Positions 1-64,000 of a DNA stretch of 64,000 bases are shown here, piece after piece. The stretch is taken from the IMG/VR virus record IMGVR_UViG_3300030503_000287. One strand, given 5' to 3'. The translations under genes were made by a program, and so were the position numbers. Numbering within the stretch: the stretch's first letter is position 1; each line of letters begins with the position of its first letter. Origin of the DNA: a virus. The notes beneath the pieces are model-generated. The model worked only from the letters and a program-made list of their open reading frames with translations, was not told the origin of the DNA and did no database searches.

Positions 1-3000
1 AGAGCTAGCCGCCGAAAATAGAGCGGTAGCAGATAGTGTTGAATATCAAAGACTCTTGAACACACGGCGTGGCCTTGGAACAACAGTGGCCAGGGAAGCG
101 GCTGCTGACGAAGTCCAAGAATTTAAAGAAGGCGAGATAGAGAAACTTGCCAGCGCCAAAACACTTGCTGCAGAACGCATAGAAATGGAAAAGGAAGTTG
201 CTGCGGCAGAAGCAGTACTATACAAATACGAAAAGGATATGTTTGGTGCAGCTGAAGCTGACAAATTAGCGTTAGCACGTATAGTAATAAAAGAAGAAAA
301 AGATTTAGAAAAACAACGAGTCTTACTCGCTAATTTTGGATATAAAGAAGATGAAAAAGCGTTTAGGCAGAGTGAGGCAGAAAAGTCCGCAGCCTTAGCC
401 CTTTCTGTTGAACAATATCAACGTTCTGAGGCTATTAAAACAGCCGTTAATAAAGCTGGGAGTGTTGAAAGGGCCGAGAATGAAGCAGATGCTATGTTGG
501 CTGCTGCTTCAAAACAAGGTAAGATTGACTACCTACAATCTCCCGAAGCCATAAAAGCACGAGCAAAACAATCTTCTCAATTTACAGGTTCTGGTTCGCG
601 TGATCTTATGGGTCAATCCTATATGATGGCGAGTGCCGGGTTTGCACTTGCGGCTGCTGGTGGTGTTGCTCTATATGGTATTGGTGAGCTTGTAAAAAAT
701 GGTATGCAGACCGAAGATATGATTAAGCGTATCCAGGCAACTGCCGGTGATACTAGACCATACGAACAAATACGTAAGGAAGTAATTGCTGTTGCCAAAG
801 CTTATGATCAGATGCCTGATGCTGTAGCGCAAGCACTATACCCTGTTGAAAGTGCTGGATTTAAGGGCGCTGAGGGAATGAAAGTTCTTGCTAATGCAGC
901 CAATTTTGCTAAAGGTAATGAAGCAGAAATGGGTGATAGTACTGAACTATTAACCAAAACATTAATTGCCTTTAGACTCCATGCTTCTGACGCTGCGGAA
1001 GTTACAGACATTTATACACGTGCCGTTACCGATTCACTACAACCCGGTAAGGAAATGGTCCCGGCGTTCGCAAACGGCATGGAGATGGCGAAGAATGCTG
1101 GTATGAGTGTGCAGGAATATTCTGCTGCGCTCGCCAACATGACTCAGACAACTAAGAATGCTGCAACTGCATCTACGTATCTTAAAAACTTCATGAACGG
1201 CCTTATCAACCCAACGGTTGCTATGCGCAAAGAAGCAGATAAGTTGCATCTTAGCTGGCTGGCTTTGGGTGAAGGTTCCGAGCATATTCGAAAGTTTGGT
1301 TTTGAAGAGACAATACAGGAACTTGAAAAGGCAACCGGTGGCAAATCAGACATGCTCGATAAGCTGTTTCCTGATATGCGTAAGAATCAAGCTGTCTTTT
1401 CATTGCTGAATGATGGCGGCGTTCGATTTGCCAAAACACTTAATGATATTTCCAACTCAGCCGGAAGTACAACAAAAGCCAGCGACATGATGAATACGAG
1501 TTTGGAACAAACTCAGAAACATTTTAATGCTTCAGTGGCCTCATTCGCTTCAGATGCCGAGTCTATATTAAAACCTACAGTCATTAAATTAATGACAACA
1601 ATTGAGGGGGCTATTACTACTTTTAACGGTATGTCACCTGCAATGGAAGGTGCTATTGTTAAAACAACCACATTTGCTGCGGTTAGTGCTGTGTTGATTG
1701 GTGCCCTATTCACAATTGTTGGTTATGGAATGCGTATAGGTGCAGCGTTTAAGTCTTGGGCACTTCCACTATCAGTAGTTACAACGGAAACAGGAGAGTT
1801 GGCTGCTGGAGGTATTGCTCTATCAGAAGTGTTCGGTGGCCCTGTAGTTTGGGCAATAACTGCTTTGGTAGCAGTAATAGCCGGTCTCATTTATCTATAC
1901 GATAAATTAGGTGATAGTCACACAAAAACTAATCAGGATTTGCTGGATGAGCAAGACGCCCATTTGAAAGCTGCACGAGCAGGGCAAGAACATGCACAAG
2001 CTACATTGGCCCTGCTTAAACAACTCGCTGACCTGAATGACAATAAAGGGCCAAAAACAAAAGAGCAATTAGATGAAATTCACGATATTCAGAATAAAAT
2101 ATCATTGCTATCTCCTGATTTGGTTAGCGGCTACGATGCTCAAGGTAATGCTATCTTAGTTATGGGCAACAACGCGGCTACTGCAGCGAACAATCTTCGA
2201 GATATGACCGCAGCGGCTCAAGATGCCCTCGAAAAAACAGATCTGGTAACTGCTCAAGGTACGGCAGAACAAAGAGACGACAATGCTACGGATATCAAAA
2301 GATTACAGTGGTCTCTCAAGACCGGTATGGTGCCCACAGAAAATCCTAATGGTAACGCATTGCCGTGGTTGAAAGGGTGGCAGTTTAGAGATGCAGATCC
2401 CAACAATCCAGAAGATATGAGTAACCCATACACTTCTCAGTATGAGGGTAATGGATTATTTGGCAGTGGTGATGTAAATGGTTTAAAAACTTCAGTTCTT
2501 CATCATGGAACCCCTCAAGAATTGTCTGATGTGGCAGCACAATTACGTAATTTGGGCACAATACAATCAGGCTTAACACAAAATTATAATCAATCAAGAA
2601 CAGATGCGGCAATGGACGCAACCAACCCCAATTCGTCCGGGGCAATTGCGCGAACTATCATTGAAGTGGGCCAGAAGATGGGTGCATCACAAAGCCAGAT
2701 TCTATCGGCTGTTGAAACAGGTATCGTAGAAAGTGGTTTGAAAAATCTTCCAGATCTTGGGAAACACAACGATCATGATAGTATAGGGGTATTCCAGCAG
2801 AGACAGGGAGAGACAGACAAATGGGGTCCTGTTTCTAGCATGACAAACCCTGCAACAGCGGCAGCATCATACTATAATCAACTATTTAAGATTTGGAACC
2901 CTAATCATACCCCAGGTAACAATGCGGCTAATGTACAACAGCCTAGAGCAGATTTGCGTGGTCGCTATGATCAAGCTGAAACTGCGGCACGAAAAATTAT

Positions 3001-5515
3001 GGATCATTATAATATTAATGATTTTGATCCAAACCGTCCTCTTCGCGCTCCTGATAATAGTAAAAAAGGTGTGAGTGATGGTAGTACTTCAGGTAAGGGT
3101 ATAAAATCTTCTTCAGCGGCAGATTTATTATCTGAAAATCAAACAGAAAGTGAAATATACCAGTCAAAGATTGACGCACTGGACGCTGCTACAACCGCAT
3201 GGGAAAATCATCTTCGCGAAACACATAAACCTATTGACGCGGATGTAAACGCATTCGCACTTCTTAATGAGAAGATGAAAGTAGCGATAAGTACTGTTAA
3301 GGAGATGAAAGAACATATAAGTATACTTTCTGACCCTGAAAAAATGAAGCATGGTAAGGGTGCAACTCAAGACCAAGAACATGCTTACGAAGCAGCAAAA
3401 GACAAACTTAAAGAATTAACCGCTGCACTTAGAGAGGCTGAAAATGGTGAGCATAGTTTTGGGGATTCTCTAGATGAATTTGCAAAAAAACATGCTGAAA
3501 CATTAAAACAAACTGCTAAAGACACTGCTGAGGCTGCACGAGCATATGTGGAAGCTAGTCGCTCACTTCATGATGCGACTGCGTCCGCTACGGGCAAAAC
3601 AGACTTGTCAGATAAGTTACAGGCCATTCAAGATCAGGCGCAACTATATTTGCATCCCACTGATCCAAAACAAAAACCACAATCGGCTGTTGATGTACAA
3701 CGGTATGTCACGGCTGCTACAAATGCTGCCAAATCAGAAGATTTAGATACAACGATAGCAGCCACAGATCGCCAGACTCAGGCATTGTTCGCTTTGGGCG
3801 CAGCAAGTCGGGATAATTTACGTAATGGGTTTATAAAAGACATACATGATCTACGTGCGGAACTAGATGCTGGCACTATAACATCTGAACAATTCAATGA
3901 GAAAATGGCCCCTATTGCCGAAACTCTACGCTCCGCAGATTGGCAAGATGCCACAGATATGATTTCTGGCTGGCAAGATGCTGTTAAGGAAGGCCATCTC
4001 TCTCTTGAGAGCTATATCTCTGATTTGAAGACGTTACAGGGTGCTTCTCTTTCGCCGGAGGAGGCAAAGACTGTTGCATCAGATATAGCGACTGCGACCA
4101 AACAACAACTCGCCTCTACACAAGAGGATGCGAAAAAGACTGCTGATACAATTGGAGGATATTTCGAAAAAGCATTTGATGTACTCACCAGTAAAGGTAA
4201 TCGATCTGAGAATATTCGTAAGGCTGGAGAGGATATTCTTAAAGAATACGAGAAGAAGTCGCTGACCGATTTCGTTAAAAAGGAAGTTTTGTCGGTTGAG
4301 CTAAAAGGTAAAAATCCGAAAGAAGATGCTACTAAAAAAGCTGCGGATGACGCTAAGGCATGGGTTGATAAATATGCTCAAGTAGGTAATATTGTAGTAC
4401 CAGCATTGAATGGTTTGTCTGCAATAATTAACACCAGATTCCCAGAACTAGTTGCGGCCTTAACTGGTGTTGGGAAATCATCTGGATCTACTACACCCCA
4501 AGCACCCCCAGATCCTTTAACCGAGACACAGAAAGCAGTTGATCACGTGATCGCTACGCAACAGGTGGGTGGTGATGGTGGAAGTAGCGGCGGGAATGGA
4601 AAAGGCACATCCAGTGCAATTGGAGCCACACAAGGACTTGGTAATGTATCTGGTGATATTAGTGCATTCAACAGTATATCGGATGCAGCTAATTCTCCGC
4701 AAGGCTCTGTTTCTCAAACTACAGCGGATGCGAATGCGGTTACGGCAGGAGCAGCGGCTTTAGGATTGAAAGGTGACGCAACAACCCCTGTAGAAAAAAC
4801 TTTAAGTAAAGTCCAATCTGGTTTAAAAGTTGCTCAAAGTGTAATGTCGTTAATGCCAAAAGCATCAACAGTCATAACTGCAGCATCGCAAGGTATGGCT
4901 GCAGCCAATGCTGCGAGTGCTGCAGTAGCCGCTGCTACATTAGGTCCTGTAGCCGGTGCTGCTGTCTCTGCCGCCACAACTGCAGCAACAGCCAGTGCTG
5001 GGGCGGCTGCAGCCGCCTCGGCGGCCACGGCTGGGGCGGCTGCAGCTAGTATAGGTGCGTCCGGGGCGACTGCAGCGGCGACTGCAGCCAAAACAGCATC
5101 AACTGGTATGGCAGGATTAAGTACGGCACTGGGATATGTCGGTCTTGCAATGTCTGTAGCACAGATGTTTGGGGCTTTTGGCAATGGTGGACCTTCTAAA
5201 TATGCCGTTGGGGATGTTACACAAAAACAAGATTTCCAAGATGTGTTTACGGATTATAGTCCTATAGCTAAAGGTCAGTATACAGGGCAGGACGGACTAC
5301 GTGCGCTATTGGGGACTACAAGTATGGGCGCTGCTGGCGTTCACAGTATGGAATCCGGCCCAGCGCCAACCCCCGCAAACCATACAATTGTTAATCATAT
5401 TACAGTGAATGGCAATCCAGATCCTTCAGCTATTCATTCTCATATAGTTAATGATACTTCTGAGGCGCTGGGTCATCTGTTGACCATTGATAACGCCCGT
5501 AGAGGAACTTCGTGA
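1..5515 (+). CDS. tail tape measure protein (5' end outside window)
   Basis: Frame open from nt 2 to TGA 5513-5515 (>1819 aa). Coiled-coil N-terminus, TP901-type TMP core (AGFKGAEGMKVLANAANFAKGNEAEMGDSTELLTKTLIAF), hydrophobic helices, lytic-enzyme-like segment HNDHDSIGVFQQRQ, Ala-rich tail. Confidence 0.9.
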   Translation, partial: ELAAENRAVADSVEYQRLLNTRRGLGTTVAREAAADEVQEFKEGEIEKLASAKTLAAERIEMEKEVAAAEAVLYKYEKDMFGAAEADKLALARIVIKEEKDLEKQRVLLANFGYKEDEKAFRQSEAEKSAALALSVEQYQRSEAIKTAVNKAGSVERAENEADAMLAAASKQGKIDYLQSPEAIKARAKQSSQFTGSGSRDLMGQSYMMASAGFALAAAGGVALYGIGELVKNGMQTEDMIKRIQATAGDTRPYEQIRKEVIAVAKAYDQMPDAVAQALYPVESAGFKGAEGMKVLANAANFAKGNEAEMGDSTELLTKTLIAFRLHASDAAEVTDIYTRAVTDSLQPGKEMVPAFANGMEMAKNAGMSVQEYSAALANMTQTTKNAATASTYLKNFMNGLINPTVAMRKEADKLHLSWLALGEGSEHIRKFGFEETIQELEKATGGKSDMLDKLFPDMRKNQAVFSLLNDGGVRFAKTLNDISNSAGSTTKASDMMNTSLEQTQKHFNASVASFASDAESILKPTVIKLMTTIEGAITTFNGMSPAMEGAIVKTTTFAAVSAVLIGALFTIVGYGMRIGAAFKSWALPLSVVTTETGELAAGGIALSEVFGGPVVWAITALVAVIAGLIYLYDKLGDSHTKTNQDLLDEQDAHLKAARAGQEHAQATLALLKQLADLNDNKGPKTKEQLDEIHDIQNKISLLSPDLVSGYDAQGNAILVMGNNAATAANNLRDMTAAAQDALEKTDLVTAQGTAEQRDDNATDIKRLQWSLKTGMVPTENPNGNALPWLKGWQFRDADPNNPEDMSNPYTSQYEGNGLFGSGDVNGLKTSVLHHGTPQELSDVAAQLRNLGTIQSGLTQNYNQSRTDAAMDATNPNSSGAIARTIIEVGQKMGASQSQILSAVETGIVESGLKNLPDLGKHNDHDSIGVFQQRQGETDKWGPVSSMTNPATAAASYYNQLFKIWNPNHTPGNNAANVQQPRADLRGRYDQAETAARKIMDHYNINDFDPNRPLRAPDNSKKGVSDGSTSGKGIKSSSAADLLSENQTESEIYQSKIDALDAATTAWENHLRETHKPIDADVNAFALLNEKMKVAISTVKEMKEHISILSDPEKMKHGKGATQDQEHAYEAAKDKLKELTAALREAENGEHSFGDSLDEFAKKHAETLKQTAKDTAEAARAYVEASRSLHDATASATGKTDLSDKLQAIQDQAQLYLHPTDPKQKPQSAVDVQRYVTAATNAAKSEDLDTTIAATDRQTQALFALGAASRDNLRNGFIKDIHDLRAELDAGTITSEQFNEKMAPIAETLRSADWQDATDMISGWQDAVKEGHLSLESYISDLKTLQGASLSPEEAKTVASDIATATKQQLASTQEDAKKTADTIGGYFEKAFDVLTSKGNRSENIRKAGEDILKEYEKKSLTDFVKKEVLSVELKGKNPKEDATKKAADDAKAWVDKYAQVGNIVVPALNGLSAIINTRFPELVAALTGVGKSSGSTTPQAPPDPLTETQKAVDHVIATQQVGGDGGSSGGNGKGTSSAIGATQGLGNVSGDISAFNSISDAANSPQGSVSQTTADANAVTAGAAALGLKGDATTPVEKTLSKVQSGLKVAQSVMSLMPKASTVITAASQGMAAANAASAAVAAATLGPVAGAAVSAATTAATASAGAAAAASAATAGAAAASIGASGATAAATAAKTASTGMAGLSTALGYVGLAMSVAQMFGAFGNGGPSKYAVGDVTQKQDFQDVFTDYSPIAKGQYTGQDGLRALLGTTSMGAAGVHSMESGPAPTPANHTIVNHITVNGNPDPSAIHSHIVNDTSEALGHLLTIDNARRGTS

Positions 5516-5886
5516 TGACGAACCAAACAACATGCACATTGGATGGATACACCTTTCCTTTTAACGCTCCTAAACAGGTTCCATACCAGCCTGTGTCAGC
5601 CACATACGAACCTACACTTCAAGGCGGTGTTATCACAACCTATGGAGTGATAGTTTCAGATCAAACCATAGAATTGATGTGGCCTACCATACCAACGGCT
5701 ATATATAATGTTCTGGTAGGTAAGGTAGCTCTTGTAAAGAATTTAGTGTTCACCGACTGGAATGACCCGCCAACTTCCTACACCGTATTTTGCATGGATC
5801 TAAAACCTGCTGATGGACAATTAAAGGGCAGTTTGGACGCATTGATGAATGTAACCTTAAAAATGCAAGTCGTATCAATGCCGTAA
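5515..5886 (+). CDS. minor tail protein (distal-tail position)
   Basis: 123-aa ORF. ATG 5515 overlaps the TMP stop (TGATG). Position directly after the TMP. Confidence 0.6.
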   Translation: MTNQTTCTLDGYTFPFNAPKQVPYQPVSATYEPTLQGGVITTYGVIVSDQTIELMWPTIPTAIYNVLVGKVALVKNLVFTDWNDPPTSYTVFCMDLKPADGQLKGSLDALMNVTLKMQVVSMP

Positions 5887-5895
5887 CGCAACATA

Positions 5896-8800
5896 ATGAC
5901 ATACAACTTATTAAATACAACCCGACATGGAATTATTCGCTGCCTTGCATTGGAGGCTGATGGCGTCACCACGTTTATGGATGTTAGTTCATATGTACAA
6001 AGATATGAAACTGATCATACTGATGTACTTGAATCTCATAAACTTACATTAACACTCACAAACGCGAACGGATATTTTGACACTTATGGATCAACTACCG
6101 CTGCGAATGTTTTTGTTGAAGGTCGCATAATTAGTCTTGAAATTGGATTTTATGATCCATCAACCGAAACCGATTATTATTACCCAATTTTCTTTGGTTC
6201 GATTACCGAAACAGATTGGGAATATAGACGTTTAAGTTCTGATCTATTTTCTGTCATAGTTTTCGATCCCATGTATCCATTGTTGACCAAGAACGTCACA
6301 ACTAACCCTTGGTACAATCAACAAGCAAATTTGATAGCTTCGGACATGTTATTTCAATATGCGAAGAGCGCAAACACCAATCTGTTTCCGCTGGACTACG
6401 TTGTTCCATTTGTGCAGTTTCCAGGAATGTCTGTTGCTGATGCCTTTGCAGATATATTCAACCTTGTACTATATTTCGTGTGGTTCAACTATACGGGAGC
6501 ATTAGCGACGAGGCCAAGAGTTGGCAGTGCTGCTTCCGGCGCTCCTGCCTTAGTTGGCTGGCCTGACGCCACTTCTCCGCCGGATGATAGTCTTGTTTCT
6601 TTCGTGTTCCCTGACGGAACCATAACAATGACTATAAGACCAAGCAATCGTATATTTACATTTAATAATCAGGTTACGGTTTTGGGTCAGTCGCTTAATG
6701 AAGTAATTACCTATGGACCACCACAACTTCTTACATCGTTAGGTAATGCCAATACTCTGAATAGTATTTCTACAGGTAAAGGGGCGAGTTATCTTGTTCC
6801 GTTGACGCAGAATAGCCAATCTCAAAATTTGTTGACTGCTACCGGCGTTTACGCAGTTGTTTATTGTCCGAATTTTCACAATTCTTCCGGTGGTGATGTA
6901 TCTGGAAGTCCCGATAATCTTAAAACACTATGTGCTGACCCGACAGCTATTACTCCTGATGGAACACCTGTTCCTATGGGGCCGTGGGAGAGTAATGGGC
7001 ATAATAATGATACCGGTCCATATCCCGGTGTCATAGCCACTGATGACAATGGTCACGATATGGGGATGTTGTTTCTGTTGGTAGCTGCTCTCTCCCCGGC
7101 GACTGGATTAACTGTATGGCAAGATTTGCCATTCTTTGGTTACGCCAACTCAGACAACAATGGTTGGGATTTTGATATTGACATTTATGGTCAACCAGTT
7201 GCAAGCACTAACGCTACACTTACAAAGATCACTGATTACAATTCCATTTCATTTTCTTTGGCAACCGCTATTGATGTTTTTGGGGATCATCGGACTTACC
7301 AAGTGCTTAATCCAGAAGACTCTACATCCCTTCAACCATTAGGTATGGGTACACCCGTAGAAGTTTATGTGAATTTATCATCCCTTCCATCTCCCACAAC
7401 ACTATCAAGCAATGTGTCTCCGGTTGCGACAACAATTCCACCCACCCCTCAAACTATTCAAGTAGTGAGTGCGTCTGGTTACACAACTCCTGGTTCACCA
7501 CCAAGTATTGCAACAATGAACGTAATTGCTATTGGTACTGGCAAAACCAGAGAATATGCAATAATTCGCAAAATAACAGGAACTACTTTTGCTCTTCAGA
7601 ACTCATTACAATATAGCCATCTAGCCGGGGAAGAAGTAACCCCAATGACACTGGTTATTTCCGCTGATGGATTATATATATCTCAACTTGCGCAGATTGC
7701 TTACGAACAGGGCCAAATCGTTTTTTACGATATGACCTATAAAGATTATGGTTCGGACAACCCCCCACCAGTAATTTTAAGCTTGACTTCTCAACCAAGT
7801 GGGGGTGTAGATCTTGCATGGACAGTAGATGCTCATGGAGCTACCTCATATAGCCTATATCGAGGGTTAACTTCTGGGGGCGAAACATTACTTGTTTCGG
7901 GGCTAACAGGAACCGCTTATAGCGATACAGGATTGATAAATGGAACTCCGTATTATTATTATATAGTGCCATATTATGGAGCAATAGCTGGAACTGCATC
8001 CAACGAAGTCGAAGGAATCCCAGATGCCCCAGCGTTTCCAAACAATCAACCACCTGGGTATACATCGTCTGGTGGAACTTCAAAAACTGTAGAAGAAGCA
8101 GGTTATCCAGATGGTGAAACATTTGACTTAACCTATTTAACAGTACCTGCCCCACAAGAAATATTCCAAACATCTCGTTATACAACCACGAATGCTACGG
8201 GCGATTCGTTCACTTATACAATTGGTGGGTTACAGTTCGGTCGTGGCTATACAGTAATACTCAGTTATGGTGATCCAACAATAGTCCCACCAAACACAAT
8301 TCCCCCAGCGGCTCCTAATTTGCCAACATCTGGTCCTGGTTTTCGTGTATTTAACATTATATTCAACAACGGATTCATAGATGAAAATTTTGATACATGG
8401 GCAAACGCGAACGGATCATTAGTAGCCTCAACTAAAACTTATGAAGGTATTGGATGTGATGCGTCTGGGAATATAATTATCACTTTTCAAAATGTGTCAC
8501 CTCCGAGTGGAACCCCATCAGGTCAACAATACGGAAATGCAATGATTTCTGCCATAGAGGTCTACGATCCCCAAGGTATCGAAGCAACGGGGGCAGTCAT
8601 AAATTGTGGTGACACAGAAATCACACCAACACCCCCAACAGTGGATGTGACAGGTGCATATTCACCAAATCAATTACTATACGGTATTAAAAATGAAGAA
8701 ATAAATAACCCGTTGCTTGGTACATTAGATCAGTGTACTGAAACTGGTCAATGGTTTATGAATATGAACGCTTGGCAGCGTAATCCGGTTTATCAAAAAA

Positions 8801-9702
8801 CCGCAAGTATTCCGATAATTGAGCCTGGTCAAATCATCAAGTATTTTAACCCCAGAGTTGGGGTTCAAGGGTCTGATCAATGGTCTTATGTTCAAAGAAT
8901 TGTACGTGTTGGAGAACGCCAAGATGTTAAAACTGCTACTATGTATGATGAATATACAGGATTCTTGTTGTTCTCTCAAGAACGTGGTGGATTTACGCAA
9001 CAACAACTAAATTCTAAACCTCTTGCTCTCTGGCCTTTAAGTGACGCTGTAAATGATGAGACGGCACAAAATCTAATTATAGGATCGACGTATACTGGCG
9101 CATACACTGGGGTGGTGATTTCTGGATCTTCATTATGTGCTGATCAGCCATTTGGGATGCAGTCGGGCTCGTCTACAACGCCTGGTATTCAAACGACTGT
9201 ACAACCAGAGAGTCTGCCACAATTCACGATAGAGTTCTTGTGTAATCTCCCAAGCATAGACAACGGCCTCGGTTTTGCAGGAACAACAACGCAATGGAGT
9301 AGTTTAACCTCCGGAATTATGTTTAACTGTAATACCGATACAGCCAACGCGATTTACGGCGTCCCAACTGAGTTAATAATCGGCATGGCATTCACAGGAG
9401 GGACATACACTACAAGTTATACCCCGCGACCCTTCAATACACTGGCGCATATTGTTATGACTTGGGACGGTGTAAATCTAGCAGTATATTTAAACGGAGT
9501 TCTTATTCAATCTTTTATACCGTCCGGGACACCACTTGTGGGATCTAATTTATTTTCGCTTGGGTATGTACAAGGGAGTGGTGGAGGATACCCAACAGCA
9601 GATGGTTTTACTGATTCTCAATATAATAATCTTGCGATCTACAACTATCCATTGTCGGCGGGTGCCATACTTAATCATTACAATGCGATTGCGGTAACAT
9701 AA
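5896..9702 (+). CDS. large tail/baseplate protein with FN3 and C-terminal LamG-like domain
   Basis: 1268-aa ORF after TMP and Dit-like gene. FN3-like segment (DLAWTVDAHGATSYSLYRGLTSGGETLLVSGLTGTAYSDTGLINGTPYYYYIV). C-terminal ConA/LamG-like motif (HIVMTWDGVNLAVYLNGVLIQSF). Confidence 0.8.
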   Translation: MTYNLLNTTRHGIIRCLALEADGVTTFMDVSSYVQRYETDHTDVLESHKLTLTLTNANGYFDTYGSTTAANVFVEGRIISLEIGFYDPSTETDYYYPIFFGSITETDWEYRRLSSDLFSVIVFDPMYPLLTKNVTTNPWYNQQANLIASDMLFQYAKSANTNLFPLDYVVPFVQFPGMSVADAFADIFNLVLYFVWFNYTGALATRPRVGSAASGAPALVGWPDATSPPDDSLVSFVFPDGTITMTIRPSNRIFTFNNQVTVLGQSLNEVITYGPPQLLTSLGNANTLNSISTGKGASYLVPLTQNSQSQNLLTATGVYAVVYCPNFHNSSGGDVSGSPDNLKTLCADPTAITPDGTPVPMGPWESNGHNNDTGPYPGVIATDDNGHDMGMLFLLVAALSPATGLTVWQDLPFFGYANSDNNGWDFDIDIYGQPVASTNATLTKITDYNSISFSLATAIDVFGDHRTYQVLNPEDSTSLQPLGMGTPVEVYVNLSSLPSPTTLSSNVSPVATTIPPTPQTIQVVSASGYTTPGSPPSIATMNVIAIGTGKTREYAIIRKITGTTFALQNSLQYSHLAGEEVTPMTLVISADGLYISQLAQIAYEQGQIVFYDMTYKDYGSDNPPPVILSLTSQPSGGVDLAWTVDAHGATSYSLYRGLTSGGETLLVSGLTGTAYSDTGLINGTPYYYYIVPYYGAIAGTASNEVEGIPDAPAFPNNQPPGYTSSGGTSKTVEEAGYPDGETFDLTYLTVPAPQEIFQTSRYTTTNATGDSFTYTIGGLQFGRGYTVILSYGDPTIVPPNTIPPAAPNLPTSGPGFRVFNIIFNNGFIDENFDTWANANGSLVASTKTYEGIGCDASGNIIITFQNVSPPSGTPSGQQYGNAMISAIEVYDPQGIEATGAVINCGDTEITPTPPTVDVTGAYSPNQLLYGIKNEEINNPLLGTLDQCTETGQWFMNMNAWQRNPVYQKTASIPIIEPGQIIKYFNPRVGVQGSDQWSYVQRIVRVGERQDVKTATMYDEYTGFLLFSQERGGFTQQQLNSKPLALWPLSDAVNDETAQNLIIGSTYTGAYTGVVISGSSLCADQPFGMQSGSSTTPGIQTTVQPESLPQFTIEFLCNLPSIDNGLGFAGTTTQWSSLTSGIMFNCNTDTANAIYGVPTELIIGMAFTGGTYTTSYTPRPFNTLAHIVMTWDGVNLAVYLNGVLIQSFIPSGTPLVGSNLFSLGYVQGSGGGYPTADGFTDSQYNNLAIYNYPLSAGAILNHYNAIAVT

Positions 9703-9705
9703 ATC

Positions 9706-11325
9706 ATGAGTGGTCTCTACACATCAATTGTAAATACATCCCAAAGCCGAGCTAAAGCGGAAGCTAATGCTACGATTGAGACTCAAAAGGGTGCTGTAAC
9801 ACGTGTTTATACAAATGCAAATGGCACTTACGCAGCAGATGTATTGGTTGCTGGCCAAATACAGTCACTTATTCAAGTTGAAAATTCTACAGGTAATAAT
9901 CTCAGGGCTGGCGATCAAGTTACTGTTAATAATACTAAAGGTAAAAATCACAACCCTCAGATTATAGGCTATGGGTCTTCCGGCACTGGGACAAATGCTC
10001 TTGCTGCTGCTTCCGCACAATCTGCAGCGATAACAGCCGCTGCTAATTTAGCCTCAATTCAACCACCAATCCTTGAAAATACATCATTTTTGTTGGAGGC
10101 TGCAAGTACTGAAGTTAAAGGGTTTGTACTTGATCCAGGTGCTAATGTTTATTTTGCGACAACTCCAGAAAGTGTAACATCAGGGGGTGTTAGCGATGGA
10201 TCGCTGACCATAACTGCCGTACCGCTCGTTCTCTTCTCTTTACCAGATCCTGCCACCACTAAATTATTTCATAATACTATTGTTGATTTAATTGATAGTT
10301 ATGAAACGTCAATGGGAATGTATCGCCTTGATGCTATTAACAAGATTTGGATACGTAGAGATGTAGGTGGTGGCTCATCGTTATTGTTACCGGCAACAAC
10401 AACCCAATTAGGTGGTATAAAAGTCGGATCTGGTTTATCTGTTACTCCAGACGGAACACTTTCAAGTACCGGTAGTGCAGGGGGCGGTGTTATCCTTGTA
10501 CCATCACTACCATCACCAACCAGTGGTAATCGGGGACAAATGTATCTATTGGAAGGTGTTGCACCAGCACCAGGTACTACTACTAAGTTAGCTGTCCCTG
10601 CATCTATGACATCTACAGGACCAGCTACGGCTTGTGTTGCTGCTTTTCAATTTAACGAGGGCACCGGCACATCCACACAAGAAGCGGCCAATAGCCAGAC
10701 TGGTACACTGCAGACTGGTATGTCTTGGACGACAGGCGATGCAGGATATTGTTTGCTTGGTGCATCTAGCAATAATGGAGTATTATTCCCGGATACTGAC
10801 CTGGTTTTAGGCTCCAATCCTCGCGAGTTCATGATAAGGTTTAAAACGGCGTCAGCGCCACTGGGTGTTTTATTCTCGATGGGTCCGGCTACAGGAGACG
10901 GTCAGATTAACATCTATACAGAATCAAATTTCTTAAAAATAAATAATGGCAGCACTATTGTTACGGGAACTACTGATGTAGTCGATAACAATTGGCACAC
11001 AGCATTTTTTACGTTTGATGGCACGACTTGGACTATCTATTTAGACGGCTCCGGCACAGCCGAGGCTAGCGGGACCTTTACAACAATTACTGCATCAAAT
11101 ACAAATGCCTGTATAGGAGGATATGAATTAGTACTTGGCAATTACCCGTTTATAGGTAGCTATGATTTCTTTTACGCCTTTAACCGCCAGCTCACGAGCG
11201 GCGAACGTAGCAATCTCTACACGAATCCGTATTCGATATTTGAGACATTGGGGACAAGCGATACGCTTTACATCTCTATACAGACCTTATCTGGCAATGT
11301 TATGCAACAAATCATACTACCATAA
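9706..11325 (+). CDS. tail fibre / receptor-binding-like protein with LamG-like C-terminus
   Basis: 539-aa ORF. C-terminal WHTAFFTFDGTTWTIYLDGSGTAEASG resembles the LamG-like end of the preceding gene. Confidence 0.7.
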   Translation: MSGLYTSIVNTSQSRAKAEANATIETQKGAVTRVYTNANGTYAADVLVAGQIQSLIQVENSTGNNLRAGDQVTVNNTKGKNHNPQIIGYGSSGTGTNALAAASAQSAAITAAANLASIQPPILENTSFLLEAASTEVKGFVLDPGANVYFATTPESVTSGGVSDGSLTITAVPLVLFSLPDPATTKLFHNTIVDLIDSYETSMGMYRLDAINKIWIRRDVGGGSSLLLPATTTQLGGIKVGSGLSVTPDGTLSSTGSAGGGVILVPSLPSPTSGNRGQMYLLEGVAPAPGTTTKLAVPASMTSTGPATACVAAFQFNEGTGTSTQEAANSQTGTLQTGMSWTTGDAGYCLLGASSNNGVLFPDTDLVLGSNPREFMIRFKTASAPLGVLFSMGPATGDGQINIYTESNFLKINNGSTIVTGTTDVVDNNWHTAFFTFDGTTWTIYLDGSGTAEASGTFTTITASNTNACIGGYELVLGNYPFIGSYDFFYAFNRQLTSGERSNLYTNPYSIFETLGTSDTLYISIQTLSGNVMQQIILP

Positions 11326-11372
11326 TCTTTTTAATTGTTCACAGACAAAAGACATTCTGGTATACTTAAAAA

Positions 11373-11984
11373 ATGATATCCATAACAAATACACAAGCGG
11401 TTGTAGGCACTATTCTTGGACTATTCACAATAGCTTCAATGATATCGGCATTTTTAAGTAAGCGCAAGGAAGAGATATCAGCAGCGAAATCAAAATCAGA
11501 TGCGGCAACGGCAGACGCGAAAGCGAAATCGGACGGGGAAATTGCAGAAGCTAAACGAATAGCTGAGTTAATCAAAGCAACGCGTGATACTGAAATAGCA
11601 GTTGCCAAAGCCGCTTCAGCGCAAGCGGCTTTAGACCGGGAACTTGAAGCTCGTAAAGAATTAAGTGATGCATGGTCCGAACTCAATGGCCAAAGAGCTA
11701 CAATTAACGCGCGAGTCGATGGGCTTCAAGAAACACTCTATACTCAATTGCTTGATGCGGAGCGACGACTTGGAGATGTGATGCAACAACTTGGTGCGGC
11801 CCAGGCTGATATCAGAGCAGCTAAGGCAGAAGCTCAAAATTATAAGGATCTGTGGGAGCATGAGGTAAGTGTTGGTAAGGAATTAATGTCGAGAGTAAAA
11901 GTACTCGAAGATAACGCCAAAAAACATGATGACACCATGAATGTAACCGAAACCAATATTGTCACCAGAGCCCCAAAACCATAA
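11373..11984 (+). CDS. membrane-anchored coiled-coil protein
   Basis: 203 aa. N-terminal hydrophobic helix (VVGTILGLFTIASMISAFL) followed by Ala/Lys/Glu-rich coiled-coil-like sequence. Confidence 0.55.
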   Translation: MISITNTQAVVGTILGLFTIASMISAFLSKRKEEISAAKSKSDAATADAKAKSDGEIAEAKRIAELIKATRDTEIAVAKAASAQAALDRELEARKELSDAWSELNGQRATINARVDGLQETLYTQLLDAERRLGDVMQQLGAAQADIRAAKAEAQNYKDLWEHEVSVGKELMSRVKVLEDNAKKHDDTMNVTETNIVTRAPKP

Positions 11985-11986
11985 TA

Positions 11987-12015
11987 TTGACAACTATTCA
12001 AAAATCCTGTATAAT
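11987..12015 (+). promoter_or_regulatory. sigma70-consensus promoter
   Basis: TTGACA (11987-11992), 17-nt spacer, TATAAT (12010-12015), about 35 nt upstream of ATG 12051. Confidence 0.7.
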
Positions 12016-12050
12016 ATAAGTGTAATTATCGAAAGAAAAGGATAAATATC

Positions 12051-12446
12051 ATGCCCAGTATTGAATCAGACGTTCTTCATTGGCTCGTTGTAAAGCCATA
12101 TGTATACTTTGAAACACACCTAAAAGGTATCGCTGATGAAAACGCAGCGACCGCCCAAATTGAAGGTTTGGTAACTCCACTTACCGAAAATCTTACAACT
12201 TATTTTCAGTCAGAAATTACCACACTTCTCAGCGCTGATGGAACTCTCAGTGAAGCAGCAGTTGCTGCAATTCTTCAACCAAAAAATGATACCGCTATTG
12301 CTATAGTTGTATCTGGTCTATCAAAGATCAATCCTGTAGTTGGAACAATCGTTAGTGGCCTGTCTGCGTATGCGGTCGGTCTCGTACCAGGCGCAATTGC
12401 AACAGCTTACGCTGCGGCAGTAGCAGCATTGAAGAAAGTCGCTTAA
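12051..12446 (+). CDS. hypothetical membrane protein (holin-like position)
   Basis: 131 aa. C-terminal Gly/Ala-rich hydrophobic stretch (PVVGTIVSGLSAYAVGLVPGAIATAYAAAVAAL). Preceded by the consensus promoter. Confidence 0.55.
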   Translation: MPSIESDVLHWLVVKPYVYFETHLKGIADENAATAQIEGLVTPLTENLTTYFQSEITTLLSADGTLSEAAVAAILQPKNDTAIAIVVSGLSKINPVVGTIVSGLSAYAVGLVPGAIATAYAAAVAALKKVA

Positions 12447-13643
12447 ATGGCAGATGTTACAGAGACAGTCGATGTTAAGCAAACAGTGACCAATACTGCA
12501 ACAAATGTCAGTACTGTCACTGCCGCTCATTATCAAAGCACGACCATTCATATTCGTGAAGCTGTACCTGAACATCCTCCACGTGTTGGAGATCCTCACT
12601 ACAAATATTTTAACCAAGCCAAAGCACGTCTTACCAAACTTGGTAAGATGAAGTGCTGGGTTGGAAATCATGAGTGCGCTGGGGATCTTGAATTACACCA
12701 TTCTTTAGTTGAATATTCACTACAAGAAGGTGTGGATATTTCAAAGTTCGAAGAACTATATCCCGAGTTCGGTCTTACATCTGATGAACAATTTTTGGAG
12801 TTCATAGAAGGTGAAGGGAATCTAACTGTACTTTGCCAAACCGGAGACACCCCTGTGTTGATGGCTGATGGCGACCAAAAGCCAATAAGTGAAATTAGTA
12901 TCGGTGATGAAGTTGTGGGACACGACCTAAACCCTCATTTAGTCACTGGTACTGGAAGTCGGTATGTTAGTGAGTATATCAATATTGTCAATGGATATGG
13001 TGCCACTAACGAACATCCCTTTCTCGTTTCTGGGACGTGGAGGCCGGTTGTCGAACTTACCGATTCTATGTTCGTGCTTGAGGTGGTCGGAATTAGTTTC
13101 GAAGATTTGGAGATTCTCGATTCTGTTATCGGTTTTAATTCCATAGTTGGAGCAAAACGATTGATGACCTCCTTTCCCTCGAATGAAAGACATGTTACAA
13201 ATCGGGCAAATTCTTTGTTTGGGATAAATCAGTTTGTCAATACTTCTACGCGAAGATTCACAGACGGAACTACAAGTGGTGTATTTACTGGCGACTTTGT
13301 GAGGCACGGTGAATTGCCCTTCACAGATACGACAAATGTTGATATCGTATCTAATATTCCGGCCCTCAAGGCACGGTGGGCAGCGCCTCGGCAAATTAGT
13401 AGAAAGTTCCATAGTGGTTTAGTATACCACATAGAGGTGTCAGGTTGTAACAGTTATATTGGTGGTGGATTGGCTGTACATAATTGTCGTCTTCACCATA
13501 TAGGATTACGTGGTATTCATTTACTTCCATATCCTTTATGGCAACCACAACGTTTCTGGAAAGCGGATACTGAGACAGATGCAATTGTCATGCCAGCAAG
13601 TGGTGCAAGTATCGGTGATATAGAAAGCCAGCATCAGGAATGA
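12447..13643 (+). CDS. HNH-motif protein interrupted by an intein
   Basis: Exteins carry KCWVGNHECAGDLELHH ... GNLTVL / CRLHHIGLRGIH (Cys/His HNH-like motif). A Hint domain lies between them. Confidence 0.75.
   Translation: MADVTETVDVKQTVTNTATNVSTVTAAHYQSTTIHIREAVPEHPPRVGDPHYKYFNQAKARLTKLGKMKCWVGNHECAGDLELHHSLVEYSLQEGVDISKFEELYPEFGLTSDEQFLEFIEGEGNLTVLCQTGDTPVLMADGDQKPISEISIGDEVVGHDLNPHLVTGTGSRYVSEYINIVNGYGATNEHPFLVSGTWRPVVELTDSMFVLEVVGISFEDLEILDSVIGFNSIVGAKRLMTSFPSNERHVTNRANSLFGINQFVNTSTRRFTDGTTSGVFTGDFVRHGELPFTDTTNVDIVSNIPALKARWAAPRQISRKFHSGLVYHIEVSGCNSYIGGGLAVHNCRLHHIGLRGIHLLPYPLWQPQRFWKADTETDAIVMPASGASIGDIESQHQE
12834..13484 (+). mobile_element. intein (217 aa, no obvious homing-endonuclease motif)
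   Basis: Starts CQTGDTPVLMADG (block A). TNEHPF (block B). Ends VYHIEVSGCNSYIGGGLAVHN followed by +1 Cys. Confidence 0.7.
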
Positions 13644-14182
13644 CCACAACGACAAAAACCCGTTTCCAAATATCTCTCGCATTCGTCCTGCAAGCTGAGG
13701 GCGGCTATACAGATGATCCTGGCGACAACGGAGGCGCAACCAACTTCGGGATAACCCACATAGACTATGACGCCTACCGGAAATCTAAGGGTGAACCAAC
13801 GCAGGACGTGCGGCTCATTACACAGACAGAAGTAGAGGACATCTACAGTACGCGGTATTGGTCCCCGTGTCACTGCGAAGGACTGCCGGTCCCGCTCGAT
13901 ATCGTGACCTTCGACTGTAGCGTAAACGAAGGCATTGGGCGTGCAATCCTGACACTTAACCAGATTTTCAACACATCTGCAACGAGCGAGGAATGGTCAC
14001 AAGCTTTAAGTGACGCTATTCACAACACGCAACACCCGGCGAACCTAGCGCTCGCTGACATCAATGCGCGCGTCCAGTTCTACGAGTACCTGGCCACACA
14101 TTACCCGCACGATGAACAATTTTTACGAGGCTGGATTAATCGCCTTGACGCCCTGAAGACTGCCACCGACATTCAGGGATAG
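13640..14182 (+). CDS. endolysin, glycoside hydrolase family 108-like
   Basis: LAFVLQAEGGYTDDPGDNGGATNFGIT matches the EGGY...D.GG.T..GI signature. ATGA overlap with the upstream stop. GC rises sharply here. Confidence 0.85.
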   Translation: MTTTTKTRFQISLAFVLQAEGGYTDDPGDNGGATNFGITHIDYDAYRKSKGEPTQDVRLITQTEVEDIYSTRYWSPCHCEGLPVPLDIVTFDCSVNEGIGRAILTLNQIFNTSATSEEWSQALSDAIHNTQHPANLALADINARVQFYEYLATHYPHDEQFLRGWINRLDALKTATDIQG

Positions 14183-14193
14183 GAGGAAATATT

Positions 14194-14289
14194 ATGAACC
14201 CATGGCTTTCCGCCATACTCGGCGGCGCAGTTGTTGCTGTCGGTGCATTCGTGTATCTTGCAATCAAGCTCAAAAACATGAACCTTTAG
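14194..14289 (+). CDS. small single-pass membrane protein (31 aa)
   Basis: AGGAGG at 14181-14186, ATG 14194. MNPWLSAILGGAVVAVGAFVYLAIKLKNMNL, TAG stop. Below the ORF-track size cutoff. Confidence 0.55.
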   Translation: MNPWLSAILGGAVVAVGAFVYLAIKLKNMNL

Positions 14290-14298
14290 GAGAAACCA

Positions 14299-14529
14299 AT
14301 GGACGCAACACCAAACAATCAACAGGGAATCGATGCCGATGCTGCAGCAACCGATGCAGTAAAAGAGACCGTTGATGAGATGGAGCCAGAGATTACAGCA
14401 TTAGGTCAAGATGTGGCAGAAGTCAAGCAACGTCTTGATGCCTTGGAAAGAATGCTCGGCATAGGGACAGGAATTGGGCGGCAACAGATCCCTTTGTTTT
14501 TATCACAGATCCCACAACCGGAGGACTGA
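14299..14529 (+). CDS. hypothetical acidic coiled-coil protein
   Basis: 76 aa. AGGAG 6 nt upstream of the ATG. Same frame as the 14194 ORF. Confidence 0.5.
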   Translation: MDATPNNQQGIDADAAATDAVKETVDEMEPEITALGQDVAEVKQRLDALERMLGIGTGIGRQQIPLFLSQIPQPED

Positions 14530-14722
14530 AATACAAGTAGATCCAAATGACCCACCAACCCTCGACAGTTTCGAGGACGCGCAATTCCCGGACTCCGCAC
14601 AGGCACAGGCAGACAATAAGCCAAAGCCTAGCAAGCCTAAGCCCGAAGGCTGGCTTGAAAAAGATATCAACAACATCGTTGAGGAAATCGTGACCGTAGG
14701 CGAACCCAACGAAGACGCTTAG
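14474..14722 (+). CDS. hypothetical Pro/Asp-rich protein, start uncertain
   Basis: ORF overlaps the 3' end of 14299..14529 in the +1 frame. Only the part from about 14530 looks protein-like. May be the continuation of the previous gene. Confidence 0.35.
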   Translation: MGGNRSLCFYHRSHNRRTEIQVDPNDPPTLDSFEDAQFPDSAQAQADNKPKPSKPKPEGWLEKDINNIVEEIVTVGEPNEDA

Positions 14723-14738
14723 GTCTATCCCGGTTTGT

Positions 14739-14963
14739 ATGGAGATAAAAATGAACATTGGATTAAAATCATCAGAAATTACTAAGTCGTTAGCCTATTT
14801 CGGTCAGCTCGAAGGTGCGGACATGTCGGTACTGGAAAAAGCCACGGCTGGCATGACTGGCACACTGGATCTCAAGCAGCCGGTGACGGTCAACGGGGTC
14901 ACTGAGGCACTCGATATAGACATCGTTATTTCCCCCGATGTGCCAGCAACTCCAACAAAATGA
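14739..14963 (+). CDS. hypothetical protein
   Basis: 74 aa. GGAG upstream of the ATG. Inside the GC-rich cassette. Confidence 0.55.
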   Translation: MEIKMNIGLKSSEITKSLAYFGQLEGADMSVLEKATAGMTGTLDLKQPVTVNGVTEALDIDIVISPDVPATPTK

Positions 14964-15340
14964 CTGCCAATCTAACAACCGCCGACTTTGATTGGGTAAC
15001 CTTTGCCTTGTCGCTCCCGTTCGTCTTTAGTTTTGTAGGTAACGATCTGCAAGTAACCACTAAGGTTGACGAGATCAATTGCAAAGTGTTGTTTCACCTG
15101 AACATATCAGGTAACTGGATCGAAGCGCAGATAGCGGAAGTGGACGCCGGAGGTTTACCGATCACCTTCCTTGTCAAAGGCTTTGTGTTGAATCAAATTA
15201 TGGAACATGTGTCCAAGCTACCTCCGCTGGTTACGGTTCACCGCAACAGCAATGGTGTAACAGTCGAGATAGCTGGGCTTGCAATCGAGTCCGCTGTAAT
15301 TAACGCCAACTCACTCCAGGTCGCCGCAGAGTTCGAATAG
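14960..15340 (+). CDS. hypothetical protein
   Basis: 126 aa. ATGA start/stop overlap with the previous gene. Confidence 0.55.
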   Translation: MTANLTTADFDWVTFALSLPFVFSFVGNDLQVTTKVDEINCKVLFHLNISGNWIEAQIAEVDAGGLPITFLVKGFVLNQIMEHVSKLPPLVTVHRNSNGVTVEIAGLAIESAVINANSLQVAAEFE

Positions 15341-15421
15341 AGGCACCCCATGCACGATGATTTGCTATCACTCAACTCATGCAATTTCTGCGCACTAACT
15401 CGCTAAAAAGGGGAAAATAGA

Positions 15422-16156
15422 ATGAAAACTAGACTTTGGGCACTTATGTGTCTATCACTCCTGCTCTCCGGCCCGTCGTTTGCACAGACAATCGTCGGCC
15501 CAATCAGCCCGTCCGGGTTCCAGAACTACGGCGGCGTCACGATCAGTAACCCGCAATACCATTTGATTTTCATGGGAGCCTACCCATCGGCAACACAGTC
15601 CGCACTTACTCAGTTTGTTAAGTATATCGCGTCCAGCCCGGACCCGGTAATTCTGCAGTACGATTCAGGTGCACTCGGCGCATACTCATCATCGATCAAC
15701 GTAGCCACCGCTTCAACGATGGATGTAGGGCCAGCGTCTACGGTTGTACAAAATACGTATGGGCCAACTGGCCTGCTTAACTCTATCCTGTCCAAGATCT
15801 TCGGCAGGCAGGGCGGCGGCAACGATATCTACGTCATATTTGTCGCACCTGGAACTACTTTTACTTGCAACGGGTATGCAGCAGGTAGTCTACATACATG
15901 GCTAACCTTCCGCAAGGGGCTCGTGATCGCAGTCAATTATTATACTGATTTCTCATATATGACGGAATTGTTGAGTCTTGAGATTGACGACACGCTGACA
16001 GATCCGCTCGATAATTGCTGGCATGAGGATGCTCAGGGGCAGAATCTAGGCTCCGGCATGTATGAGATTGCGGAACTGTGTGAGTGGCTGCCGAAGACGA
16101 GGGGTTCATATGTTGTTAATCAGGTCTACAGTCTCGCTGCAGGGACTTGCCAGTAG
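15422..16156 (+). CDS. secreted protein of unknown function
   Basis: 244 aa. Signal-peptide-like N-terminus MKTRLWALMCLSLLLSGPSFAQ. Last gene of the plus-strand arm. Confidence 0.6.
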   Translation: MKTRLWALMCLSLLLSGPSFAQTIVGPISPSGFQNYGGVTISNPQYHLIFMGAYPSATQSALTQFVKYIASSPDPVILQYDSGALGAYSSSINVATASTMDVGPASTVVQNTYGPTGLLNSILSKIFGRQGGGNDIYVIFVAPGTTFTCNGYAAGSLHTWLTFRKGLVIAVNYYTDFSYMTELLSLEIDDTLTDPLDNCWHEDAQGQNLGSGMYEIAELCEWLPKTRGSYVVNQVYSLAAGTCQ

Positions 16157-16180
16157 AGGAACTAAGACAAATGGATGAAG

Positions 16181-16600
16181 TTATGGCCTCCCCAACATTT
16201 CATATTTAGACCAGCCAGTCCAAATTTCTTTATCCTTCTTCAATTCAACCATCTGATAAGTTTCCAGTAAAGCTTTAGGGTTACGCAATTCGTCATATCG
16301 AACCAGAATAAGACGATTGTCTGACGTTCCGTAAAACCCCATGATTGCATGACCACCATGTTTCTGATAAGCTTTTAGATAGGCAAGTTGATGGGACTCA
16401 AAGACAGACCAACCAATAGGTTGGTCTTCTCTTATCCTTATTAATTTTTTAACCTCAAAACCTACCGCTCGACCGTCAGGGGCAACACCACTTATATCAA
16501 AAGGATTTTTCCCATAAGTGCCGTCTTTGACTCTCCACAACAACCATCCCTCAGCGTTAGCACCTTTTATAAGGGGTTGGTAAAGTTCACGTTCATTCAT
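16181..16600 (-). CDS. PD-(D/E)XK-type nuclease (VRR-NUC / resolvase-like)
   Basis: 139 aa. FDISGV ... GFEVKK fits a D...ExK nuclease core. Confidence 0.45.
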   Translation of the reverse strand: MNERELYQPLIKGANAEGWLLWRVKDGTYGKNPFDISGVAPDGRAVGFEVKKLIRIREDQPIGWSVFESHQLAYLKAYQKHGGHAIMGFYGTSDNRLILVRYDELRNPKALLETYQMVELKKDKEIWTGWSKYEMLGRP

Positions 16601-16875
16601 GTGTTTTCACTTTCAATAAGTTCAAGTGTATATACAAACTTTATCAGATACTTTTCAGGATTTTCAAAGTCTGGGGGACATGATACATTAGCTTTAAAGA
16701 ATATTGCGGCTTCACACACTTTAAGACGAGCGTTGGTTAATCTACTTATCCAACTATCTCTTCGCTTACAGGCATCGGACCACACATCCCATGCATTGTA
16801 TTTTTCTATCGTACCTTTAGGGATAGATTCCCAATGAATGCGAGCTAGTTCAGCTTTTTCAATCAATGTGCTCAC
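16597..16875 (-). CDS. hypothetical protein
   Basis: 92 aa. GTG start overlaps the upstream stop (GTGA). Confidence 0.5.
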   Translation of the reverse strand: MSTLIEKAELARIHWESIPKGTIEKYNAWDVWSDACKRRDSWISRLTNARLKVCEAAIFFKANVSCPPDFENPEKYLIKFVYTLELIESENT

Positions 16876-16988
16876 TCTATATCATTCCCTGTCTGTATAG
16901 ATGCCCATACCCAATAAGGCCATGTTAGTGTGAGAAGCAAAAATCTAATAGGACTAAATATGTGAGTGAGCCAATATGGTAGTCCCAT
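16872..16988 (-). CDS. small hydrophobic protein (38 aa)
   Basis: ATG 16988. MGLPYWLTHIFSPIRFLLLTLTWPYWVWASIQTGNDIE. Stop is coupled to the next start. Below the ORF-track cutoff. Confidence 0.35.
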   Translation of the reverse strand: MGLPYWLTHIFSPIRFLLLTLTWPYWVWASIQTGNDIE

Positions 16989-17028
16989 AAGTGTCAAGCC
17001 ACAAAAGAGATAGACATAAATTATTTCT

Positions 17029-17259
17029 CTAAACAACAACCCCGTCCCCACACAATCCTACCGGATTACCACAAAACGAACAAAATTTAGGTTGAATTAC
17101 TGGACCATCAATAAGTTTTAATCCTTTACCTTGTTTCCATGTTTTTATAGGAATAAATGTCCATGCTTGCCCTCCCTCTGAAGGTATGGCAGTAGACCAA
17201 CACAAAGAAAAACCTGTAGGTTTTAACGCTTCATTCACCATCGTTATACAGTCACACAT
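17029..17259 (-). CDS. hypothetical Cys-rich protein
   Basis: 76-aa ORF in the co-directional array. Confidence 0.5.
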   Translation of the reverse strand: MCDCITMVNEALKPTGFSLCWSTAIPSEGGQAWTFIPIKTWKQGKGLKLIDGPVIQPKFCSFCGNPVGLCGDGVVV

Positions 17260-17714
17260 TTATCTTCTCCTAATCCTATTAATGCTGAATATTTATCTAT
17301 CATGTCATCCCAGCCAATTTCATAGATTTCAACGCCCATCTTTTGACACCATTCATCTCTTACTTTGTCTTCATAGGAACGCCAATATAAGATACGAATA
17401 TTGGAATTATGAGAAACAATGGCTTTAATACAAGGTAGACAAGGTTGGTCGGTACAATAGAGTGTATCCCCTTGCTCTCTAGCTCTTGTTATAGCGTTGA
17501 TTTCAGCATGAATGGTGTCTGTGCAGGATTTACCTGGTCCGCACGTGTCAGACGAACAGTGAGGGCTTCCTGAAGGTGTTCCATTATAACCTGTGGAAAT
17601 GATACGACCTTCGCGAAGTAATACTGCTCCTACTTTACGACGTAAACAGGTAGAACCAAGAGCTACGGTATGAGCAATCAACATATAGCGAGTGTCAAGA
17701 CTGATTCTGTTCAT
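17244..17714 (-). CDS. dCMP deaminase
   Basis: HAEINAI and PCLPCIKAI zinc-binding motifs of the cytidine/deoxycytidylate deaminase family. Confidence 0.85.
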   Translation of the reverse strand: MNRISLDTRYMLIAHTVALGSTCLRRKVGAVLLREGRIISTGYNGTPSGSPHCSSDTCGPGKSCTDTIHAEINAITRAREQGDTLYCTDQPCLPCIKAIVSHNSNIRILYWRSYEDKVRDEWCQKMGVEIYEIGWDDMIDKYSALIGLGEDKCVTV

Positions 17715-19084
17715 TACCCACCACCATCACTACATCCATAACCGTTAACTTCCTTTTGAACTTTTCGTTCTTGTTCGGTCATTAAGACAAAAGGTAAATT
17801 ACGTGATTGAAAACCACAAGCCTGTTTGTGTCCGCCCCCACCATACTTGATAGCGATTTGTGAAAGATCAATATCAGGTCGATGTGGAGCACCATATAAG
17901 GAAATTGACCATTTATTGCCATCCCATCCAAAACCAAGACAGGCATCATGATCATCTGTTAACGCTGCGGTAAACAGGTGAGAATTATATCCTCTTGATG
18001 TATTTATAGCAAGGAATGTGATACCTTCCCAATCCAGAGTAAAACCGCATGATTTGATAGTTTTAGCATATTGTTTGGTTTGGTAATCTTGAATCAGTTT
18101 ACCGTTTTGTAATAGTTCGTCAACAGTGCAAGCTGCATATTTACCGTTATCAAGCAGTCTATCCCAATATGAATATAAACCATGTGGTTTGGAATTAAGA
18201 TCAACACTACGAAGACCGAACTGAAAAGTATCTGCTCGCTCGTCTCTCTTATCCCAAATATCATATTCCCCAGCGAGACGTACAGCAATAGGCTCAGGAA
18301 GTAACCGATCAATAAACATTTCCTTAACTAAAGTTTCTCGGGAACCCTCAATTAAATATTGCCAACAAAGACGACAAGCAGCCACTCCATCAATTTGCAG
18401 TCCGGGCAATTTTCCGTATCGGTCTATGGCAGTCTTGTGATGATCTATCCATATTACACCTTTATGATCCATCAATGAAGGAACATTAATGTCAAGTATA
18501 TAAATGGTGTCGTCTTTGTCACACACAGGCTCTATGTCACCATAATCCCATCCGATGTACTCAACGTCTTTATCGCCGAGTGCCTTATGTGCAATTTCCC
18601 TGCAAAACAAACCATCGAAATCAGCCTTGTGATATATAACAATAGTACTCATATATTGATCCTTCTGTATGAAATTAATACAGTTATGTAAATCATCTTT
18701 TCGCAGCGGTAAATGAGGACAAACATGAACAACTCTATAGACGTGTTTGTGATAGTTGTTTATTACTCTCTCTACCATTATTTCACGCTTACTAACTTTA
18801 AAAATATTCATGCGCCAATACTCATTATAGGTGTCTTTCAAATGATCCCACCATGTCAACGGTATTGATATTGTGTGGCTGGTATATTTCTTTACTACAG
18901 GATCATGAACTACTTCTTCAAAGACATTGTTAGAAGCGAGTTTTGTTGACAGATCGTATACCATACCACGCAATCTATCACTGTAGTAAGAATTGGCCGT
19001 AATATCCAGTGATACTTCCATATCTGAGACAACTTCTTTGATAGCGTAATTTTCGAAGTCATACTCTACAGATCTAATTCCCAT
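17714..19084 (-). CDS. DHH/DHHA1-family phosphoesterase with N-terminal extension
   Basis: HKADFDG, ILDINV, IWIDHHKT and GGGGHKQACGF motifs in order. The first 150 aa or so are unassigned. Confidence 0.7.
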   Translation of the reverse strand: MGIRSVEYDFENYAIKEVVSDMEVSLDITANSYYSDRLRGMVYDLSTKLASNNVFEEVVHDPVVKKYTSHTISIPLTWWDHLKDTYNEYWRMNIFKVSKREIMVERVINNYHKHVYRVVHVCPHLPLRKDDLHNCINFIQKDQYMSTIVIYHKADFDGLFCREIAHKALGDKDVEYIGWDYGDIEPVCDKDDTIYILDINVPSLMDHKGVIWIDHHKTAIDRYGKLPGLQIDGVAACRLCWQYLIEGSRETLVKEMFIDRLLPEPIAVRLAGEYDIWDKRDERADTFQFGLRSVDLNSKPHGLYSYWDRLLDNGKYAACTVDELLQNGKLIQDYQTKQYAKTIKSCGFTLDWEGITFLAINTSRGYNSHLFTAALTDDHDACLGFGWDGNKWSISLYGAPHRPDIDLSQIAIKYGGGGHKQACGFQSRNLPFVLMTEQERKVQKEVNGYGCSDGGG

Positions 19085-20030
19085 TTAAAAACTCTCCGAC
19101 TTCCAGTTTCCATTTGTCCGGTACCCATCTAGTGCTGCTGAAAGGTATTGGCATGTGTAATGTTGAAACATAAGAAACAGTGGATGGTACGTTACCTACG
19201 TAAAGTATCTTTTTTGGTTTAATAACCTTGTGAATGTAATGTCCCATCTGATAATTACTATCAAACGCTGAGGCATAGGTGTAATACCCATTCCACCATT
19301 TGACTTTATATTCATCTATAGCTTGCCATAACCAACCATCATAATTCCACGGAACTTGGGGACGTTTATCATCATCCGCTGGCCATAATGGAGTATCACC
19401 AATGACCATGAAACCACCAACCGCGCCCATACCAAGACTCGGAGGCAATAACTTTGAAGCAGCAGTCGATGAAGTTATGGAGTTAATAGCTATAACCTTT
19501 AATTTCTCAGTTGGATCTCCGTTTTCATCCATTAAATCTCTAAGGTTGTACATGCTAGCAGGTAAAGTACATCGAATATCCGCATCGGGAATACCCTTGT
19601 AGAGTTCAAGATAATGTTCGCTTAACTCCCTAATCTTATCCGCCTTCGCCTCATACATCTCCCCACTTCCCCAGCGTCCAATAACGTTCTCAGGATCATC
19701 GTACATATAGAGAGTATGAGTATTTTGGGCCATCAACATAAGTTCAAGACAGCGCCATTGATGTTTGTTCATTAATGGCTGATCATGGTATGTCTGAGAG
19801 TAAGCATAGTTTGACCAATGAAAACGATCTACGATTACTCTTGAATGACTGTCGGCAAGAAACGTAGAGAAATAGGTGTAGACGTCAATAGGTGGTTTTG
19901 AATGATGTCGATAACTCCAGCCTGGTAAGAGCTTAGATAACGCTTTCGCGACCGTAGTTTTACCTGTATTGTCCGTACCTTCAAGTATTAGCATATTCTT
20001 TATTTTCCTTGTCAATATTGGGGAAATCAA
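19074..20030 (-). CDS. thymidylate-kinase-like P-loop kinase with C-terminal extension
   Basis: LILEGTDNTGKTT P-loop and VDRFHWSNYAYS resemble Tmk. About 140 aa of extra C-terminus. Start may be the internal ATG at 19994. Confidence 0.6.
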   Translation of the reverse strand: MISPILTRKIKNMLILEGTDNTGKTTVAKALSKLLPGWSYRHHSKPPIDVYTYFSTFLADSHSRVIVDRFHWSNYAYSQTYHDQPLMNKHQWRCLELMLMAQNTHTLYMYDDPENVIGRWGSGEMYEAKADKIRELSEHYLELYKGIPDADIRCTLPASMYNLRDLMDENGDPTEKLKVIAINSITSSTAASKLLPPSLGMGAVGGFMVIGDTPLWPADDDKRPQVPWNYDGWLWQAIDEYKVKWWNGYYTYASAFDSNYQMGHYIHKVIKPKKILYVGNVPSTVSYVSTLHMPIPFSSTRWVPDKWKLEVGEFLNGN

Positions 20031-20304
20031 AATCTAATAGATGTTTATTGTTCTTGTAAGAAGAATAGTCGGTTACAGAAACCAATTCTAACGTACCACT
20101 CGAACATCCATTAACTTCTACTCTTTGAGCTTCTTTAAAGGCTTGATGTTTAATATCTGCCCCTGACATTGCAACAATTATCACAGATATTATCCGCTCT
20201 GTTACACTCTTAATCCCCCAAACATCACACGGAGCATTTGGACCATAAGTTGTAAATTGCATTGGGTATGTGATACGAACAGAACAAGCTAGTAATTTAT
20301 TCAT
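19981..20304 (-). CDS. hypothetical protein
   Basis: 107-aa ORF in the array. Confidence 0.5.
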   Translation of the reverse strand: MNKLLACSVRITYPMQFTTYGPNAPCDVWGIKSVTERIISVIIVAMSGADIKHQAFKEAQRVEVNGCSSGTLELVSVTDYSSYKNNKHLLDFDFPNIDKENKEYANT

Positions 20305-20972
20305 ATATTTGTCTTCACATAGTCAGTAAGTCCAGCAGCTTCACACAGGTCTTCATAGTCATTCAATTTGAAATCTGTGAGTGGACCGTTCTGAAGTTGA
20401 CAAAAAGTTTCCCACAGGGAAGTATTGGCGCGTTCTGAAGTTGTGTAGTTGGAAGTAGAGACAAGGGAATCAATCAAAGTACCTTCGTTCTTATATCCAC
20501 AAAATACTACTTGATTACCCTTCTTACAATCCTCTGGGTAGGTAGTAGCGATGACTATGCGCTCTGGAGTTGTAAATGCACAGATCTTCTTATGTAATGG
20601 TTTAGCTGCACCATTCGTATCTACCATTACAAACCCAATATTTGGATTGGCGATATGAAGATGTCGTAATAATTCAACCATAGCCTTTAGTGGGTTGCCT
20701 TGAGCACAAGCTTCAACCAGCACAATATCAAGTTCTGGCAGTTCGTATTTGAGAAAGGGAATTGTCTCTGCAACCGGAGCATCCACGAGCGGTTTTAGAC
20801 AATCTCCATAATGATCTATAAGTTCATTTGCTGGCTGATCACAGTCTTCAGTCAAATTCTTCAAACCCATAAAGTGAATTGGTTCTCCGCTTAGTTTTGC
20901 CAATCCATTAATCAGATCGTTGTACATCGTCTGTTCTTGCAGTGAGACATATCCCACGAAACCTATACGCAT
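20301..20972 (-). CDS. hypothetical protein
   Basis: 223-aa ORF. Start MRIGFVGY. No motif recognised. Confidence 0.55.
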   Translation of the reverse strand: MRIGFVGYVSLQEQTMYNDLINGLAKLSGEPIHFMGLKNLTEDCDQPANELIDHYGDCLKPLVDAPVAETIPFLKYELPELDIVLVEACAQGNPLKAMVELLRHLHIANPNIGFVMVDTNGAAKPLHKKICAFTTPERIVIATTYPEDCKKGNQVVFCGYKNEGTLIDSLVSTSNYTTSERANTSLWETFCQLQNGPLTDFKLNDYEDLCEAAGLTDYVKTNI

Positions 20973-21038
20973 TTAATTATTCCTTTATCTTCATGGCCTG
21001 TATAAACGATACTATCAGACCGAAAATTATCAACAAAG

Positions 21039-21359
21039 TCAAATTGCAGTCCCTTTTACAGTTGGCTCCATATTACGCCAATCCTTAATTCTCCAAAAAC
21101 TGTAACGATTATTGCGGCCCCTTAATGGAGTAAAACCAACACAACCATTCGTGTATACTTCAAACTTCCACTTACTGCCTTTATAAGCGCAAGATAGTGA
21201 ATATCCGCTAAGTTCAGTTTGTATCATGGTAATGCCTTGTTCGAGTAATCCATTGATACGAACTATTTCAGCGTCTGCCTTTCGTTGAGCTATTTCCTCA
21301 CGATTAGTTTTATTTTTAACAATATCTTCTATACGTGCGAATTGTATAACTTTTCCCAT
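21039..21359 (-). CDS. hypothetical protein
   Basis: Internal ATG at 21359 overlaps the upstream TGA (TGATG). The longer ORF-track form would overlap the MazG-like gene. Confidence 0.5.
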   Translation of the reverse strand: MGKVIQFARIEDIVKNKTNREEIAQRKADAEIVRINGLLEQGITMIQTELSGYSLSCAYKGSKWKFEVYTNGCVGFTPLRGRNNRYSFWRIKDWRNMEPTVKGTAI

Positions 21360-21732
21360 CAAAAACTCACTTTCGTATACTTCTCGATTAAACCAGCAAT
21401 ATCTGGTGGGAGCCAGCCATCTGGTTTTGTAATTTTCTTGTGATCGGCAGTCGCTGGTATCTTCTTCATATTTGCAGCTTGAACAAGATCGAACCCTTCT
21501 TGCCATGGAAAACCCTGCATATCAGCGGTTCCAAGAGCGACATAAACAATATCAAGAAGGGCATCAAATTGCAGGGCCAAATCTCCCTTTTCAACTGCTT
21601 GTATATACTCTTCCAATTCCTCAGTCAGAAACTTTATGCGGAAATCTCTGTTGGTAGATTGATTGGAAAGTCTGATGTTGGAACACCAAACTTTCTGTGG
21701 AATGCTTGAACATCTTCAAAATTTGTTAACAT
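21359..21732 (-). pseudogene. MazG-like NTP pyrophosphohydrolase split by a 1-nt frame change
   Basis: ATG 21732 opens MLTNFEDVQAFHRKFGVPTSDFPINLPTEISA-stop. The -1 frame continues DFRIKFLTEELEEYIQAVEKGDLALQFDALLDIVYVALGTADMQG. Together these form a complete MazG-like fold. Confidence 0.6.
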
Positions 21733-21745
21733 AATGTATTATACC

Positions 21746-22933
21746 TTATTTTCCCTTAATTTTACGTGGCGCAACAGATTTTATTTTTGTAACCTTGAGT
21801 GAAGATTCCTTGTTTGAAACTGTAATAATCTTAGATGCAATGTCACGAGCAAGTTCTGGGAATGGCTCTTTAAGTTCATCAATACATCCAAGTTTAGCCG
21901 TAAATATTTCAGGTAAGAGTTCTCGTAACCCAACGATTTCTTCTTCATCTCGATTTAGGGCGCTGAGGACGATTGGCAGAACATCATTGACGTCCAATTT
22001 ACGAGCGGACCCCGTTTCATTTGTAAACTCCTGACCATCACAAACAATCTTGCCACCACTATCTTTAATTTCTTCCATCAACGCAATCTCGGTACTGAGC
22101 ATATATCCTTTCGCAAGATTAACCACCTGTTTTAACTTCAAATATTTCTCAGCGTTAGACATACCGCTCGATTCTAGTTTCGCAATAGCATCTTCTTTAA
22201 ACTCCGTTACCTGAGCGCTGAAGGCAAGACAGGTAGAACGCAATGAGCAATATTGACAACCAGTACCAATTCTAGTTTCGAATTGATTACGCTCCAGTTC
22301 CCCATAAATCTTGCCACAGCGACCAAACGTTACCAAATCATCTTCTTCGGTAATGGTCCACTCAACAGTAGTCACCAGATTTACATACCCAATAACAAAC
22401 CGTATATTTTTTGCCTCTGGGAACATGCGACGAACCGCCATAGTGTAGAGACGTGGTTGAAGTTTGTGTCTCCATACTTCAACCCCTTCATAACCACGAT
22501 TTGTTTTATGATCCCATACAATGATTGTATTTGTTGTTTTATCGAACAAAATAAGGTCAATATGTCCCAGAATTGGAAGATAGCCAGGGTACATCTCAAA
22601 ACTAAATTCATACTCTGTAGCTATAATCTCATATTCGCGTTTGTCAAGTAGATCCAGATACTTGCGTAGGTTCTTACGTTCATCAGCGTTGGGAATTTTT
22701 GACCAGTTTTCATCCTTGTCGATGATTGCGAAAGCCTGTTCCCCAGCTTTTCTTGCTATCAAAAAGCGTTCAATGATAGCGTGAACCGCTGTGCCAATAG
22801 TCGCATAAGGGCTATCTCTTCGTTCCGTCTCAACAAAGTTTTCATTAAACCACTTTGCCGGACACTCTTCAAATGACTGCGCAGAAGTAACTCTCAATGC
22901 CGTGATAGTTTTATTATTTGCTGTGTATTCCAT
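21746..22933 (-). CDS. Cas4/RecB-like PD-(D/E)XK exonuclease with Cys cluster
   Basis: GHIDLILFD...VWDHKT nuclease core, N-terminal Cys (ECPAKW) and C-terminal CQYCSLRSTC. Confidence 0.65.
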   Translation of the reverse strand: MEYTANNKTITALRVTSAQSFEECPAKWFNENFVETERRDSPYATIGTAVHAIIERFLIARKAGEQAFAIIDKDENWSKIPNADERKNLRKYLDLLDKREYEIIATEYEFSFEMYPGYLPILGHIDLILFDKTTNTIIVWDHKTNRGYEGVEVWRHKLQPRLYTMAVRRMFPEAKNIRFVIGYVNLVTTVEWTITEEDDLVTFGRCGKIYGELERNQFETRIGTGCQYCSLRSTCLAFSAQVTEFKEDAIAKLESSGMSNAEKYLKLKQVVNLAKGYMLSTEIALMEEIKDSGGKIVCDGQEFTNETGSARKLDVNDVLPIVLSALNRDEEEIVGLRELLPEIFTAKLGCIDELKEPFPELARDIASKIITVSNKESSLKVTKIKSVAPRKIKGK

Positions 22934-23181
22934 TACGATTTCCCTGTTTTAATGTATTCGACATGACGTTTCTTGTCTTCGGCTTGTGGCATATAACCTG
23001 GCTTAGCATCCACTAAGCGCTCAAACTCAAGTTCCCAGTTCATGATAGAATTTCTCAAATATCGACTTAACTCATCTTTTTGTTCTATGGTTAAAGATGC
23101 CATATACTCTTGAAACCAAATAGGAAAATATAACTTGCCTTCAACTAACATTAACTCGTACTGTTTCATGTCATATTTCAT
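22933..23181 (-). CDS. hypothetical protein
   Basis: 82-aa ORF. Start abuts the upstream stop. Confidence 0.5.
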   Translation of the reverse strand: MKYDMKQYELMLVEGKLYFPIWFQEYMASLTIEQKDELSRYLRNSIMNWELEFERLVDAKPGYMPQAEDKKRHVEYIKTGKS

Positions 23182-23370
23182 TTATATATTTACCTTATCT
23201 TGCAGCTTCAATAGTGCAATATCTTTAATTACAGCCTTAACAGCTTCAGTAACAGCCCTGCTTAATCGAACAGATGGATCTTCAATTCCAGCAGCCTTTG
23301 CTTCTTCGTAAAAATCAGATAGATCATTTTCTGGTACACGCACTTCAAAATTAAGTCTAGTAAGTTTCAT
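23182..23370 (-). CDS. hypothetical protein
   Basis: 62-aa ORF in the array. Confidence 0.45.
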   Translation of the reverse strand: MKLTRLNFEVRVPENDLSDFYEEAKAAGIEDPSVRLSRAVTEAVKAVIKDIALLKLQDKVNI

Positions 23371-24185
23371 AAATTTTCCTGTTGTCTTTCTAATTCTTCA
23401 ATGTCTTCTCTATCATCGGTCCACCCAAACGCTCTACTAACTCTATTCAACGCAATATCGTAATAGTTATCATCTAACTCAATACCTATAAACTTACGAT
23501 TGGTATTAGCTGCAGCTACTCCGGTTGAACCAGATCCCATCGTTGAATCTAAAACTATATCATCTTCGTTTGAATATATCTTTATTAAATATTCCAAAAG
23601 AGGTACGGGTTTTTGAGTTGGGTGAACCGTATTGCCTTCGTTATTGAATTTTAGAATTGAAGACGGATAGTTTGTAAATTCTTGTGTGTAGATTTTATTT
23701 GAGGGTCTTGCAAAATTATGACCTGATTTATCTGCCTTACAAGATTTGTCTCCATTAACAATTTTATTAAGAAGTTTCAAGTCTTGCGGGTTATAATTCA
23801 TTCTCCCTTTTTGATCAATATGTTTTATACTTCCTTTAGAGAATATTAAAATATTTTCGTGTTTTTTTAATGGAGAATTTTTTACGTGAGTAAAACCAAG
23901 ACCCCTACTTTTCTCCCATATCCATTCATACTTAAACATATCAGAATTGCTCATAACCAAAGCACTTGTAAATGGTTGAGATCCAAACAGAGAAATCGCC
24001 CCGTTCGGCTTTATAACCCGTTTATACTGCTCCCATAGAGGCTCAAATGGGATAATTATATCCCATTTACAAGCGGTCGTACCATAAGGGAGATCACATA
24101 AAATCATATCTACTGAACAATCAGGTATTCTCTTCATCTCTTCAAGACAATTGCCGTGAATTAAGACATATCTATCAAGTCTCAT
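23367..24185 (-). CDS. DNA methyltransferase (N6-A/N4-C, beta class)
   Basis: CDLPYG (DPPY-like motif IV) precedes LDSTMGSGSTGVAA (motif I). Confidence 0.85.
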   Translation of the reverse strand: MRLDRYVLIHGNCLEEMKRIPDCSVDMILCDLPYGTTACKWDIIIPFEPLWEQYKRVIKPNGAISLFGSQPFTSALVMSNSDMFKYEWIWEKSRGLGFTHVKNSPLKKHENILIFSKGSIKHIDQKGRMNYNPQDLKLLNKIVNGDKSCKADKSGHNFARPSNKIYTQEFTNYPSSILKFNNEGNTVHPTQKPVPLLEYLIKIYSNEDDIVLDSTMGSGSTGVAAANTNRKFIGIELDDNYYDIALNRVSRAFGWTDDREDIEELERQQENL

Positions 24186-24372
24186 CTTGAATTAATTCTC
24201 CAAATTGCTCATGAGCTAACTCTATTACTTCATCAATATCTATTTTATCCACCCTGTAAACTTCTACATACAAACCTAAACGCCCCCAAGAAGTGTCAAA
24301 ACATTCTTGCTCTGCCGCCATTACGAATGCTTCAGCATCAAATTTGAATTTGAACTTAAACCGGAGATCCAT
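24175..24372 (-). CDS. hypothetical protein
   Basis: 65-aa ORF between the polymerase and the MTase. Confidence 0.45.
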   Translation of the reverse strand: MDLRFKFKFKFDAEAFVMAAEQECFDTSWGRLGLYVEVYRVDKIDIDEVIELAHEQFGELIQDET

Positions 24373-27344
24373 TATCTTTTCCTTATAATTACATTCGATT
24401 CAGCGTAGAACGCTTCACCTTGCCATGCGCCCTTGACTGCTACGAAGTCACCAGCTTGAATATTTCTAAATTTATCAGCCAGCGCAGGAATATGTTTCTT
24501 AGCAATACGAACCAAGATAGCCATATCAGGATCTTCCAGAACGAACTTTATGTGATCACTTCCAAAATCAACTACTGTAACATAACCTGCAACTGTCAGT
24601 CGTGACCACGGAGCACAATCTTTAAGTACACCAAGGCCACTTATTTGATTACGATCTCTTGCCTCTCTATCGCACTGCTTCATACTCGATATAGGGCACC
24701 ACGGAGCGAGTATTATTTGTTCATTTGGATCGGTGTCACCATTTGCTATCCCAAGCTTATCAATCTTTTTCTTTAAAGCTAAAGGAACAACATCAGAATG
24801 TAAGAAATTCTCCCACCCAGTATATGGTCCACCCTCAAGTATCTTATTGGCAGTCGCAGTTCCGATACTGAAGAGGTTGGAATATCCACCTATTAACACT
24901 CCCTCTCTTGGTGAGGAGAATGAGAATTTAGAATATCTTGGGTCTAACAATTCAACCTGTCCACCCATAAATTTAAACTCATTAATTACTGACTTTACAA
25001 CTGATGGGTCAGACTCCAATTGAAGGTATGCCTCATAAAACTGTGCAGGGAAATGAGTCTTTAGATAAAGCATATAGTAAGATATTAGAGCATACGTAAC
25101 TGCGTGGCTGAGATTGAAGCTGTAGAGTCCATGCGTAAGTATGGATACCCACCACTTTCCTATTTCTGCCTCTCGTACCCCGTTCTTAGTCGCACCCTCA
25201 TAAAACATATCTCTATATTGTTCTACAAACTCGACACCTGCTGACCCTGAAACACCCTTACGCAGCTTATGAACGTCCTTCCATTCAAAACCAGCCAACT
25301 CTCTCGCAAAACGCATTACTTGTTCTTGATATACCAATATACCGTATGTTGATTGTAGGATATCGGCTGCGATAGGGTGTAGACTGCTAAGATAGGCTTT
25401 GAATCGCGCTGGGGAAAGTTTGTTATTTTTGTATGTTTCTACCCAGTCGCCCGGTCCAGGTCGGCAGAGAGCGGATGCAGCTACTAGATCATCAAAAGTA
25501 TCAAGCCCTATCTCTTTAGATACTCTCAGCGCTGATGCACCATCTAGTTGAAAGACTCCGCTCATAAATCCTGATTTGGCCGTCACATAACTCTCAGCGT
25601 CGTTCAAGGGTAAGGAATGTAACCACTGAGTATCTTTACCTATGGCTCGTAGTGTGAGAGACAGAACATCAAGGGCCTCTACAGATAGGAAATCCATCTT
25701 TAAAAAGCCCATCTCAACTGCGCCTTTTTTATCTACACAGGCAATAGGCATTTTATCCTTATCATAAATGACCCCAATATGATTCTCAAGTGCATCTGGA
25801 CTAATTATGACTCCACAAGCATGTACAGAAGATTGGCGATACTGACCAATGATTTTCTCTACGATCTTCAATTGTGGATAGTTTGCCAAGACCGTTAATG
25901 CGGCTCTGTCTCTGATATGATCGAATGTTAAGGTATCTTCAGAGAGAGCATTGGACAAATCACCAAAGACAGAACGCGGAATGTCATAAGCGCCAGCAGC
26001 ATCCTGTAAGGCGCTCTTGGCCTTTAACTCCATGATATTAGCAAGTTGTGAACAGTTGTTGGCTCCGTAGATGTCATACACATGTTGAACAGCAAGATTG
26101 CGAACTCTCTTTTCAAAGTCAATATCAACATCTGGTGGGTCAGGCCGGTTGTCATCGTAGAAGCGTTCAAATGATAATTTGTGGTAAATAGGATCTGTCT
26201 CTGATGCTCCTATTAACCATAAAATACAACATCCCCCAGCACTACCACGACACATGACTAAGGAGGGTAGGGACTTCGCCCAATTTACAACTTCCCAAAT
26301 AGCAAGTATATAGTCACAAAAGCCTTTACGACGAATGACTTCGAACTCATGCTGAACACGTCTTACATAGCGTTCATCATTTATTACGTTTCTTCGCCCC
26401 AGTCCTTCAACAATTAATGTCCACAAAAATTGTTCAGATGTATGTGTCTCAGGCAGCCCCTTAAATACAAACTGAGTCGCTTTAGGAATTTCAACATTAC
26501 ACATATCTGCCAGCGTACCGGTATTATTGATGGCCTGTACTAATTCCTGCTCGGACGCATTAGGAGCGCATATTCTGGTCCGTTCCAACAATTCCTCAGC
26601 GCCACAGTAGTACTGAAAGTCAGGTAGTTTAATCTCTCGCTCTACACTATTAACTTTCTGGCGTGTACCGACAGACAACAACAAGTCTTGCGCTGGGTAA
26701 TCTTCTGGACGCGGGAAATGAGCATCAGACGTAACCACCATAGGAACCTGTAAATCACGAGCTATCTGAACAAGCCAAGGTAGGCTTGAATGAGAAATAT
26801 CAAGACCGGGTTCGGGGACAAGTTCTATATAGTAATGTTCGATCTGTGTTCTACGCTCATATACAAACTCATGAGCAGCTTGTGGATCTACATGGTTAAT
26901 AAGACGTGATGGATATCCACCAACACAACCACTAAGGACAAGGAGACCTTCTTGGTGTTGAGCTATTAAACCCCAGTCAATTCTAGGTTTATAATAAAAT
27001 CCATCAGTCCATGCCAACCTATTTAATTTCAGAAGATTTGAATAACCCTTCTGAGTCATGGCAAGAATTGTTACATGAGCATCAGACTTAGCTTTTAATC
27101 TTTCGATACCGCGCACTCGATCAGTGTGAACGTCTGTGATATAGAACTCAATACCAAAGATTGGCTTGATATCTGTCTTCTCAGCAGCTATTTTGAATGG
27201 TACATGGGAAAAACAGTTTCCATGATCAGTTATCCCTATGGCTTTATGACCTAATTCATTCGCTCTAGATAGTATTTGAATAGGCAAACCCATTCCGTCA
27301 AGCCACGAGTAAGTACTATGCCCATGAAGATTAACGAATACCAT
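24372..27344 (-). CDS. dnaE: DNA polymerase III alpha-type replicative polymerase
   Basis: 990 aa. N-terminal PHP domain (VNLHGHSTYSWLDG ... ITDHGN). Length and layout are typical of DnaE. Confidence 0.9.
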   Translation of the reverse strand: MVFVNLHGHSTYSWLDGMGLPIQILSRANELGHKAIGITDHGNCFSHVPFKIAAEKTDIKPIFGIEFYITDVHTDRVRGIERLKAKSDAHVTILAMTQKGYSNLLKLNRLAWTDGFYYKPRIDWGLIAQHQEGLLVLSGCVGGYPSRLINHVDPQAAHEFVYERRTQIEHYYIELVPEPGLDISHSSLPWLVQIARDLQVPMVVTSDAHFPRPEDYPAQDLLLSVGTRQKVNSVEREIKLPDFQYYCGAEELLERTRICAPNASEQELVQAINNTGTLADMCNVEIPKATQFVFKGLPETHTSEQFLWTLIVEGLGRRNVINDERYVRRVQHEFEVIRRKGFCDYILAIWEVVNWAKSLPSLVMCRGSAGGCCILWLIGASETDPIYHKLSFERFYDDNRPDPPDVDIDFEKRVRNLAVQHVYDIYGANNCSQLANIMELKAKSALQDAAGAYDIPRSVFGDLSNALSEDTLTFDHIRDRAALTVLANYPQLKIVEKIIGQYRQSSVHACGVIISPDALENHIGVIYDKDKMPIACVDKKGAVEMGFLKMDFLSVEALDVLSLTLRAIGKDTQWLHSLPLNDAESYVTAKSGFMSGVFQLDGASALRVSKEIGLDTFDDLVAASALCRPGPGDWVETYKNNKLSPARFKAYLSSLHPIAADILQSTYGILVYQEQVMRFARELAGFEWKDVHKLRKGVSGSAGVEFVEQYRDMFYEGATKNGVREAEIGKWWVSILTHGLYSFNLSHAVTYALISYYMLYLKTHFPAQFYEAYLQLESDPSVVKSVINEFKFMGGQVELLDPRYSKFSFSSPREGVLIGGYSNLFSIGTATANKILEGGPYTGWENFLHSDVVPLALKKKIDKLGIANGDTDPNEQIILAPWCPISSMKQCDREARDRNQISGLGVLKDCAPWSRLTVAGYVTVVDFGSDHIKFVLEDPDMAILVRIAKKHIPALADKFRNIQAGDFVAVKGAWQGEAFYAESNVIIRKR

Positions 27345-27553
27345 TATATTTGTTCTTTACGCAATCTTTCAAATTCAGTTTCAATTGCTCCGCAGTCACA
27401 AAGAAATGTAGAATATTGCACTGACGAGCAACATGGATGATGTTCAAGTTCTGTTCCATAGGATTTCTGAATCTTCCAAGCGACATCACAACTTAGAAAA
27501 TCAAATCTTGTAACATCAATGAGATCTCTCATATTCCTTCTCTTTCCACCCAC
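27344..27553 (-). CDS. hypothetical Cys-containing protein
   Basis: 69-aa ORF in the array. Confidence 0.45.
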   Translation of the reverse strand: MGGKRRNMRDLIDVTRFDFLSCDVAWKIQKSYGTELEHHPCCSSVQYSTFLCDCGAIETEFERLRKEQI

Positions 27554-27710
27554 ATCTTCGAGCCAGTGTTTTTACAGGTTCGATATTGGTTGTGTCAACT
27601 TCTACACTGAGATTGTCCACAGAGCGTTTTGAACGAGTGCCAAGACGGTAATATTGGACATTACTATGGAATACTTTTGCTTCTTTTTCTGTTGTGAATT
27701 CAAAGATCAT
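27516..27710 (-). CDS. hypothetical protein
   Basis: 64-aa ORF in the array. Confidence 0.4.
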   Translation of the reverse strand: MIFEFTTEKEAKVFHSNVQYYRLGTRSKRSVDNLSVEVDTTNIEPVKTLARRCGWKEKEYERSH

Positions 27711-27988
27711 TGGTTACTTCTCCACTCTTCGAGATGTTTGTCCCACAGGATCTTGTTTAGTTCTTTTCGTGTCAATTTTAGCTTCTTCTCTATTATTGAC
27801 TGGTCTTCTGAAACAGGCAACAGATAATCTGTGCCTTTCTCAGTAAGTTGCCATCCTTTGTTTGCTGGGTAATGGACATACCCACCAGTCTTTAGTTCTT
27901 TGAGAATGGCAGAAATTTCTTTGTTTCCAACAGGAACCTTTCGCTCCTCTACCATTTTCAATATTGAAATTTCTTGCTCATTTAACAT
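27707..27988 (-). CDS. winged-helix-like small protein
   Basis: 93 aa. LKMVEERKVPVGNKEISAILKELKTGGYV resembles a wHTH. Confidence 0.45.
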   Translation of the reverse strand: MLNEQEISILKMVEERKVPVGNKEISAILKELKTGGYVHYPANKGWQLTEKGTDYLLPVSEDQSIIEKKLKLTRKELNKILWDKHLEEWRSNQ

Positions 27989-28020
27989 TTATATTGTCCC
28001 TTCTCATACATTATACCACA

Positions 28021-28049
28021 ATTTTTCATAATTTACTACTATATCCAAT
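28021..28049 (-). promoter_or_regulatory. extended -10 promoter
   Basis: Minus strand reads TAGTAA, 17 nt, TGgTATAAT upstream of ATG 27988. Confidence 0.45.
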
Positions 28050-28599
28050 CTATTCCAGGCTTCCCTTCATATCCTTTTTCCCATACGAACCATGCGAAAC
28101 AAAGAAGGCCGCTTTTAGCCTCAACTAACTCCCGGCCAAAACCTACCCTTTTTGAAAATACATGAACACTCTTCAATGGACTAGATTCCAAGAACGGCTT
28201 GCGCTTCTGTCCTTCAAGAAATGTGATACGAAGTAATAAAGCAACCTTTTTCTCAGCGACTTCCAAAGCTTTCTCAGCGAACGCTTGAGCATCGCAGTAC
28301 GGAGGGTTTGCGATTACATTATCTGTTTCATTTTCATGGTTTGTTAAAAAATCAAACTGCCAGGCATTACCCACTGGGTAATTACGATCTTCTATATCAC
28401 TTGCAAATACTACTCCATCTTTATGACGCTCTATAATAACATTTGTCATCCACCCATCACCACAACAAGGGTCCCAAATATCACCTTCAAATACTTCTTT
28501 ATCGAATAGTGAATGAGTGGCATGTGGTGGCGTTCTATAAAAGTCAGTGGAAGAGCGAACGCCAGCAGTCGTAACTCCCATCATTAATTGGTTTTTCAT
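28039..28599 (-). CDS. DNA N6-adenine methyltransferase
   Basis: IWDPCCGDGWM (motif I) and VIANPPY (motif IV). Confidence 0.75.
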   Translation of the reverse strand: MKNQLMMGVTTAGVRSSTDFYRTPPHATHSLFDKEVFEGDIWDPCCGDGWMTNVIIERHKDGVVFASDIEDRNYPVGNAWQFDFLTNHENETDNVIANPPYCDAQAFAEKALEVAEKKVALLLRITFLEGQKRKPFLESSPLKSVHVFSKRVGFGRELVEAKSGLLCFAWFVWEKGYEGKPGIDWI

Positions 28600-28835
28600 T
28601 ATTCTTCTGTATTTCTATCTTCCGAATTAGTTTCTACGTCGTTCACCAGAGCAGCCTTATCAGACCAATTCCAAGCCCTTGTGAAGCATTTAGAAAACCA
28701 GTAGCTGCCCATTACTGCTTGCATTTTTAACCATAAAAATTCATAACACCAATATTTGCCAGCGCGACAACCTTTAAATTTAGGTACTTTTCGCACCGGG
28801 CAAGAAAAATGAATGTAAAATATTGGTAAATTCAC
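28599..28835 (-). CDS. hypothetical protein
   Basis: 78-aa Trp/Cys-rich ORF. Confidence 0.4.
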   Translation of the reverse strand: MNLPIFYIHFSCPVRKVPKFKGCRAGKYWCYEFLWLKMQAVMGSYWFSKCFTRAWNWSDKAALVNDVETNSEDRNTEE

Positions 28836-29335
28836 CCTAACACTCCTAAATCAAAAGGTTTCTCTATCTCTGTGAGCAATGCATCAACCAGACTTATATC
28901 TAACGTCCAATCTACAGTTGATCGCTGGCGGTACTTACTACTTGCATAAGTAATGTATTGTTGTGCTTGTTTGTAAGTCCATCCGTTAACTTTTGCTATA
29001 TGTCGCAAGCAAACAGGAACCATTGTAGGTCCTTCAATCACATTTGTTCGACCGATATGGTAGCACTTATGGCACAATGGACATACTGCCATTAACCGTA
29101 CTAGTTTCTGAATACCATTACTTTCATAGCTGAATAATTCGTGACACTCTACTGGATGTTCTGGCCCTACACCGCCACAAATCTCACAAACGTAACACGC
29201 CTTTCGATAACAATACCGTCGTAATTTATCCCAAATCTCTTGATCTACATGATTTCTAACATTCTCATAGAAGCTAGTTTTTGGTATAAGATCGATCTTT
29301 AATTTAGGATTCTTAAATATGTTGTTTGATTTCAT
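28832..29335 (-). CDS. zinc-binding HNH-like protein
   Basis: CYVCEICGG ... ECHELFSY ... CPLCHKCYH motifs. Confidence 0.45.
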   Translation of the reverse strand: MKSNNIFKNPKLKIDLIPKTSFYENVRNHVDQEIWDKLRRYCYRKACYVCEICGGVGPEHPVECHELFSYESNGIQKLVRLMAVCPLCHKCYHIGRTNVIEGPTMVPVCLRHIAKVNGWTYKQAQQYITYASSKYRQRSTVDWTLDISLVDALLTEIEKPFDLGVLG

Positions 29336-32244
29336 GATTGCGGGACCTCAAACGGAGGTCTTTCTATATATTCACGTAACCAAACCGCAAAAGCCGACGT
29401 AATTTCAAAAGCGTCTTTTCTACCTCGTGCTATTTGAATTCCTCTATTTAGATATAGCTGTTGAAGCGTTCTCCGTGCAAACATCTCTTGAGTAGGAGCA
29501 AGGAGTGTGAATGTGCGCTCTACAAATTCGTCCATACGTAATAGTTCCGCAGCGAAATCACGACCCCTACCACCCATATCTTCTTCAAATATACGATTGA
29601 TTTCTTGTAGGTTTATAATATCCGTATGTTCCACCTTAGTTCTGGAGTAGGTATCATAACCCATGATTGGTTTGTCGTACCACATACGGAATAATTCCCC
29701 AGCGGCGTGTACATGTTCAGGGCGAACGATTATGCTCTCGCCATCTTCACTGGCGCTAAAACACTGTGCAGCGACTGATACACTTACCTTCGCTACTTTT
29801 GTTCTTTGATCGGATGGTTCAACTAATGGCACTGTGGGAGTATAGGTTTCACACATCCATTTAGATAAGGCTATTACAGCTTGTTCTGCTTCAGGAGTGA
29901 ATGTAATTTGATCTGATTGCCTCGAATATATCCATGCGATTAATTGTTGAGATATATCCCTACCATAAATCGGTACAGTAGGTGGAGTCATATCATTCAA
30001 ATCATCTACCGAAACATCCTGTTGAGCAACTGCCATAGCGAAATCAAAACGGGCTATATCTTCAGGTTGTGTCACCAAGCGAGGAACTACTTCTATTACG
30101 TTATATCCGAGTTGATGTATAAGTTTTCCGACTCCTGGGTTTGCAAGCCAAGTGCATCGTACTCGTGCTCGAAATTGGGCCGACGCAGCCTTAGAGATAC
30201 GTACTGTACCATCGCTTCTCGTGCTAGAAAGCAACTCAAGGAGTCCAACACGACCGAACTTAGCAGCGGTAAATTCGTCAAAGCAAATTGCTCTATTATC
30301 TTGCTGAGGCATAATTCCTGGTATGACATAACGTTCTCCTGACTGAGCAGATTGTTCTACTGCACCTAAAATACCTGCTGGAGTTTGATGTTTACAGTCA
30401 ACAAACATACCAACTCCGAAATGTTCGGCCATCTTTTTATAAGATTGTGATTTTCCCGTGCGAGTATCTCCAACTACTAATATTTCTAACCAGCCATGAT
30501 CTACAATATTCCCAAGAAATGTAAAATGTAAAGCAGAGTGCCAGATAGTGCGATAGGCAAGATGAAGATCGAGGCGTTTTCTGATAAGGGTAGTACTATC
30601 AATCAAATCCTGAGCTACAGATTTTAATTTCATTATTACTGTTTCGTGACTAGTTGGTTTAAATACACACAAATCCTTATAGATGTCTGGAGTCATAATG
30701 AAAGAATCGATACCGACCGACATTGGTCTGGCCACATCTAGCATGGCTACAAGTTGTTGGTTCTGAGGGCGCGGGTAGACAAAACCTTCTACATCATATT
30801 GCATATTCTCTTCAAGTTTCCCGGTACGAGAAGGAATAATATAGACTTCATATCTATGACGATCTGTGGCTGTAATTTCACTGTCTAACGGCGCTGAGAG
30901 AATGGCTGGCTCGATATCGATAGCGTTTAGAATTTGAATTGTTACGTCCGGGCATTGTTTCGGTATTCCCTGAGCTTCTAACAACGCACGATGTTGTATG
31001 TCGTCGTGAACGCCAATTTGTTTTAAAGCATCGCTGGACCGAGGGTCAATATTGAATATGCCGTGACCACGAAAACTATCTCGCATAGGACAAAGAGTGC
31101 AATAACCATGCCCACGTGCAGGGCAATTCGCTTCGTAACTAGCAGCAATGGCATACGTTTTTTCAGAACGAGCATTGAGCCTAGCACGATACCCAACCCT
31201 ATGTCCAATATTGTTACTAGACATAGAATCGCCGTAATTAACAACCACAGGTTCAGTATCATAGGTGTCATTAAGTGTGGGGGCATCTTCTGCACTGTTG
31301 AGAATATTAACGATAGAATCACAGACGCCAGCCGTTTGGAACCCAAGACTGTACAAATAATAAATGTAGTCGGAAACGTCTGCATTACCTGGCCGATCTT
31401 CCCACTGAGGAAGTGTGCAAATATGTAATGATGCTACGTCTCTGTGTAAGCGCCGAGTGGATTCTTCTATAAAATGTTGACCAGCCGCGTCTGCATCGCC
31501 AAGAATATAGATATGTTTATTACGATACCAATTGCCTTCTGGAATTGGTGAACTGGAACCATCGGTTCCTGTAACAGCAGCAAATCCTAATGCCCTAAGT
31601 GATAAAGCATCAGGCTCCCCCTCAACCAGCAACAATGTCTGTTCGTTATATCCATCTATGGGGAAAAGGACGTTTGCGTGTAACCCCGTAACGTACCACA
31701 CCCATTTTGGGCGACCGCCAGGACGATACATTTTACAGTTAATAATTCGTCCCAGCGCATCAAATATTGGGAAAACATAACGGTCGTATTCGGCATCATA
31801 ACCAATTCTGTATCTGGCAATGACTTCTCTGGTCCAAGGTTTTGTTTCTTGTAGCCTTGTTATAAGTTGCGGATGGGCTTCTAGATAATTTTCCTTCTCC
31901 GCAATATAGAGTTCTGTGACAGGATTGACAACGTTGTGTTCAATCATTAGAGCATGTTCTGTCACTCTAAAATTAGGGACTGCCCTGCCACGCTCGTCAA
32001 ATTCCGTAGCTCTCATGATAGCTACAAACTGAACATAGTTTCCTGAGCGATCACAGTTCATACATCGCCAAAGACCGTTTGTTACATTAAATGCGAATGA
32101 AGGATTGTTATCATGTTCGTCTGGAAAAGGGGACCTTGCAGCCCTTTCTCCTCTAGAATTCGGCGCAGCTAGACCAGGTATCCATCTCTCATAAAGTTCT
32201 TCCCATCCTATTCGTTCCAGCGTTGTGCGTAATTGAGGATTCAT
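29332..32244 (-). CDS. primase-helicase fusion (Zn finger + TOPRIM + P-loop ATPase)
   Basis: 970 aa. WRCMNCDRSGNYVQF zinc finger. TOPRIM LLLVEGEPDALSL and ILGDADAAGQ. Walker A VVGDTRTGKSQ and Walker B ICFDEF. Confidence 0.8.
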   Translation of the reverse strand: MNPQLRTTLERIGWEELYERWIPGLAAPNSRGERAARSPFPDEHDNNPSFAFNVTNGLWRCMNCDRSGNYVQFVAIMRATEFDERGRAVPNFRVTEHALMIEHNVVNPVTELYIAEKENYLEAHPQLITRLQETKPWTREVIARYRIGYDAEYDRYVFPIFDALGRIINCKMYRPGGRPKWVWYVTGLHANVLFPIDGYNEQTLLLVEGEPDALSLRALGFAAVTGTDGSSSPIPEGNWYRNKHIYILGDADAAGQHFIEESTRRLHRDVASLHICTLPQWEDRPGNADVSDYIYYLYSLGFQTAGVCDSIVNILNSAEDAPTLNDTYDTEPVVVNYGDSMSSNNIGHRVGYRARLNARSEKTYAIAASYEANCPARGHGYCTLCPMRDSFRGHGIFNIDPRSSDALKQIGVHDDIQHRALLEAQGIPKQCPDVTIQILNAIDIEPAILSAPLDSEITATDRHRYEVYIIPSRTGKLEENMQYDVEGFVYPRPQNQQLVAMLDVARPMSVGIDSFIMTPDIYKDLCVFKPTSHETVIMKLKSVAQDLIDSTTLIRKRLDLHLAYRTIWHSALHFTFLGNIVDHGWLEILVVGDTRTGKSQSYKKMAEHFGVGMFVDCKHQTPAGILGAVEQSAQSGERYVIPGIMPQQDNRAICFDEFTAAKFGRVGLLELLSSTRSDGTVRISKAASAQFRARVRCTWLANPGVGKLIHQLGYNVIEVVPRLVTQPEDIARFDFAMAVAQQDVSVDDLNDMTPPTVPIYGRDISQQLIAWIYSRQSDQITFTPEAEQAVIALSKWMCETYTPTVPLVEPSDQRTKVAKVSVSVAAQCFSASEDGESIIVRPEHVHAAGELFRMWYDKPIMGYDTYSRTKVEHTDIINLQEINRIFEEDMGGRGRDFAAELLRMDEFVERTFTLLAPTQEMFARRTLQQLYLNRGIQIARGRKDAFEITSAFAVWLREYIERPPFEVPQS

Positions 32245-32279
32245 TATGATTGCTTAATAATTCAGAGATGAAAAGAAGT

Positions 32280-32311
32280 ACCCTCAGTGTTACAGAAGTA
32301 ACACTGAGGGT
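32280..32311 (-). terminator. strong hairpin, probable intrinsic terminator
   Basis: Perfect 14-bp stem accctcagtgttac / gtaacactgagggt with a 4-nt loop. U-rich tract follows on the minus strand. Lies between the 32359 gene and the primase gene. Confidence 0.6.
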
Positions 32312-32358
32312 TTGGTTCTCGGCTTTAGTTCCTTTTCAGAACTCACTTACCGAGAGAG

Positions 32359-33117
32359 TTAAGAAAGGCCAGGAGTGTCTTTGCCGGGTTCGTATCCGCC
32401 AGCAACCTTATTGGTTACTTTTTCGTTCCATTCGTCGTGCTTGATCTTGAAACGAACGATTGAACCGTTAAAGTCTTTCGCGGATGTACCAATGAACTTT
32501 GCGCCATCTTCACTCAGAAGTTCACTGGCCCGTGCTATTGACTTGAACTTCCAGATACCGCCTTCTTTGAACGATGCTTGATCGTAAAGTACCGATCCAA
32601 CATAACTAGTAGGGAATGTAACTTTCAGTTTGAAAGAAAGCATCTTGCCATCACCAGCCTTGTTAGGTTTGATTTCAGCATCTTCAATGGACGCCTCATA
32701 ATCGAGATTTACATCAAGAAGTCGGCCACCTTCACTGATACCACTCAAATCAAGAGCAGTTAGGTCAAGATCACCATCAGAACTCGTAAGAGACTGGAGT
32801 GCAGCATCAATCCCTGTAGCGTCAGGAGTTGGCATGGAAGGAGCCTGTACAACACCTTGTGGTGCTACTGGCTGTACTGGAGGCTGGTAAGCCAATGCCG
32901 GAGGTGTAAGTGGCATAGGAGGCGCATACTGTGGAACTGGAGGAGCATACGCAGGAACTCCACCATCGAAGGGAGGTCCTTGTGGTGCTACTGGCTGTAT
33001 CGGAGGAGCAACGGGAGCAACTGGCGCTGCAGCTACCGGCTGCTGCGCATAGGGAAGAGCGGAAGGGGCTGGTGGTGGTGCCGATGAATTGGCTCCAGCT
33101 TGATTAAGTCGAGGCAT
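32359..33117 (-). CDS. proline-rich protein, possible ssDNA-binding protein
   Basis: 252 aa. Pro/Ala/Val-rich N-terminal 100 aa, then a beta-rich domain. Sits between the Sak4-like ATPase and the primase, where phage SSBs often occur. Confidence 0.4.
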   Translation of the reverse strand: MPRLNQAGANSSAPPPAPSALPYAQQPVAAAPVAPVAPPIQPVAPQGPPFDGGVPAYAPPVPQYAPPMPLTPPALAYQPPVQPVAPQGVVQAPSMPTPDATGIDAALQSLTSSDGDLDLTALDLSGISEGGRLLDVNLDYEASIEDAEIKPNKAGDGKMLSFKLKVTFPTSYVGSVLYDQASFKEGGIWKFKSIARASELLSEDGAKFIGTSAKDFNGSIVRFKIKHDEWNEKVTNKVAGGYEPGKDTPGLS

Positions 33118-33120
33118 CTT

Positions 33121-33882
33121 TTATATTCCTTGTGTCTGTGTGGATCGTTTGATCCCAGCCATCATCTTATCGATGATGTTATCGATGTATGGCGGTTCGT
33201 ATTTCTCAAGTGCGACAAACCTGTCTTTTCCATGAGTAACCGCGTCACGGTGGCATATAAGCCATCGTTCTGTTTGCCACTGAAGCGAATTGTCTTCCAA
33301 CTTTACCTGACGCTCTGGCATACAATATCTGGCAATCAAACTGAAATGTCTACCGTATTGTTCTTTGAACGCGCCTTGAAAAGCTGGTTGCCACATAGTT
33401 CGCTTAGTGTCGGTGTCCTCCCTAAACGTCTCATGAGCCGTAAAGAGAACATGTTTTCCTGAGTGTCTGAATTGTGTAGTGATATTGTTCATGCTTGTGA
33501 GGACAATCCCCCACTCCCGTTGGGAAGGAACTTGTATCTTTCCACGTTCACAGATCTCTCGGAGTATCATTCCTTGCAGTTCTGTTACTGTATCTACAAC
33601 GATCATGTCAAACTCTGATTTGTGAATGTTCCACCAAGCGATAGCGGTATTGTATTCTGCTATTGTCTGGACAGTCCAAACCTTACAAAGATCACGTCGC
33701 AAACCATATTTAACAGCCCATGCATTTGCTGAAACTGCTCCATCGTCAATGTCGATAAGTAAAGTTCTGTATTTCTGACTAGAACCTACAAGAACTGTCT
33801 TACCAACTCCGGTGCCACCGTAGATTATTCCTACAACCGAGGTGTCACTTATATTTTCTAGAGAAATTGGCCCATTGGCCAT
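33121..33882 (-). CDS. Sak4-like / AAA_24-type recombination ATPase
   Basis: Walker A GIIYGGTGVGKTV and Walker B MIVVDTVTEL. AAGGAGG RBS. Confidence 0.65.
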   Translation of the reverse strand: MANGPISLENISDTSVVGIIYGGTGVGKTVLVGSSQKYRTLLIDIDDGAVSANAWAVKYGLRRDLCKVWTVQTIAEYNTAIAWWNIHKSEFDMIVVDTVTELQGMILREICERGKIQVPSQREWGIVLTSMNNITTQFRHSGKHVLFTAHETFREDTDTKRTMWQPAFQGAFKEQYGRHFSLIARYCMPERQVKLEDNSLQWQTERWLICHRDAVTHGKDRFVALEKYEPPYIDNIIDKMMAGIKRSTQTQGI

Positions 33883-33938
33883 CCACTACCTCCTTGGGTA
33901 TTGTGGTTTCGAAGGCAGTCTTTGACTGCCAACGCTTT

Positions 33939-33967
33939 AGTATATGCTACAAAAATCTAGTTGTCAA
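33939..33967 (-). promoter_or_regulatory. sigma70-consensus promoter
   Basis: Minus strand reads TTGACA, 17 nt, TATACT. A 7-bp hairpin (33914-33930) lies in the leader before the RBS. Confidence 0.65.
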
Positions 33968-33999
33968 GCATGGATTTTTGTTTGTATTTACACCGTACA

Positions 34000-34212
34000 T
34001 TAACTGTCAACAACGTCTTTTTCTCTAAGCCCTACAGTTAGAGAAATGCCTAATTGGCATACAAAGCAGTAACCCGTAAAGGCGAGAGTCTCCCCAAAAT
34101 CACGACTATCATTTAAATTCAACCATATTGAATTGTCACACCCAGGACATTGTTCAGATATGGTTGGAAGGGTTAGTCTTTTGGGCATTTTTAATTCAGG
34201 CATCAGTTCCAC
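34000..34212 (-). CDS. zinc-ribbon protein
   Basis: 70 aa with CPGC ... CFVC. Confidence 0.45.
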   Translation of the reverse strand: MELMPELKMPKRLTLPTISEQCPGCDNSIWLNLNDSRDFGETLAFTGYCFVCQLGISLTVGLREKDVVDS

Positions 34213-34540
34213 TTTCTGTTGATATTAAAAATACTTGATTTTCGAATGCTCCATTTTTGACACGTTTTGTAGTAGCTGCGGCAGCTATTTCATGAAAACC
34301 AAAAGTTGCTTTCATTAAGGCATGTAAAACAGTATACATATCTACCAACTCTTCAATAGTGTGATGCTCAGCGAATTCATTAGTCTCTTCAATCAATTTT
34401 GTGATAAGACAATCTACAAACTCTCTTCGCTCCAGAGTACGAGTTCTACAGGTATTGCCATTTTGTTTTATAATATCAGGAATATTATCTCGAACAAGTT
34501 TGTTGTGAATTGTTGTTGTTTTAGACATTCTGGGTCTCAT
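34196..34540 (-). CDS. MazG/HisE-like nucleoside triphosphate pyrophosphohydrolase
   Basis: KLVRDNIPDII ... LIEETNEFAE ... EELVDMYTVLHAL. Confidence 0.6.
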   Translation of the reverse strand: MRPRMSKTTTIHNKLVRDNIPDIIKQNGNTCRTRTLERREFVDCLITKLIEETNEFAEHHTIEELVDMYTVLHALMKATFGFHEIAAAATTKRVKNGAFENQVFLISTESGTDA

Positions 34541-36440
34541 ATATTGAATCTAGATGTGCCAACACCACCTTTATATCCCATGGATTGATTGTTGATGGCA
34601 TAGTCTTAGAACATTCATTTGGGTATCTTTTACGGTTCTGGCCCCAACCTGTGAAGTTACCACTTTTACTTTCACGATTCTTCAAAGCAATAGCTTGATG
34701 TTCAGTTGGTGAGGCATGAGGGGGGTTGTTTGCCAATAACCCATCATTTAACCCTAAATCCTTTTCATAACTTCGCGAACCATCGTGACCGAGAACTGAG
34801 ACTCTGGCACATCGGCCAGCAGAGACAGATATGAGAGATTCTAATGAACGCAATTCATATCCCCATTCATCAGTGAGGATTCCGCAGTACATCATAGTCT
34901 CAACTTCTTCGTCACTGATATAAGGTAAGTGCCAGTTATGAGTTTCTATTTTCTTTGGAATCGATTCATCATATGCTTCCATTGCAAGAAAAGAAGGTAG
35001 TTGTATTTCAGGTTGAGCCAATTCATGACATCGCAGCGTAAAATAATTCTGCCAATCTGTGGCAGTCGCAATTATGGTTTGCCATGCAAATGGCTCTATA
35101 AGACGATTTGCAATGGACTTGTGGACGTTCAAATCTTTTGATAGGTAATTTGCAGCAAGCACCATTTGATCTCTGGCGTTTAACCATGCTCTAATTGCTA
35201 AACGTTCATCTTCAACACTTAATGGTTCTCCACCCTGCATACCTTTTTTGTTAGTCGCCCACACAAGAGGGATAAAAGGAGTTTCCATTACCTGTTTAAT
35301 TTTACGTTCAACAGGAATAGCACGACTGGATGCACTGTTCCTACTATTATGAACTACAATACCATTCGCGAAAAAGTTTGGAAATTCTCCGGCAATTTCA
35401 AGATCATATGTGTCTTCAACTCCACGATAATTGATTGAATCAACTGTTATGAAGTCAACATAATATTCAAATCCTGTTTGCCAACCTTGAACTTCGTGCT
35501 CTTTTCTATGGCAACCTTCACAAAGTAGGGTAACATTGTTTTTGTCGGCTACCAAATCAGGTCGTAAATAACGTGGTTGAATATGATGAATGCGCAGTTG
35601 ATCAACAGATCCACATTTCTGACAACAACCCATTTCAGCTATAAGTTGAAGCTTGGCTTTTCTGTTCCACATAATATAACTATGTTGTTCTGCTCTTGTA
35701 AAACGATGAAGTTTTTCTGTTTCTGGTTTTCCCAATCGTCGCACGGCTATTCTGGTAGTGCCTGGAATAATATTCTCGATTGTAACATAACCAGTATCTG
35801 TCCAAATTTTATGATCTTTACTTCCGGCTATTTGGTGTCTTCCGGCCTTTACTTCAAAAATTTCTTTACGACCTGAATAGAAACAATCAACAACAGTTGA
35901 ATATTGTATTTTGTTTGTATGTTCATTGATCTGTCGGATCGTCATGTCTTTGAGTCGATATTGAATTGGTTGGTTATTAACTCGTGGACGCTCGTAAAAC
36001 TTCTTAAAATCAGACCCCAACACCAGCCATTGCCGACCATCCAATTCTTTCACGGCTTTTAACAAACCAGATCTACAAGATCCATTTAGTCCAGAATAAT
36101 TGCTGAACCCAAATATGTTTTTGAGTTCCATTGTAGTATAAACACTATTATCATCCAATAACGACATATCGAGTATTTTATGGTTTTTTGACGGTCTTGG
36201 CTGTGCTCCTTCAGTCCATTTACGATAGAAATTCTCGATTGAGATAGGATACTTGGTGGCACTACTTTCACGTTTTTGCGCTCTTGGGCTACTGAATTCT
36301 AATATAGAATCTCCAGCGAGACAAAGAGATCTGTGTGTGTTAAATTCACATAATACAATACGAGGTATTACGAATTCAAAGGTAGTGATCCGTGCTCCTG
36401 CTGATGATATAGAATCCCTGATTATTTTTGCTGAATACAT
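34521..36440 (-). CDS. thyX: flavin-dependent thymidylate synthase (ThyX-like) interrupted by an intein
   Basis: Exteins join to EFNTHRSL|SRNSASSRAIPVERK (ThyX RHR...S....S.R motif). The C-terminal half is collinear with ThyX. Confidence 0.8.
   Translation of the reverse strand: MYSAKIIRDSISSAGARITTFEFVIPRIVLCEFNTHRSLCLAGDSILEFSSPRAQKRESSATKYPISIENFYRKWTEGAQPRPSKNHKILDMSLLDDNSVYTTMELKNIFGFSNYSGLNGSCRSGLLKAVKELDGRQWLVLGSDFKKFYERPRVNNQPIQYRLKDMTIRQINEHTNKIQYSTVVDCFYSGRKEIFEVKAGRHQIAGSKDHKIWTDTGYVTIENIIPGTTRIAVRRLGKPETEKLHRFTRAEQHSYIMWNRKAKLQLIAEMGCCQKCGSVDQLRIHHIQPRYLRPDLVADKNNVTLLCEGCHRKEHEVQGWQTGFEYYVDFITVDSINYRGVEDTYDLEIAGEFPNFFANGIVVHNSRNSASSRAIPVERKIKQVMETPFIPLVWATNKKGMQGGEPLSVEDERLAIRAWLNARDQMVLAANYLSKDLNVHKSIANRLIEPFAWQTIIATATDWQNYFTLRCHELAQPEIQLPSFLAMEAYDESIPKKIETHNWHLPYISDEEVETMMYCGILTDEWGYELRSLESLISVSAGRCARVSVLGHDGSRSYEKDLGLNDGLLANNPPHASPTEHQAIALKNRESKSGNFTGWGQNRKRYPNECSKTMPSTINPWDIKVVLAHLDSIYETQNV
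35346..36323 (-). mobile_element. intein with HNH homing-endonuclease domain (326 aa)
   Basis: Starts CLAGDSILEF. Internal CCQKCGSVDQLRIHHIQ ... NNVTLLCEGCHRKEH. Ends TYDLEIAGEFPNFFANGIVVHN with +1 Ser. Confidence 0.8.
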
Positions 36441-36462
36441 ATACGTACTTTCTTATAAAATT

Positions 36463-36550
36463 TGGACCGCAACCAAGGATTCGAACCTGGATCAAACCCC
36501 AATCTCCTTCACCATACGCGCGTACAGTGAGACCAACTGTGCTTGAACTA
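36463..36550 (-). ncRNA. tRNA-like 3' fragment (T-arm and acceptor-CCA mimic)
   Basis: Minus strand ends ...CCAGGUUCGAAUCCUUGGUUGCGGUCCA. The T-stem carries a mismatch or bulge. I could find no convincing 5' acceptor partner or anticodon arm. Confidence 0.3.
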
Positions 36551-36693
36551 CGACTACCGGAATCGCACCCCATTAACCATTATGGGTATTACGGTCACAT
36601 TGTGTTTAAAATTTCAGGCCGTCGTTCCCAAATACTCTATCACCCCGAAAGGAGACAGCCGCTAAAGCAGTATCCAAGCTATATCCCGAAATT

Positions 36694-37055
36694 TGGTGGA
36701 GGCGGGGAGAGTCGAACTCCCGTCTTCAGTACCCATATCTCAATATATCCTACAAGCATAGTTCGTATTTATAATGTTAGATTTTCTACGAACAAACCAT
36801 CTAACAAGTTTGAATCTATTTTCCTAGCATCCAAGATTCTGAGTGATGCTTAATCAAAGAAACGTAAGGTTTCAATCCCCACTACTTCCGAAGAAGTAGT
36901 GCAATCAGACTTAGGCGGCTGCAGCGAAAGCGACAGGGCGAACGGTCTTAAAGGTTGTGTTTGCGTTTGTTTTTAGGTCGGATTCGTATACTGGCCAACG
37001 ACCATCCAGTGCTTGCTTATTGAGTATCCTGATCTGAATCGATACCTATCGCCCC
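36694..37055 (-). ncRNA. ssrA: tmRNA (one-piece)
   Basis: 5' GGGGGCG pairs with 3' CGCCUCC-A-CCA, including G3:U70. T-arm GGGAG-UUCGACU-CUCCC. Tag ORF from GCA 36964 encodes ANTTFKTVRPVAFAAAA-TAA. Confidence 0.9.
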
Positions 37056-37064
37056 CGTATCTTT

Positions 37065-37358
37065 TTACCGTTCTATCAACTTCTTTATACTCTCAATATT
37101 TGGACCGGTAAGAGAATAAATATTTTTTGAGCCAGTGCGTTCACAATCGACAAGTTTGGCCTGTTTGAGAATACGCAAGTGACCAGAAACAGCGCCTTGC
37201 GCCATATCGAGTGAAGTAGTTATATCATTAACAGACTTTGAATTTTCTGATAATAGAGCTACGATACGAAGCCTTACCGGATGTGCAAGTGCAGAACATA
37301 TGTCTGCAAGATAATTTATTGTCTGATTGTCCATGTTTATTACCCTATATCTTTTCAA
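37065..37358 (-). CDS. ArsR-family transcriptional regulator
   Basis: LADICSALAHPVRLRIVALL ... AVSGHLRILKQAKLV wHTH signature. Confidence 0.75.
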   Translation of the reverse strand: MKRYRVINMDNQTINYLADICSALAHPVRLRIVALLSENSKSVNDITTSLDMAQGAVSGHLRILKQAKLVDCERTGSKNIYSLTGPNIESIKKLIER

Positions 37359-37548
37359 AATCTACATACTGATGAATTTCGTGAGTTGGTTTTGCCCAGG
37401 TTGCCGTAAATATTTCTTTGGCCCCAGATTCGAATTGAACTATAGCTTGTGTAAGGTTTCTGGTAACTATTAATTCTGTCACAATTCCATCGCCATAAAC
37501 ACTAACATGAACTCGTAGGCCAACTCGCACCTCCGCAACTTTCAACAT
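37345..37548 (-). CDS. hypothetical protein
   Basis: 67-aa ORF upstream of the ArsR gene. Confidence 0.45.
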   Translation of the reverse strand: MLKVAEVRVGLRVHVSVYGDGIVTELIVTRNLTQAIVQFESGAKEIFTATWAKPTHEIHQYVDFEKI

Positions 37549-37569
37549 AATTTTATCCTAATAAAATAT

Positions 37570-37655
37570 TGGTGCCAAAGACGAGACTTGAACTCGTAAG
37601 ACCTTTTGGGTCGGAAGGGTTTGAGCCCTCTGTGTTTACATTTCACCACTCTGGC
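37570..37655 (-). tRNA. tRNA-Leu (CAA), class II
   Basis: 86 nt. Acceptor GCCAGAG/CUUUGGC. Anticodon arm GAGGG-CUCAAAC-CCUUC. Variable-arm hairpin GACC-CAAAA-GGUC. T-arm ACGAG-UUCAAGU-CUCGU. CCA encoded. The D-loop lacks GG. Confidence 0.75.
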
Positions 37656-37780
37656 GTTAAATCTTACCCAAAAGAGAAATAGGGTGGAAAAGTTTATAAA
37701 TCTTGGACCAATTCCTATTTCTCTCCCGGTTCGCTGCAGCAAGGGAGATTTTATTTTTAGGTTACACCCTAATTAACCTA

Positions 37781-37856
37781 TGGTGTCAGCGGTAGGAATC
37801 GAACCTACGATTACCTGATTTTGTCAAGATGTCCTATCCAATTAGACTACACTGGC
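37781..37856 (-). tRNA. tRNA-like gene with non-canonical anticodon loop (ACAAAAU)
   Basis: 76-nt cloverleaf with CCA. T-arm GUAGG-UUCGAUU-CCUAC and a GG-containing D-loop. The anticodon loop has A32, C33 and A34-A36, with a U:U pair at the top of the stem. Confidence 0.55.
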
Positions 37857-37981
37857 ATAAAATGGCTGTCTATTCCAGCCTGTCAACGACCTGTTATCAT
37901 TATTGCGGCTATATTCGGTCGCTGAACATAACCGCTATTAACTCCATACCGTCTTATAGTTCAACATTTTAAAACCTCATT

Positions 37982-38058
37982 TGGCGGGCTGTGTTGGTTT
38001 CGAACCAACTTCTGCCGGTTTTGGAGACCGGAATGCTAACCCCATGCACCAACTACCC
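37982..38058 (-). tRNA. tRNA-Trp (CCA)
   Basis: 77 nt. Anticodon arm CCGGU-CUCCAAA-ACCGG. T-arm GUUGG-UUCGAAA-CCAAC. Discriminator G and CCA encoded. One A:A mismatch in the acceptor stem. Confidence 0.85.
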
Positions 38059-38195
38059 ACAATTCTATATTTTTAAATTCCTAAGCTGTTCGATCCAACA
38101 TTTAACTCTTTCCAATGAAGAGCACTTAGGAAGTTTCCGGGTCATGGCAAAGAGGTTCCCGGTTAGGTGCCTCTTCGCTCTCCGAAATTTTTTCT

Positions 38196-38263
38196 ATGGA
38201 ACGAAAGGAATCGAACCTTCACTACCTGCATGCTGGGTGTGCTCCCAACTACACTACACCCCA
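38196..38263 (-). ncRNA. degenerate tRNA-like gene with truncated anticodon arm
   Basis: 68 nt. Acceptor UGGGGUG/CGUUCCA (three G:U pairs). D-arm GUGU-AGUUGGGA-GCAC. T-arm GAAGG-UUCGAUU-CCUUU. Only 17 nt (CCCAGCAUGCAGGUAGU) where the anticodon arm plus variable loop should be. Confidence 0.4.
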
Positions 38264-38266
38264 TAG

Positions 38267-38731
38267 AAATTGTTTCCTCTGATATACATACCGGATTGTC
38301 TGCGCAGAGGTTTTCACCATGCTTTGTTTTAGTAAAACCGGTCTACAACTAAAACCTGTTCTATCAGAGAAATCCTCAAATCTTACAGGGTGCCGAATTC
38401 TTAATCCCAACACCCTGTTCTGTGTTTCGCTGTCACCAGCACACATATCTTCAAATCTGAGGGCTGCCAACCTATTCTCATTCTTTACAACGCTTTTCGC
38501 GTGACTCACTATGAGTCGGAAACAGGAACCATTACGGCAGCGCCAGTTCTGTTGCGCTCGATGTCACCGCAGCTCACGAGTCTTACCTGTTCCCACAGAC
38601 AACATATAGAGCTACTGGTAAGCGCCCAGTCGGCAAACATAAACGCTCACCAGTAGTTATTGCGCTTCATTAGAATGAAGCTAGCTATCTATGTCTTGGA
38701 AAAGAGGCTTTTCAAGCATAGACAACATATT
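38267..38731 (-). ncRNA. candidate structured non-coding RNA, class unknown
   Basis: About 465 nt without a convincing ORF, inside the tRNA island. Several 6-13-bp helices. Two helices need G:U pairs that exist only in the minus-strand transcript. Confidence 0.4.
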
Positions 38732-38887
38732 TTAGTGTGTTTTGAACAATAACGGAACAACAATCATTATTGCTAAAATTAACACAATCCAACCAAAAGT
38801 TCTTAAACCGTATATAAATTCTTCATAACGCCATGCATCACCCCAATTATCATCATCAGCTGGTTCTTCTTCAAACTCACTGACCAT
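38732..38887 (-). CDS. small tail-anchored membrane protein (51 aa)
   Basis: ATG 38887 overlaps the end of the upstream gene. MVSEFEEEPADDDNWGDAWRYEEFIYGLRTFGWIVLILAIMIVVPLLFKTH. Below the ORF-track cutoff. Confidence 0.45.
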   Translation of the reverse strand: MVSEFEEEPADDDNWGDAWRYEEFIYGLRTFGWIVLILAIMIVVPLLFKTH

Positions 38888-39083
38888 CTTGTTTACTCTT
38901 TTTAGCGCGCCGATTTATATGCCCAATACTTGTAGCGGCCTTTGCTTCAGCGCTCGTAAAGGAATGAGCTACACCAAGTTTATGAGCAGTTACTCCACCC
39001 ATAGCTGCTATTTCCTTACGTCGTTCAGGAGACATTGCAGCAAGACCGCGTTTCTTTTTAACTTCTGTTATTTCTATTGCCAT
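38877..39083 (-). CDS. KGG-repeat (YciG-like) stress-protein homologue
   Basis: RGLAAMSPERRKEIAAMGGVTAHKLGVAHSFTSAEAKAA resembles general stress protein repeats. Confidence 0.55.
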   Translation of the reverse strand: MAIEITEVKKKRGLAAMSPERRKEIAAMGGVTAHKLGVAHSFTSAEAKAATSIGHINRRAKKSKQDGQ

Positions 39084-39104
39084 TTTTTAATCCTAAAATT
39101 TCGA

Positions 39105-39140
39105 GCAGAGGGCGAATCCCGTCAGAAAAACTCCCTCTGC
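39105..39140. other. 8-bp GC-rich hairpin with 20-nt loop
   Basis: gcagaggg ... ccctctgc, followed by TTTT on the plus strand and by UCGAAAUUUU on the minus strand. Terminator or processing site. Confidence 0.3.
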
Positions 39141-39193
39141 TTTTGATCTACCAGCACCAACTGGTTTACTTCTAAAACTACCATCGTGTAATC

Positions 39194-39300
39194 CAGGAAG
39201 CTCAGGAATCGAACCTGAAGTGTTAGTCATCAAACCTCGATCAGCGAGCAGAATTGAACTGCCTTATCTTTCTACATGGTGATGTAACGATGCTAGTTAC
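39194..39300 (-). ncRNA. tRNA-like element(s) that do not fold into one cloverleaf
   Basis: Perfect T-arm UCAGG-UUCGAUU-CCUGA (39202-39218). A second arm GGCAG-UUCAAUU-CUGCU. A 5-bp/7-nt hairpin GUAAC-UAGCAUC-GUUAC. No matching 5' acceptor strand found. Confidence 0.3.
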
Positions 39301-39551
39301 CTCGTCTCGAAGTATTAAGAAGATTTACGTTATCTCTTAACAGTGTCGTCGTCCAGGCTCAATTACTTACTTCTTTAACCATGTATTTCTTTACTGGCTC
39401 AGTTTTCCGGTGTTACCCATATCCCCATACTGATTTAATGCACCGACGGGCACCGACTACAACCATCTCTCTTCTCTTATGTATCTATTATACACCTTCT
39501 CATCAAGAATTGCAAGTCTTTTTGAACAAATTTGAGAAAAAATGTCAAAAA

Positions 39552-39734
39552 TTATCTTGTACACCACGAATCGAGACCGGGAACGAAAATTCTACTTTCC
39601 TTACCACAAACAGAACACACCCAAATATGAAGACCAGGTTCTAACTTTATCATATTGGGAGGGTTGTGTTCTCGACTCTGACATATGTATAGCTCTTTTG
39701 GCTTTTCACTTTCTTTCAATGATCTGAATGGCAT
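39552..39734 (-). CDS. zinc-ribbon protein
   Basis: 60 aa with Cys18 and CSVC. Confidence 0.45.
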   Translation of the reverse strand: MPFRSLKESEKPKELYICQSREHNPPNMIKLEPGLHIWVCSVCGKESRIFVPGLDSWCTR

Positions 39735-39736
39735 TT

Positions 39737-40078
39737 TTATTCCTTTCCTGCGTTCAACATTTCTTCGAGTATGTTTTTATTAACTACATAATTATGAGCT
39801 TTGATTGAACAAAGAGTAGTTGTGATATTGTTATAAGATAAGGCCAAACTCTCCATCGCTTGAAGAGCTTCTTTTTTAGCCTTATTAGCTCTGTATCTAT
39901 ATGGTCGTAGAAGATAGTCTAAATATGACTTCTTTTGATAAGAGACGTTCATAAGACGTGACTTCTCTTCGTAGGTGTGATTGTTATATGAGGGATATCT
40001 CAGCCATTCCTTATAAGCCGCGTCACATTCTCTTCTGGCGGCAGCTACTTCTTCAATTGTCGGAAGTACATAAGTCAT
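39737..40078 (-). CDS. hypothetical protein
   Basis: 113-aa ORF in the array. Confidence 0.5.
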   Translation of the reverse strand: MTYVLPTIEEVAAARRECDAAYKEWLRYPSYNNHTYEEKSRLMNVSYQKKSYLDYLLRPYRYRANKAKKEALQAMESLALSYNNITTTLCSIKAHNYVVNKNILEEMLNAGKE

Positions 40079-40403
40079 TCATTTTCTCCACTAAATATTT
40101 CTCACAAGATCTGCTATTACTGCGACACAGTTCCATACCTTCTATTTCATAGGCTACGTTATCTTCGACACGTACAAGTACAAGCCAGGGCTTGACATAT
40201 ATCTGACAACCTATCCCAGCGAAGCACGACCCACTATTCTTCTTCCATATCTGATATATTCCATTTTCATGACGTTTAAATATCTTACCTGAATAGTCCA
40301 CTCCTGTTGTGGTTATTACACCATCCCATTCTCGAAAAGGTTGTCTACCTTGCTGACTTGCAAATATTTTATCGTTAAACATTTTTATCCTTATCATTTC
40401 CAT
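40053..40403 (-). CDS. hypothetical protein
   Basis: 116-aa ORF in the array. Confidence 0.5.
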   Translation of the reverse strand: MEMIRIKMFNDKIFASQQGRQPFREWDGVITTTGVDYSGKIFKRHENGIYQIWKKNSGSCFAGIGCQIYVKPWLVLVRVEDNVAYEIEGMELCRSNSRSCEKYLVEKMNDLCTSDN

Positions 40404-40561
40404 TCATGGCGTATCCAATAATCCCCAATAGAGTTATGATCATGCGCTACATAAAATGCTTGTTCACATTTACAGTTCAGGCATTGTCTGATAGTTGGTT
40501 TACCTACTGCATCGAACTTAATATAGTGCCAAGAGTGTCCAAATATACAGAGCCAACTCAT
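40394..40561 (-). CDS. small Cys/His protein (55 aa)
   Basis: ATGA coupling with the upstream stop. MSWLCIFGHSWHYIKFDAVGKPTIRQCLNCKCEQAFYVAHDHNSIGDYWIRHEWK. Below the ORF-track cutoff. Confidence 0.5.
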   Translation of the reverse strand: MSWLCIFGHSWHYIKFDAVGKPTIRQCLNCKCEQAFYVAHDHNSIGDYWIRHEWK

Positions 40562-40767
40562 TTTATACTATCCTTATCACGAGCAGTTATGATATCTGTT
40601 ATCAACTGTTGATGTTGCTTCTTCAACTCTTCAATTTCATGAAAAGTCTTGATTTCGTCTTCAATGATTTTCTTCCAGTCTTTAAATCGTTTGCGATCAA
40701 ACAGTATGTAATTAACTAAAGCAACCAACAAACCTGATGCGAAACCAATCACAAATGCATTATCCAC
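40558..40767 (-). CDS. small membrane protein
   Basis: 69 aa. N-terminal hydrophobic helix, then a charged helix. Confidence 0.5.
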   Translation of the reverse strand: MDNAFVIGFASGLLVALVNYILFDRKRFKDWKKIIEDEIKTFHEIEELKKQHQQLITDIITARDKDSIK

Positions 40768-42430
40768 CGTACACTCCTACCGTATCTGGACTCAATCGAG
40801 TCGCCAAGTCTTCATGTGCTGAAAGCGCATCATAGATTTTTTCATCAATAGTATTACGCGCAATTAGATCAATATAATGTACAGGTTGCTCCCTCCCTAT
40901 TCTGTGACTTCTATCCTGCGACTGAGAGCGCAACAAATAGCGCCAGGAGTTTGAGTGGTAGATATGGAAATCTCCGGTTTGAAGATTAGCCCCAAATGCC
41001 ATCTTCTGTATCTGCATAGTCATTATTTGTAAACCACTACTACGGTCCAGAAACTGTTTTTTGTATTCATCTCTAGTATCGTCTTTCGTACTCCCAGTAA
41101 TAGCTACAGTACCTACTATTTCATTGAGTTCGCGCTGAAGTCTGTAAACCTCATGGTTGTATCTACACCAAATTAATACCTTAATACTTGAATCACCACG
41201 AAGTCTTTCAATAGCAAAATTGCGTATCCAGTCAATCTTGTAGGAATCAAGTTCTGTAAGTACAGGTTCGGGTTGTGCCATATCTTCCCATATAGGAGCA
41301 TGACCACCAGCAATTTGATGTAACCGGAGCCATATAATTCCTTCACCGGCCAGACTTAACTCATTCCCCAGCGCAGACTCACCTTCTACCTTTACTCGTT
41401 CGTATAACTCACGGACGCTGGGAGGAAGGTCTAATCGTACTACTTCAAATGTCTGAGGCGGCAAACCAAGACATGTGGCTTTTGTAGCCCTATACCACTT
41501 AGGGCCGAGACGTGTAATAAGTCCGACAGGATCTATACATCCAACAGGTTTTAAGATAGTTTTATTGCTTAGAATTCGCTGGGGAACCATGTTTGCATAG
41601 CGATGTAAAAATTCATCATATGTCTCAGTAATATTCTCTGGGTCCACTATTTTCATCTGAGAATAAAGATTGCCTACGTTCTGGCTCATTGAAGTACCAG
41701 TTAGTTCAATCCGAATTCGTGGTGGACGAGCCAGTAAATGTGCAGCACGTGTCACTCTTGCGGACGTATTGAATAGATACCATGATTCATCAAAAGCCAC
41801 TACTTGAGGATCAAATCGTTCTAAGTATGGCCCCATCTTGGCGACTACTTCATAGTTGACAAAGACGATACCTTCCGTTGCTCGCTCCAACATTTTAATT
41901 CTAGTAGCAACAGGCTTGTTGATCGCAAGATTAGTAATATTAAGGTCATAGTTCTGTAATCGACCAATTTCCGCAATCCATTCCCCAGCGAGAGAACGAG
42001 GTAGTACCACCAATATGCGCTGTGCATTCCATACTTTGAAGAGAACTAGGGTAGATCTTGTCTTACCCGTACCCTGTTGTGATCCATTGAACTGGGATGT
42101 ATCGAGAGCAGCTAATGAACAAGATTCAAGTTGGTGAGGGAGAAGGTTCGCACCTAAGTAATCACTCCATTGCTTCACATATTCGACAGTATGAGGATCT
42201 CCTTGCATGAGACTGGAACGTACCTGCCTGTAAGCTGGTGTAGCATCATCTGGAATTGCAATAGATTCAGCAGCAAGTAATAATATACGGCTTGGTTTAA
42301 ATATCACAAATGGCGCATAAAAAGGACCTCCGCTCCGAGAATCCGAAATTTTACGGAGGTCTTTCAGTATCTTTTCATCGCCATGTGCTATCACGACATC
42401 AAGGCTTTGGTTGTAGTCTAAGGTATACAA
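40760..42430 (-). CDS. SNF2-family helicase
   Basis: GSQQGTGKTRS (motif I), VAFDESWYLFN (motif II), QSQDRSHRIGR (motif VI). Confidence 0.85.
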   Translation of the reverse strand: MYTLDYNQSLDVVIAHGDEKILKDLRKISDSRSGGPFYAPFVIFKPSRILLLAAESIAIPDDATPAYRQVRSSLMQGDPHTVEYVKQWSDYLGANLLPHQLESCSLAALDTSQFNGSQQGTGKTRSTLVLFKVWNAQRILVVLPRSLAGEWIAEIGRLQNYDLNITNLAINKPVATRIKMLERATEGIVFVNYEVVAKMGPYLERFDPQVVAFDESWYLFNTSARVTRAAHLLARPPRIRIELTGTSMSQNVGNLYSQMKIVDPENITETYDEFLHRYANMVPQRILSNKTILKPVGCIDPVGLITRLGPKWYRATKATCLGLPPQTFEVVRLDLPPSVRELYERVKVEGESALGNELSLAGEGIIWLRLHQIAGGHAPIWEDMAQPEPVLTELDSYKIDWIRNFAIERLRGDSSIKVLIWCRYNHEVYRLQRELNEIVGTVAITGSTKDDTRDEYKKQFLDRSSGLQIMTMQIQKMAFGANLQTGDFHIYHSNSWRYLLRSQSQDRSHRIGREQPVHYIDLIARNTIDEKIYDALSAHEDLATRLSPDTVGVYGG

Positions 42431-42630
42431 GAGTTCTGTTTCTCAAGTGCCATTTCATAATTCAATATGAGTTTATTTATAACAGGTTTGTTGTACCCAA
42501 TTGCGCTTACTGTATTCACAACGGCACGTGCCAAATCAAGAGGTGGTGTTAACTCACCGTGTTTTCTGGTCCATTGATTCATTAAGTATCGAATTGCTAA
42601 AGTAGATGGATCTACCCCGTAGTCGCTCAT
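42418..42630 (-). CDS. hypothetical protein
   Basis: 70 aa. The ATG is directly preceded by TAA in its own frame. Confidence 0.5.
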   Translation of the reverse strand: MSDYGVDPSTLAIRYLMNQWTRKHGELTPPLDLARAVVNTVSAIGYNKPVINKLILNYEMALEKQNSCIP

Positions 42631-42769
42631 TTATCGCTCCGAGATATTTCTGATATCCTGACTCTAAAGCTTCATTCCACTCATGTCTCTGACGTAACAA
42701 CCTTCTAATCTCAGGAGTGATTCTACGCTCAAGACATTGTTGAATAAGTTTATGTTGAGTATCTTGCAT
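42554..42769 (-). CDS. hypothetical protein, 3' end uncertain
   Basis: 71-aa ORF whose last 25 codons overlap the next gene. Confidence 0.45.
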   Translation of the reverse strand: MQDTQHKLIQQCLERRITPEIRRLLRQRHEWNEALESGYQKYLGAINERLRGRSIYFSNSILNESMDQKTR

Positions 42770-43110
42770 TATTTACTCATGTCGTCTAACGAATCCCGAT
42801 ACATGTTCTCGTAATGATCCGACTCTACCTTGTCATTCAATCTTTCAAGACGATCAATCTCAGCAACAATTAAAGCACCAGCTTTTTCAAGGTCACGAAT
42901 AGGGTTTGAGAACTTATCGATCCAATCAGGAGACCAACCCTCTGGCCATAAATGATCAATCAAATTCATGTCTTTGGTATGTTTTAATATATAACATACT
43001 GCAGCTTGAACCATCTCCCCATTAGTATATTGGTCATCCCGTTTAGAGTCAAAACCTTCTACCTTGATCTGTCTATTACGTTCCGCTTCTATTCTGCGTA
43101 TACCTGACAT
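42769..43110 (-). CDS. hypothetical protein
   Basis: 113-aa ORF. All-helical-looking, with WPEGWSPDW motif. Confidence 0.5.
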   Translation of the reverse strand: MSGIRRIEAERNRQIKVEGFDSKRDDQYTNGEMVQAAVCYILKHTKDMNLIDHLWPEGWSPDWIDKFSNPIRDLEKAGALIVAEIDRLERLNDKVESDHYENMYRDSLDDMSK

Positions 43111-43115
43111 ATGAT

Positions 43116-43301
43116 TTATCTTTCTCTCGATGCAGGAGTTTTGGCGGAAGGTTGAATCTCATAGAAAAACACATCCGAAATTCTTGGTATATTATCATTC
43201 CAAGTCTCAGATGAAATTGTTGCTTCTTCTATGGTTAAAATATCATTTTCAACAATTTCATCTTCTAAATTCAAGTTTAGAGCTACAATCATAAATGTCA
43301 T
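43116..43301 (-). CDS. hypothetical acidic protein
   Basis: 61-aa ORF. Confidence 0.4.
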   Translation of the reverse strand: MTFMIVALNLNLEDEIVENDILTIEEATISSETWNDNIPRISDVFFYEIQPSAKTPASRER

Positions 43302-43302
43302 A

Positions 43303-43377
43303 TGGGTCCCTCGGCTGGATTCGGACCAGCATTAGCGCCTTCAAAGGGCGTTTTCCTGCCAATTAAAAGACAAGGGA
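43303..43377 (-). tRNA. tRNA-Gln (UUG) with atypical T-loop
   Basis: 75 nt. Acceptor UCCCUUG/CGAGGGA. Anticodon arm ACGCC-CUUUGAA-GGCGC. T-arm GCUGG-UCCGAAU-CCAGC (C at position 55). CCA encoded. Confidence 0.6.
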
Positions 43378-43381
43378 TCAA

Positions 43382-43636
43382 TTAAGATCCCTGTTGGACA
43401 GTCTTCTTCACTCGCGGAAATGGTTTGCGCTTTGTATATTCAAAGTTTCCAGCAGTTATGTATTGATGAAATTCTTCTGAGGACACAAGATATTCCTTAC
43501 CAATTTTCTGGCCATGAAGCTTGCCGTCACGAACCAACTTCACAATATGATGACGCGGAACACCAAGTTTCTCAGCTATCTTCTCAACGCTGAGATATTC
43601 TTGCTCCCCAATCACAACTGTTTCTTGCTCTGCCAT
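43382..43636 (-). CDS. excisionase/MerR-type HTH DNA-binding protein
   Basis: Start moved to ATG 43636 (AGGAG RBS; the promoter lies in the longer ORF). LSVEKIAEKLGVPRHHIVKLVRDGKLHGQKIGKEYLV. Confidence 0.6.
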   Translation of the reverse strand: MAEQETVVIGEQEYLSVEKIAEKLGVPRHHIVKLVRDGKLHGQKIGKEYLVSSEEFHQYITAGNFEYTKRKPFPRVKKTVQQGS

Positions 43637-43671
43637 GCTTACTCCTAAATTATTGTAGTACTTTCCTTTAT

Positions 43672-43700
43672 AGTATAGCACAATTTTTCATATTTTGCAA
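43672..43700 (-). promoter_or_regulatory. sigma70-type promoter
   Basis: Minus strand reads TTGCAA, 17 nt, TGcTATACT. Confidence 0.6.
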
Positions 43701-43719
43701 TAGTGGTAAAGGAAAGATA

Positions 43720-43944
43720 TTATAATAAGTGTGATTCCAAATCTTTCTTATCTAAGGTCCAATATATTCGGAACCATATTTCTCTACCGCATACCCCTTC
43801 GAGTTGTTGAATTATCCATATAGACTGTAACCAAACCGTAACATATCTATCTCCATTATTCGAAGAAAGAATTATTGGTTTCCATGCGAATATACGACGT
43901 ACTCGTTTATCGCCAATGTTTGTAGGTTTATGGTCCCAGTGCAT
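43720..43944 (-). CDS. hypothetical protein
   Basis: 74-aa ORF. Confidence 0.45.
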   Translation of the reverse strand: MHWDHKPTNIGDKRVRRIFAWKPIILSSNNGDRYVTVWLQSIWIIQQLEGVCGREIWFRIYWTLDKKDLESHLL

Positions 43945-43993
43945 TATTTATCCAACTCTTCCAGGTATTTACGAACGGCCCTGTAAATTTTTA

Positions 43994-45061
43994 TCATGAT
44001 TTCTTCAACTCCTTCAAGAATTCAAGCGCACGGTCAATCATCGAAGGTTCGGACCAATTTGACAAACGCTGCTCTAGAAGGGCATTATACATAGGCAACA
44101 CGAATGGGTTACCAATTATTTCCTTTAATCGCTCAAACAACCCGATCATAGAACCCACAAACAAGATTTGGCCAGCGTCAAGGTGTGCAGATAGTTTTGA
44201 ACTTCTCTCGTCTCTCAATTCGTTCGAAAGAGTATTCAACTGAATCTTTAAACTCTCATTCTGTGTTCGGTACTGATCGGCTTCAGGCGCAACAGAGAGA
44301 AGTTCTAGAAAATCATTTGAAAGACGCTCGACATTAGAGACAGGCTTTCTATCGTCTTTGACTTCAATGACTGAAACTACAGATTCTGTTTCCTCTATTA
44401 ATTTTTTGTCTATAGAGACCTCCCCAATACATTTTGGTTTTACTATAATATCCCCATCCTTACTCCAGTTTGCGTCCTTAACTGGTTCTTTGTGCCTCAA
44501 ATAGTCCTGCTCTTCTTTCGATAGTGTAGTCATATCGATACCAACACTGCTAATAATAGCATCTGATGTTTTTGTATTCACAAAGAAATTCCTTGTTCTA
44601 TCTGTCGTTTTAACCACATCATCCCTCAGCGCTTCTACAAGACCCTTCTTGATAAGACGTGACATAGAAGCAGACACAGAATGAATTGATATATTTACAT
44701 CATCAGATACTGTTTTATAATCGGCATGAACTTTTGTGTTCGCTGTCTCATTTGCCATACGCCAGACATAAGAAAGTACTAGACGATCAATCTCTACATT
44801 TTCAACAGTTCCGTATTTCATTTTTGTTAGACGTTCTAGGGTTTGTAGTTCTGTGACAGTAATACCTAGAGCACAAGCAATTTTCTGCCTCTCTTCGTTG
44901 GTTGAAAAACGTTTGGCATGTTCGTAGTCGCTGACATCGTAAAATTTCCAAACACCAATTATCTCAGCTAGTTGTGGTTGAGATATTCCTTTCTCCCAGC
45001 GTACATCACCTATTGGAGTATTGGGCTTTCTTTTTGATACTGTCGTTGCTTTTGTGTTCAT
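43994..45061 (-). CDS. putative transcriptional regulator (XRE-like HTH plus wHTH)
   Basis: GISQPQLAEIIGV near the N-terminus. SIHSVSASMSRLIKKGLVEAL as a second HTH. Coiled-coil C-terminus. Confidence 0.55.
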   Translation of the reverse strand: MNTKATTVSKRKPNTPIGDVRWEKGISQPQLAEIIGVWKFYDVSDYEHAKRFSTNEERQKIACALGITVTELQTLERLTKMKYGTVENVEIDRLVLSYVWRMANETANTKVHADYKTVSDDVNISIHSVSASMSRLIKKGLVEALRDDVVKTTDRTRNFFVNTKTSDAIISSVGIDMTTLSKEEQDYLRHKEPVKDANWSKDGDIIVKPKCIGEVSIDKKLIEETESVVSVIEVKDDRKPVSNVERLSNDFLELLSVAPEADQYRTQNESLKIQLNTLSNELRDERSSKLSAHLDAGQILFVGSMIGLFERLKEIIGNPFVLPMYNALLEQRLSNWSEPSMIDRALEFLKELKKS

Positions 45062-45429
45062 GTGTGTTTTCCTATAAATTCTAAGATGGATTGTTCAAAT
45101 TCACTATCTCTCAAACCATCTGGTTTCGGGTCATATCCAGTTTCTAACCATGCGTTTCTTGTTTCTCTTTCCCAATGCCACGGATTGCCAATTGTAACTA
45201 TTGCAAATTCTTTATTTACAATTATATTAAAACGAACTCCTCTAACATTCCTACACCCCCAACATTCGGTCCTATTATTCACCTTGCATTTAAATAAAGG
45301 GTACAGAAGACATTCTCGTATCTCAACATCAGATTGATACATCCCTAATGTTGGAGCTATACGTTCTCGATATCGTAGTATTGCATGTTTGCTCACATAC
45401 GGTATGGTGAATTGAGATTCAAAACTCAT
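45058..45429 (-). CDS. hypothetical protein
   Basis: 123-aa ORF with ATGA-type coupling. Confidence 0.5.
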   Translation of the reverse strand: MSFESQFTIPYVSKHAILRYRERIAPTLGMYQSDVEIRECLLYPLFKCKVNNRTECWGCRNVRGVRFNIIVNKEFAIVTIGNPWHWERETRNAWLETGYDPKPDGLRDSEFEQSILEFIGKHT

Positions 45430-45521
45430 GATGTATTATACCAGATTTTACTACAATTTTGCATAATTTTATGATATCCCTCTCAAAATTTTTTGAAAAA
45501 ATTTCAGGATTTGACAAGTTT

Positions 45522-45758
45522 TCAAATCAGACCTAGATATCTGTCAATTGCTTGTCTAACTTTGATTAAATCATCTTCCGTGAGCGTTCCAATCCTTACA
45601 GTATGTCGTAAAGGGTGTGTGGGTGTGGGAATATCAGGGAATACCAGTTCATCCATTTTTATTCTGAAAACTTCATCCTCGGCGTTTTCAGACTCCATCG
45701 ATAAGGTAAAGAATGGTGAGAGCGATTCTGTTACCCACACCTTTTTTATTTTATTCAT
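45522..45758 (-). CDS. hypothetical protein
   Basis: 78-aa ORF. Confidence 0.45.
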   Translation of the reverse strand: MNKIKKVWVTESLSPFFTLSMESENAEDEVFRIKMDELVFPDIPTPTHPLRHTVRIGTLTEDDLIKVRQAIDRYLGLI

Positions 45759-45787
45759 TTATTGCTATCCTTGTATCCGGCAAATTT

Positions 45788-46120
45788 TCAAATCTGGTTT
45801 GGTTCTCTCAAAACTTCAGTCACTCGCTTCTTACCGCCAGCGAACCTACAAGCCTTGTCTATCTCACCGTTTCTGCAAAACCAGTCTTTGTCACTTTCAA
45901 AATATATCTTGTTCATGCAACGAGTAACATTAATTCCACCAACACCGTAAAAGCGGCCAAGTATGTGACTGGCATTCCATTGATTTTTGAATTCATAGAC
46001 TGCTTTATATGTGATTGGTTGTTCCACTTCTTCAGAGGGCTTCTGTTGCCTCTCAGACGCATTCATAAGAGACTTAAACCATAACTCGTATTCAGATCGT
46101 TTAACTTGGATGTGTGTCAT
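45788..46120 (-). CDS. hypothetical protein
   Basis: 110-aa ORF. Confidence 0.5.
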   Translation of the reverse strand: MTHIQVKRSEYELWFKSLMNASERQQKPSEEVEQPITYKAVYEFKNQWNASHILGRFYGVGGINVTRCMNKIYFESDKDWFCRNGEIDKACRFAGGKKRVTEVLREPNQI

Positions 46121-46345
46121 TTAAAGACCTCTTTGTATCTTCAACTCTTCGTAATTGATAATTGTTTCTGTCTGACGTTCTGTTGCAGTCACTAACGCAA
46201 GAGTTGCAAAAACTTGCGCACGAGCATGATGGTACACTGCCATTTGTAAATCCACACGACATTCAGGGCTCCCGGTTGCTTCATCGTTGGCGGACTGCAA
46301 TTCCGCCTCGGCCCATGCTTCATACTTCTCGACTATTGATTTCAT
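46121..46345 (-). CDS. hypothetical protein
   Basis: 74-aa ORF that abuts the next gene. Confidence 0.5.
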   Translation of the reverse strand: MKSIVEKYEAWAEAELQSANDEATGSPECRVDLQMAVYHHARAQVFATLALVTATERQTETIINYEELKIQRGL

Positions 46346-46357
46346 TTAAATTCACTC

Positions 46358-46687
46358 CTATTTTCCTTCAAGCAACTGTTCGATATCAATCAATATGTCT
46401 TCGGCAGCTTCTTGTTTTCTAATATAACTATAATCATTTTTTGACATACGATCTTCAGTTATTTGACTAATCATCGATCCATAGTTCTTAACCATCTGAA
46501 TTATCTCTTTGGTAGAGTGCTTCATTTGTTTAACCCTAAATCCGTTTAAAAATGCCCAACCAGCTTGAGTAAGTACTGTAAAATCATCCACATCATTCAG
46601 ATATGGAACAAACGCTGGTATGGCAGTATGTAGATTTTCTTCGATAATTATATCTTGTTCTTCCAACGTCAATTCTGATAGTTTCAT
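46358..46687 (-). CDS. hypothetical protein
   Basis: 109-aa ORF. Confidence 0.5.
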   Translation of the reverse strand: MKLSELTLEEQDIIIEENLHTAIPAFVPYLNDVDDFTVLTQAGWAFLNGFRVKQMKHSTKEIIQMVKNYGSMISQITEDRMSKNDYSYIRKQEAAEDILIDIEQLLEGK

Positions 46688-46790
46688 TTAAAAGCCTCCA
46701 AACAAATAGCGTAAACAAGGGGTTCTATTCGTACCATGGCATTGCCCGCCACATTCAAAATTTTAATGTTATAGCGTTCTAACCACAATT

Positions 46791-46988
46791 TCAAGCATTT
46801 TTAAATTCCCTCCATCCATCAGGATAAACCTCAACATCTCCCATTTCACTATCTACAAAATAGAAGCTGTCACCACGACGAACAACCGGGTATATCTGGG
46901 CATTTAATTGTCCATCCAACACCAATACAACTACCTTTACATTTTGTGGACATGTCTCGTATGGTCGTCGCCAATCGTTTTCTACCAT
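46791..46988 (-). CDS. hypothetical protein
   Basis: 65-aa ORF. Confidence 0.5.
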   Translation of the reverse strand: MVENDWRRPYETCPQNVKVVVLVLDGQLNAQIYPVVRRGDSFYFVDSEMGDVEVYPDGWREFKNA

Positions 46989-47105
46989 TTAGATAACCCC
47001 ACTCTCTTATATCGTATTCTTCGTGTTGTTGGATCAGCTTTGCGTAATTCCTTGAGTGCCAGCGCAAATTCTCTTAGTGTCTTTTGTTCTTACCATATTA
47101 CAAAC

Positions 47106-47471
47106 CTACTTTTCATTTTTCTTTCCTACCACATATTCACATGGGTCGTTGTGTGGATCTAAATGCCAAACCATATGCCAATGAAAATCAGAGCCAAAAT
47201 ATTGTTTAGTATCTTGGGAACAATACGGGCATATTCTTCGTCGAGTCGGAGCTTGACGCCCTTCAGACTCCCACCCTTCTTGTTCCATACGAAGGTCTGA
47301 AACAAAGATTGTTTGTAACAAAACAGAACGTCCTCGTTCAGAACGCGCAAAATCATCAAGACGATGGGTTATCTCCCAACAGGGAGTGCATAGTTTTGTC
47401 CCTAACATATTCGTTGGTGTACCACATACTTTACAAGGAATCATTTTGTACCTATCCTTTATAGATTTCAC
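47106..47471 (-). CDS. zinc-finger protein
   Basis: CKVCG ... CTPC and CPYC motifs. Confidence 0.5.
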   Translation of the reverse strand: MKSIKDRYKMIPCKVCGTPTNMLGTKLCTPCWEITHRLDDFARSERGRSVLLQTIFVSDLRMEQEGWESEGRQAPTRRRICPYCSQDTKQYFGSDFHWHMVWHLDPHNDPCEYVVGKKNEK

Positions 47472-47703
47472 TATCTAGCTTTTGTTTGGCCAGCGCTGAC
47501 GATTCCCTTACTATTTCTTCGCCCTTGTAAATACGAAAACCGACAATAAATGTATCGTTTTTATTAACCATATTTTGCGCTTTATGTTGGGCACTCAATA
47601 TCGTACCTTTGAATTTTTGTTTCGGGAAACTTTTATGCAACCCGACAAGTTCTATTTCAAATTCCCCATCTGTTTCATTTCCACACTGTGGACATAGAGT
47701 CAT
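47452..47703 (-). CDS. zinc-ribbon protein
   Basis: 83 aa starting MTLCPQCG. GAGGAAAG RBS. Confidence 0.5.
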   Translation of the reverse strand: MTLCPQCGNETDGEFEIELVGLHKSFPKQKFKGTILSAQHKAQNMVNKNDTFIVGFRIYKGEEIVRESSALAKQKLDSEIYKG

Positions 47704-47724
47704 TATTCTTTCCTCACTACATAC

Positions 47725-47753
47725 ATTATACCATAATTTTGCATAAAATACAA
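47725..47753 (-). promoter_or_regulatory. sigma70-type promoter (TTGTAT-17-TGgTATAAT)
   Basis: Minus strand reads TTGTAT, a 17-nt spacer tttatgcaaaattatgg, then TATAAT. Upstream of ATG 47703. Confidence 0.6.
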
Positions 47754-48446
47754 CTATTTAACACAAGTATTTCCTGGTGTCCATGTATCTTTCTTTATAT
47801 CTTTGTGTTCCTCTACCCAGGCGCTGAGGTATGTTTGTACTGATTTGTACCAGGCATATTGACTGTTGATGTTTAGATTCATTCCTTTATACTTATCGTC
47901 TGCTTGACCCATATATTCATGTATTTCACCGGTTAAATTAACAAGTGGAAGATACAACCACCAAGGAGTAAGGACTAACGAATACTTGTCTGCTACACAT
48001 AGTTTTGAATACTGAGCGTTGTCCTTCTTCGCATAAAAGCGTGAGTGGTAAAGGGTGAAATAATACCACTCACTACAGACTGAACATCCTTTGTCCTGAC
48101 ATTCATCACACGGTAAGCCCCAAACAATATCGAAATAGCGCATGATCTTAGCGCCTAACTCGACATGTTTTTCTCCTTCGGGACCATCCATGTTTTTGCA
48201 TGAAAAATACCCAATATCGTGTACGAAGAAGACTACCCATAGACGTATGTCTTTAGGGAAACCATAAAGCTTCCACCAAGCGAAAAATACGAATACAGGG
48301 TGAATCCAGAAGGTGTGAGCGCCAAAAACAAGTGACCTCAAACCAATCGGCCATTTCTTAATATCTTTAAATATCATATAGATAAGATGGGTGGTTATAA
48401 AACCCACAAGAACAAACATTATCAAAACATATTCAAATAGTGTCAT
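47754..48446 (-). CDS. membrane-associated HD-domain-like protein
   Basis: Hydrophobic N-terminal helices. FFVHDIGYF and GEKHVELG fit an H...HD core. Confidence 0.45.
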   Translation of the reverse strand: MTLFEYVLIMFVLVGFITTHLIYMIFKDIKKWPIGLRSLVFGAHTFWIHPVFVFFAWWKLYGFPKDIRLWVVFFVHDIGYFSCKNMDGPEGEKHVELGAKIMRYFDIVWGLPCDECQDKGCSVCSEWYYFTLYHSRFYAKKDNAQYSKLCVADKYSLVLTPWWLYLPLVNLTGEIHEYMGQADDKYKGMNLNINSQYAWYKSVQTYLSAWVEEHKDIKKDTWTPGNTCVK

Positions 48447-48780
48447 TATTCTTTATCCATTCTTCTACTTTTGAAATCGCTTCTTCGAAAGGCCATACAA
48501 CATATTCCCCAACAAACTCTCCATTTCTATCCATGTAAATTCTAGGTTTATCTATAATTACATAGTAAAGTGGCTGACATTCATGTTTTTCAACGATCAA
48601 AGAACGACCATAATATTTACCTTTTTGTATCTTACCAAAATTGAATGTTGTTGCTTTCTCTAAGAAAGTACGACCGATTAGAAGATCCTCCAAGGCGTCT
48701 CCAATTCGCCATGTGACATCCACACCATCGTTCCAACACTGGAAAGATTCTTTAACTTCTTCTACTGTTAAATTAAACAT
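48433..48780 (-). CDS. hypothetical protein
   Basis: 115-aa ORF. Confidence 0.5.
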   Translation of the reverse strand: MFNLTVEEVKESFQCWNDGVDVTWRIGDALEDLLIGRTFLEKATTFNFGKIQKGKYYGRSLIVEKHECQPLYYVIIDKPRIYMDRNGEFVGEYVVWPFEEAISKVEEWIKNNDTI

Positions 48781-48955
48781 TAATTTCTTTTACCACCTGC
48801 TTTATTATCTTGCGTGTTCGTTTAAGACACTCCCCAAAATCGCCTCTAACGGCCTTTTCGTAGTCATCAATCGCTTTTATACGTTCTGGAGTATCTGCCT
48901 GTTCTGGGTCTGTCAGTGAGATTACGAGAGCAGTTTCTGCTTCTTCAATGGTCAT
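48773..48955 (-). CDS. hypothetical protein (60 aa)
   Basis: Start moved to the internal ATG 48955 (GGAGAGG RBS). The longer form overlaps the upstream gene by 134 nt. Confidence 0.45.
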   Translation of the reverse strand: MTIEEAETALVISLTDPEQADTPERIKAIDDYEKAVRGDFGECLKRTRKIIKQVVKEINV

Positions 48956-49583
48956 TTTGTAATCCTCTCCATGCTTGCAAAGCACCCCTAACACCAACGT
49001 AAACTTCACGCAAGGTATTGTCGCTTGGTTCTTTATCGAAATCATAATCCTGTAAATCACGCAATATTTCAAATCCATTTAATGCCTTACAGACTTCTTC
49101 AGCTAATTCTAATCGTGTAAGGGGTTTTGGTTGCTGGGCGATTTCTAGATTTTTAACAGCCTGCTTGTAATTATCACTTAAAGGCCCAGAACCATCAAGA
49201 TTCTGATGTGTTGTAAAGTAATTAGCAAAGGCAGTTGCAGCTTTACTAACTTCTAATTTTAATGTTTCAATATCCACCGGAGGCTGTAAACTTGCACAAT
49301 ATTTACTTATCGCTATAGCAAGTTCTTTATAGGGGAACCATTCTCCATCCACTTCTTGAGTTTGTACTTTTACAGCTTTTACAACACTTAGTAATCTTAA
49401 AACTTCTTGGGCTTCGGGAGATATTCGTTCGGTGAATAAAGGGTCATATACGGCATTAATACCATCTATATATGATTCTGCGAATCCATTCAAGAACTCA
49501 CCACCATCGCTACATTTTGACAAAACATCATACCGTTTGACAAGCAAATCTATTTGCCACTTTGGTAAATCATAGAATTTCAT
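48945..49583 (-). CDS. hypothetical protein, member of local paralogue trio
   Basis: Shares ...PKPLTRLELAEEVCKAL... with the 49570 and 50227 genes. Confidence 0.55.
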   Translation of the reverse strand: MKFYDLPKWQIDLLVKRYDVLSKCSDGGEFLNGFAESYIDGINAVYDPLFTERISPEAQEVLRLLSVVKAVKVQTQEVDGEWFPYKELAIAISKYCASLQPPVDIETLKLEVSKAATAFANYFTTHQNLDGSGPLSDNYKQAVKNLEIAQQPKPLTRLELAEEVCKALNGFEILRDLQDYDFDKEPSDNTLREVYVGVRGALQAWRGLQNDH

Positions 49584-49980
49584 ATATGGCCTCTTTCCAT
49601 TTAAAAAGTGAATCTCTTACCAATAGCCAATTTTCTTTGTTGAGTTTGGTTTGTTCGATATATTCCGACAATGTATTGCAAACCTTCTCCGCTAACTCCG
49701 CTCGTGTTGGAGGTTTAGGTGTTTTAGCTACCGTGAGGGCTTGTCTTGCTTGTCTATAATCATCCTTTAGTCTCTCAAGAGTTGATCGTACACCATTATC
49801 ATCAAGAAGGCAAATATTATTACATTTCTCTACAGGATAAGCATGGAGAGCTTTGAGACAGCGAACACCACGAACAAAATATTCTTGTAATGAATCTAGG
49901 GTTGTGTTTACATCTCTGAAAGAACAAAACTCTTTTTCTACTAATTTGCATTCTTCTTTTGTTAAATCTTTAACTTTCAT
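49570..49980 (-). CDS. hypothetical protein, member of local paralogue trio
   Basis: Contains TPKPPTRAELAEKVCNTL. Confidence 0.55.
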   Translation of the reverse strand: MKVKDLTKEECKLVEKEFCSFRDVNTTLDSLQEYFVRGVRCLKALHAYPVEKCNNICLLDDNGVRSTLERLKDDYRQARQALTVAKTPKPPTRAELAEKVCNTLSEYIEQTKLNKENWLLVRDSLFKWKEAIYEIL

Positions 49981-50282
49981 ATATTTCTCCCGTTAATCTG
50001 TATCCATTCAGTCCAACCGTCGTTATCTTCTCTATCAATATCCCTTGATCGACGTAATATCATAAGTTGCCAGTCGTTACTTCCAAATATAAGACCCGGC
50101 ATTACTTCAGAGAGTAAGTGTAGTTTGAAGTTTGAGGCATTCTCATAAACCACACTCTCAATTTGTTCATCGTCTCGCACCACTTCATAGTAATAATCGT
50201 ATTGAGGACCATTGCCACTAATTAGATCAACTAGAGGGATTGTTTGCGTCATAACTTTTCTTCCATTTATCCAGTGCGACAA
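49977..50282 (-). CDS. hypothetical protein
   Basis: 101-aa ORF. Start uncertain because it overlaps the upstream gene. Confidence 0.45.
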   Translation of the reverse strand: MSHWINGRKVMTQTIPLVDLISGNGPQYDYYYEVVRDDEQIESVVYENASNFKLHLLSEVMPGLIFGSNDWQLMILRRSRDIDREDNDGWTEWIQINGRNI

Positions 50283-50619
50283 TTATCGGAGCATTTTTAT
50301 GTCGATACTCTTCTACAAGCTTACATACCTCTCGTGCTAATTCAAGTTCGGTGGGTGGCACCAAACTAGCATTGTATTCATTAACAGCATTTTTTAATTC
50401 AAATAAACTAACAGGACTGTAAGGATGTTCTTTGTATCTTTCAATATAATCAAGCGCATGATAAAAAACAGCAACTGCTTCGGGAGTTATGCACTTTTTA
50501 AGATTATCTATTTCCTCATGAGCAGTTTTAAGATCTTCAAATGCTTCTGAATTTGCTTTGGTAAGAAGGTGTTTGTCTTTAAGAGCCGAATTTATATTTT
50601 CAATTGTAAAGTTGTACAT
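50227..50619 (-). CDS. hypothetical protein, member of local paralogue trio
   Basis: Contains VPPTELELAREVCKLV. Confidence 0.55.
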   Translation of the reverse strand: MYNFTIENINSALKDKHLLTKANSEAFEDLKTAHEEIDNLKKCITPEAVAVFYHALDYIERYKEHPYSPVSLFELKNAVNEYNASLVPPTELELAREVCKLVEEYRHKNAPIIVALDKWKKSYDANNPSS

Positions 50620-51100
50620 TATATCTCCCCAAACATTTTGAACATATGGGTCAGTTCATACAGACCCATTTCATGCTTTTCATCTATGAATACTGTAATA
50701 TAGTATTCTCTCAAAGCTTTCCAGAGAACTGCATCATCTTTATCGGACGCTAGAAACCTATCATAAATCTCTATAGATGCAAGCGCAGAATGATCGCAGT
50801 AGCCTTTTTGATCTGGAAGGAGACCACATTCATATTCCAACTGCCCTTCATAAATTGGAGTGTATGAATGATATCCAAGAGAAAGACCAAAACCATTTTT
50901 AATGTGTCTGGAATATCATTCGGATCAACACTGAGTGGATACCTATTATCCATATAGGAATAAGATACACCTCCCAGCGGACCTATAAGGGTGAGCCAGT
51001 GAATATTTGGGCTTGTAAGAGCGCTTGTATCTGAACCTGGCTCTATCCAAACATCCCTAACAAGGTTAAACTCAGCTTCTTTTGTTAATTGTTCTAACAT
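50619..51100 (-). pseudogene. single gene apparently broken at an A5 run (two overlapping ORFs)
   Basis: The 50771..51100 frame reads ...DPNDIPDTLK and then drifts. The -1 frame continues NGFGLSLGYHSYTPIYEGQLEYECGLLPDQKGYCDH... to 50619. The switch point is UUAAAAAUGG (plus-strand T5 at 50896-50900). Confidence 0.45.
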
Positions 51101-51363
51101 TATTTCTTTGCCTCTTCTTTGTTTGGGAACAAATTGTGTTTAATTACATTCAATATCCATACAACGAACCAAAATATTCCAACGAACTGCCAGAAGGGGA
51201 TATATGGAAAGTGTAGATATTTAACAATATCATGAATGTACAAGTACCACATGAAGTATTGAAATAGGCCCCCAATTATCAACAAGGCACAAATGCCGGT
51301 TACAACGATTAATGCTACAATTATATTCGTAAATATATCATCGTCTAATTTTTGTAATTTCAT
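51100..51363 (-). CDS. two-helix membrane protein
   Basis: 87 aa with two long hydrophobic segments. Confidence 0.55.
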   Translation of the reverse strand: MKLQKLDDDIFTNIIVALIVVTGICALLIIGGLFQYFMWYLYIHDIVKYLHFPYIPFWQFVGIFWFVVWILNVIKHNLFPNKEEAKK

Positions 51364-51540
51364 TTATTTATACTCCGTATGTCTTCGTAAATATACACGC
51401 GCTGTTTCCGCCAGCTTCATTTGTTCAGCGTGATTGCCACTCATAACTGCGTCTCCGATACGTTTTAGAATTACATTCAACTCAGCGCGTCGGATTTTAG
51501 AGAGTTGAGATGTACGAACTTGTATTTCATGAGATGTCAT
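51364..51540 (-). CDS. hypothetical protein (58 aa)
   Basis: ATG 51540. MTSHEIQVRTSQLSKIRRAELNVILKRIGDAVMSGNHAEQMKLAETARVYLRRHTEYK. TAAATG junction with the next gene. Below the ORF-track cutoff. Confidence 0.5.
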   Translation of the reverse strand: MTSHEIQVRTSQLSKIRRAELNVILKRIGDAVMSGNHAEQMKLAETARVYLRRHTEYK

Positions 51541-51545
51541 GATTT

Positions 51546-51574
51546 ATTATAGCATAAAATAACATAAAATACAA
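51546..51574 (-). promoter_or_regulatory. sigma70-type promoter, possibly leaderless transcript
   Basis: Minus strand reads TTGTAT, 17 nt, TGcTATAAT. The -10 ends 5 nt before ATG 51540. Confidence 0.5.
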
Positions 51575-51580
51575 TAGTTT

Positions 51581-51895
51581 TTATCTTTTACTACTACCTT
51601 TATGGCTGTTGTGTTTTGATCCATATCTCAACACATACCAGTTACATCGTACAATGCCCTCACGACGACCTGTGAACTCAGTGAATGAGCGACTGGGTAA
51701 GTCAAACCGCGAACTGTATCTTCGTGCAGAACGATCTGCAATAATCGCTTTGAATTTTTTACCTTTATATTCTAAAATAATAGTAGTGCCAAAAGGGAGA
51801 TCGTACCTGCCAGCTATTCTATGACCACCATAATGAGAACCATCGGCATTTTTGGTGCCGCCATTATAATGAGACACTATGGCAATATTACACAT
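51581..51895 (-). CDS. RlpA/3D-like double-psi beta-barrel protein
   Basis: HYGGHRIAGRYDLPFGTTIILEYKGKKFKAIIADR resembles DPBB cell-wall-binding or lytic domains. Confidence 0.4.
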   Translation of the reverse strand: MCNIAIVSHYNGGTKNADGSHYGGHRIAGRYDLPFGTTIILEYKGKKFKAIIADRSARRYSSRFDLPSRSFTEFTGRREGIVRCNWYVLRYGSKHNSHKGSSKR

Positions 51896-52070
51896 ATAAA
51901 ACCTGAAATCCTATATGTGAACCATCTTGGCCAACTAAAAATTGAATATAAAACTTTACTTGTATATCTCGTGCTATTCCACCAAGAGCGTTTATAATGT
52001 CAGCATCAAATTGTGTTAATTTATCTGTATATTGATCTTGTGGTTCGTCTAGTTGCTCTTCTATTCTCAT
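51888..52070 (-). CDS. hypothetical protein
   Basis: 60-aa ORF. Confidence 0.4.
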   Translation of the reverse strand: MRIEEQLDEPQDQYTDKLTQFDADIINALGGIARDIQVKFYIQFLVGQDGSHIGFQVLYV

Positions 52071-52107
52071 TTTAATAACCTTTCTATCGCCTCTTCCGTG
52101 CAGCCTT

Positions 52108-52377
52108 CTAGGTAGTTAACTGTCTTAGACATGATTTTGCTCTTGATTCGTGTGTTTTGGTTGAAATAAAAGTAAATCCACTATCATAAAATACCCGTCC
52201 TGGAAACAGGTTTGATATGAAAGACCATGCACGTTCTTTGGAACCATCACCGTTGAAATAGTGACGATCCAGACCTACCAAAAGAAAGTAGTTCAGTGGT
52301 GAATCGATAGTTGTTGAGTATTCTTCCAAACTCACAGTTCTACCATCATTTAATTTATCCTTAAATATTTTTTTCAT
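52108..52377 (-). CDS. hypothetical protein
   Basis: 89-aa ORF. Confidence 0.5.
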   Translation of the reverse strand: MKKIFKDKLNDGRTVSLEEYSTTIDSPLNYFLLVGLDRHYFNGDGSKERAWSFISNLFPGRVFYDSGFTFISTKTHESRAKSCLRQLTT

Positions 52378-52589
52378 AACACTATCACCTTTTCGCCTAT
52401 AGTCGAGGAATGATCAAAAGATCTATTATCCAATCTTTCTTTAGATTCTCGTTTGTTGTTAATGTGCATATATTCAATTCTAGGATTTGAAGGAGTATGG
52501 CAACTAAAACAAGTACCTACTTTAATTTCCAAATCTCCCTCAGCGTCAATCAAGTCTTGAATTTTCTGAATATACTCAGATGTTTTCAT
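52374..52589 (-). CDS. hypothetical protein
   Basis: 71-aa ORF with ATGA coupling. Confidence 0.5.
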   Translation of the reverse strand: MKTSEYIQKIQDLIDAEGDLEIKVGTCFSCHTPSNPRIEYMHINNKRESKERLDNRSFDHSSTIGEKVIVL

Positions 52590-52590
52590 A

Positions 52591-52881
52591 TTATCTTTCT
52601 CCTAGTGCGATATAAATTGCCTCTACTTGACCAGGTTCACCAGCAATGAATGCGTAAGAGACATCGTAAGGTCGTTCTTTGGCTATTACCTGCACATTGG
52701 CGTCCAACTCACCAAAAGCTAATAGTTCTAAAACAAGGTCGTAAACAGTTCCAGGTTTGGAAGGTATGTGTGCAAATTCTATATTTGTTAGTGCACCTAA
52801 CCGTATGTTGTCGATACGATGCAGTAGTTCGTAAAGATACGAACGAGCTTGAAGCAAATCATTCGCGTTCAGTTGTTTCAT
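52591..52881 (-). CDS. hypothetical protein
   Basis: 96-aa ORF. Confidence 0.5.
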   Translation of the reverse strand: MKQLNANDLLQARSYLYELLHRIDNIRLGALTNIEFAHIPSKPGTVYDLVLELLAFGELDANVQVIAKERPYDVSYAFIAGEPGQVEAIYIALGER

Positions 52882-53093
52882 TTCTTCATCCTCTCTGCCC
52901 AGTTGTCAGAGATAATTTCTATTATTCTTGCAAGAATATACATCCACCACAAAGGAACTACAAGGCCAGGGAAGACACCAAACAATCCTGTATCAGGACC
53001 GTAATTAAGATATTCTGACTCGTTCGCTTTAACCCATGCCAATGTATATATTCCAGCTAGAATATATAGTATTATCAATATGAAGATAATCAT
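52878..53093 (-). CDS. small membrane protein (71 aa)
   Basis: Start moved to ATG 53093 (ATGA overlap with the upstream stop). MIIFILIILYILAGIYTLAWV... Confidence 0.5.
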   Translation of the reverse strand: MIIFILIILYILAGIYTLAWVKANESEYLNYGPDTGLFGVFPGLVVPLWWMYILARIIEIISDNWAERMKK

Positions 53094-53341
53094 TTCTTTC
53101 CCTTCTTCATACACCCACATGGATTGTATCGAACACATCGACAATTTGAACAACGAGCGAGAGACTGTTGAGTTAGTGAATAGTTAGTGCGCATATTCTT
53201 CAAGCCAACATTCTGTTGCTGTTGTTGTGAACGATCTGAAGATATAAAAGACTTAACTTGCGCAATCATTCCATCTGAGATTTCAAACATTTTATTTTTT
53301 CTTGTTATTCTGACGTACATCCGTACATCTTCCAATATCAA
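53090..53341 (-). CDS. hypothetical protein with Cys-rich C-terminus
   Basis: ORF ends CSNCRCVRYNPCGCMKKGKK. The true start may be ATG 53290. Confidence 0.45.
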   Translation of the reverse strand: MILEDVRMYVRITRKNKMFEISDGMIAQVKSFISSDRSQQQQQNVGLKNMRTNYSLTQQSLARCSNCRCVRYNPCGCMKKGKK

Positions 53342-53363
53342 AATTCTTTAAAGGTATCGTTAA

Positions 53364-53513
53364 CTATCCATGTGAACGATACCAGACAACAAAACTGGCA
53401 ACTAGACCGGCGAGAATTACTGCACAGATTTTGTCCAGACGTGCTTCACGATCACGGCGGATTGTTTCAGAATCAATTAATCGCAATATTGGTTTGTGTA
53501 TTGACTTTTTCAT
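53364..53513 (-). CDS. small membrane protein (49 aa)
   Basis: AAGGAAA RBS, ATG 53513. MKKSIHKPILRLIDSETIRRDREARLDKICAVILAGLVASFVVWYRSHG. A 9-bp hairpin overlaps the stop. Confidence 0.45.
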   Translation of the reverse strand: MKKSIHKPILRLIDSETIRRDREARLDKICAVILAGLVASFVVWYRSHG

Positions 53514-53920
53514 TTCTTGTTTCCTTTAAACTGATTTCGTTTTTGACAAGAGCTTCCTTTACCTACCCTACTCGCGCTGTGTGATTTTGTCTAATTTGAG
53601 AGCTTAACATTCCTTGTGTGTCTCTGGCTCCTTGTCGATATCCAATATCATATGCTCTAAATATAATTTTTTTGACATCCAAGGGTTCGATGTCGTTCAA
53701 AAAATTGTTAAGCTCTTCAACTGTTTCGCTATATGTTAGTGTTGGTATATTTCCTCAAAGTCGATTTATGACTGGTACAGAATTCCCTTGTGTGAACATT
53801 AAAACTTTACCGTCAACAAAACACATAGCTGTATGTTAGAAATATTTATCCCGCTTAAATCAATTGCCATTGTTTTACTTTCTTCGGTTTTTAGACAGAT
53901 CCGAAAACTGATACTGAATA

Positions 53921-54718
53921 TTAAGCTGCGATCATAGCCTCAACTAATTTTACACAGATTTCATTGATTGTATCCGCCGACCGTGCCAACCGTGCCGACT
54001 CTGCCGACCGTGCCGACTCTGCCGACCATGCCGCCAACCGTGCCGACTCTGCCGACCGTGCCGACTCTGCCGACCATGCCGCCAACCGTGCCGACTCTGC
54101 CGACCGTGCCGACTCTGCCGACCATGCCGCCAACCGTGCCGACTCTGCCGACCGTGCCGACTCTGCCGACACTGCCGCCAACCGTGCCGACTCTGCCGAC
54201 CGTGCCGACTCTGCCGACCATGCCGCCAACCGTGCCGACTCTGCCGACCGTGCCGACCGTGCCGACCATGCCGCCAACCGTGCCGACCATGCCGACACTG
54301 CCGACCGTGCCGACTCTGCCGCCAACCGTGCCGACTCTGCCGACTCAACATCAACTATGGGGGGCAATTCCCGTAGTTTTTTAGCCTCTTCTGGTAACTT
54401 TACAAACTCAAAAGCAACTGCAGCGAATTGCCGTACTGCAAAATCCGCACAAATATACGCCCGCTTTTGTATTTTATTATCGTTAACAGTTCCAATCAAT
54501 TTCGATAATAGTGGTTTTATCCACTTATCACGTTCAGCATTGTTTGGTAGATTGTCATTCCAAACCCTGCAAAAAGATGCAATTACCGGACATACACAGG
54601 AAGGATGGTCTGAATATGGCTCATTTGCAATATAAGATGCAGCTTCCATAACACACATACCGTCTTCAATAGATTTGTGGCTGCCTTTCGAAAGAGTGAT
54701 TTCTTCTATTTTTATCAT
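53921..54718 (-). CDS. protein with conserved Cys-containing N-domain and 16-aa tandem repeats
   Basis: 265 aa. N-terminus GMCVMEAASYIANEPYSDHPSCVCPVIASFCRVWND. C-terminal half is repeats of AWSAESARSAESARLA. Confidence 0.65.
   Translation of the reverse strand: MIKIEEITLSKGSHKSIEDGMCVMEAASYIANEPYSDHPSCVCPVIASFCRVWNDNLPNNAERDKWIKPLLSKLIGTVNDNKIQKRAYICADFAVRQFAAVAFEFVKLPEEAKKLRELPPIVDVESAESARLAAESARSAVSAWSARLAAWSARSARSAESARLAAWSAESARSAESARLAAVSAESARSAESARLAAWSAESARSAESARLAAWSAESARSAESARLAAWSAESARSAESARLARSADTINEICVKLVEAMIAA
53986..54347. repeat. 48-bp tandem repeat, about 7.5 copies, in-frame within the CDS
   Basis: Unit ccaaccgtgccgactctgccgaccgtgccgactctgccgaccatgccg starts at 53986, 54034, 54082, 54130, 54178, 54226, 54274 and 54322. 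The first three copies are identical. About 67% GC against about 38% flanks. Confidence 0.95.
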
Positions 54719-54730
54719 TTTTAAACTCCG

Positions 54731-55150
54731 CTAGTTTTGAATAGATCTAGCAACTATTAGAAGTTGAGCTGTGATCAGTTTATATTCGTCAATTGCAACA
54801 AGTGCAACTTCTATCACTTCCCATAACTGTACTGCCCAGTCTGATCCTGTTTGCCCTCGCGTATATCCTGACTTTCCTGTAACAGTTTGAAGAATCTGAA
54901 CAGTACCTTCCGGAGAAATTGACAATAATGTATATTTGTCAACTACATTTTTTCTTGATCCTGATTTGTCACACACAAGGTATAGGCCAGGAGTATGACC
55001 GGCAAGATTTTTAAGGCAAAATTCTCCAATGAGAGAATATCCATTATTTTTAGTTTTATCTATCGCCGTAATAGATTTTGCCCATCCACCATTATAAAAA
55101 CTGGCCCCCGCTTCATTTCCAAGATTGATAGTGTAAATAGGATTATTCAT
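54731..55150 (-). CDS. hypothetical protein
   Basis: 139-aa ORF. Confidence 0.55.
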   Translation of the reverse strand: MNNPIYTINLGNEAGASFYNGGWAKSITAIDKTKNNGYSLIGEFCLKNLAGHTPGLYLVCDKSGSRKNVVDKYTLLSISPEGTVQILQTVTGKSGYTRGQTGSDWAVQLWEVIEVALVAIDEYKLITAQLLIVARSIQN

Positions 55151-55487
55151 TTACAAATCCTCCATTCGGATTAGCGAGTAAACACTCACAACCAACTATC
55201 ACCCCAGCGTCATCTCTTACAAGCTGTCCTGGACTATAAACGTCATGGCGCCCTAATCTCCATGCTGCCTCAGCGACCATCGCTGACGTTATATACATAC
55301 TCTTTCCGTCATATTCAGGTAATCCTTCAATTTCCCCGAACGATGCACTTTTTACTGGAATTCCCAATACTTGTCCTGTAAATTTATATTGAACAAATAA
55401 CCGAGCAACCCCAATGGAGGGGAATGACTTGATGTCGTAACCCGGCTCAACTATGTTAATTACGTGCGGTGTTAGATTCTTGATCAT
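55143..55487 (-). CDS. hypothetical protein
   Basis: 114-aa ORF. Confidence 0.55.
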   Translation of the reverse strand: MIKNLTPHVINIVEPGYDIKSFPSIGVARLFVQYKFTGQVLGIPVKSASFGEIEGLPEYDGKSMYITSAMVAEAAWRLGRHDVYSPGQLVRDDAGVIVGCECLLANPNGGFVNE

Positions 55488-55536
55488 TTTTTATCTTTCT
55501 GGCAGTTTATGGATAACTGCCAACCATTATTTGAAG

Positions 55537-56679
55537 TTAAGCTGCGACAAACTCACCTTCTAGAACCGGAATCGTATCTATGATATGAGCATGTACGCGG
55601 TTCGCCGTAACCCTCGGCAATGTCGCTGTAACAATCTCAAATCCAGAAGTCCAATCACCAGCTTGACGCTGAAGGGTAGTACCTTCAGAGCGATTGAGGT
55701 TATGAGTGGCAACACGAGTAAAAGCGTTCAAAAGGTGCCATTCACTCTGGCCTGGCTCTTCAAGATACGCTGCCCAAATTTGATCGAAGTAACGAGCGGA
55801 AACTCCCATAGCTCGCATTCGATTGCGCAATACTTCCTGTGGGTCCTGAGTATCACCGATAGCTCTTGTATTTGCCATTAGACGAGCCTTTTCACTGAGG
55901 TTGGCAAATTCACGTACTGCGAAGTTTACACCTTCTTGTAGCCATTCAAGTTGCTGCTCTACCGTTCCGCCTGATTCCCCTTTTCCCCATCGGAACTGTG
56001 AGCCCTTCTTTTGCATACCATTGAGGCATACAAGCCGCTGAGTATAAAGATCGAGGTTGATATGGCCCCCATAGTTCTGGGTGAGTTCTACGCCAAAAGA
56101 CATAACATCCCCCAGCGCTGGCGTGATTATTTCTTGGTGGTTCGGGACCAAGAATCGAGCGCTTAGTCCTTCATTCGTGACATTGGCATACTTTACTTCA
56201 ATATCGGAATACCGAGAGTCTAGAAGTTGAAAAACCCGCTCTGTTGTCTGATCGTAAGGTAAAAGATCACGACGGCCAGGTAGGATAGACACAACTTTTG
56301 CGCCTTCGCGGACAAGAGTGTAGGTATCATCCTTACGTTTAGATGTTAGCGCTTGATTCGTGATACGCTCATTAATGACCGATGCACGAAGAGGAGTTGG
56401 CAATTTTGACACAAACTCCGGTGGGAATATGGCGCTGAGAGATAGGTTTGTCAGAGCTTCATTTGTGGCGATTCCTGCACTAACTGGGGCAAGAATCCCG
56501 TCTTCACCGGTTTCCTGTACGGTGAACCTGAGAAAATCATCAGAGACAGGTTCTACCTGCAAATCACGAATGTGGGTTTTGATAGCAATTGGTTGGGGCC
56601 AGTTAGACCAAAGACGATCCTCTGGAATTGGGCTGAATTCGAATGGTGCTACTGTTAATTCTGTCGTTGCGGTGGTCAT
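55537..56679 (-). CDS. DUF932-like phage/plasmid protein
   Basis: 380 aa. RLVCLNGM motif and overall size recall the DUF932 family. Confidence 0.5.
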   Translation of the reverse strand: MTTATTELTVAPFEFSPIPEDRLWSNWPQPIAIKTHIRDLQVEPVSDDFLRFTVQETGEDGILAPVSAGIATNEALTNLSLSAIFPPEFVSKLPTPLRASVINERITNQALTSKRKDDTYTLVREGAKVVSILPGRRDLLPYDQTTERVFQLLDSRYSDIEVKYANVTNEGLSARFLVPNHQEIITPALGDVMSFGVELTQNYGGHINLDLYTQRLVCLNGMQKKGSQFRWGKGESGGTVEQQLEWLQEGVNFAVREFANLSEKARLMANTRAIGDTQDPQEVLRNRMRAMGVSARYFDQIWAAYLEEPGQSEWHLLNAFTRVATHNLNRSEGTTLQRQAGDWTSGFEIVTATLPRVTANRVHAHIIDTIPVLEGEFVAA

Positions 56680-56714
56680 TTTATGTTTCCTTCGTAAGTG
56701 TTATTTCTACCGTT

Positions 56715-56743
56715 ATTATACTACAGATATTATTAAAATACTA
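56715..56743 (-). promoter_or_regulatory. sigma70-type promoter
   Basis: Minus strand reads TAGTAT, 17 nt, TATAAT upstream of ATG 56679. Confidence 0.5.
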
Positions 56744-56778
56744 GTGTTTTTAACAATTTTCTATAATTATTTTTGTGG

Positions 56779-57033
56779 TTAATTTTCGTAGACAATTTCC
56801 CAGTCATATAGCAAGTTGTTTTTATAGGTAATTCTTCCAGATGTGTTTCGTGGAATACACTCTACATCTACCCACCCATAACCTCGTTTTGAAAATCCTA
56901 TAATTTTACCTACAATACTTCTGTCCATTGGTCGCCGTACAACCAATCCAATTTGCATTAATTGCATATATCTAGATAGTCTCATCTCTGTGCATGGTGC
57001 CATATCACCTACATCTATTTTTATTGTTGCCAT
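56779..57033 (-). CDS. hypothetical protein
   Basis: Start moved to ATG 57033, 1 nt after the stop of the 49-aa gene. Confidence 0.5.
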   Translation of the reverse strand: MATIKIDVGDMAPCTEMRLSRYMQLMQIGLVVRRPMDRSIVGKIIGFSKRGYGWVDVECIPRNTSGRITYKNNLLYDWEIVYEN

Positions 57034-57034
57034 T

Positions 57035-57184
57035 TTATTTACCCCATGCCATTCTAAGATTCCTGCGGTCTGCATATTCAGAAGCTTGTTTTAGAGTCAT
57101 TCCACCAGTGACATAAACACCATCACGAATATCTTTAACTCCATAATTGCCGTTGGTAAATCTGATAACTACAAAACAATTCAT
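57035..57184 (-). CDS. hypothetical protein (49 aa)
   Basis: ATGA coupling at 57184. MNCFVVIRFTNGNYGVKDIRDGVYVTGGMTLKQASEYADRRNLRMAWGK. Below the ORF-track cutoff. Confidence 0.45.
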   Translation of the reverse strand: MNCFVVIRFTNGNYGVKDIRDGVYVTGGMTLKQASEYADRRNLRMAWGK

Positions 57185-57438
57185 ATTTTAACCTCCTTAT
57201 AATTCTGACTTCCCGGTCCAGTTCCGGCTGCGTATCGAATCGTTTGATTAACACGAGTCATTACGTCTGATAGTGTATATGGCCCTCCGCATCCTACTAA
57301 AGAACCGCTGGTGAACTCTCGGTAATCGTACAGGTTATTGACTACACGGTGCCAAATTTCAATACGATATTTAGACCCGCGAGTCTCATAGGCTTTTATG
57401 AGAGTGTCTTCAGGATTAGTGTGCTCATTAATTGTCAC
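57181..57438 (-). CDS. hypothetical protein
   Basis: 85-aa ORF. Confidence 0.5.
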   Translation of the reverse strand: MTINEHTNPEDTLIKAYETRGSKYRIEIWHRVVNNLYDYREFTSGSLVGCGGPYTLSDVMTRVNQTIRYAAGTGPGSQNYKEVKI

Positions 57439-57631
57439 GACAATACACTCCCTTCAAAAACATATTGTTGGGTAATCTATGTGCTTTGTTTTTCATCTCA
57501 GCAAGTACAAGACATCCTACTATTTGCCCTTGTGTCAAAGTGGGATTGTTGGCGATAAGTGCATCAACACTCATGGGAATTTTATCGTTTAACTGCAACA
57601 AAATATGATCTATTGCTTCATTTTGTGTCAT
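57428..57631 (-). CDS. hypothetical protein
   Basis: 67-aa ORF, first gene after a consensus promoter. Confidence 0.5.
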   Translation of the reverse strand: MTQNEAIDHILLQLNDKIPMSVDALIANNPTLTQGQIVGCLVLAEMKNKAHRLPNNMFLKGVYCRDN

Positions 57632-57657
57632 ACTGTACCTCGTTTATTTCTAAGGTT

Positions 57658-57686
57658 ATTATACCGTAGATTGAGTTAGTTGTCAA
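57658..57686 (-). promoter_or_regulatory. sigma70-consensus promoter
   Basis: Minus strand reads TTGACA, 17 nt, TATAAT (perfect consensus). Confidence 0.7.
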
Positions 57687-57725
57687 CAGTTTTTGTTAAT
57701 TTTAGATAAATTATTTTAACATTAT

Positions 57726-58034
57726 CTAAGTTAAATCTCTGATTACTTCCGAACACATGGCGGCTATTGCATGACTGTTAGTGTCCAAAGATGGGACTGG
57801 AAAACTATTGTGAGTGTTGAGCGCTGTTACGGCAAGTCTTAAATGAAATAGAAGTATTTGAGTATTGTCTTGTCCTTCTTTTACAGTTGTTACCCTATCA
57901 CGAGCGCCTATAAAGTACTGTTCCCATTCTTTATATCGGCCCTGCTCTGCCTCGCTGAATAGATTGTTGAGCACGTTCTGCGCTGTGGTTAGTTCTTGAT
58001 CTTCTGTTGGTGTAAACTTGATTTTGTGATTCAT
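57726..58034 (-). CDS. hypothetical protein
   Basis: Start moved to ATG 58034 (AAGGA RBS) to avoid overlap with the HNH gene. Confidence 0.5.
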   Translation of the reverse strand: MNHKIKFTPTEDQELTTAQNVLNNLFSEAEQGRYKEWEQYFIGARDRVTTVKEGQDNTQILLFHLRLAVTALNTHNSFPVPSLDTNSHAIAAMCSEVIRDLT

Positions 58035-58044
58035 TCTTTTATCC

Positions 58045-58722
58045 TTACTTAAAATAGTATGTATCAGATACACACTTGTTGGTTTCCAATAATTGACTTC
58101 GTAGTTCAGAAGGAATCAACAATATTGTTTTAATAAAATCATTGTTGATTGTGATATTGTTTGATGTCTGATTTCTACGAAATTCCATACTTCGCCATGC
58201 AAAACCACAATCTCTTCCATCAGATTTTCCATATATTGTCATATCAGCCTTGAAGTTTTGAAAGTCGCTGATTGTGTAGTGGTTTTGTGACAACCAGCTA
58301 GAGTCAAGGATTATATTATCAATATCTAATTGGTTGCTTTGGATGTCTCTAAATATTGCATTGAAAATATTTGTGTTTGTCGGGTTTTTGTTAAAACCTA
58401 GATGATAAGAGAACTCGTATACTGGAATAGGTTTCGGTGTTTTTACCTTGGGTGTTCTTGGTGTTGACTGTATGAGTTGAAGGATATACGAGAGTTTGCG
58501 CTGCGCTTCAATCATAAGCAATCCCTTATAAACTTCAGGCAGTTCGTCGCCCGACTTCTTCAGATTACAAGGTTGACAAGCAAGAGTTAGATTTAGTAGG
58601 TCGTCAGTACCGCCTGTACACTGAGGATGTATATGTTCAATCTGATCAGCGCCCTCCCTGCCACAATACTGGCAGCGGCCTTTGTACGCCTTGATTATAG
58701 ATGCTCTTAATTTTTGTTCCAT
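58045..58722 (-). CDS. free-standing HNH endonuclease
   Basis: CQYCGREGADQIEHIHPQCTGGTDDLLNLTLACQPCNLKKSG. Confidence 0.8.
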   Translation of the reverse strand: MEQKLRASIIKAYKGRCQYCGREGADQIEHIHPQCTGGTDDLLNLTLACQPCNLKKSGDELPEVYKGLLMIEAQRKLSYILQLIQSTPRTPKVKTPKPIPVYEFSYHLGFNKNPTNTNIFNAIFRDIQSNQLDIDNIILDSSWLSQNHYTISDFQNFKADMTIYGKSDGRDCGFAWRSMEFRRNQTSNNITINNDFIKTILLIPSELRSQLLETNKCVSDTYYFK

Positions 58723-58731
58723 TGTAGGTAT

Positions 58732-58760
58732 ACTATACCATAAATAACGTTAAAAATCAA
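58732..58760 (-). promoter_or_regulatory. sigma70-type promoter
   Basis: Minus strand reads TTGATT, 17 nt, TGgTATAGT upstream of ATG 58722. Confidence 0.6.
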
Positions 58761-58985
58761 CAGTTTGTTATAAATTATTTTTAAGGGTAAAAATTAAATG
58801 TGGGTTAGTGTATAAACTTAGAATATTTCTTTATTCCAAAGTATGTAAAGAGTTACTCTGCAATTAAGAGTAAAAAGCTCATAATCGCGTTGTAACGCGT
58901 TTTAAGACCTATGATAGTGTGTAGGGCACTATATGACCGACTGAGCGATAGAACAGGAGAGATGGCCACATGTATTGAAGAATGG

Positions 58986-59495
58986 TTACTCTGACTGTTT
59001 TTCTTTCCACTCTAATTTGTTGGCCAGTTTGAACAAATCTGTTGAAGTGAGATTGGTGATTAACTTACCTAGAGATCCATTTATTGATGGAATATGTCTA
59101 GAGAACAATATGAGTTGGTAGTCGTAAGGATTTTTACCGTAAATTTTGTTGTTGTTTATTATTACAGGTATTAAATATTCATGTTTGTTATTCTCAAAAT
59201 ATTTCAATATTGTTGCGATATTGTAAAGATAAGAAGTTGTTGGACCGGTTCCAGATTTAGAACATATACAATCAATTATGAATGAATAATTATAGTTATA
59301 ATTAGAACATTTAGATTCTATATATTCTAAAACATAAAACTGTCTATGTTTATTTGTTGCGTTTCTATATTCTCTGTTTTCTTGTGTTAATGATCGACTA
59401 ACTTTATAATAATCTGAATGTTCATATATTGTAAAATTTCCATTTATTAAAATTTGGTTTATGTCATCAATTAATATTTTTGCTGTTTTTCTCAC
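58986..59495 (-). CDS. hypothetical Asn/Tyr-rich protein (low-GC island)
   Basis: 169-aa ORF, about 28% GC. Confidence 0.5.
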   Translation of the reverse strand: MRKTAKILIDDINQILINGNFTIYEHSDYYKVSRSLTQENREYRNATNKHRQFYVLEYIESKCSNYNYNYSFIIDCICSKSGTGPTTSYLYNIATILKYFENNKHEYLIPVIINNNKIYGKNPYDYQLILFSRHIPSINGSLGKLITNLTSTDLFKLANKLEWKEKQSE

Positions 59496-59499
59496 TTAA

Positions 59500-60492
59500 T
59501 TATTCTTTCTCAAATGGTCTGAAAAGATCTTTTAGGATATCTGGAGTTTCTTCCGATGGTCTATCATTAAACAATTCTTTTACAATGTCGGTCGTAGAAG
59601 TAGGAGTTATAGGTGTTGTTTCGTGTCGAAGTTTTATTCTAAGTTCTTGTTGTTTGATTACACTGAGGGTTGATGGTTTTGGCAATTGTTGATTTTTAAT
59701 CTTCAGATTGTCGCTAAGATTTTTATTAATAAGTGTTTTTGGTCTGTACTGTTTGTAATTATATGTTTTTATTTTATGAGGTTGTAAGTGAGTTTCATTT
59801 AAGCATTCGATTAGGGGTAGGTCTGAATCTATTGGTACATTTCCATTATCGAATGTTAATTGATTCCATGTCGAAGGAATAAACGGTCTTTCAATATCCG
59901 GTACAACAATTAAGGTATAGGTTTGTTTTTTGTCTCTGGCTCGAAGATGATGGTAGTCAGTAAGAAAAACATAAATTCCCATACGTTTAATTATTGGTTG
60001 ATCAAGATAGTTGAGAATTTTAACAAGATAGTGAAGGTATGTTTTACCAACAGTAGGTGGCCTGTAATTTATTTTAACAGCCGTTAGGTTATTCGATGAT
60101 GGTGTCGATCTAATAGGCTCGGCATAAAACCCTGGAAGTATTACCCCAGTGGTGTTATGTTTACTGTTAATATTAGACATCTCTAGTGATGGTTCTGGTT
60201 GAATAGAAGGTGTTGGTGTTTTTAACAAGAGTAGGTTAACAGACATTTCTGTTACAGGATATTGAAAACACTGTTCGGGTTTTTCAAGAATTGATAAATA
60301 TTCCTGTGCTCTTTTAAAGGCATATGGTGCCCTAAGAAGGTGATATATATATGAATTGTTTATTTCATCCAATGAATTATTGAATGTTGGAGTATCGGCA
60401 GGAGTATATTGGTAAAACGAATCTGTGTGAATAACAAATTCATTATCACTATTGTTATCATCTGTACTTGGTGGTTGTTTTAATTTTGGCAT
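59500..60492 (-). CDS. hypothetical protein (low-GC island)
   Basis: The ORF track starts at TTG 60549. The first ATG is 60492. Weak collinear similarity to the 61531 gene. Confidence 0.5.
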   Translation of the reverse strand: MPKLKQPPSTDDNNSDNEFVIHTDSFYQYTPADTPTFNNSLDEINNSYIYHLLRAPYAFKRAQEYLSILEKPEQCFQYPVTEMSVNLLLLKTPTPSIQPEPSLEMSNINSKHNTTGVILPGFYAEPIRSTPSSNNLTAVKINYRPPTVGKTYLHYLVKILNYLDQPIIKRMGIYVFLTDYHHLRARDKKQTYTLIVVPDIERPFIPSTWNQLTFDNGNVPIDSDLPLIECLNETHLQPHKIKTYNYKQYRPKTLINKNLSDNLKIKNQQLPKPSTLSVIKQQELRIKLRHETTPITPTSTTDIVKELFNDRPSEETPDILKDLFRPFEKE

Positions 60493-60560
60493 GGAGTATA
60501 ACCTTTGGATTTGTGACACTATTATAATGAGTGATTCAAAAAATGTCAATGGTGGTAGTT

Positions 60561-60632
60561 GATAGTTGGTTTGATAGTTGGTTTGATAGTTGGTTTGATA
60601 GTTGGTTTGATAGTTGGTTTGATAGTTGGTAA
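60561..60632. repeat. 12-bp tandem iterons, 6 copies (gatagttggttt)
   Basis: Copies start at 60561, 60573, 60585, 60597, 60609 and 60621, with a degenerate copy just upstream. The core ttgatagtt recurs at 60863 and 61461. Confidence 0.95.
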
Positions 60633-60862
60633 TCCTTTATATCCTATTCTTGTATTGATACCTGTAAAAATGGCTCTGTATGGTCAGGAGATAGTATAAA
60701 TGGTCGTATAGTGTGTAAATTGTTGTTAATCGTGTGTGCGCGGACGTGAGGCGGCAAAGAATGGCATTGTGGATTAATGTCGTTGGTCTTTAATTTTCCA
60801 CCTAGATGATTTGTGATTAGAAAACTGTATTGAAAATATTGAAAATAGGGAAAATGTTATTG

Positions 60863-61530
60863 TTGATAGTTAACGATACATTTATTGAGAATAAAATCTA
60901 TATTTCATATGAACGATTTTTTTTAAAAAGTTTAATAAGTTAAGTTATGTATCAACAAGTGTTAGTAAATGAGAGATTTGATAAGTGTGTTGTATGACAC
61001 ACTCTTGACGGGGTTACACACGTAGAGACTGTAAAACGTAATATTATTGAGAAATAGATTTTTATAAGTTAGAGAAAAGTAGAATCTAAAAAATGGAAAA
61101 GATCATATGAAATATAGATTGTATATATAGGGTTAAAGATACCCCCCCGGGGTATATATATATGATATTAAGTTCTTTTTTATTATATATATAATATATA
61201 TATTATATATACAAACAAATGTTCCAATGTATATATATATCTTGCTTTTACACCCCATATTCGGTTTTCTCTATACTATAACCTACTCTTCAATAATTAT
61301 TCTTCTTTTGTTTCACCCATTTCTTCCTATTTCCTATCAATTTTTAAATCTATATTTCATATTTAATTGATTTCTTGATTTTGTAAAATCTATAAGGTCT
61401 ATATATATAAGCACTCCAAGAGTGTGTCACGTAACACACTTATTGATTGATTGTCGTTTGTTGATAGTTATTAACAATTAAATAGTGCTATTTCATCTTG
61501 TTATGATTGTTGTTCATATGAAATAAATAT
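60863..61530. other. AT-rich non-coding region with nested inverted repeats (origin-like or packaging-like)
   Basis: 17-bp IR at 60896-60912 / 61103-61119, with further copies at 61348 and 61514. 27-bp IR at 60981-61007 / 61417-61443. Palindrome ataccccccc-ggggtat at 61139-61155. (TA)n-rich tract at 61153-61250. Confidence 0.5.
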
Positions 61531-62655
61531 TTATTTTCGTTTTGGAAGTTTGCGTTTTGATAAATCTGAGAGTGAACCAATAGAGCGCTCTTTAGCAAGC
61601 ATTGACGAGGGTTCCCATGTGGATATGGAGGTTAAGGATGGAATTCCGTGCTCGTATCTCGCAGCGAAGGATTCATGGCAAATTAAGATTTCATCACGCC
61701 GCTCAGTTTTTTCTGTAAATGAGCGATATGGTTTTCTAATTTTTGGAGAAGAAATATGGGATTTTGAATTTTCAAATAAAATTGAAAATGCTTCAGTCAT
61801 GCGAACAGGTGAGGATATGGGATTTTTATTTATATCGAAAACTAAAACGAGATTTTTTGAAAAACCATTCTTGATATTATTACGTTTTGCATTCTCAATA
61901 TTATCAGAAAAATTATTAGAAGAATATGAAACATACCCCAGCGTTCGATACCAGTCAAAAACTTCATAATATTCAGGATCTTTAAAATCTTGAATAAGCG
62001 ATATCGTATTATGGTTAAAACTATTTTGATTGCGATATCGTACTCTGGTAAGGTTCCATCTCTGTAGTTCAGAGAACGCTACACGCGGCTGTTTATAGTC
62101 ACTGTCTGGCACTATGTGCCATGTAGCTCTAAGCCGGTGGGAAATGATTTGGGCATAGAACCAGTTCGCATTCAGGGTACTGTCAGTATATTGGATACAT
62201 TCTGATATGGTTAAAAGAGGATTGTCTTTCTGTTCTTGTTCGGTAAGGTGATAGCGCGGTGGGTGAATACGTTGCTCAGTGTCAGACTTCTGAATTTTAA
62301 CGATATTAAATTCAGAAGGACAAGTCGATGGAATATTTACATTAAATAATTTTGGAATAGGTGTTAATAGGATATGGTCCTTAATGAGAGAGTCGTCATC
62401 GTTTAAGGGGGTGGTATCTGGAGGCGTCCAATGATCAGGGTTAAGAAGATAGTACTTGTCTAATTCAATATTGGAAAGAAGATCAGACTTAGCCTGAAGG
62501 CGTTCTAAACGACCATTTTCCGCCAGCGCCGATTGATACTCACGTGACCATAAGGACGGTATAGAACGCTCTAGATTAGGCGTAGAGCGTTGTTCTCGCG
62601 TGTATTTGATCTCCAACGCACGTAGTCTATTAAGTTCTGTCTGTTTGTGTGTCAT
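61531..62655 (-). CDS. hypothetical protein (low-GC island)
   Basis: 374-aa ORF. Motifs RIHPPRY and HRLRATWHIVPD parallel KINYRPP and HHLRA...LIVVPD of the 59500 gene. Confidence 0.55.
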   Translation of the reverse strand: MTHKQTELNRLRALEIKYTREQRSTPNLERSIPSLWSREYQSALAENGRLERLQAKSDLLSNIELDKYYLLNPDHWTPPDTTPLNDDDSLIKDHILLTPIPKLFNVNIPSTCPSEFNIVKIQKSDTEQRIHPPRYHLTEQEQKDNPLLTISECIQYTDSTLNANWFYAQIISHRLRATWHIVPDSDYKQPRVAFSELQRWNLTRVRYRNQNSFNHNTISLIQDFKDPEYYEVFDWYRTLGYVSYSSNNFSDNIENAKRNNIKNGFSKNLVLVFDINKNPISSPVRMTEAFSILFENSKSHISSPKIRKPYRSFTEKTERRDEILICHESFAARYEHGIPSLTSISTWEPSSMLAKERSIGSLSDLSKRKLPKRK

Positions 62656-62734
62656 GTTTTATTATGACATAACAAACCAAATCCCTCAGCGTACAGAAAT
62701 TATAGTTTATGCGCATAAGTAGATATAAGATAGA

Positions 62735-62762
62735 TAAAAAAGACCAGCCATTTCTGGCTGGT
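62735..62762 (-). terminator. intrinsic terminator
   Basis: Minus strand reads ACCAGCC-AGAAAU-GGCUGGU followed by CUUUUUUAUC, just after the stop at 62769. Confidence 0.7.
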
Positions 62763-62768
62763 TATGGT

Positions 62769-63005
62769 TTATGCGCACAAAATTTTACGCACTCCCATTG
62801 AAGTATTAAGGAGTAGGTATTTAGTTTCTCTATTTGTTTTAATTTTAGAAATTTTATCTTTTGCATCCTGAACGTTATCAGCATAAATAGATATTTTTCT
62901 GTATGAACCGCCGTGTGTACCTAATGTTTCGATTAACACTTCATATGACTTCTTAATCATTTTGGATATCCTTTCCATATATACCATGCTCCGAATATTA
63001 ACCAT
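62769..63005 (-). CDS. hypothetical protein
   Basis: 78-aa ORF. Several candidate starts. Confidence 0.45.
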   Translation of the reverse strand: MVNIRSMVYMERISKMIKKSYEVLIETLGTHGGSYRKISIYADNVQDAKDKISKIKTNRETKYLLLNTSMGVRKILCA

Positions 63006-63057
63006 ACGATTAATATGGTAATCGGAATTATTGGGTGAGATAACAGATAGTCAATCA

Positions 63058-63468
63058 TTAGTAATCTATCCTTATCTTTCCTCTGTAGATATAGGGATCT
63101 TGTTCGTCAGCTTTATGACTGGCGAGAGTTAATCTGTCCCTCTGTTCTTGACTGTAGTAGTCATCAGAACGGTCCCAGAAGCCCACTCCGTGTCGATTAC
63201 GAGTTAACCAGTAGTCATGACCAGCCTGTTCTAAGGTAGCTCCACACTCACCTAAATCTTCAGAATTCGCAGATTGGAATGTTGCACAATCCTTTATGAT
63301 CAATTTCAAAGTGCGTTTTTCAATATCTAATATTGAGTAATTCGCATCCATAGGTTCGGGATTATGGATTGTGACATTATCTACTTTACTCCAATCCTGA
63401 CTTGACCATAACATTGCAACACAATATGCGGTTGTGAATTTATCTAACTCTAAGCCTTTAACTTGCAT
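63058..63468 (-). CDS. hypothetical protein
   Basis: 136 aa with GHDYWLTRNRHGVGFWDR motif. Confidence 0.55.
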   Translation of the reverse strand: MQVKGLELDKFTTAYCVAMLWSSQDWSKVDNVTIHNPEPMDANYSILDIEKRTLKLIIKDCATFQSANSEDLGECGATLEQAGHDYWLTRNRHGVGFWDRSDDYYSQEQRDRLTLASHKADEQDPYIYRGKIRIDY

Positions 63469-63796
63469 TGAATGTTTTCCTTAATTCTGGATTGTTAGGC
63501 CATGTCGGACTTGATTCGCAATGATTTGGCCTGTTTGCAATTTGACCCTTCTTCGTGACATAGAACAACGTGTGTGCCAACCAGTCTTTGTCGTCGGCAA
63601 ATTGTACCGGGTTATTTGACTTAACCCATGCCGGTTTGTGAATACCTGTATATCTATGTACAAACATGGATAAAACTTCTTTTTGAAGTTGAGGCGGCAA
63701 ATCCTTACCTAATACTTGCATCATATATTCTCCTATCCAAAAATAAATATTGCCACTGCTAGCATTATGAACATGCTGAATGCAGTAAGACAACAT
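63458..63796 (-). CDS. hypothetical protein
   Basis: 112-aa ORF. Confidence 0.5.
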   Translation of the reverse strand: MLSYCIQHVHNASSGNIYFWIGEYMMQVLGKDLPPQLQKEVLSMFVHRYTGIHKPAWVKSNNPVQFADDKDWLAHTLFYVTKKGQIANRPNHCESSPTWPNNPELRKTFNAS

Positions 63797-63825
63797 ATCA
63801 CATTGATTTTTGTAATACTATTCAA

Positions 63826-64000
63826 TTATACTCCTATTACGATTGTTACTTCTTTAAATGAAGCATTGTAGTATCTTGACGCAAGCGATTTGTATTTGGC
63901 CATACGTTCTATTTGCTCGTCGTTAACTGCAATTATTGTTACTTTGGAGTCCATAGATGCTATCCTATCAAATATTCCATCATTAACAATTTCATCATAG
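63826..64000 (-). CDS. hypothetical protein (5' end outside window)
   Basis: Frame open from the window edge to TAA 63828-63826 (...VTIIAVNDEQIERMAKYKSLASRYYNASFKEVTIVIGV). Confidence 0.4.
   Translation of the reverse strand, partial: YDEIVNDGIFDRIASMDSKVTIIAVNDEQIERMAKYKSLASRYYNASFKEVTIVIGV

Follow-up and report, generated by a model that had tools for sequence, protein, structure and literature searches.

tmRNA genes have been known in phages from the first genomes of Bxz1-type mycobacteriophages onward, and eight Bxz1-group mycobacteriophages, Bacillus phage G and the TLD-only RNA of DS6A are on record (PMC4131195). Huge phages carry both tmRNA and SmpB (PMC7162821) and, according to two further reports, Streptomyces BE1 phages and others carry tmRNA as well (PMC5764925, PMC8928761). 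Among 18,146 phage genomes, 402 (2.3%) hold a tmRNA, and the unique tmRNAs number 133, 53 of them being two-piece (PMC9004378); the statement of an earlier note on the DNA studied here, that a minority of phages carry such a gene, is borne out by these figures. Phage tmRNAs have been catalogued for two decades, and the literature that we found records the genes or proposes roles for them, such as maintaining hijacked translation (PMC9004378), with no experimental test of one.

In this work we have analysed 64,000 nucleotides of viral DNA (IMG/VR record IMGVR_UViG_3300030503_000287; this whole stretch is called the window below), which contain a complete one-piece tmRNA gene (ssrA) of 363 nt at positions 36694-37056 on the minus strand. 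Two independent detectors, ARAGORN and Rfam, which the earlier note had put forward as checks, agree on this gene. The Rfam scan of the whole window placed RF00023 at 36694-37056 (minus strand) with 109.7 bits and an E-value of 5.7e-42, the gathering score being 47, and ARAGORN reported a single tmRNA in the window, in the unpermuted form (no asterisk). Because the full RF00023 model was matched (positions 1-374 of 374, without truncation), the gene is not a fragment. The earlier note had given its extent as 36694-37055, of which the start holds and the end has to be moved, the first G of GGGGGCG being at 37056. RF00023 was also the best match within its clan, and the locus does not classify with the permuted two-piece models (RF04321, RF01849-51); the acceptor 3' piece is not encoded upstream of the coding piece, which rules out a permuted two-piece tmRNA and agrees with the one-piece gene originally described. 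The two-piece tmRNAs of Melnitz and the pelagimyophages (RF04321) are also phage-borne and have been proposed to maintain hijacked translation, and some permuted tmRNAs in IMG/VR share with the present RNA an identical 3' 28-mer and some the AFAAAA tail of its tag, whereas the present gene is unpermuted and unrelated to them in body sequence and flanking genes. As far as identity alone is concerned, it is virtually certain that the locus is a genuine standard one-piece tmRNA.

The RNA follows the same order as the standard bacterial tmRNA (RF00023), namely the TLD 5' half, H2, PK1, the resume codon and tag ORF, H5, the pseudoknots, H2, the T-arm, the acceptor and CCA, and both share the G3:U70 pair, the discriminator A and the 363-nt length. 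It differs from this standard in being phage-encoded, in having a UUCG hairpin for PK2, in a D-loop analogue that reads GGUAUCGA in the Rfam alignment instead of the consensus GGAUUCGA, and in a 17-aa tag that ends in AFAAAA. All features are on the minus strand, and a window coordinate equals 37057 minus the tmRNA nucleotide. The acceptor stem 5' strand GGGGGCG (nt 1-7, 37050..37056) forms 7/7 pairs with nt 353-359, and G3 pairs with the U at nt 357, which is the G3:U70 alanine identity pair; this G-U pair is the determinant for AlaRS (PMC3985003). At the other end (nt 336-363, 36694..36721) sequence, Rfam and pairing concur on the T-arm GGGAG-UUCGACU-CUCCC (nt 336-352, 5/5 pairs), the acceptor 3' strand CGCCUCC, the discriminator A and the CCA, so that ACCA is encoded. 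These acceptor and T-arm elements had all been named in the earlier note and can be read directly. The 5' strands of the H2 connector, UUCAG, CUCAAUA and CAAGCA (nt 19-47, 37010..37038), which were assigned by position, form 5/5, 7/7 and 6/6 pairs with nt 328-332, 312-318 and 299-304, and the MFE fold recovers this helix too. PK1 (nt 47-81, 36976..37010), just upstream of the resume codon, has 5+5 Watson-Crick pairs in its stems ACUGG/CCAGU (S1) and GGUCG/CGACC (S2), and H5 (nt 134-157, 36900..36923; UGCAG/UUGCA), where Rfam has a stem, has 5/5 pairs and holds the tag stop codon in its loop. PK3 (nt 207-245, 36812..36850) is made of S1 AGCAUC/GAUGCU and S2 GAAUCU/AGAUUC with 6+6 Watson-Crick pairs, and PK4 (nt 252-296, 36761..36805) of S1 GUUAGAU/AUCUAAC and S2 GUUCGUA/UACGAAC with 7+7. 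Outside H5, all of the 61 helix pairs checked are Watson-Crick except for the functional G3:U70.

The usual place of PK2 is occupied by a hairpin, CACUACUUC-UUCG-GAAGUAGUG (nt 156-177, 36880..36901), with 9/9 pairs closed by a UUCG tetraloop, and not by a pseudoknot. Stem enumeration for an alternative PK2 pseudoknot gave weak, G-U-rich candidates only, none of them convincing, and the Rfam alignment, too, is poor here and weaker than elsewhere. As tmRNAs can do without PK2-PK4 in vitro and are documented to vary between lineages in their pseudoknots (PMC3985003), this hairpin is a minor variant and not a failed fold. The earlier note had called the fold canonical and had made its interpretation depend on pseudoknots that can be folded; the acceptor, T-arm, H2 and H5 helices are indeed present and PK1, PK3 and PK4 pair fully, although "canonical" is slightly too strong for an RNA with a plain hairpin at the PK2 position. 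When each pseudoknot window was shuffled, the observed pseudoknot was matched by 20 of 5000 shuffles for PK1, by 1 of 5000 for PK3 and by 0 of 5000 for PK4, and these shuffles together with the E-value of the covariance model exclude a chance origin. The nested-only MFE of the whole RNA was no better than that of shuffles (z = -0.76), a score that tells nothing about an RNA in which pseudoknots predominate. As read from its sequence, the RNA has every sequence and structural determinant for trans-translation. The hairpin for PK2, the GGUAUCGA loop, the long tag ending in AAAA and the residence in a block of tRNA genes are variations within the known range.

The tag frame (nt 93-146, 36911..36964, minus strand) runs from the resume codon GCA at 36964-36962 to the stop codon TAA at 36913-36911 and encodes ANTTFKTVRPVAFAAAA in 17 codons; the frame is intact, and its limits, which ARAGORN also reports, are those read in the earlier note. 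Before the resume codon the sequence reads ...AAAAACAAAC, which places an A at -4; this A corresponds to A86 of E. coli tmRNA, which is important for frame setting. ARAGORN returned "Tag not identified" for the peptide, and this result and the intact frame of 17 codons fit the earlier description of the RNA as having a tag of its own. With 17 residues the tag, which ends in ...PVAFAAAA, is long when compared to the modal length of 10 aa (PMC11915505). The conserved determinant for ClpXP and ClpAP in such tags is ALAA (PMC3985003); the phage tail is AAAA, so that the terminal Ala-Ala is kept and an Ala stands in the usual place of the Leu. The Ala-rich C-terminus would probably still serve as a degradation signal, with AAAA in the place of the conserved ALAA. 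Thus, of the proposal that the tag ends in a hydrophobic, Ala-rich motif recognised by proteases, the hydrophobic, Ala-rich tail is present, while its form is AFAAAA and not ALAA and its recognition is only presumed.

A degenerate, unanchored scan of IMG/VR found the AFAAAA tail followed by a stop codon on six other phage tmRNAs, five permuted and one standard, all with body sequences and flanking genes unrelated to those of this phage, and tblastn of all window ORFs against the loci of the other AFAAAA-tailed phage tmRNAs gave no matches. Among the 185,579 species of GTDB, an anchored scan, which was confined to standard (unpermuted) tmRNAs at 205-235 nt spacing, found this ending on two of them only, one in a Clostridia MAG and the other in a Thermoanaerobaculia MAG. 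Their identity to the phage tmRNA is just 46% and 43%, respectively, which indicates that the shared tail is convergent; the two being unrelated in sequence, an attempt to identify the host by the AFAAAA tail pointed to no host. Because the viral and bacterial scans are not equivalent, an enrichment of AFAAAA in phages is a lead and not a result. A likeness of the tag to cyanobacterial tags found no support in the literature and was dropped.

According to several searches, the RNA has no close relatives in the collections examined. blastn in distant mode against the 50,697 phage records of INPHARED gave no tmRNA match. Its 3' 28-mer is common to 11 IMG/VR contigs, on which it belongs to unrelated standard tmRNAs, to permuted tmRNAs or, in one case, to a tRNA-Ala; scanning IMG/VR with the 5' TLD pattern gave two more tmRNAs, also unrelated, an internal 19-mer gave nothing, and the back-translated N-terminus of the tag gave one chance match without a tmRNA. 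A scan of JGI metagenomes anchored on both TLD halves returned the identical copy only. The six full-length standard tmRNAs that were retrieved are 43-49% identical to the phage RNA, and a 265-nt tmRNA in another locus (L016) is 56% identical over the alignable part. In INPHARED, IMG/VR, the JGI metagenomes and a limited GTDB scan there is then no diverged homologue, all other copies being 100% identical. Phage tmRNAs being already well documented, this one is best described as a sequence-orphan addition to the known phage-borne set.

The gene is carried by a tailed phage that has not been cultured and whose genome measures about 97.6 kb. Its genes in the window include those for a tape measure protein, tail proteins with lectin-type domains and a GH108/PG_binding_3 endolysin, together with replication genes (a DnaE-type polymerase with a PHP domain, a primase-MCM fusion, a PD-(D/E)XK nuclease and an SNF2 helicase) and nucleotide genes (a dCMP deaminase and a thymidylate synthase interrupted by an HNH intein). 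The tmRNA lies in the replication module with phage genes on either side, and three further assemblies (L001, L002 and L120, from ENA, Logan and JGI) contain the tmRNA and the adjoining sequence at 100% identity: the ENA contig with the identical tmRNA is 97,505 bp long, and the JGI contig matches the window across all of its 3,083 bp, tmRNA included. Contigs of 97.5-97.8 kb with this phage's proteins occur in at least 24 assemblies, and its source samples are ERZ27249690, JGI 3300029951 and SRR8556101. Mapping showed that the window extends 9.9 kb beyond the end of the ENA contig, so that the assemblies begin at different points, and this suggests that the genome is complete and either circular or permuted. 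The phage flanks and the identical locus in three further assemblies exclude host contamination, chimerism and an attP remnant, and they uphold the earlier view that the gene is phage-encoded. The ssrA 3' fragments found at attP in temperate phages and genomic islands are likewise ssrA-derived sequences in mobile elements, but they are partial segments beside an integrase, whereas the present gene is a full-length match located in a replication module, with no integrase family among the ORFs neighbouring it; the possibility of such a fragment was accordingly rejected. The one-piece tmRNAs of cultured phages (the Bxz1 group, Bacillus phage G, Streptomyces BE1 and Stenotrophomonas phage Marzo) are likewise complete, in large genomes and beside tRNA genes (PMC4131195, PMC5764925, PMC8928761). 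In contrast to them, the present tmRNA has no blastn similarity to INPHARED phages and its window holds three canonical tRNAs plus two aberrant tRNA-like genes and not dozens; when compared with Streptomyces phages, the polymerase is at most 31% identical.

The tmRNA is flanked by the thymidylate synthase gene (34521-36440) and by an ArsR-family helix-turn-helix gene (37065-37358, minus strand; Pfam HTH_5, 2.7e-13), which is an 89-aa gene in L001. This ArsR-type gene reads in the direction of the tmRNA, with its stop codon 8 nt ahead of the tmRNA 5' end, and the two are likely to be co-transcribed. Farther upstream, also on the minus strand, ARAGORN and Rfam place a tRNA cluster (37570..38263) that consists of Leu-CAA, an aberrant "Phe-AAA", Trp-CCA and a tRNA-like gene with a truncated anticodon arm. 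A scan for promoters and terminators gave counts equal to the shuffle expectation, none of them distinctive, and no riboswitch was found in the window at the Rfam gathering thresholds.

These genes belong to a lineage-specific block. In a collection of 5.8 billion proteins we found 16 homologues of the primase/MCM protein (32-49% identity), while a search of IMG/VR with the primase found no relatives of the phage, and we compared the loci of five of these homologues (P0002, P0007, P0008, P0009 and P0012), whose G+C ranges from 38% to 62%. Primase homologues at 41-49% identity keep the order SNF2, AAA_24, MCM, DnaE; the longer order SNF2, AAA_24, MCM-primase, DnaE, PD-(D/E)XK is kept in five loci (L106, L107, L108, L110 and L111). 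In L109, the second locus for P0009, this order extends no further than the MCM-primase, and L112 is a 3.9-kb contig with little beyond the primase gene. The SNF2 and AAA_24 genes are adjacent or one small ORF apart in L106, L107, L109, L110 and L111, and in L108 small ORFs lie there, whereas in the window the two are 6.9 kb apart. It follows that the tmRNA sits in an inserted, lineage-specific block of about 6.9 kb, which runs from the AAA_24 gene to the SNF2 helicase gene (33883..40759, minus strand) and contains the thymidylate synthase with its HNH intein, the tmRNA, the ArsR gene, the tRNAs and small ORFs. None of the relative loci L106-L112 has a tmRNA, and a single tRNA, in L107, lies elsewhere in that locus. 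The best explanation for this arrangement would be that the tmRNA gene arrived within a mobile block for translation and nucleotide metabolism that has no counterpart in the relatives. The gene shows a tmRNA travelling with tRNAs in an insertable block, in a poorly sampled family of phages with DnaE-type polymerases and primase/MCM helicases.

Taking all of this as a whole, we consider it probable that the RNA acts in ribosome rescue through host AlaRS, SmpB and EF-Tu and adds a phage-specific tag. The tmRNA would be co-transcribed from the minus strand with the upstream tRNA and ArsR genes, processed by RNase P and charged with alanine by the host AlaRS; host SmpB and EF-Tu would then deliver it to stalled ribosomes. 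During infection, when many truncated mRNAs are to be expected, the ribosomes stalled on them would be freed, with ANTTFKTVRPVAFAAAA appended to the unfinished polypeptides, and the phage tmRNA would in this way supplement or partly replace the host tmRNA, so that translation capacity is upheld for phage proteins. The dependence on host factors follows from the finding of no match to the SmpB family among the annotated ORFs, which span about 77 kb of the genome's ~97.6 kb (window-equivalent -4.1 kb to 73.5 kb), a search made of Pfam scans, a PHROG scan of the ten largest ORFs and precomputed annotations, the ~20 kb outside it presumably holding head and packaging genes. The suggestion of the earlier note that a tag supplied by the phage could redirect or sustain trans-translation in infected cells is plausible. 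The role in ribosome rescue agrees with what has been proposed for phage tmRNAs (PMC9004378, PMC7162821), and our knowledge of trans-translation is unchanged by this gene. It is, on the other hand, an unusually clean example, with a compact one-piece gene, perfect helices, a phage apparently without smpB and a non-ALAA tag, and for these reasons it is a reasonable candidate for heterologous tests of phage tags as degradation signals.

The same features have led us to weigh other roles for the RNA. Its non-canonical tag could alter the fate of the rescued polypeptides, by escape from ClpXP/SspB or by handing them to another protease, or the RNA could out-compete the host tmRNA for SmpB against defence-induced stalling. 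The length of 17 aa when compared to the modal 10 (PMC11915505), the failure of ARAGORN to recognise the tag and the AFAAAA ending in place of ALAA are in line with this idea, as is the presence of that ending on six otherwise unrelated IMG/VR tmRNAs and on two standard bacterial ones among 185,579 species at the spacing tested; this comparison is, however, unbalanced, with an unanchored viral scan set against a bacterial scan of standard tmRNAs at 205-235 nt only. Furthermore, with no phage SmpB in the ~77 kb annotated, the phage and host tmRNAs must share the SmpB of the host, and the neighbouring tRNA-like genes with odd anticodon arms recall the proposal (PMC10264068) that phage tRNAs evade host nucleases. 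Nevertheless, the C-terminal Ala-Ala is retained and recognition by ClpX may be normal, and we judge a change in the fate of the polypeptides or a competition for SmpB to be unlikely. The more specific version, in which the phage tmRNA would be a reprogramming device and not a spare copy, with the long ...PVAFAAAA tag diverting polypeptides from ClpXP/SspB or the RNA beating the host tmRNA to SmpB, and would counter ribosome-stalling defences together with the neighbouring odd tRNA-like genes, we hold to be quite unlikely. That the RNA instead titrates SmpB and so blocks the trans-translation of the host has a precedent in the TLD-only RNA of DS6A, also a phage-encoded tRNA-Ala-like domain, for which this has been proposed, as an inhibition of tmRNA by a DS6A-like TLD molecule has been reported in E. 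coli (PMC4131195, PMC11915505), and the lack of a phage SmpB match in the ~77 kb annotated would suit it as well. But the DS6A RNA, which inhibits tmRNA, is without tag frame or pseudoknots, while the present gene keeps the full mRNA-like domain with PK1, the resume codon, an open tag frame and the stop codon; an inhibitor has no reason to maintain this domain, which contradicts such a role and makes it very improbable.

It is also conceivable that the tmRNA makes no contribution to fitness and was caught recently, along with the tRNAs and the thymidylate synthase, in the mobile block. This block is absent in every syntenic relative sampled and holds a selfish element (the HNH intein) and two apparently degenerate tRNA-like genes, and no conservation speaks for the tmRNA itself, the known copies being identical. 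However, the gene shows no decay, with helices that outside H5 are Watson-Crick except for G3:U70, an intact frame and the CCA in place, and the collections searched contain no detectable donor, so that it was not freshly copied from any host gene sampled; a neutral passenger of this kind seems to us distinctly improbable. Finally, temperate elements often integrate into ssrA (PMC4383910), and a LexA-like S24 repressor gene just beyond the window end means that the phage may be temperate, so that three non-phage origins had to be considered, namely an ssrA gene of the host that borders on a prophage, a remnant of attP and a chimera made in assembly. The full-length gene in the middle of the replication module, between phage genes and with no integrase nearby, and its junctions, identical in three further assemblies, effectively refute such an origin, the chance of which is negligible. 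A ribosome-rescue RNA that works with the factors of the host is the reading that we prefer. With respect to this host, the best matches of the SNF2 helicase and of the polymerase were uninformative; those of the endolysin are phages of Variovorax, Pseudanabaena, Rhizobium, Sphingomonas and Agrobacterium, at 32-39% identity, and these matches together with the endolysin type point to a diderm, at no finer level.

The tag of this one-piece tmRNA ends in AFAAAA, a tail that we also found on six otherwise unrelated phage tmRNAs (IMG/VR contigs L006, L038, L041, L053, L066, and L089), five of the six being permuted. Among standard bacterial tmRNAs, the same tail was present in only two (the MAG loci L115 and L116) when 185,579 GTDB species were searched at 205-235 nt spacing. 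A phage-specific convergence on this tail is possible, with the phage and bacterial sides of the comparison being unbalanced. The 3′ end is also shared with other RNAs, as the last 28 nt of a phage tRNA-Ala(UGC) (L004, 5463-5536) are identical to the 3′ end of the tmRNA, an example of how closely the tRNA-Ala-like domain mimics tRNA-Ala. This 3′ 28-mer is shared by another IMG/VR contig (L011), which carries an RT-2 RNA (RF03077; 4372-4596, 176.7 bits) about 4 kb from a standard tmRNA.

Two unusual tRNA-like genes lie near the tmRNA. The one at 37781-37856 (-), possibly a decoy or otherwise non-canonical tRNA, is called Phe(AAA) by ARAGORN; its anticodon loop (ACAAAAU) lacks U33 and has only 5 nt in the Rfam alignment. 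The other, at 38196-38263 (-), was detected only by Rfam (37.2 bits), with no ARAGORN call; its anticodon arm is cut to about 13 nt and no CCA is encoded, and it may be degenerate or have a role other than decoding. Directly downstream of the tmRNA, and within the same inserted block, a thymidylate synthase gene (phrog_85; 34521-36440, -) is split by an intein with an HNH endonuclease. A separate ORF with a Hint (homing-endonuclease-associated) domain is found at 12447-13643 (+), flanked by tail-fibre-like genes and a GH108 endolysin.

Members of the phage family, represented by the loci of primase-MCM homologues L106-L112, have in common with window positions 24372-42430 the gene order SNF2, AAA_24, primase-MCM, DnaE, and PD-(D/E)XK; L109 keeps it only as far as MCM-primase, and L112, a 3.9-kb contig, contains hardly anything besides the primase gene. 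Their G+C content ranges from 38 to 62%, and this sparsely sampled family has no cultured relative; Streptomyces phage polymerases reach at most 31% identity to that of the window phage. About 6 kb past the window end, on an extending contig (L118, 3203-3781), a LexA-like repressor gene (LexA_DNA_bind and Peptidase_S24) adjoins a site where transcription diverges, which points to a possibly temperate phage. Genes close by encode a pentapeptide-repeat/Amidoligase_2 protein and a member of the GGACT family.

The segment at 58000-62000, where G+C falls to 0.31-0.33 and GC skew is reversed, is probably foreign or mobile; an HNH endonuclease is encoded at 58045-58722. Finally, a 48-bp tandem repeat (53985-54344; 7.5 copies, 95% identity) lies inside the ORF at 53921-54718 (-), whose product, of unassigned function, thus contains AESARSAESARLAAWS-type repeats. 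The same tandem repeat gives rise to spurious ORFs in five frames.

Follow-up and report, generated by a model that had tools for sequence, protein, structure and literature searches.

At positions 37781-37856 on the minus strand of the window, by which we mean the whole 64,000-nt stretch of viral DNA that was analysed, lies a 76-nt gene that resembles a tRNA in all but its anticodon arm, and the question that it raises is whether the RNA decodes at all or has been kept for some other purpose. The gene is detected by ARAGORN, by the Rfam model RF00005 and by direct parsing of the sequence, and the parse bears out the original prediction of an encoded CCA, a good T-arm, a GG-containing D-loop and an acceptor stem with a single C:A mismatch. 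The 5' strand of the acceptor stem (GCCAGUG, 37850-37856) pairs with CGCUGAC (37785-37791) at every position except C2.A71, and the latter strand together with discriminator A73 and the encoded CCA spans 37781-37791. The D-arm, GUCU-AAUUGGAUA-GGAC (37831-37847), contains G18 G19, the T-arm reads GUAGG-UUCGAUU-CCUAC (37792-37808), and the variable region is a 4-nt AAUC. The tertiary nucleotides U8, A14, G18G19, A21, G53-C61 and T54-A58 are all intact, as is the CCA end. The RF00005 score is 42.2 bits (E 1.8e-6; gathering score 29), as compared to 44.9-47 bits for the phage's own three canonical tRNAs, which encode CCA as well. The ARAGORN run that had been proposed as a check placed the gene boundaries exactly at 37781-37856 and called the gene tRNA-Phe(aaa). 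The anticodon arm, originally read as UCUUG-ACAAAAU-CAGGU with A32, C33 and AAA at positions 34-36, gives the same reading on the minus strand; position 33 is C, not U, position 37 is A, a purine, and of the Phe identity bases A35, A36 and A73 are found but not G34. Two mismatches are carried in total, C2.A71 in the acceptor stem and U.U at 27:43. Two other accounts of the locus were rejected. A plus-strand gene would have the canonical-looking loop AUUUUGU; this candidate was set aside because the GG D-loop, the TTCGA T-loop and the CCA are present only on the minus strand, as are all of the neighboring genes. An attP or integration-site remnant is at odds with a complete 5' half and with the position of such genes inside contigs.

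The architecture of the anticodon arm is the feature on which the interpretation turns. In the canonical register, positions 27:43 are U.U, so that the anticodon stem has four pairs only, and the window gene does not form the canonical 5-bp stem (27-31/39-43) with a 7-nt loop. An Infernal alignment places the stem, CUUGA/UCAGG, one step further in, with A32:U38 closed and a loop of 5 nt, and the ViennaRNA minimum free energy fold likewise favors the A32:U38-closed pentaloop (-14.8 kcal/mol for the cloverleaf with the pentaloop versus -13.5 kcal/mol with a 7-nt loop). The closure to 5 nt through an A:U pair, mentioned in the original prediction as something that the loop could do, is supported by both programs and turned out to be the key feature of the gene. 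The normal anticodon arm is replaced by this 5-bp helix with its A:U closure and CAAAA cap (37814-37828, as placed by Infernal, by the fold and by an alignment of seven bodies described below), and the pentaloop CAAAA itself (37819-37823) is the same in every member of the class to which the gene appears to belong.

The name tRNA-Phe(aaa) finds little echo in the rest of the molecule. When the D-arm signature and the T-loop were scanned across the genomes of 185,579 species, 18 matches were obtained, including 16 on tRNA-Glu, one on a tRNA-Arg(CCU) whose D-arm is identical, and one on an archaeal tRNA-Gly. Since the D-arm signature falls mostly in tRNA-Glu, the window body is not Phe-like, and tRNA-Phe ranked eighth among isotypes in a small nearest-neighbor test. 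An AAA 'anticodon' with A34 is not known to be used by bacteria. Across 74 ORFs of the window, taken as a crude set, the UUU share of Phe codons is 62% (421 codons), a usage that neither helps nor hurts a Phe reading.

IMG/VR was then scanned for ACAAAAT located 11-14 nt before a T-loop, specified as GGTTCGANTCC in the first scan and as GGTTCAANTCC in the second. Most of the matches were chance occurrences, variable arms of class II tRNAs, or tmRNA ends. Six further tRNA-shaped genes from five lineages, all scoring above the Rfam threshold, carry the heptamer exactly at the anticodon-loop position, and with the window gene the class totals seven bodies in six lineages. These additional members are L182, also found as L186 and L187 (50.1 bits; 36.6 bits for L187), L183, also found as L184 and L202 (45 bits), L209 (48 bits), L219 (40 bits), L456 (47 bits), and L500 (42 bits). 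The window gene combines four features, namely a body that exceeds the Rfam threshold, a 5-bp helix without mismatches, an A:U-closed CAAAA loop and an open outer pair, and all four are shared by L182, L183, L209, L219, L456, and L500. In an alignment of the seven arms, 35 of 35 cells are paired in the pentaloop register, four of the five helix pairs vary on both sides across the class, and the closing A:U is constant. The pair 27:43 is open in all seven members versus 9.4% of 425 other tRNAs. It should be noted that the scan pattern demanded ACAAAAT and that ARAGORN selects for some stem, while neither selects for an unpaired 27:43; because the 7-mer was required by the pattern, invariance of the loop is uninformative in itself and only its recurrence counts.

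Members of the class differ in how firmly their length fixes the loop. L183, L219, L456, and L500 fall 2-3 nt short of tRNA length, and in each of them a single N26 precedes the helix as usual; their short length and normal N26 leave no 7-nt loop, and they are thus true pentaloops. The window gene, L182, and L209 are full length, with an extra unpaired pyrimidine flanking the helix on each side. A32:U38 also occurs in some decoding tRNAs, and an open 7-nt loop is therefore physically possible in these three. The bodies of the class members are otherwise dissimilar when aligned. That of L183 is initiator-tRNA-like, with A11:U24 and a 1:72 mismatch; its nearest neighbors are all tRNA-Met and its blastn matches fall on phage tRNA-Met genes. 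The discriminators of the seven members are A, U, A, U, G, A, and U, and acceptor stems are imperfect in five of the seven as compared to 7.8% of 561 canonical tRNAs. The imperfect stems could reflect relaxed constraint or, equally, a design that avoids charging or EF-Tu binding. The differing discriminators and the often imperfect acceptor stems argue against a family that decodes Phe codons. An origin of the loop from that of tRNA-Phe or tRNA-Leu(CAA) by loss of 2 nt was also considered and rejected, given the initiator body of L183, the unrelatedness of the bodies, and the full length of three members. Cultured phages were searched for a class member and none was found; apart from a synteny shared by L182 and L500, no protein is common to the class loci; and a search of the literature for C33, pentaloop or decoy tRNA-like RNAs in phages returned nothing specific.

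Two other sets of odd A-rich loops were encountered among the matches. The tRNA-shaped genes L444:10165-10246 (-) and L454:1336-1418 (+) have 8-nt loops, UUACAAAA and UGACAAAA, in which ARAGORN reads a 4-base anticodon 'acaa' and which end in CAAAA, as does the pentaloop class. The genes L364:6800-6873, L366:3019-3094, and L424:2003-2078 represent two unrelated bodies (47 and 51 bits) with perfect 5-bp anticodon stems and the loops CUAAACA or AUAAACA, a recurring arrangement that combines U33 and an AAA 'anticodon' with the pyrimidine C37.

Evidence that the arm can be maintained over evolutionary distance comes from L182 and L500, which derive from related phages and are followed downstream by DUF6353 (phrog_2152) genes that are 30-36% identical in amino acid sequence. 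By blastn, almost the only part of the two loci that aligns is a promoter-like box and the tRNA-like gene (74% over 108 nt). Within the gene, compensated changes affect three of the five pairs of the arm and several pairs of the acceptor stem, and the loop and its A:U pair are unchanged. In both loci the conserved promoter-like box, with TTGCA...TATTAT or TATAAT, immediately precedes the look-alike (L182:5191-5232 and L500:7527-7569), and a 31-nt piece of it is repeated before the downstream DUF6353 paralogs of L182 (6727-6757 and 8023-8053). The L182 gene is the sole tRNA-type gene in approximately 10 kb, and since a terminator is located directly 3' of it, it can be regarded as a self-standing unit. 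The position of this terminator also led to rejection of L182 as the leader of a longer RNA of approximately 360 nt.

Control scans bear on whether such recurrence is expected by chance. The 15 other variants of ACAANNT were scanned in a part of the collection that holds 5 of the 40 ACAAAAT loci, and in approximately 98 unique matches listed none was positioned as the loop of a tRNA-like gene, as compared to two families for ACAAAAT in that same part. For the composition-matched heptamer AAACAAT, which was scanned completely, the pentaloop helix was present in 0 of 74 unique matches, versus four ACAAAAT families among 34 (Fisher p ~0.009, calculated by hand); one AAACAAT match (L429) does have the heptamer as its loop, without the pentaloop helix. 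Further, among 612 unique ARAGORN tRNAs in 5 Mb of fetched loci, no other non-canonical pentaloop arm was found, and the only other arms of pentaloop geometry belong to three ordinary tRNAs with U32...A38 loops. We take the recurrence of the CAAAA arm to be real, on numbers that are small.

The genomic setting of the window gene is an RNA island in an uncultured phage that encodes a primase-helicase, ThyX with an HNH insert, a Sak4-like protein, and an SNF2 helicase. On the minus strand, the island includes a tmRNA (36694-37056) at a distance of 725 nt from the look-alike, tRNA-Leu(CAA) (37570-37655), and tRNA-Trp(CCA) (37982-38058), with a gene for an ArsR-type winged-helix regulator (HTH_5, E 2.7e-13; 37065-37358, -) between the tmRNA and tRNA-Leu. 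A tRNA-Gln(UUG) gene (43303-43377, -) is located further along; it has U1:A72 and a discriminator C73 before its encoded CCA, while bacterial tRNA-Gln has G73. A terminator-like hairpin with a U-run (37864-37880, -) was recognized by a consensus scan 7 nt upstream of the look-alike and also appears in the fold of the upstream spacer. The spacers between the tRNA genes (37656-37780, 37857-37981, and 38059-38195, -), which are 125-137 nt long, are more stable than shuffled sequences, with z scores of -2.1, -3.5, and -2.5, respectively. Degenerate tRNA remnants are also present in the island (36463-36560, 38196-38263, and about 39150-39345). The one at 38196-38263 (-; 37.2 bits in Rfam, missed by ARAGORN) has good acceptor, D- and T-arms, no encoded CCA, and, in place of an anticodon arm, a 13-nt stub, CCCAGCAUGCAGG, containing a GCAUGC palindrome. 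The T-arm core of the look-alike, AGGTTCGATTCCT, is shared by three further tRNA-like remnants in the island; copies of this core (on the plus strand AGGAATCGAACCT and near variants) are located at 36475-36488, 37793-37806, 38205-38218, and 39203-39216. Three of the four copies form part of aberrant tRNA-like elements, possibly paralogs.

Relatives of the phage shed limited light on the locus. By blastn, the island matches none of 50,697 phage records, and the exact pattern of the look-alike body is absent from IMG/VR. Among the IMG/VR, protein database and metagenome matches listed, relatives of the SNF2 helicase are at most 39% identical, and the contigs of the nearest of these lack a homolog of the look-alike; an identical helicase is recorded for 11 contigs. 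The comparison of the loop across related phages that had originally been suggested thus has a divided outcome, in that no close relatives were found in the collections scanned and the same arm is nevertheless present in five other lineages. No gene of the Pth, Ro60 or RNA-repair type was detected among the window ORFs that were tested.

How, then, should the gene be understood? Decay in an eroding tRNA array, in which the original loop was lost recently and its match to the loops of other phages is an A-rich coincidence, was among the options named in the original prediction and now appears rather unlikely. Broken tRNA-like pieces with the same T-arm core do occur in the island, the window gene has the C2.A71 and U.U mismatches, its 42 bits compare to 55-73 bits for many phage tRNAs, acceptor mismatches are enriched in the class as would be expected under relaxed constraint, and distant relatives of the phage are without the gene. 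Against this, the phage's canonical tRNAs themselves reach only 45-47 bits, the tertiary nucleotides and the CCA end of the look-alike are intact, and the combination of the 7-mer, a shifted perfect helix and an open 27:43 recurs on unrelated bodies and was absent from the controls. The orthologous pair L182/L500 weighs in the same direction, its loop having been kept while proteins dropped to 30-36% identity. Decay is thus disfavored by a score like that of canonical tRNAs, by retention of the CCA, by recurrence of the arm with covarying stems and by the existence of an orthologous pair. A different possibility is that the gene specifies a processing or punctuation element, whose tRNA shape recruits RNase P and 3' enzymes to cut the island transcript, thereby releasing structured spacers or neighboring tRNAs, and whose loop has no role. 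The placement of the gene between structured spacers of approximately 125 nt (z -2.1 to -3.5) in a co-oriented array is what such an element would predict, yet a pure processing signal needs neither an invariant loop nor a closing pair preserved across lineages, and L182, with its stand-alone arrangement of promoter, tRNA-like gene and terminator, has nothing to release. This explanation is considered quite improbable.

The remaining alternative, which is unlikely in our estimation, is a working if unusual tRNA-Phe(AAA) with an open A32-C33-AAA-A37-U38 loop that reads UUU by Watson-Crick pairing, is charged by PheRS through A35, A36, and A73, and is invisible to a host anticodon nuclease owing to C33, A32, U38, and A34. 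This is the form in which escape from host nucleases, also put forward in the original prediction, would apply to the gene. The RNA has A73 and an encoded CCA, UUU is the abundant Phe codon in the crude ORF set (62%), and the phage's Leu-CAA and Gln-UUG tRNAs also serve A/U-rich codons. Neither C33 (27 of 612 tRNAs, mostly otherwise normal) nor A34 (in Val-AAC and Cys-ACA tRNAs of phage contigs) is without parallel. Further, an engineered tRNA-Phe(AAA) decodes UUU in Escherichia coli (PMC4814082), and changes in phage tRNA loops have been linked to nuclease escape (PMC10264068). The structural evidence is nevertheless difficult to accommodate, since 27:43 is open and the helix displaced one step inward in the window gene and all class members, four of which would lose N26 if the loop were 7 nt. 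Additionally, the D-arm and 4-nt variable region resemble those of Glu/Arg tRNAs rather than tRNA-Phe, A73 is not the discriminator of every class member, and one of the bodies resembles an initiator tRNA. According to Olejniczak and Uhlenbeck, A32:U38 reportedly weakens ribosome binding in tRNAs that have it, which would suit weak AAA:UUU pairing poorly. Nuclease escape by a decoding tRNA-Phe(AAA) is disfavored above all by the 5-nt loop in seven of seven members, the differing discriminators, and the initiator-like body.

We therefore lean, with some reservation, toward the reading that the window gene is a selected tRNA look-alike that does not decode. A selected tRNA mimic is probable because the same odd arm is present in five other phage lineages. 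We infer class membership, selection and a non-decoding state alike for the window gene, selection by way of its class membership alone given that the gene is without an orthologue. The broader proposal, that tRNA bodies with an invariant A:U-closed CAAAA pentaloop constitute a widespread and undescribed class of phage small RNAs in which the loop is a sequence-specific recognition site, is advanced more tentatively, as somewhat less likely than not. If the loop is a recognition site, the RNA might act as a decoy for, or an inhibitor of, a host system by which tRNAs are attacked or sensed; alternatively, it might be a kissing partner of U-rich anticodon loops, for example that of tRNA-Lys(UUU), which is a target of several anticodon nucleases. 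Several points speak against the preferred reading. The class consists of seven bodies from six lineages that were found with a pattern demanding the 7-mer and compared to a small control set, imperfect acceptor stems and modest Rfam scores would also be expected from decay, clearly degenerate tRNA remnants occur in the same island, and no partner protein is common to the members or was found in the window.

If the look-alike is indeed selected and non-decoding, its mode of action can be outlined as follows. The RNA would be transcribed together with the tRNA island and would probably be excised in the manner of a tRNA, by RNase P and 3' processing. It is predicted to keep the L-shaped, processable features of a tRNA, namely a 7-bp acceptor stem, D-loop GG/T-loop pairing, a T-arm, a discriminator and CCA, while the CAAAA loop would lack the U33 turn and be too short to present three anticodon bases with a further loop base on either side. 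It may then act through its tRNA shape and A-rich loop, by binding or competing for a tRNA-handling factor. Our first guess is that it could be a decoy or blocker of a tRNA-targeting host defense or toxin; a competitor or decoy fits a molecule that has a tRNA shape and a CCA end and a loop unable to decode. Our second guess is that the loop could be where a specific partner, either protein or RNA, docks, as a sequence-specific partner is suggested by the invariance of the loop. Under either guess, the RNA would stay outside translation.

The survey of fetched loci also provided a view of how strictly position 33 is kept in other tRNAs. U33 is present in 573 of 612 unique phage and bacterial tRNAs, and C33 is present in 27, mostly as 'CC-U34' loops on otherwise normal tRNAs. 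One contig from a Bacillota MAG (L178:500-5220) contains 27 tRNA genes in 5 kb, all with an encoded CCA, and six of these have C33 (Met, Gly-UCC, Val-UAC, Gln-UUG, Glu-UUC, and Thr-UGU); L171:894-968 was noted alongside it, and a Val-UAC with the loop CCUACAA was observed in three separate contigs. In phage and array tRNAs, U33 may be less universal than is stated in textbooks. Outside of tRNA-Arg, A34 was observed in phage tRNAs from L246 (2549-2623), L263 (12161-12235), L242, L257, and L262, with the loops CUAACAA for Val(AAC) and CUACAAC, UCACAAU or CCACAAG for Cys(ACA).

The distinction between a decoding and a non-decoding gene has practical consequences, as annotation pipelines will label genes of this kind tRNA-Phe(AAA) and enter them in counts of codon compensation, which would be wrong if they do not decode. 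Should the class be real, phages would repeatedly have retained a tRNA-shaped RNA whose loop is of one specific, non-decoding kind, which would point to a new interaction with host machinery that handles or targets tRNAs, a field that is now central to phage defense and counter-defense. The invariant loop is a simple handle for pull-downs, for loop-swap mutants, and for database-wide searches.

Comparison with known systems helps to place the look-alike. With the canonical phage tRNA (RF00005) it shares the cloverleaf, the 7-bp acceptor stem, the GG D-loop, the TTCGA T-loop, a discriminator, CCA, and location in a tRNA cluster. It differs from canonical tRNA-Phe in the lack of U33, in a helix that is shifted by one pair and ends in an A:U-closed 5-nt loop, in A34 and the resulting AAA 'anticodon', and in a D-arm and variable region that are not Phe-like. 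Phage tRNAs that escape nucleases are closer in setting. Mycobacteriophage tRNAs with substitutions in the anticodon loop or stem evade VapC (van den Berg et al., 2023; PMC10264068), and tRNA-Tyr of T5 and others evade tRNA nucleases (Azam et al., 2024; PMC11555353). Such genes and the look-alike have in common a place in a cluster, an anticodon arm that departs from the host-type consensus, and a plausible role in counter-defense. On our reading of these sources, however, the escape tRNAs retain an ordinary decoding loop with its cognate anticodon and continue to decode, whereas members of the look-alike class cannot present a normal anticodon. A cognate anticodon in a decoding-competent loop is not what the window gene contains, in that AAA is non-standard in bacteria and the loop is 5 nt.

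A second point of reference is provided by RNAs in which only part of a tRNA is retained. The look-alike shares with YrlA-type Y RNAs and with tmRNA (RF00023) the acceptor/T/D 'top half' of a tRNA, the replacement of the anticodon arm, and occurrence in phages. Bacterial and phage Y RNAs of the YrlA type, with a tRNA-like domain (RF02553), were reportedly described by Chen et al. in 2014. Unlike these, the look-alike is without a Ro60-binding stem; RF02553 had no match at E<=1 in 36000-44000, and no rsr-like or TROVE-type gene was present among the window ORFs that were tested. Unlike tmRNA, it has no mRNA-like part. In contrast to both, it carries a short hairpin where a tRNA would have its anticodon arm, and its overall length is that of a normal tRNA.

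Follow-up and report, generated by a model that had tools for sequence, protein, structure and literature searches.

The window analysed here, a stretch of 64,000 nucleotides (IMG/VR record IMGVR_UViG_3300030503_000287), belongs to a phage-like contig some 97 kb long. Several metagenomes of peat and bog yielded this contig in identical form, the source samples including JGI 3300031233, JGI 3300030520 and ENA ERZ27249690. Beyond about 17 kb the genes lie on the minus strand and constitute a replication module, which holds a primase/helicase, a DnaE-type polymerase and an exonuclease together with an SNF2 helicase and a Sak4-like protein, and a 6.9-kb RNA island is located between the genes of the last two (Table 1). 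Read from 5' to 3' on the minus strand, the island starts with five small genes, a degenerate tRNA-like element and two small CDSs of 68 and 51 aa, followed by the 465-nt segment studied here (the candidate). On its 3' side come another tRNA-like element, tRNA-Trp, tRNA-Phe(AAA), tRNA-Leu, a 67-aa CDS, an ArsR-type regulator, the tmRNA (37056-36694) and ThyX, and the candidate shares its strand with the flanking genes, the tRNAs and the tmRNA. The earlier note had placed this stretch inside a phage tRNA/tmRNA island, which was borne out. The product of the 51-aa CDS has a C-terminal hydrophobic tail, and a KGG domain is present in one of the few weak relatives of the 68-aa protein. If co-transcribed with these two CDSs, the candidate would be their 3' untranslated extension. 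Elsewhere in the island, tRNA-Phe (37781-37856, minus strand) carries the unusual anticodon AAA where GAA would be usual, and ThyX (34521-36440, minus strand) is split by an intein with an HNH endonuclease domain, as marked by Pfam on the gene called on contig L002.

Table 1 Features of the RNA island, its neighbours and the predicted domains of the candidate.
Feature	Positions	Strand	Remarks
SNF2 helicase	40760-42430	-	replication module
RNA island, 6.9 kb	33882-40760	-	between SNF2 helicase and Sak4-like gene
Possible island transcript start (putative): nearest upstream sigma-70-like promoter match, TTGCAA-17-TATAAT, 10/12	39487-39515	-	
Second, more degenerate tRNA-like element	39193-39274	-	upstream of the 68-aa and 51-aa CDSs
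Two overlapping small CDSs (68 aa, 51 aa)	38732-39083	-	positive coding scores
Candidate: 465-nt ORF-poor segment	38267-38731	-	between the 51-aa CDS stop and a tRNA-like element
H1: predicted 19-bp interrupted hairpin	38684-38726	-	pair probability 0.95-0.99
H2: predicted 7-bp hairpin GCUUCAU-UCUA-AUGAAGC	38664-38681	-	pair probability 0.83-0.95
H3: predicted 17+3 bp hairpin, 5 G:U (helix A of the earlier note)	38612-38656	-	pair probability 0.95-0.98
HB domain: predicted 77-nt irregular hairpin, 9-bp base (helix B of the earlier note)	38518-38594	-	apical loop AACAGAACUG
Two adjacent predicted mini-hairpins, GACUCA-UAG-UGAGUC and ACGC-GAAAA-GCGU	38490-38517	-	pair probability 0.87-0.94
Predicted three-way junction, 89 nt	38374-38462	-	pair probability 0.88-0.97
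Predicted 3' domain, closing 11-bp helix UUUCUCUGAUA/UAUCAGAGGAA (38362-38372 / 38274-38284)	38274-38372	-	pair probability 0.55-0.78
tRNA-like element directly 3' of the candidate	38196-38263	-	Rfam tRNA 37.2 bits
Rest of the RNA island, co-oriented: tRNA-Trp, tRNA-Phe(AAA), tRNA-Leu, two small CDSs (67 aa, ArsR-like), tmRNA	36694-38058	-	
Sak4-like protein	33121-33882	-	replication module

The candidate stretch is supported as non-coding. None of its ORFs, all of 86 aa or less, matched Pfam, and codon-usage scores were negative for every one of them and lay below those of all 31 long genes. The 86-aa ORF gave no tblastn match in the phage records, and an exhaustive HMMER search of 1.84 billion representatives returned the ORF itself, a translated tandem repeat (P0026) and one weak match (E 7e-4, about 30 residues, in a 2188-aa protein). 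The match to P0026 was rejected as an artefact, since nine weak stretches had been summed over a translated tandem repeat. On four independent contigs (L002-L005) the gene callers left the candidate empty. The absence of a convincing ORF, as read from the letters in the earlier note, is therefore confirmed, no ORF of the stretch having coding support. Neither promoter nor terminator matches were present inside the candidate. The nearest sigma-70-like match upstream (Table 1) is, as we infer from sequence only, a putative start of the island transcript, in a region where the number of promoter-like sites is not above shuffle expectation.

To place the candidate among known RNA families, Rfam 15 was searched at gathering thresholds and then at E<=10 with permissive filters on segments of 1.2 kb and 0.49 kb. 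Nothing reached the gathering threshold in 38267-38731, and at E<=10 only three sub-threshold snRNA/snoRNA matches were returned there, which were taken as chance. The weak U6atac match (15.7 bits against a gathering score of 33) was dismissed as chance. As a control, the same searches recovered the tmRNA at 36694-37056 (109.7 bits), the three tRNAs and the tRNA-like element. At E<=10 the models for ROOL, GOLLD, RNase P RNA, group I intron, group II intron, 6S RNA and tmRNA found no match inside the candidate, nor did the Rfam tRNA model. At a threshold of 80%, ARAGORN made a single poor 'tRNA-Ala' call at 38501-38583, which has no T-loop consensus. By eye, the earlier note could not match the stretch to RNase P, group I or group II signatures, and Rfam agrees for 38267-38731. 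Its suggestion that a ROOL- or GOLLD-like RNA would be expected here was not upheld: no Rfam model matched, and the predicted fold consists of modular local stem-loops with a weak closing helix. The candidate matches no known RNA family and, in its predicted fold, is modular rather than ornate.

The minus strand of the candidate folded to a minimum free energy of -165.5 kcal/mol, compared with -128.7 +/- 5.9 kcal/mol in dinucleotide shuffles (z -6.25), and 0 of 100 shuffles were as good; the plus-strand fold had a z of -3.71. There are 26 G:U pairs among the 155 pairs of the minus-strand fold and zero A.C 1x1 mismatches, while the plus strand folds with 9 G:U pairs, most of them in short helices unrelated to these, and the helices shared by both strands are truncated there. 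When DNA parameters were used, both strands folded alike (z -4.6 and -4.9), which means that the asymmetry of the RNA folds is due to the G:U pairs. Background windows of 160 nt were taken one per 450 nt over 47 kb of the minus strand, and the candidate had the lowest z (-6.6) among the 104 windows of this size on the same strand (background mean -0.37, sd 1.38). The structure is beyond chance, is unusual for this genome and bears the signature of selection on the transcribed strand. In this respect the claim of a functional minus-strand RNA in the earlier note stands in part: its helices carry a signature of RNA-level selection on that strand, which is also the strand of the neighbouring tRNAs, tmRNA and genes. 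On the minus strand, the island's remaining non-coding parts also show significant structure (z -2.1 to -3.6). Since these other spacers are also rich in hairpins, high structure is a property of the island and not a special mark of the candidate.

Pair probabilities were computed in three sequence contexts, and they point to about eight local domains, namely three hairpins, a 77-nt irregular hairpin, two mini-hairpins, a three-way junction and a 3' domain, with pair probabilities of 0.55-0.99 (Table 1). The first hairpin, H1, begins 6 nt past the CDS stop and includes copy 1 of AUAUGUUGUCU; there is no U-tract after it, and it received no terminator call. In the HB domain the base is predicted with probabilities of 0.7-0.9 and the inner helices with 0.56-0.73. 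In the three-way junction the closing stem has 10 bp, and of its two hairpins one has 9 bp and a GUGA loop, the other 13 bp including 4 G:U pairs; the local window has a z of -5. The interior of the 3' domain is A/U-rich and has alternative pairings. A long-range helix, 38595-38611 / 38277-38303, closes the 3' two-thirds of the candidate in the MFE structure, but its pair probability is 0.1-0.4 and it is missing from the centroid; a second junction hinges on this helix. A search for loop-loop complementarity within the candidate brought up nothing that stands out and no convincing pseudoknot, and self Smith-Waterman scores for internal duplication lay inside the shuffle range. The predicted fold thus appears as beads on a string with one robust junction rather than as a single globally closed ornate structure. 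As a separate observation, the heptamer GAACAGG occurs in 3 copies in the candidate (38355-38592), all on the minus strand, and in 10 copies on both strands of the 64-kb window, an enrichment that is borderline after multiple testing; a related sequence, ACAGAACUGG, is found in the apical loop of the HB domain.

The individual helices that had been proposed for this stretch from the letters are all present in the sequence. Helix B (38518-38526 / 38586-38594) is present with 9 bp and one minus-strand G:U, and so is the perfect 8-bp helix 38385-38392 / 38411-38418, which on the minus strand, and there only, grows to 13 bp including 4 G:U. Helix A has the 13 positions described, with one plus-strand A.C that becomes U.G on the minus strand, but its second arm is at 38644-38656, 1 nt off from the 38643-38655 given before; in this register (38612-38624 / 38644-38656) the minus strand extends it to 17 bp, 4 of them G:U. 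The two mini-hairpins, GACUCA-UAG-UGAGUC (38503-38517) and ACGC-GAAAA-GCGU (38490-38502), were both found, with a predicted pair probability of about 0.9. In contrast, the helix 38276-38281 / 38305-38310 is complementary as described (cctctg/cagagg) but has a pair probability of 0, because it is out-competed by the 11-bp helix that closes the 3' domain. The 11-nt direct repeat at 38597 and 38720 is also there; a third exact copy lies at 63788, and when one mismatch is allowed there are 5 sites, a count that is reached in 9 of 100 shuffles.

The tRNA-like element that borders the candidate on its 3' side (38196-38263) has a good T-arm and acceptor stem and a shortened anticodon arm. It does not encode CCA, whereas the three canonical tRNAs all do, and ARAGORN detects it at a relaxed threshold only and misses it by default. 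Its acceptor stem is lengthened by pairing of the leader with the trailer (38261-38276 with 38184-38199). The element would be a putative RNase P punctuation site defining the 3' end of the candidate, or it may be no more than a decaying tRNA gene. In the element upstream of the small CDSs (39193-39274), the T-arm 13-mer AGGAATCGAACCT (plus strand) is identical to those of tRNA-Phe and the tRNA-like element next to the candidate; elsewhere its cloverleaf is poor, ARAGORN again responds at a relaxed threshold only, and Rfam gives 14 bits to tRNA-Sec. The spacers of the island are 110-149 nt long and all hairpin-rich, those that lie between the tRNAs measuring 125-137 nt, and no homology between them was detectable. 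We also observed a phasing of about 200 nt in this part of the island (37570-38656, minus strand): the 5' ends of tRNA-Leu (37655), tRNA-Phe (37856), tRNA-Trp (38058) and the tRNA-like element (38263) are 201, 202 and 205 nt apart, and the spacing continues into the candidate with the three-way junction (38462) after a further 199 nt and H3 (38656) after another 194 nt.

Relatives of the candidate were sought in several collections. Blastn in 'distant' mode with 38100-38900 and 36600-38300 found no match in 50,697 phage records, and nhmmer with the candidate found none in 290 loci taken around helicase relatives and elsewhere. Scans with exact or degenerate patterns, which distant homologues could escape, were negative for three RNA/tRNA-like patterns and one tmRNA pattern in IMG/VR and for one RNA pattern in the GTDB genomes, and a covariance model of the three-way junction, run against the window and its nearest relatives, retrieved only itself. 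A pattern for the tmRNA 3' end matched more than 120 genomes across many phyla. The four contigs recovered through an exact match to the neighbouring protein show 100% identity along 801 nt, and every copy of the locus that was recovered is identical. With identical copies only, the data hold no strain variation and no covariation. Among the neighbours, the 68-aa protein has short weak relatives only, on unrelated short contigs, the search with the ArsR-like protein returned only itself, and the 67-aa protein has no phage match.

The relatives of the helicase are all at or below 40% identity, and the five nearest, at 36-40%, were checked for gene order. In four of the five (L006, L007, L286 and L290) the helicase is followed by a Sak4/AAA_24 gene, directly or after two small genes. 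Nothing lies between them in L006, L007 and L286, while L290 has an HNH gene and a small ORF there; the fifth relative (L289) has a different gene order with other genes at the site, one tRNA-Met and no match to the candidate. Since these relatives lack the island at the syntenic site, the whole 6.9-kb block is a lineage-specific insertion, and the helicase-Sak4 site is a variable hotspot in this phage group.

The candidate is very likely a strongly folded minus-strand non-coding RNA, still unproven and an orphan. We put about even confidence in the reading that it belongs to the island transcript or transcripts as a structured segment, co-transcribed and then processed, like T4 RNAs C and D in kind. 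The direct basis of this reading is the lack of coding signal and of a family match, a structure that is strong, strand-biased and modular in layout, and the genomic context; co-transcription, RNase P punctuation, stability and any trans-acting function of the candidate we infer. In the mechanism that we propose, transcription would enter upstream of the 68-aa and 51-aa genes, and RNase P would cut at the 5' edge of the tRNA-like element (38263/38264), freeing the structured segment. The freed segment could then exist as an extended 3' end on the mRNA of the 68-aa and 51-aa genes, or as a stable RNA or several of them. Its dense 13-20-bp helices would guard it against 3' exonucleases and may double as RNase III/E processing sites. 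Several points argue against the processed segment. At 465 nt it is long for a phage spacer, which favours an independent function; the aberrant tRNA-like element has its RNase P site inside the leader-trailer stem, so that cleavage is not assured; the sole upstream promoter match is weak evidence; and all copies found are identical, with no diverged homologue.

Several known systems offer partial analogies to a processed segment of this kind. T4 RNAs C and D are about 120-140 nt long. They are transcripts of the tRNA region of T4, and their roles are unknown (PMC3014915). Like them, the candidate is placed inside a phage tRNA cluster on the tRNA strand, and as a non-coding RNA it would presumably be released by tRNA processing; compared with these small RNAs, it has 465 nt and about eight domains, and the likeness drawn is one of context. 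The R sites of phage T7 are hairpins in polycistronic phage transcripts at which RNase III cuts, the spacers of tRNA and rRNA operons are likewise structured, and such spacers usually measure from tens of nt to about 150 nt. The runs of irregular 13-20-bp hairpins between genes of what would be a polycistronic early or middle transcript are reminiscent of these; the leader-trailer pairing at the tRNA-like element recalls processing stems, and all spacers of the island are structured. The candidate differs from operon spacers in its length of 465 nt and in including a three-way junction. In tRNA punctuation, for which mitochondrial transcripts and MALAT1-mascRNA are the models, RNase P acting at a tRNA-like element makes the 3' end of the upstream RNA, and the tRNA-like element that lies right at the candidate's 3' edge, with no CCA and an abnormal anticodon arm, may be a comparable arrangement. 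Those cases are eukaryotic or organellar, while the candidate is from a phage and cleavage here is putative. If the candidate is a genuine stable RNA, it would be a case in which the 3' end is seemingly set by a tRNA-like element.

It is unlikely, in our assessment, that the candidate is instead a single discrete, globally folded large RNA of a new class, ROOL/GOLLD-like in context and with a sophisticated role, for instance that of an assembly scaffold, ribozyme or anti-defence decoy. GOLLD RNAs are about 800 nt long. Large RNAs of unknown function, ROOL and GOLLD are often found near tRNAs in phages and prophages, and ROOL has 581 nt on average, six multistem junctions as well as three pseudoknots, GOLLD being longer still (PMC5737381). 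What the candidate shares with them is context only, that is, a tRNA-like element, three tRNAs and a tmRNA beside it in a phage replication module. A single ornate RNA would fit a size and stability that are exceptional for this genome, the long-range pairing of the MFE structure, the concentration of GAACAGG in 465 nt and the known position of ROOL and GOLLD beside prophage tRNAs; moreover, 465 nt of non-coding sequence kept in a compact phage genome suggests a function. Compared with ROOL, however, the candidate is shorter and has, as modelled, one robust multistem junction and no convincing pseudoknot, and compared with GOLLD it is shorter and without a covariance-model match. The closing helix on which a global fold would depend is improbable and absent from the centroid, internal repeats stay within the shuffle null, and the neighbouring spacers are hairpin-rich too. 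Unlike either class, the candidate has no family of homologues: there is none in any collection searched and the relatives lack the locus, so that it is not yet a class. Rather less likely still is the further proposal that the candidate, alone or joined to the CCA-less tRNA-like element, founds a new large phage RNA class, freed from a tRNA/tmRNA operon by tRNA-like punctuation and acting in trans. It might, for example, draw off a host RNase or RNA-targeting defence in the manner of a decoy or sponge, or be a self-assembling ROOL/GOLLD-like scaffold. A genuine stable RNA would be an unrelated addition to the short list of large structured RNAs beside phage tRNAs. As it stands, the candidate is a single-genome orphan showing RNA-level selection for structure, which neither informs on function nor defines a class yet.

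The phasing of the island suggests yet another origin, in which the candidate holds remnants of additional members of a phased tRNA array. It would comprise two stretches of about 200 nt, each once a tRNA with its spacer, in which the tRNA has decayed or turned into hairpins that are no longer those of a tRNA. The regular spacing of tRNA 5' ends that continues into the candidate speaks for such remnants, as do a segment (38419-38438) that equals the tRNA-Leu D-arm at 16 of 20 positions, the two clearly degenerate tRNA-like elements in the island and the poor 'tRNA-Ala' call of relaxed ARAGORN. We consider this improbable, for the phase match is post hoc, the ARAGORN call has no T-loop and no Rfam tRNA match exists in the stretch at E<=10. 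The spacers also show no detectable homology, self-alignment scores are within the null, and decaying pseudogenes should lose structure, whereas the candidate has the strongest structure of the genome together with a G:U bias. That the stretch encodes one or more small proteins is extremely unlikely. ORFs of 43-86 aa do exist on the minus strand, for example one of 86 aa at 38249-38509 and one of 43 aa at 38509-38640, and an identical library protein (P0025) indicates that one gene caller called the former. However, the start codon of the 86-aa ORF is GTG and its frame runs into the tRNA-like element, gene callers placed nothing in the stretch on the four contigs mentioned above, codon usage is against all of these ORFs, and apart from the repeat artefact and one weak match they have no homologues beyond themselves. 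Very unlikely, too, is an element acting at the DNA level, in which the inverted repeats would bind proteins, be sites of recombination, signal single-strand initiation or form an origin. Its place within the replication module, with the SNF2 helicase on one side and the Sak4, primase and polymerase genes on the other, and the significant folding of both strands with DNA parameters are in keeping with this, but every wobble position is in favour of the transcribed strand, relatives do not have this accessory insertion, and a region with iterons and AT-rich repeats at 60550-61530 resembles an origin much better. The surrounding region at 60520-61530 (minus strand) is an AT-rich non-coding stretch of about 1 kb with six tandem copies of the 12-mer CAACTATCAAAC, (TA)n runs and a CCCCGGGGGG palindrome, and it also contains a perfect sigma-70 consensus promoter (TTGACA-17-TATAAT); by its sequence, it looks like an origin/iteron region with an early promoter.

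Follow-up and report, generated by a model that had tools for sequence, protein, structure and literature searches.

What does a phage hold in a kilobase of DNA that encodes no protein? The locus described here raises this question in an uncultured long-tailed phage with a genome of about 97.5 kb (97.4 to 97.7 kb in full-length contigs), for which, as for others of its kind, an answer would be welcome: to our knowledge, the replication origins of nearly all uncultured phages are unknown, and no origin has been mapped for any phage with a primase/MCM-like helicase. The window is the whole stretch of DNA that was analyzed, 64 kb in length; with DNA beyond it included, duplex stability was examined over 72.6 kb and gene content over 76.8 kb, and about 21 kb of the phage genome lies outside the examined stretch. 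The region at 60493-61530, about 1 kb between two ORFan genes on the same (minus) strand, is our best candidate for the site where replication of this phage starts. Our best reading, to which we give a probability of roughly 0.4, is that of a candidate replication origin of dyad symmetry, to which a promoter and its repeat array of variable length are joined.

The first-pass annotation had called the region non-coding, and this holds. The longest stop-free run within it is 77 codons, which is the random expectation (shuffle median, 63), so no small open reading frame inside it is credible, and a scan of 59000-63000 against Rfam gave one sub-threshold chance match only, outside the region, and no family for the region itself; across the whole window, the scan recovered a tmRNA and tRNAs only. 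The flanking frames run for 330 and 374 codons, whereas the longest in shuffles reached 169 and 202.

59500-60492, minus strand: downstream gene, 330 aa, an ORFan with 1.5% Gly and 2.1% Ala
61531-62655, minus strand: upstream gene, 374 aa, an ORFan with 1.3% Gly

Neither flanking protein falls into a family of Pfam, PHROG or NCBIfam, the 330-aa protein having no match even at E = 10. In the 5.8 G and 1.84 G protein libraries, the latter protein matched only itself, and the 374-aa protein was an ORFan as well. Their AF2 models have pLDDT values (31 for the 330-aa protein, 34 for its 374-aa neighbor) too low for a judgement of fold, and paralogy of the two was rejected on a match of only 34 residues (E = 0.017). 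The 374-aa frame contains a 29-nt inverted copy of region sequence. The region lies in a local compositional island of about 5 kb (57.9-62.9 kb), with a GC content of 29-36% versus about 40%, a reversed GC skew and a gene content of ORFans and an HNH endonuclease gene. The skew flips locally at about 61150; however, this sign change is limited to the island and reverts beyond it, so it is neither a genome-wide nor a replication-driven switch, and skew was rejected as an origin marker and lends the origin reading no support.

All the repeats reported in the first-pass annotation are present, at positions that agree to within 0-2 nt, and they exceed chance. Among the inverted-repeat pairs of at least 16 nt, 6 of the 14 found window-wide lie wholly within the region, although it makes up just 1.6% of the window, and another 2 reach into it with a single arm; further copies of the region's repeats were found nowhere else in the window. 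Most of them are parts of one large imperfect palindrome, which is composed as follows.

60887-61538: whole imperfect palindrome, about 650 bp, with arms 60887-61169 and 61226-61538 that align at 61% identity
60894-60914, plus strand: R17 copy 1, outer left, AAATCTATATTTCATATGAAC, containing the near-palindrome TTTCATATGAAC
60981-61007: left hairpin element, ATA-AGTGTGT-N6-ACACACT-CTTG
61043-61129, plus strand: inner left arm, rich in purines and in part complementary to the pyrimidine-rich 61265-61297
61103-61120, minus strand: R17 copy 2, inner left, 16/16 complementary to copy 3, 226 bp off
61139-61155: stem-loop palindrome ATACCCC-CCC-GGGGTAT, GC-rich and bordering the TA tract, read from the sequence
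61152-61251: TA-rich tract, 14% GC, palindromic over 61154-61240 (78%), a candidate unwinding element
61240-61345, plus strand: pyrimidine-rich inner right arm, from sequence, GC skew and inverted-repeat pairs
61346-61362, plus strand: R17 copy 3, inner right, 17/17 identical to copy 1
61417-61443: right hairpin element, CAAG-AGTGTGT-N6-ACACACT-TAT, overlapping on the minus strand a weak terminator-like stem
61512-61532, minus strand: R17 copy 4, outer right, GTTCATATGAAATAAATATTT, overlapping the stop codon of the upstream 374-aa gene

R17, a repeat of 17-18 nt, occurs in four copies of alternating orientation, against a chance expectation of 0.22. The perfect 17-bp inverted repeat reported at 60896-60912 and 61103-61119 was found at 60895-60912 (plus) and 61103-61120 (minus), and the further copies reported at 61348 and 61514 correspond to 61347-61364 (plus) and 61514-61531 (minus), with 2 mismatches each; the outer pair (60894-60914 and 61512-61532) forms 21-nt inverted repeats that are 90% complementary. 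R17 also has a palindrome centered on CATATG, of which there are 3 sites versus 0.3 expected. The 27-bp imperfect inverted repeat described at 60981-61007 and 61417-61443 proved to be 89% complementary and to extend to 46 nt at 76%, and both of its arms carry the internal 7-bp hairpin attributed to them, AGTGTGT-N6-ACACACT. At the center, the palindrome claimed at 61139-61155 was verified as ATACCCCCCCGGGGTAT; a protelomerase target was rejected here, as the loop is an asymmetric 3 nt and no such enzyme was seen. The roughly 100 bp of (TA)n-rich DNA beside it, described in the first pass as easily melted, is indeed the least stable 50-, 100- and 200-bp segment in 72.6 kb (z 4.0-4.5), and the inverted R17 sites at 61105-61120 and 61347-61362 bracket 226 bp that include this stability minimum, which is the layout of a dyad origin.

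The arms of the palindrome reach a Smith-Waterman score of 128 versus 78.7 +/- 8.7 in shuffles, and the single-stranded DNA fold of 60880-61540 has a z of -4.8 versus shuffles. Three types of motif (R17, iteron core and hairpin) stand in mirror order around the TA tract, with perfect 14-18-nt blocks remaining while the background between the motifs has decayed to 51% identity. That the mirror order was kept amid such a background argues for selection on the sites and not for a recent neutral duplication.

The other features of the region are a promoter, a tandem array of 12-mers and dispersed copies of the core of these 12-mers.

60549-60521, minus strand: perfect sigma-70 promoter, TTGACA (60549-60544), 17-bp spacer and TATAAT (60526-60521), 12/12 matches
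60559-60630, plus strand: six tandem 12-mers TTGATAGTTGGT (TRF, 6.0 copies, 100% matches), ACCAACTATCAA on the transcribed strand
60828-60855, plus strand: 9-bp tandem repeat TATTGAAAA, 3.1 copies (TRF)
60860-60872, plus strand: dispersed iteron-core copy TTGTTGATAGTTA, identical to 61458-61470
60944-60958, minus strand: inverted iteron-core copy GTTATGTATCAACAA, the third dispersed copy and mirror partner of 61458-61466, with a perfect 9-nt block
61458-61470, plus strand: dispersed iteron-core copy TTGTTGATAGTTA, identical to 60860-60872

The array had been placed at 60561-60632 in the first pass, and TRF moves it to 60559-60630; with the earlier phase, gatagttggttt starting at 60561, unit six has 'aa' at its end. 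Its units are contiguous and identical, with a 12-bp period that is not in helical phase, and on the coding strand they consist of 50% A and 0% G (counted from the sequence). With at most 2 mismatches allowed, the window has 17 matches to the 12-mer, versus 7.8 +/- 2.8 in shuffles. The core TTGATAGTT does recur at 60863 and 61461, as had been noticed, each time within the identical 13-mer TTGTTGATAGTTA. The array lies about 520 bp from the TA tract, and the dispersed core copies (60860, 60944 and 61458) are nearer to it.

The sigma-70 promoter beside the array, absent from the first-pass annotation, is one of three perfect ones in the window, every one intergenic and correctly oriented. It is correctly placed for the 330-aa gene, the ATG of which is at 60492, and is predicted from the sequence to drive this gene as its first. 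The gap from the end of the array to the -35 hexamer is 9 bp, and the array spans about -45 to -116 by our own count, with the start site set about 7 nt below the -10 hexamer. For the comparison of natural variants, nine assemblies were available at the region, 7 spanning it and 2 entering it. The copy number of the 12-mer is 6, 4 or 3 in assemblies that are 99.9-100% identical elsewhere; with perfect units and a copy number that is polymorphic among otherwise identical genomes, the array behaves like a variable-number tandem repeat. A second, unrelated repeat in the same genome, (GCATAG)n, just upstream of the ribosome-binding site (RBS) of another early gene, varies likewise, so slippage alone may explain the array. 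The repeat RNA of a type III toxin-antitoxin system was considered and rejected: the 12-mers are upstream, not downstream, of the promoter, and such RNAs need longer units.

We propose that the region is a cis-acting DNA element of two joined parts, 60887-61538 and 60521-60630. The first would be a dyad array of putative protein-binding sites (four R17, the iteron cores and two hairpins with 7-bp stems) centered on the TA tract. An initiator would bind the mirror-arranged sites on either side of this tract, which would then open; two DnaG-primase/MCM-like helicases would load head to head, and the phage DnaE would synthesize bidirectionally. The second part would combine the perfect host-type promoter of the 330-aa gene with six 12-mers that share a 9-nt core with sites of the palindrome, and the same or a second protein on the 12-mers might couple expression of the gene to occupancy of the origin, by analogy with Rep at plasmid origins. 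The analysis demonstrates the layout of the repeats and their excess over chance, the missing coding capacity, the stability minimum, the promoter, the polymorphic copy number and the replisome genes of the phage; protein binding to the sites, the identities of these proteins and the start of replication here are what we infer.

Several observations were counted for the origin reading. The replisome genes of the phage encode a DnaG-primase/MCM-like fusion helicase, DnaE, an AAA_24 protein, an exonuclease and an SNF2 helicase, and a phage that carries its own helicase-primase and polymerase needs a loading site or origin. The region has no DnaA box (TTWTNCACA), and all of the 72.6 kb has just 2, which fits initiation independent of the host DnaA. 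To these are added the repeats, far above chance and confined to the locus, the non-coding status together with the lack of an Rfam match, and the inner R17 pair bracketing the least stable DNA. Furthermore, no other repeat-rich or AT-rich non-coding stretch was found in or near the replication module. A second non-coding region of about 1 kb does occur at about 68.5-69.5 kb, just beyond the window; as an alternative origin site, it was counted against the reading.

Two further features bear on this balance.

29332-32244: DnaG-primase/MCM-like gene, with the next gene overlapping its end, 28 kb from the region
60885-60989: 105-bp segment missing in one variant (JGI 3300031233 / IMGVR_UViG_3300031233_000080; assembly alignment)

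The 28-kb distance from the helicase-primase gene was counted against an origin, as was the lack of a recognizable initiator in family searches of the neighboring genes; among the proteins encoded in the window, none was recognized as an origin-binding protein like Orc1/Cdc6, T-antigen or UL9. The natural deletion cuts away one half of the left hairpin, along with R17 copy 1 (outer left) and the inverted copy of the iteron core, and it weakens the origin reading; by our own reading of the sequence, its junction has a 3-nt microhomology (TTG). The layout of a classic replication origin, as proposed in the first pass, stands in that the repeats, the melting tract and the symmetric sites are real, and it is weakened as a classic iteron origin by the perfect, contiguous and variable 12-mers, the promoter, the lack of DnaA boxes and the lack of a recognizable initiator.

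Searches for relatives met with little beyond the phage itself. When compared by megablast and blastn with 50,697 phage records and 72,556 plasmids, the region gave nothing but one 68-nt chance match, and diverged relatives sought through the flanking proteins were not found, the one entry in IMG/VR being a fragment of this same phage. The conserved gene closest to the region (136 aa, PHROG 1915) has homologues in unrelated phages but no comparable locus: one of the homologue loci (L026) is without notable repeats, and another (L027) has a different non-coding region, rich in GC hairpins. The iteron dimer occurs 0 times in 185,579 species genomes, with two unrelated microsatellites in metagenomes, and the hairpin pattern likewise occurs 0 times in the species genomes and, in IMG/VR, in the same phage only. 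A more specific version of the origin reading is unlikely: that this is the origin of a bacterial virus with a DnaG-primase/MCM-like fusion, following an archaeal logic or that of eukaryotic viruses (mirrored initiator sites about an unwinding element, onto which a double hexamer loads) and not that of DnaA or iterons, with firing or copy control tuned by the hypervariable 12-mer array, the core of which recurs inside the origin, and with one of the glycine-poor ORFan neighbors as a new kind of origin-binding protein.

Among the rival explanations, a transcription-control region between two early gene blocks comes first, and we consider it doubtful. Transcripts running on from the 374-aa gene would be stopped or attenuated by the hairpins and the GC stem-loop, and the promoter would restart transcription; the near-palindromic R17 (TTTCATATGAAC) would provide operators for a dimeric regulator, and the variable 12-mers would tune or phase-vary promoter strength. 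The 12/12 promoter, 9 bp from the array and well placed for the 330-aa gene, agrees with this, and the array occupies the usual zone of activators or UP elements; its copy number differs among near-clonal genomes, and the second variable repeat lies just upstream of the RBS of another early gene. A terminator-like stem is present at 61424-61412, but the stems are without U-tracts. Similarly, the CATATG-centered palindrome of R17 would suit an operator, yet no convincing promoter adjoins any R17 site (best, 9/12), and R17-like sites are absent from the control region of the LexA/S24-type repressor gene just beyond the window, for which reason a link between R17 and this repressor was rejected. 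Moreover, 1 kb of DNA with a 650-bp palindrome far exceeds the needs of a terminator-operator-promoter junction, and the extreme TA tract and the mirror order of the motifs are left unexplained.

It is unlikely that the region, beyond its promoter, is a functionless by-product of fast turnover, in which slippage made the tandem repeats and an old inverted duplication is decaying in a recently acquired AT-rich island. The compositional island with its reversed skew, ORFans and HNH endonuclease gene is as expected from such a history, the inverted copy within the 374-aa frame suggests local rearrangement, and the 105-bp deletion is tolerated in one population. Additionally, the tandem repeats are perfect and hypervariable, like the recently formed repeats of Borgs, whose coding strand is likewise rich in A (PMC9879509). 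Against this explanation, the perfect 14-18-nt blocks persist in four copies in arms that are otherwise at 51% identity, and under neutral decay one would not expect identical motifs to survive in both arms. The assemblies show no SNPs at the region, yet the population is too clonal for this to carry weight.

A packaging signal, genome terminus or injection-stop site, where a terminase or an ejection-arrest factor would recognize the symmetric repeats and act on the GC palindrome of the TA tract or close to it, had been the alternative of the first-pass annotation and found no support; we hold it to be very unlikely. The GC-rich 11-mer CCCCCCCGGGG within extremely AT-rich DNA, with repeated sites around it, would suit such a function, and several short contigs end within the region. 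However, these stop at different repeats (60601 and 61106) and not at one site, and full-length contigs from different samples break at about 17.2, 54.1 and 67.7 kb (own coordinate conversion), unrelated places whose scatter fits a circular or permuted assembly. No terminase was located in 76.8 kb, and a tape-measure gene at the start of the window implies that head and packaging genes lie still farther upstream, at a great distance from the region. As for an injection stop, the site in T5 is defined by eight DnaA boxes, of which the region has 0.

A parC- or tubC-type partition centromere, where an adaptor on the 12-mers would autoregulate the operon of a plasmid prophage, is highly improbable; such an operon would be expected to encode a cytomotive NTPase (ParM, ParA or TubZ) together with the DNA-binding adaptor. 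Six contiguous 12-bp direct repeats, as in centromeres, abut a promoter followed by the genes for the 330-aa and 169-aa proteins, an array-promoter-gene layout that resembles parC-parM-parR and the 12-bp repeats of tubC. The LexA/S24-type repressor beyond the window, together with the lack of any integrase seen in 76.8 kb, would likewise suit a plasmid prophage. Nevertheless, the 330-aa protein has 1.5% Gly, no Walker/phosphate-binding motif (P-loop) by sequence inspection and, with the cutoff relaxed to E = 10, still no match to the actin, tubulin or ParA families; the 169-aa protein, encoded next, has no RHH or HTH match and no family, and both the palindrome and the TA tract are left unexplained.

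Finally, a mobile or invertible segment, either a MITE bounded by 60894-60914 and 61512-61532 (21-nt terminal-like inverted repeats, 90% complementary, with mirrored subterminal motifs and an AT-rich interior) or a multi-inversion switch on the four R17 copies (alternating in orientation, as shufflon sites do), is largely refuted by the copy searches, which gave no second copy in the window or the 185,579 species genomes, in IMG/VR only the same phage and, for the R17 18-mer, three single matches at chance level in three other viral contigs, while flank inspection gave no target-site duplication, the orientation is one and the same in 9/9 assemblies and family searches recognized no recombinase domain.

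These results matter to different degrees depending on which explanation holds. If the element is an origin, it offers a DNA substrate for studying the loading of a primase/MCM-like helicase in bacteria and a sequence handle for replicons in the host of the phage. The copy-number polymorphism of the 12-mer and of the second repeat constitutes a natural series on whether phages vary early-gene expression by tandem repeats. Should it prove to be no more than the decaying remains of a duplication within an acquired island, its interest is local.

Among known systems, the SV40 core origin, HSV oriS and oriL and the archaeal ORB-DUE-ORB arrangement have inverted initiator sites that flank an AT-rich unwinding element. 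The region resembles these dyad origins in its larger imperfect palindrome around an AT-rich center and in the MCM-like or related hexameric helicase; unlike them, it extends over 650 bp, a larger scale, shares no sequence similarity with them and has no homologue of an origin-binding protein in the window. Classical iterons (P1 oriR, pSC101, R6K, F and lambda ori) come as three or more direct repeats of 17-22 bp that diverge slightly from one another, recur about every 22 bp (21-23 bp, in helical phase) and lie beside an autoregulated rep gene. As in iteron theta origins, direct repeats lie by the promoter of the downstream gene, copies of the core are dispersed and an AT-rich stretch belongs to the same non-coding region; in contrast, the 12-bp units here are contiguous, perfect and variable, outside the 17-22 bp in helical phase of the classical type. 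Many iteron origins differ as well in having DnaA boxes. The Rep encoded beside such origins is a winged-helix initiator, and the downstream 330-aa protein is not recognizable as one; the array here is roughly 520 bp from the TA tract.

The self-loading helicases of mobile elements are reported to recognize origins of short repeats, to which they apparently bind as two hexamers, and the origins of SaPI Rep-ori and SCCmec Cch2, with direct iterons of 5-6 nt, lie directly downstream of the helicase gene (PMC7581432). By analogy, the short repeats of the phage may be candidate helicase or initiator sites of an element that encodes its own primase and helicase, here as a DnaG/MCM-like fusion. Unlike in SaPI and SCC, the region is 28 kb from the helicase gene and not adjacent to it, and it combines 17-nt sites in inverted pairs with a separate 12-mer array. 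The injection-stop (iss) region of T5 is conserved in 25 relatives and has eight ordered DnaA boxes in the terminal repeat (bioRxiv 10.1101/866236). Both are large untranslated early regions of large long-tailed phages, crowded with repeats, inverted repeats and palindromes; unlike iss, the region has no DnaA boxes, no sign of a terminal repeat and no relatives.

Borg elements, which are archaeal and extrachromosomal, carry perfect, fast-evolving tandem repeats with an excess of A in the coding strand (PMC9879509). The array of 12-mers is like these and like contingency-locus repeats in being perfect, variable in number within the population, A-rich and G-poor, intergenic near a gene start and accompanied by more tandem repeats in the genome. 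Borg repeats are without a known link to promoters, whereas the core of the phage 12-mer also recurs, dispersed, within an ordered palindrome, and slippage alone does not explain these copies.

The non-coding region at 60493-61530, between two minus-strand ORFans of 330 aa (59500-60492) and 374 aa (61531-62655), is filed here as a sequence-unique, repeat-rich cis-acting phage control or origin region. Its main elements are as follows.

60559-60630 (approximate), array of six tandem 12-bp units (the 12-mer array, or iterons)
60895, 61103, 61347 and 61514 (approximate), copies of the 17-18-nt repeat R17 in alternating orientation
60981-61007 and 61417-61443, hairpin elements (AGTGTGT-N6-ACACACT)
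61152-61251, TA tract

Every repeat listed by the first-pass annotation was found in the sequence at its position, and the region proved non-coding: its longest run free of stop codons covers 77 codons, where shuffled sequence gives a median of 63. The flanking ORFs of 330 and 374 codons far exceed the shuffle maxima of 169 and 202 and are clearly kept open by selection. Matches to the 12-mer with at most two mismatches number 17 in the window (7.8 ± 2.8 in shuffles), the 18-nt R17 motif has four copies where 0.22 are expected, and, of the window's 14 inverted-repeat pairs that reach 16 nt or more, 6 are contained entirely in this 1.6% of its length and two more have one arm there. The 12-mer, R17 and hairpin motifs occur nowhere else in the window, and the single-stranded DNA fold of 60880-61540 gives z = -4.8. 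The 29-nt non-coding stretch 61025-61053 has an 83% inverted copy in the 374-aa ORF (61868-61896), which hints at local rearrangement between non-coding DNA and ORFan.

The right two-thirds of the region form a single large imperfect palindrome, in which the arm 60887-61169 aligns with the reverse complement of 61226-61538 at a score of 128 (shuffles, 78.7 ± 8.7) and 61% identity across 338 columns. This identity is concentrated in the following perfect blocks, whose mirror order is kept and between which the arms are only 51% identical.

R17 core, 14 nt
Iteron core TATCAACAA, 9 nt
Two halves of the hairpin element, 11 and 13 nt
ATAGATTT, 8 nt

The inner R17 pair is complementary at 16/16 positions and encloses 226 bp. 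The TA tract, palindromic in itself, is the least stable duplex in 72.6 kb (the window joined to locus L007, which extends beyond its end) when 50, 100 or 200 bp are taken at a time (z 4.0 to 4.5). One assembly lacks 105 bp (60885-60989), and with them the R17 copy at the outer left, one inverted copy of the iteron core and half of the left hairpin.

This uncultured phage is represented by full-length assemblies of 97,421-97,766 bp from several metagenomes (JGI, ENA and Logan). None of 50,697 deposited phage genomes is a near relative, and the identity of its DnaE-like polymerase to any of them does not exceed 31%. Tail and lysis functions are encoded on the plus strand at the window start. 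The minus strand carries all genes from about 16.2 kb up to the window end, opening with nucleotide metabolism and replication genes, followed by a tmRNA and five tRNAs and then by dozens of small genes without assigned function.

Genes of the plus-strand block and of the replication/nucleotide block
Window start, plus, tape-measure protein (2,027 aa)
Window start, plus, Laminin_G-type fibre proteins
Window start, plus, GH108 lysin
Replication/nucleotide block, minus, DHH phosphoesterase, exonuclease, DNA methylase
24372-27344, minus, DnaE
29332-32244, minus, DnaG-zinc-ribbon/Toprim/MCM-like fusion (970 aa)
Replication/nucleotide block, minus, AAA_24 protein, thymidylate synthase, SNF2 helicase

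The 970-aa fusion joins a DnaG-type primase (CHC2 zinc ribbon and Toprim) to an MCM-like P-loop helicase domain, an uncommon combination in one protein for a bacterial virus. The full-length tmRNA lies at 36694-37056 on the minus strand (Rfam, 109.7 bits; ARAGORN tag peptide ANTTFKTVRPVAFAAAA), and the five minus-strand tRNAs at 37570-38263 and 43303-43377, four from ARAGORN (Leu, Phe, Trp, Gln) and a fifth, at 38196-38263, from Rfam. The 639-aa thymidylate-synthase ORF (34521-36440, minus) has an HNH endonuclease segment (residues ~245-323) before its ThyA domain, the 398-aa ORF adjoining the lysin (12447-13643, plus) has a Hint (intein-type) domain, and a free-standing HNH gene lies at 58045-58722; thus, the phage bears several selfish-endonuclease signatures. 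Within a 265-aa ORF (53921-54718, minus), a 48-bp unit is repeated 7.5 times (53985-54344; 95% matches, ~50% GC) in surroundings of 36-38% GC, and one 97.5-kb contig breaks there.

A replication origin is the first-ranked reading of the region, plausible and the best available but unproven (probability about 0.4), because mirror-ordered sites are centred on the easiest-to-melt DNA, helicase-primase and polymerase are both phage-encoded, and no other repeat-rich or AT-rich non-coding stretch was found in or near the replication module. Conserved mirror-ordered sites in a decayed palindrome centred on such DNA are expected where a two-fold symmetric nucleoprotein complex opens DNA. Initiator molecules would occupy the R17 and iteron-core sites of the two arms, melting of the TA tract would follow, and two MCM-like helicase-primase rings would be loaded head to head. 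Three dispersed sites within the palindrome carry the 9-nt core of the 12-mer array; through the array, promoter activity for the 330-aa gene would be tied to the protein that binds these sites, in the manner of Rep autoregulation. Beyond the existence of the sites and the unstable tract, we infer every step of this model. The initial proposal of an origin stays plausible, its repeat anatomy and melting tract being real, but its "iterons" behave as a variable-number tandem repeat, which counts against it. So do the absence of an identified initiator, the 12-bp period, which is out of helical phase, the tolerated 105-bp deletion, the local GC-skew signal and the ~21 kb of genome outside the examined DNA. 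Furthermore, a second 1-kb non-coding region at 68.5-69.5 kb is an alternative site. This region (968 bp, divergent) contains several TTGACA promoters and adjoins a LexA_DNA_bind/Peptidase_S24 repressor gene, the two lying within L007 2390-4172 (~68.5-70.3 kb, beyond the window end); the phage may be temperate, and the 76.8 kb examined showed no integrase.

A purely transcriptional role, which we consider somewhat unlikely, would account for the promoter and for where the array stands, as well as for the palindromic core of R17 and a second variable repeat. The promoter, missed by the first-pass annotation as were the array polymorphism, the large palindrome, the stability minimum and the compositional island, is a perfect minus-strand sigma-70 promoter (TTGACA 60549-60544, 17-bp spacer, TATAAT 60526-60521). 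It stands 9 bp off the array end, and the 330-aa gene has its ATG 28 bp away; counted by hand from the start site, the array extends from about -45 to -116. Only three 12/12 promoters exist in the window, all intergenic and directed into genes, and the promoter class is therefore real in this phage. The other two perfect TTGACA-17-TATAAT promoters (11987-12015, plus; 57686-57658, minus) stand just upstream of genes at 12051-12446 (plus) and 57428-57631 (minus), so canonical sigma-70 promoters are used by the host. Independent assemblies, otherwise 99.9-100% identical, carry 6, 6, 6, 3, 3 and 4 copies of the 12-mer; "variable tandem repeat at a strong promoter" is a better description of the array than "iterons". 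The second variable repeat, a perfect (GCATAG)n array just beyond the window (L007 5006-5080, ~67.58-67.65 kb), is likewise intergenic and hypervariable and immediately precedes the AGGAG ribosome-binding site that serves a hydrophobic ORF of 41 aa; near-clonal assemblies have 12, 12, 9, 11, 5 and 9 copies, and one full-length contig breaks beside it. However, a transcriptional role leaves the size, TA tract and mirror order unexplained.

It is quite unlikely that the region is a functionless product of slippage and an old inverted duplication in an acquired island, a reading that fits its context but leaves unexplained the persistence of the same perfect short blocks on both arms. The region lies within a 5-kb compositional island (57.9-62.9 kb) of low GC (29-36%) in which the skew is reversed, C exceeding G on the coding strand; its genes are three ORFans and one for an HNH endonuclease. 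In the two large ORFans, glycine makes up 1.3-1.5% of residues and alanine 2-3.5%, and the first codon position is G at a frequency of 0.19-0.20 against 0.31-0.35 in the phage's ordinary genes. Neither has a homologue in 5.8 G proteins or a family match, and their AF2 models reach pLDDT 31-34.

The remaining readings each fail at least one tested defining feature. A packaging or injection stop is improbable: full-length contigs break at ~17.2, 54.1 and 67.7 kb (own coordinate conversion), short contigs end in repeats that differ from one another (60601 and 61106), the pattern that breaks in an assembly graph would give, and a T5-type injection-stop region is defined by eight DnaA boxes (bioRxiv 10.1101/866236), of which the region has none, which also rejects a DnaA-dependent origin. 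The search for a terminase was negative throughout the 76.8 kb examined, and the position of the tape-measure gene puts the packaging genes before the window start, on its upstream side. A partition centromere is highly improbable; repeats placed at a promoter suit such a locus, but the proteins encoded downstream gave no match to any NTPase or adaptor family and contain too little glycine to form nucleotide-binding loops. A MITE or inverton is scarcely credible, as neither the iteron dimer nor the conserved hairpin pattern occurs in 185,579 species genomes, the hairpin pattern is restricted in IMG/VR to this phage, and a single orientation in 9/9 assemblies with no recognisable recombinase rejects an inverton or shufflon. 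The R17 18-mer occurs in three other viral contigs as isolated matches at chance level, and no known RNA family matched in Rfam.

No diverged relative was found in any collection searched, and the sampled population is clonal. An unrelated phage (L027, a 95,855-bp contig of JGI 3300049048) has a homologue of the window's 136-aa protein (63058-63468), adjoined by a 1.18-kb non-coding region (2640-3822) dense in GCCCC-N(2-4)-GGGGC mini-hairpins in both orientations (~20 counted by eye). Among known systems, Borg elements have repeats that resemble the 12-mer array in being perfect, A-rich and quick to evolve (PMC9879509), which counts for a functionless product. The 28 kb between the region and the helicase gene sets it apart from SaPI and SCC origins (PMC7581432) and counts against a replication origin.
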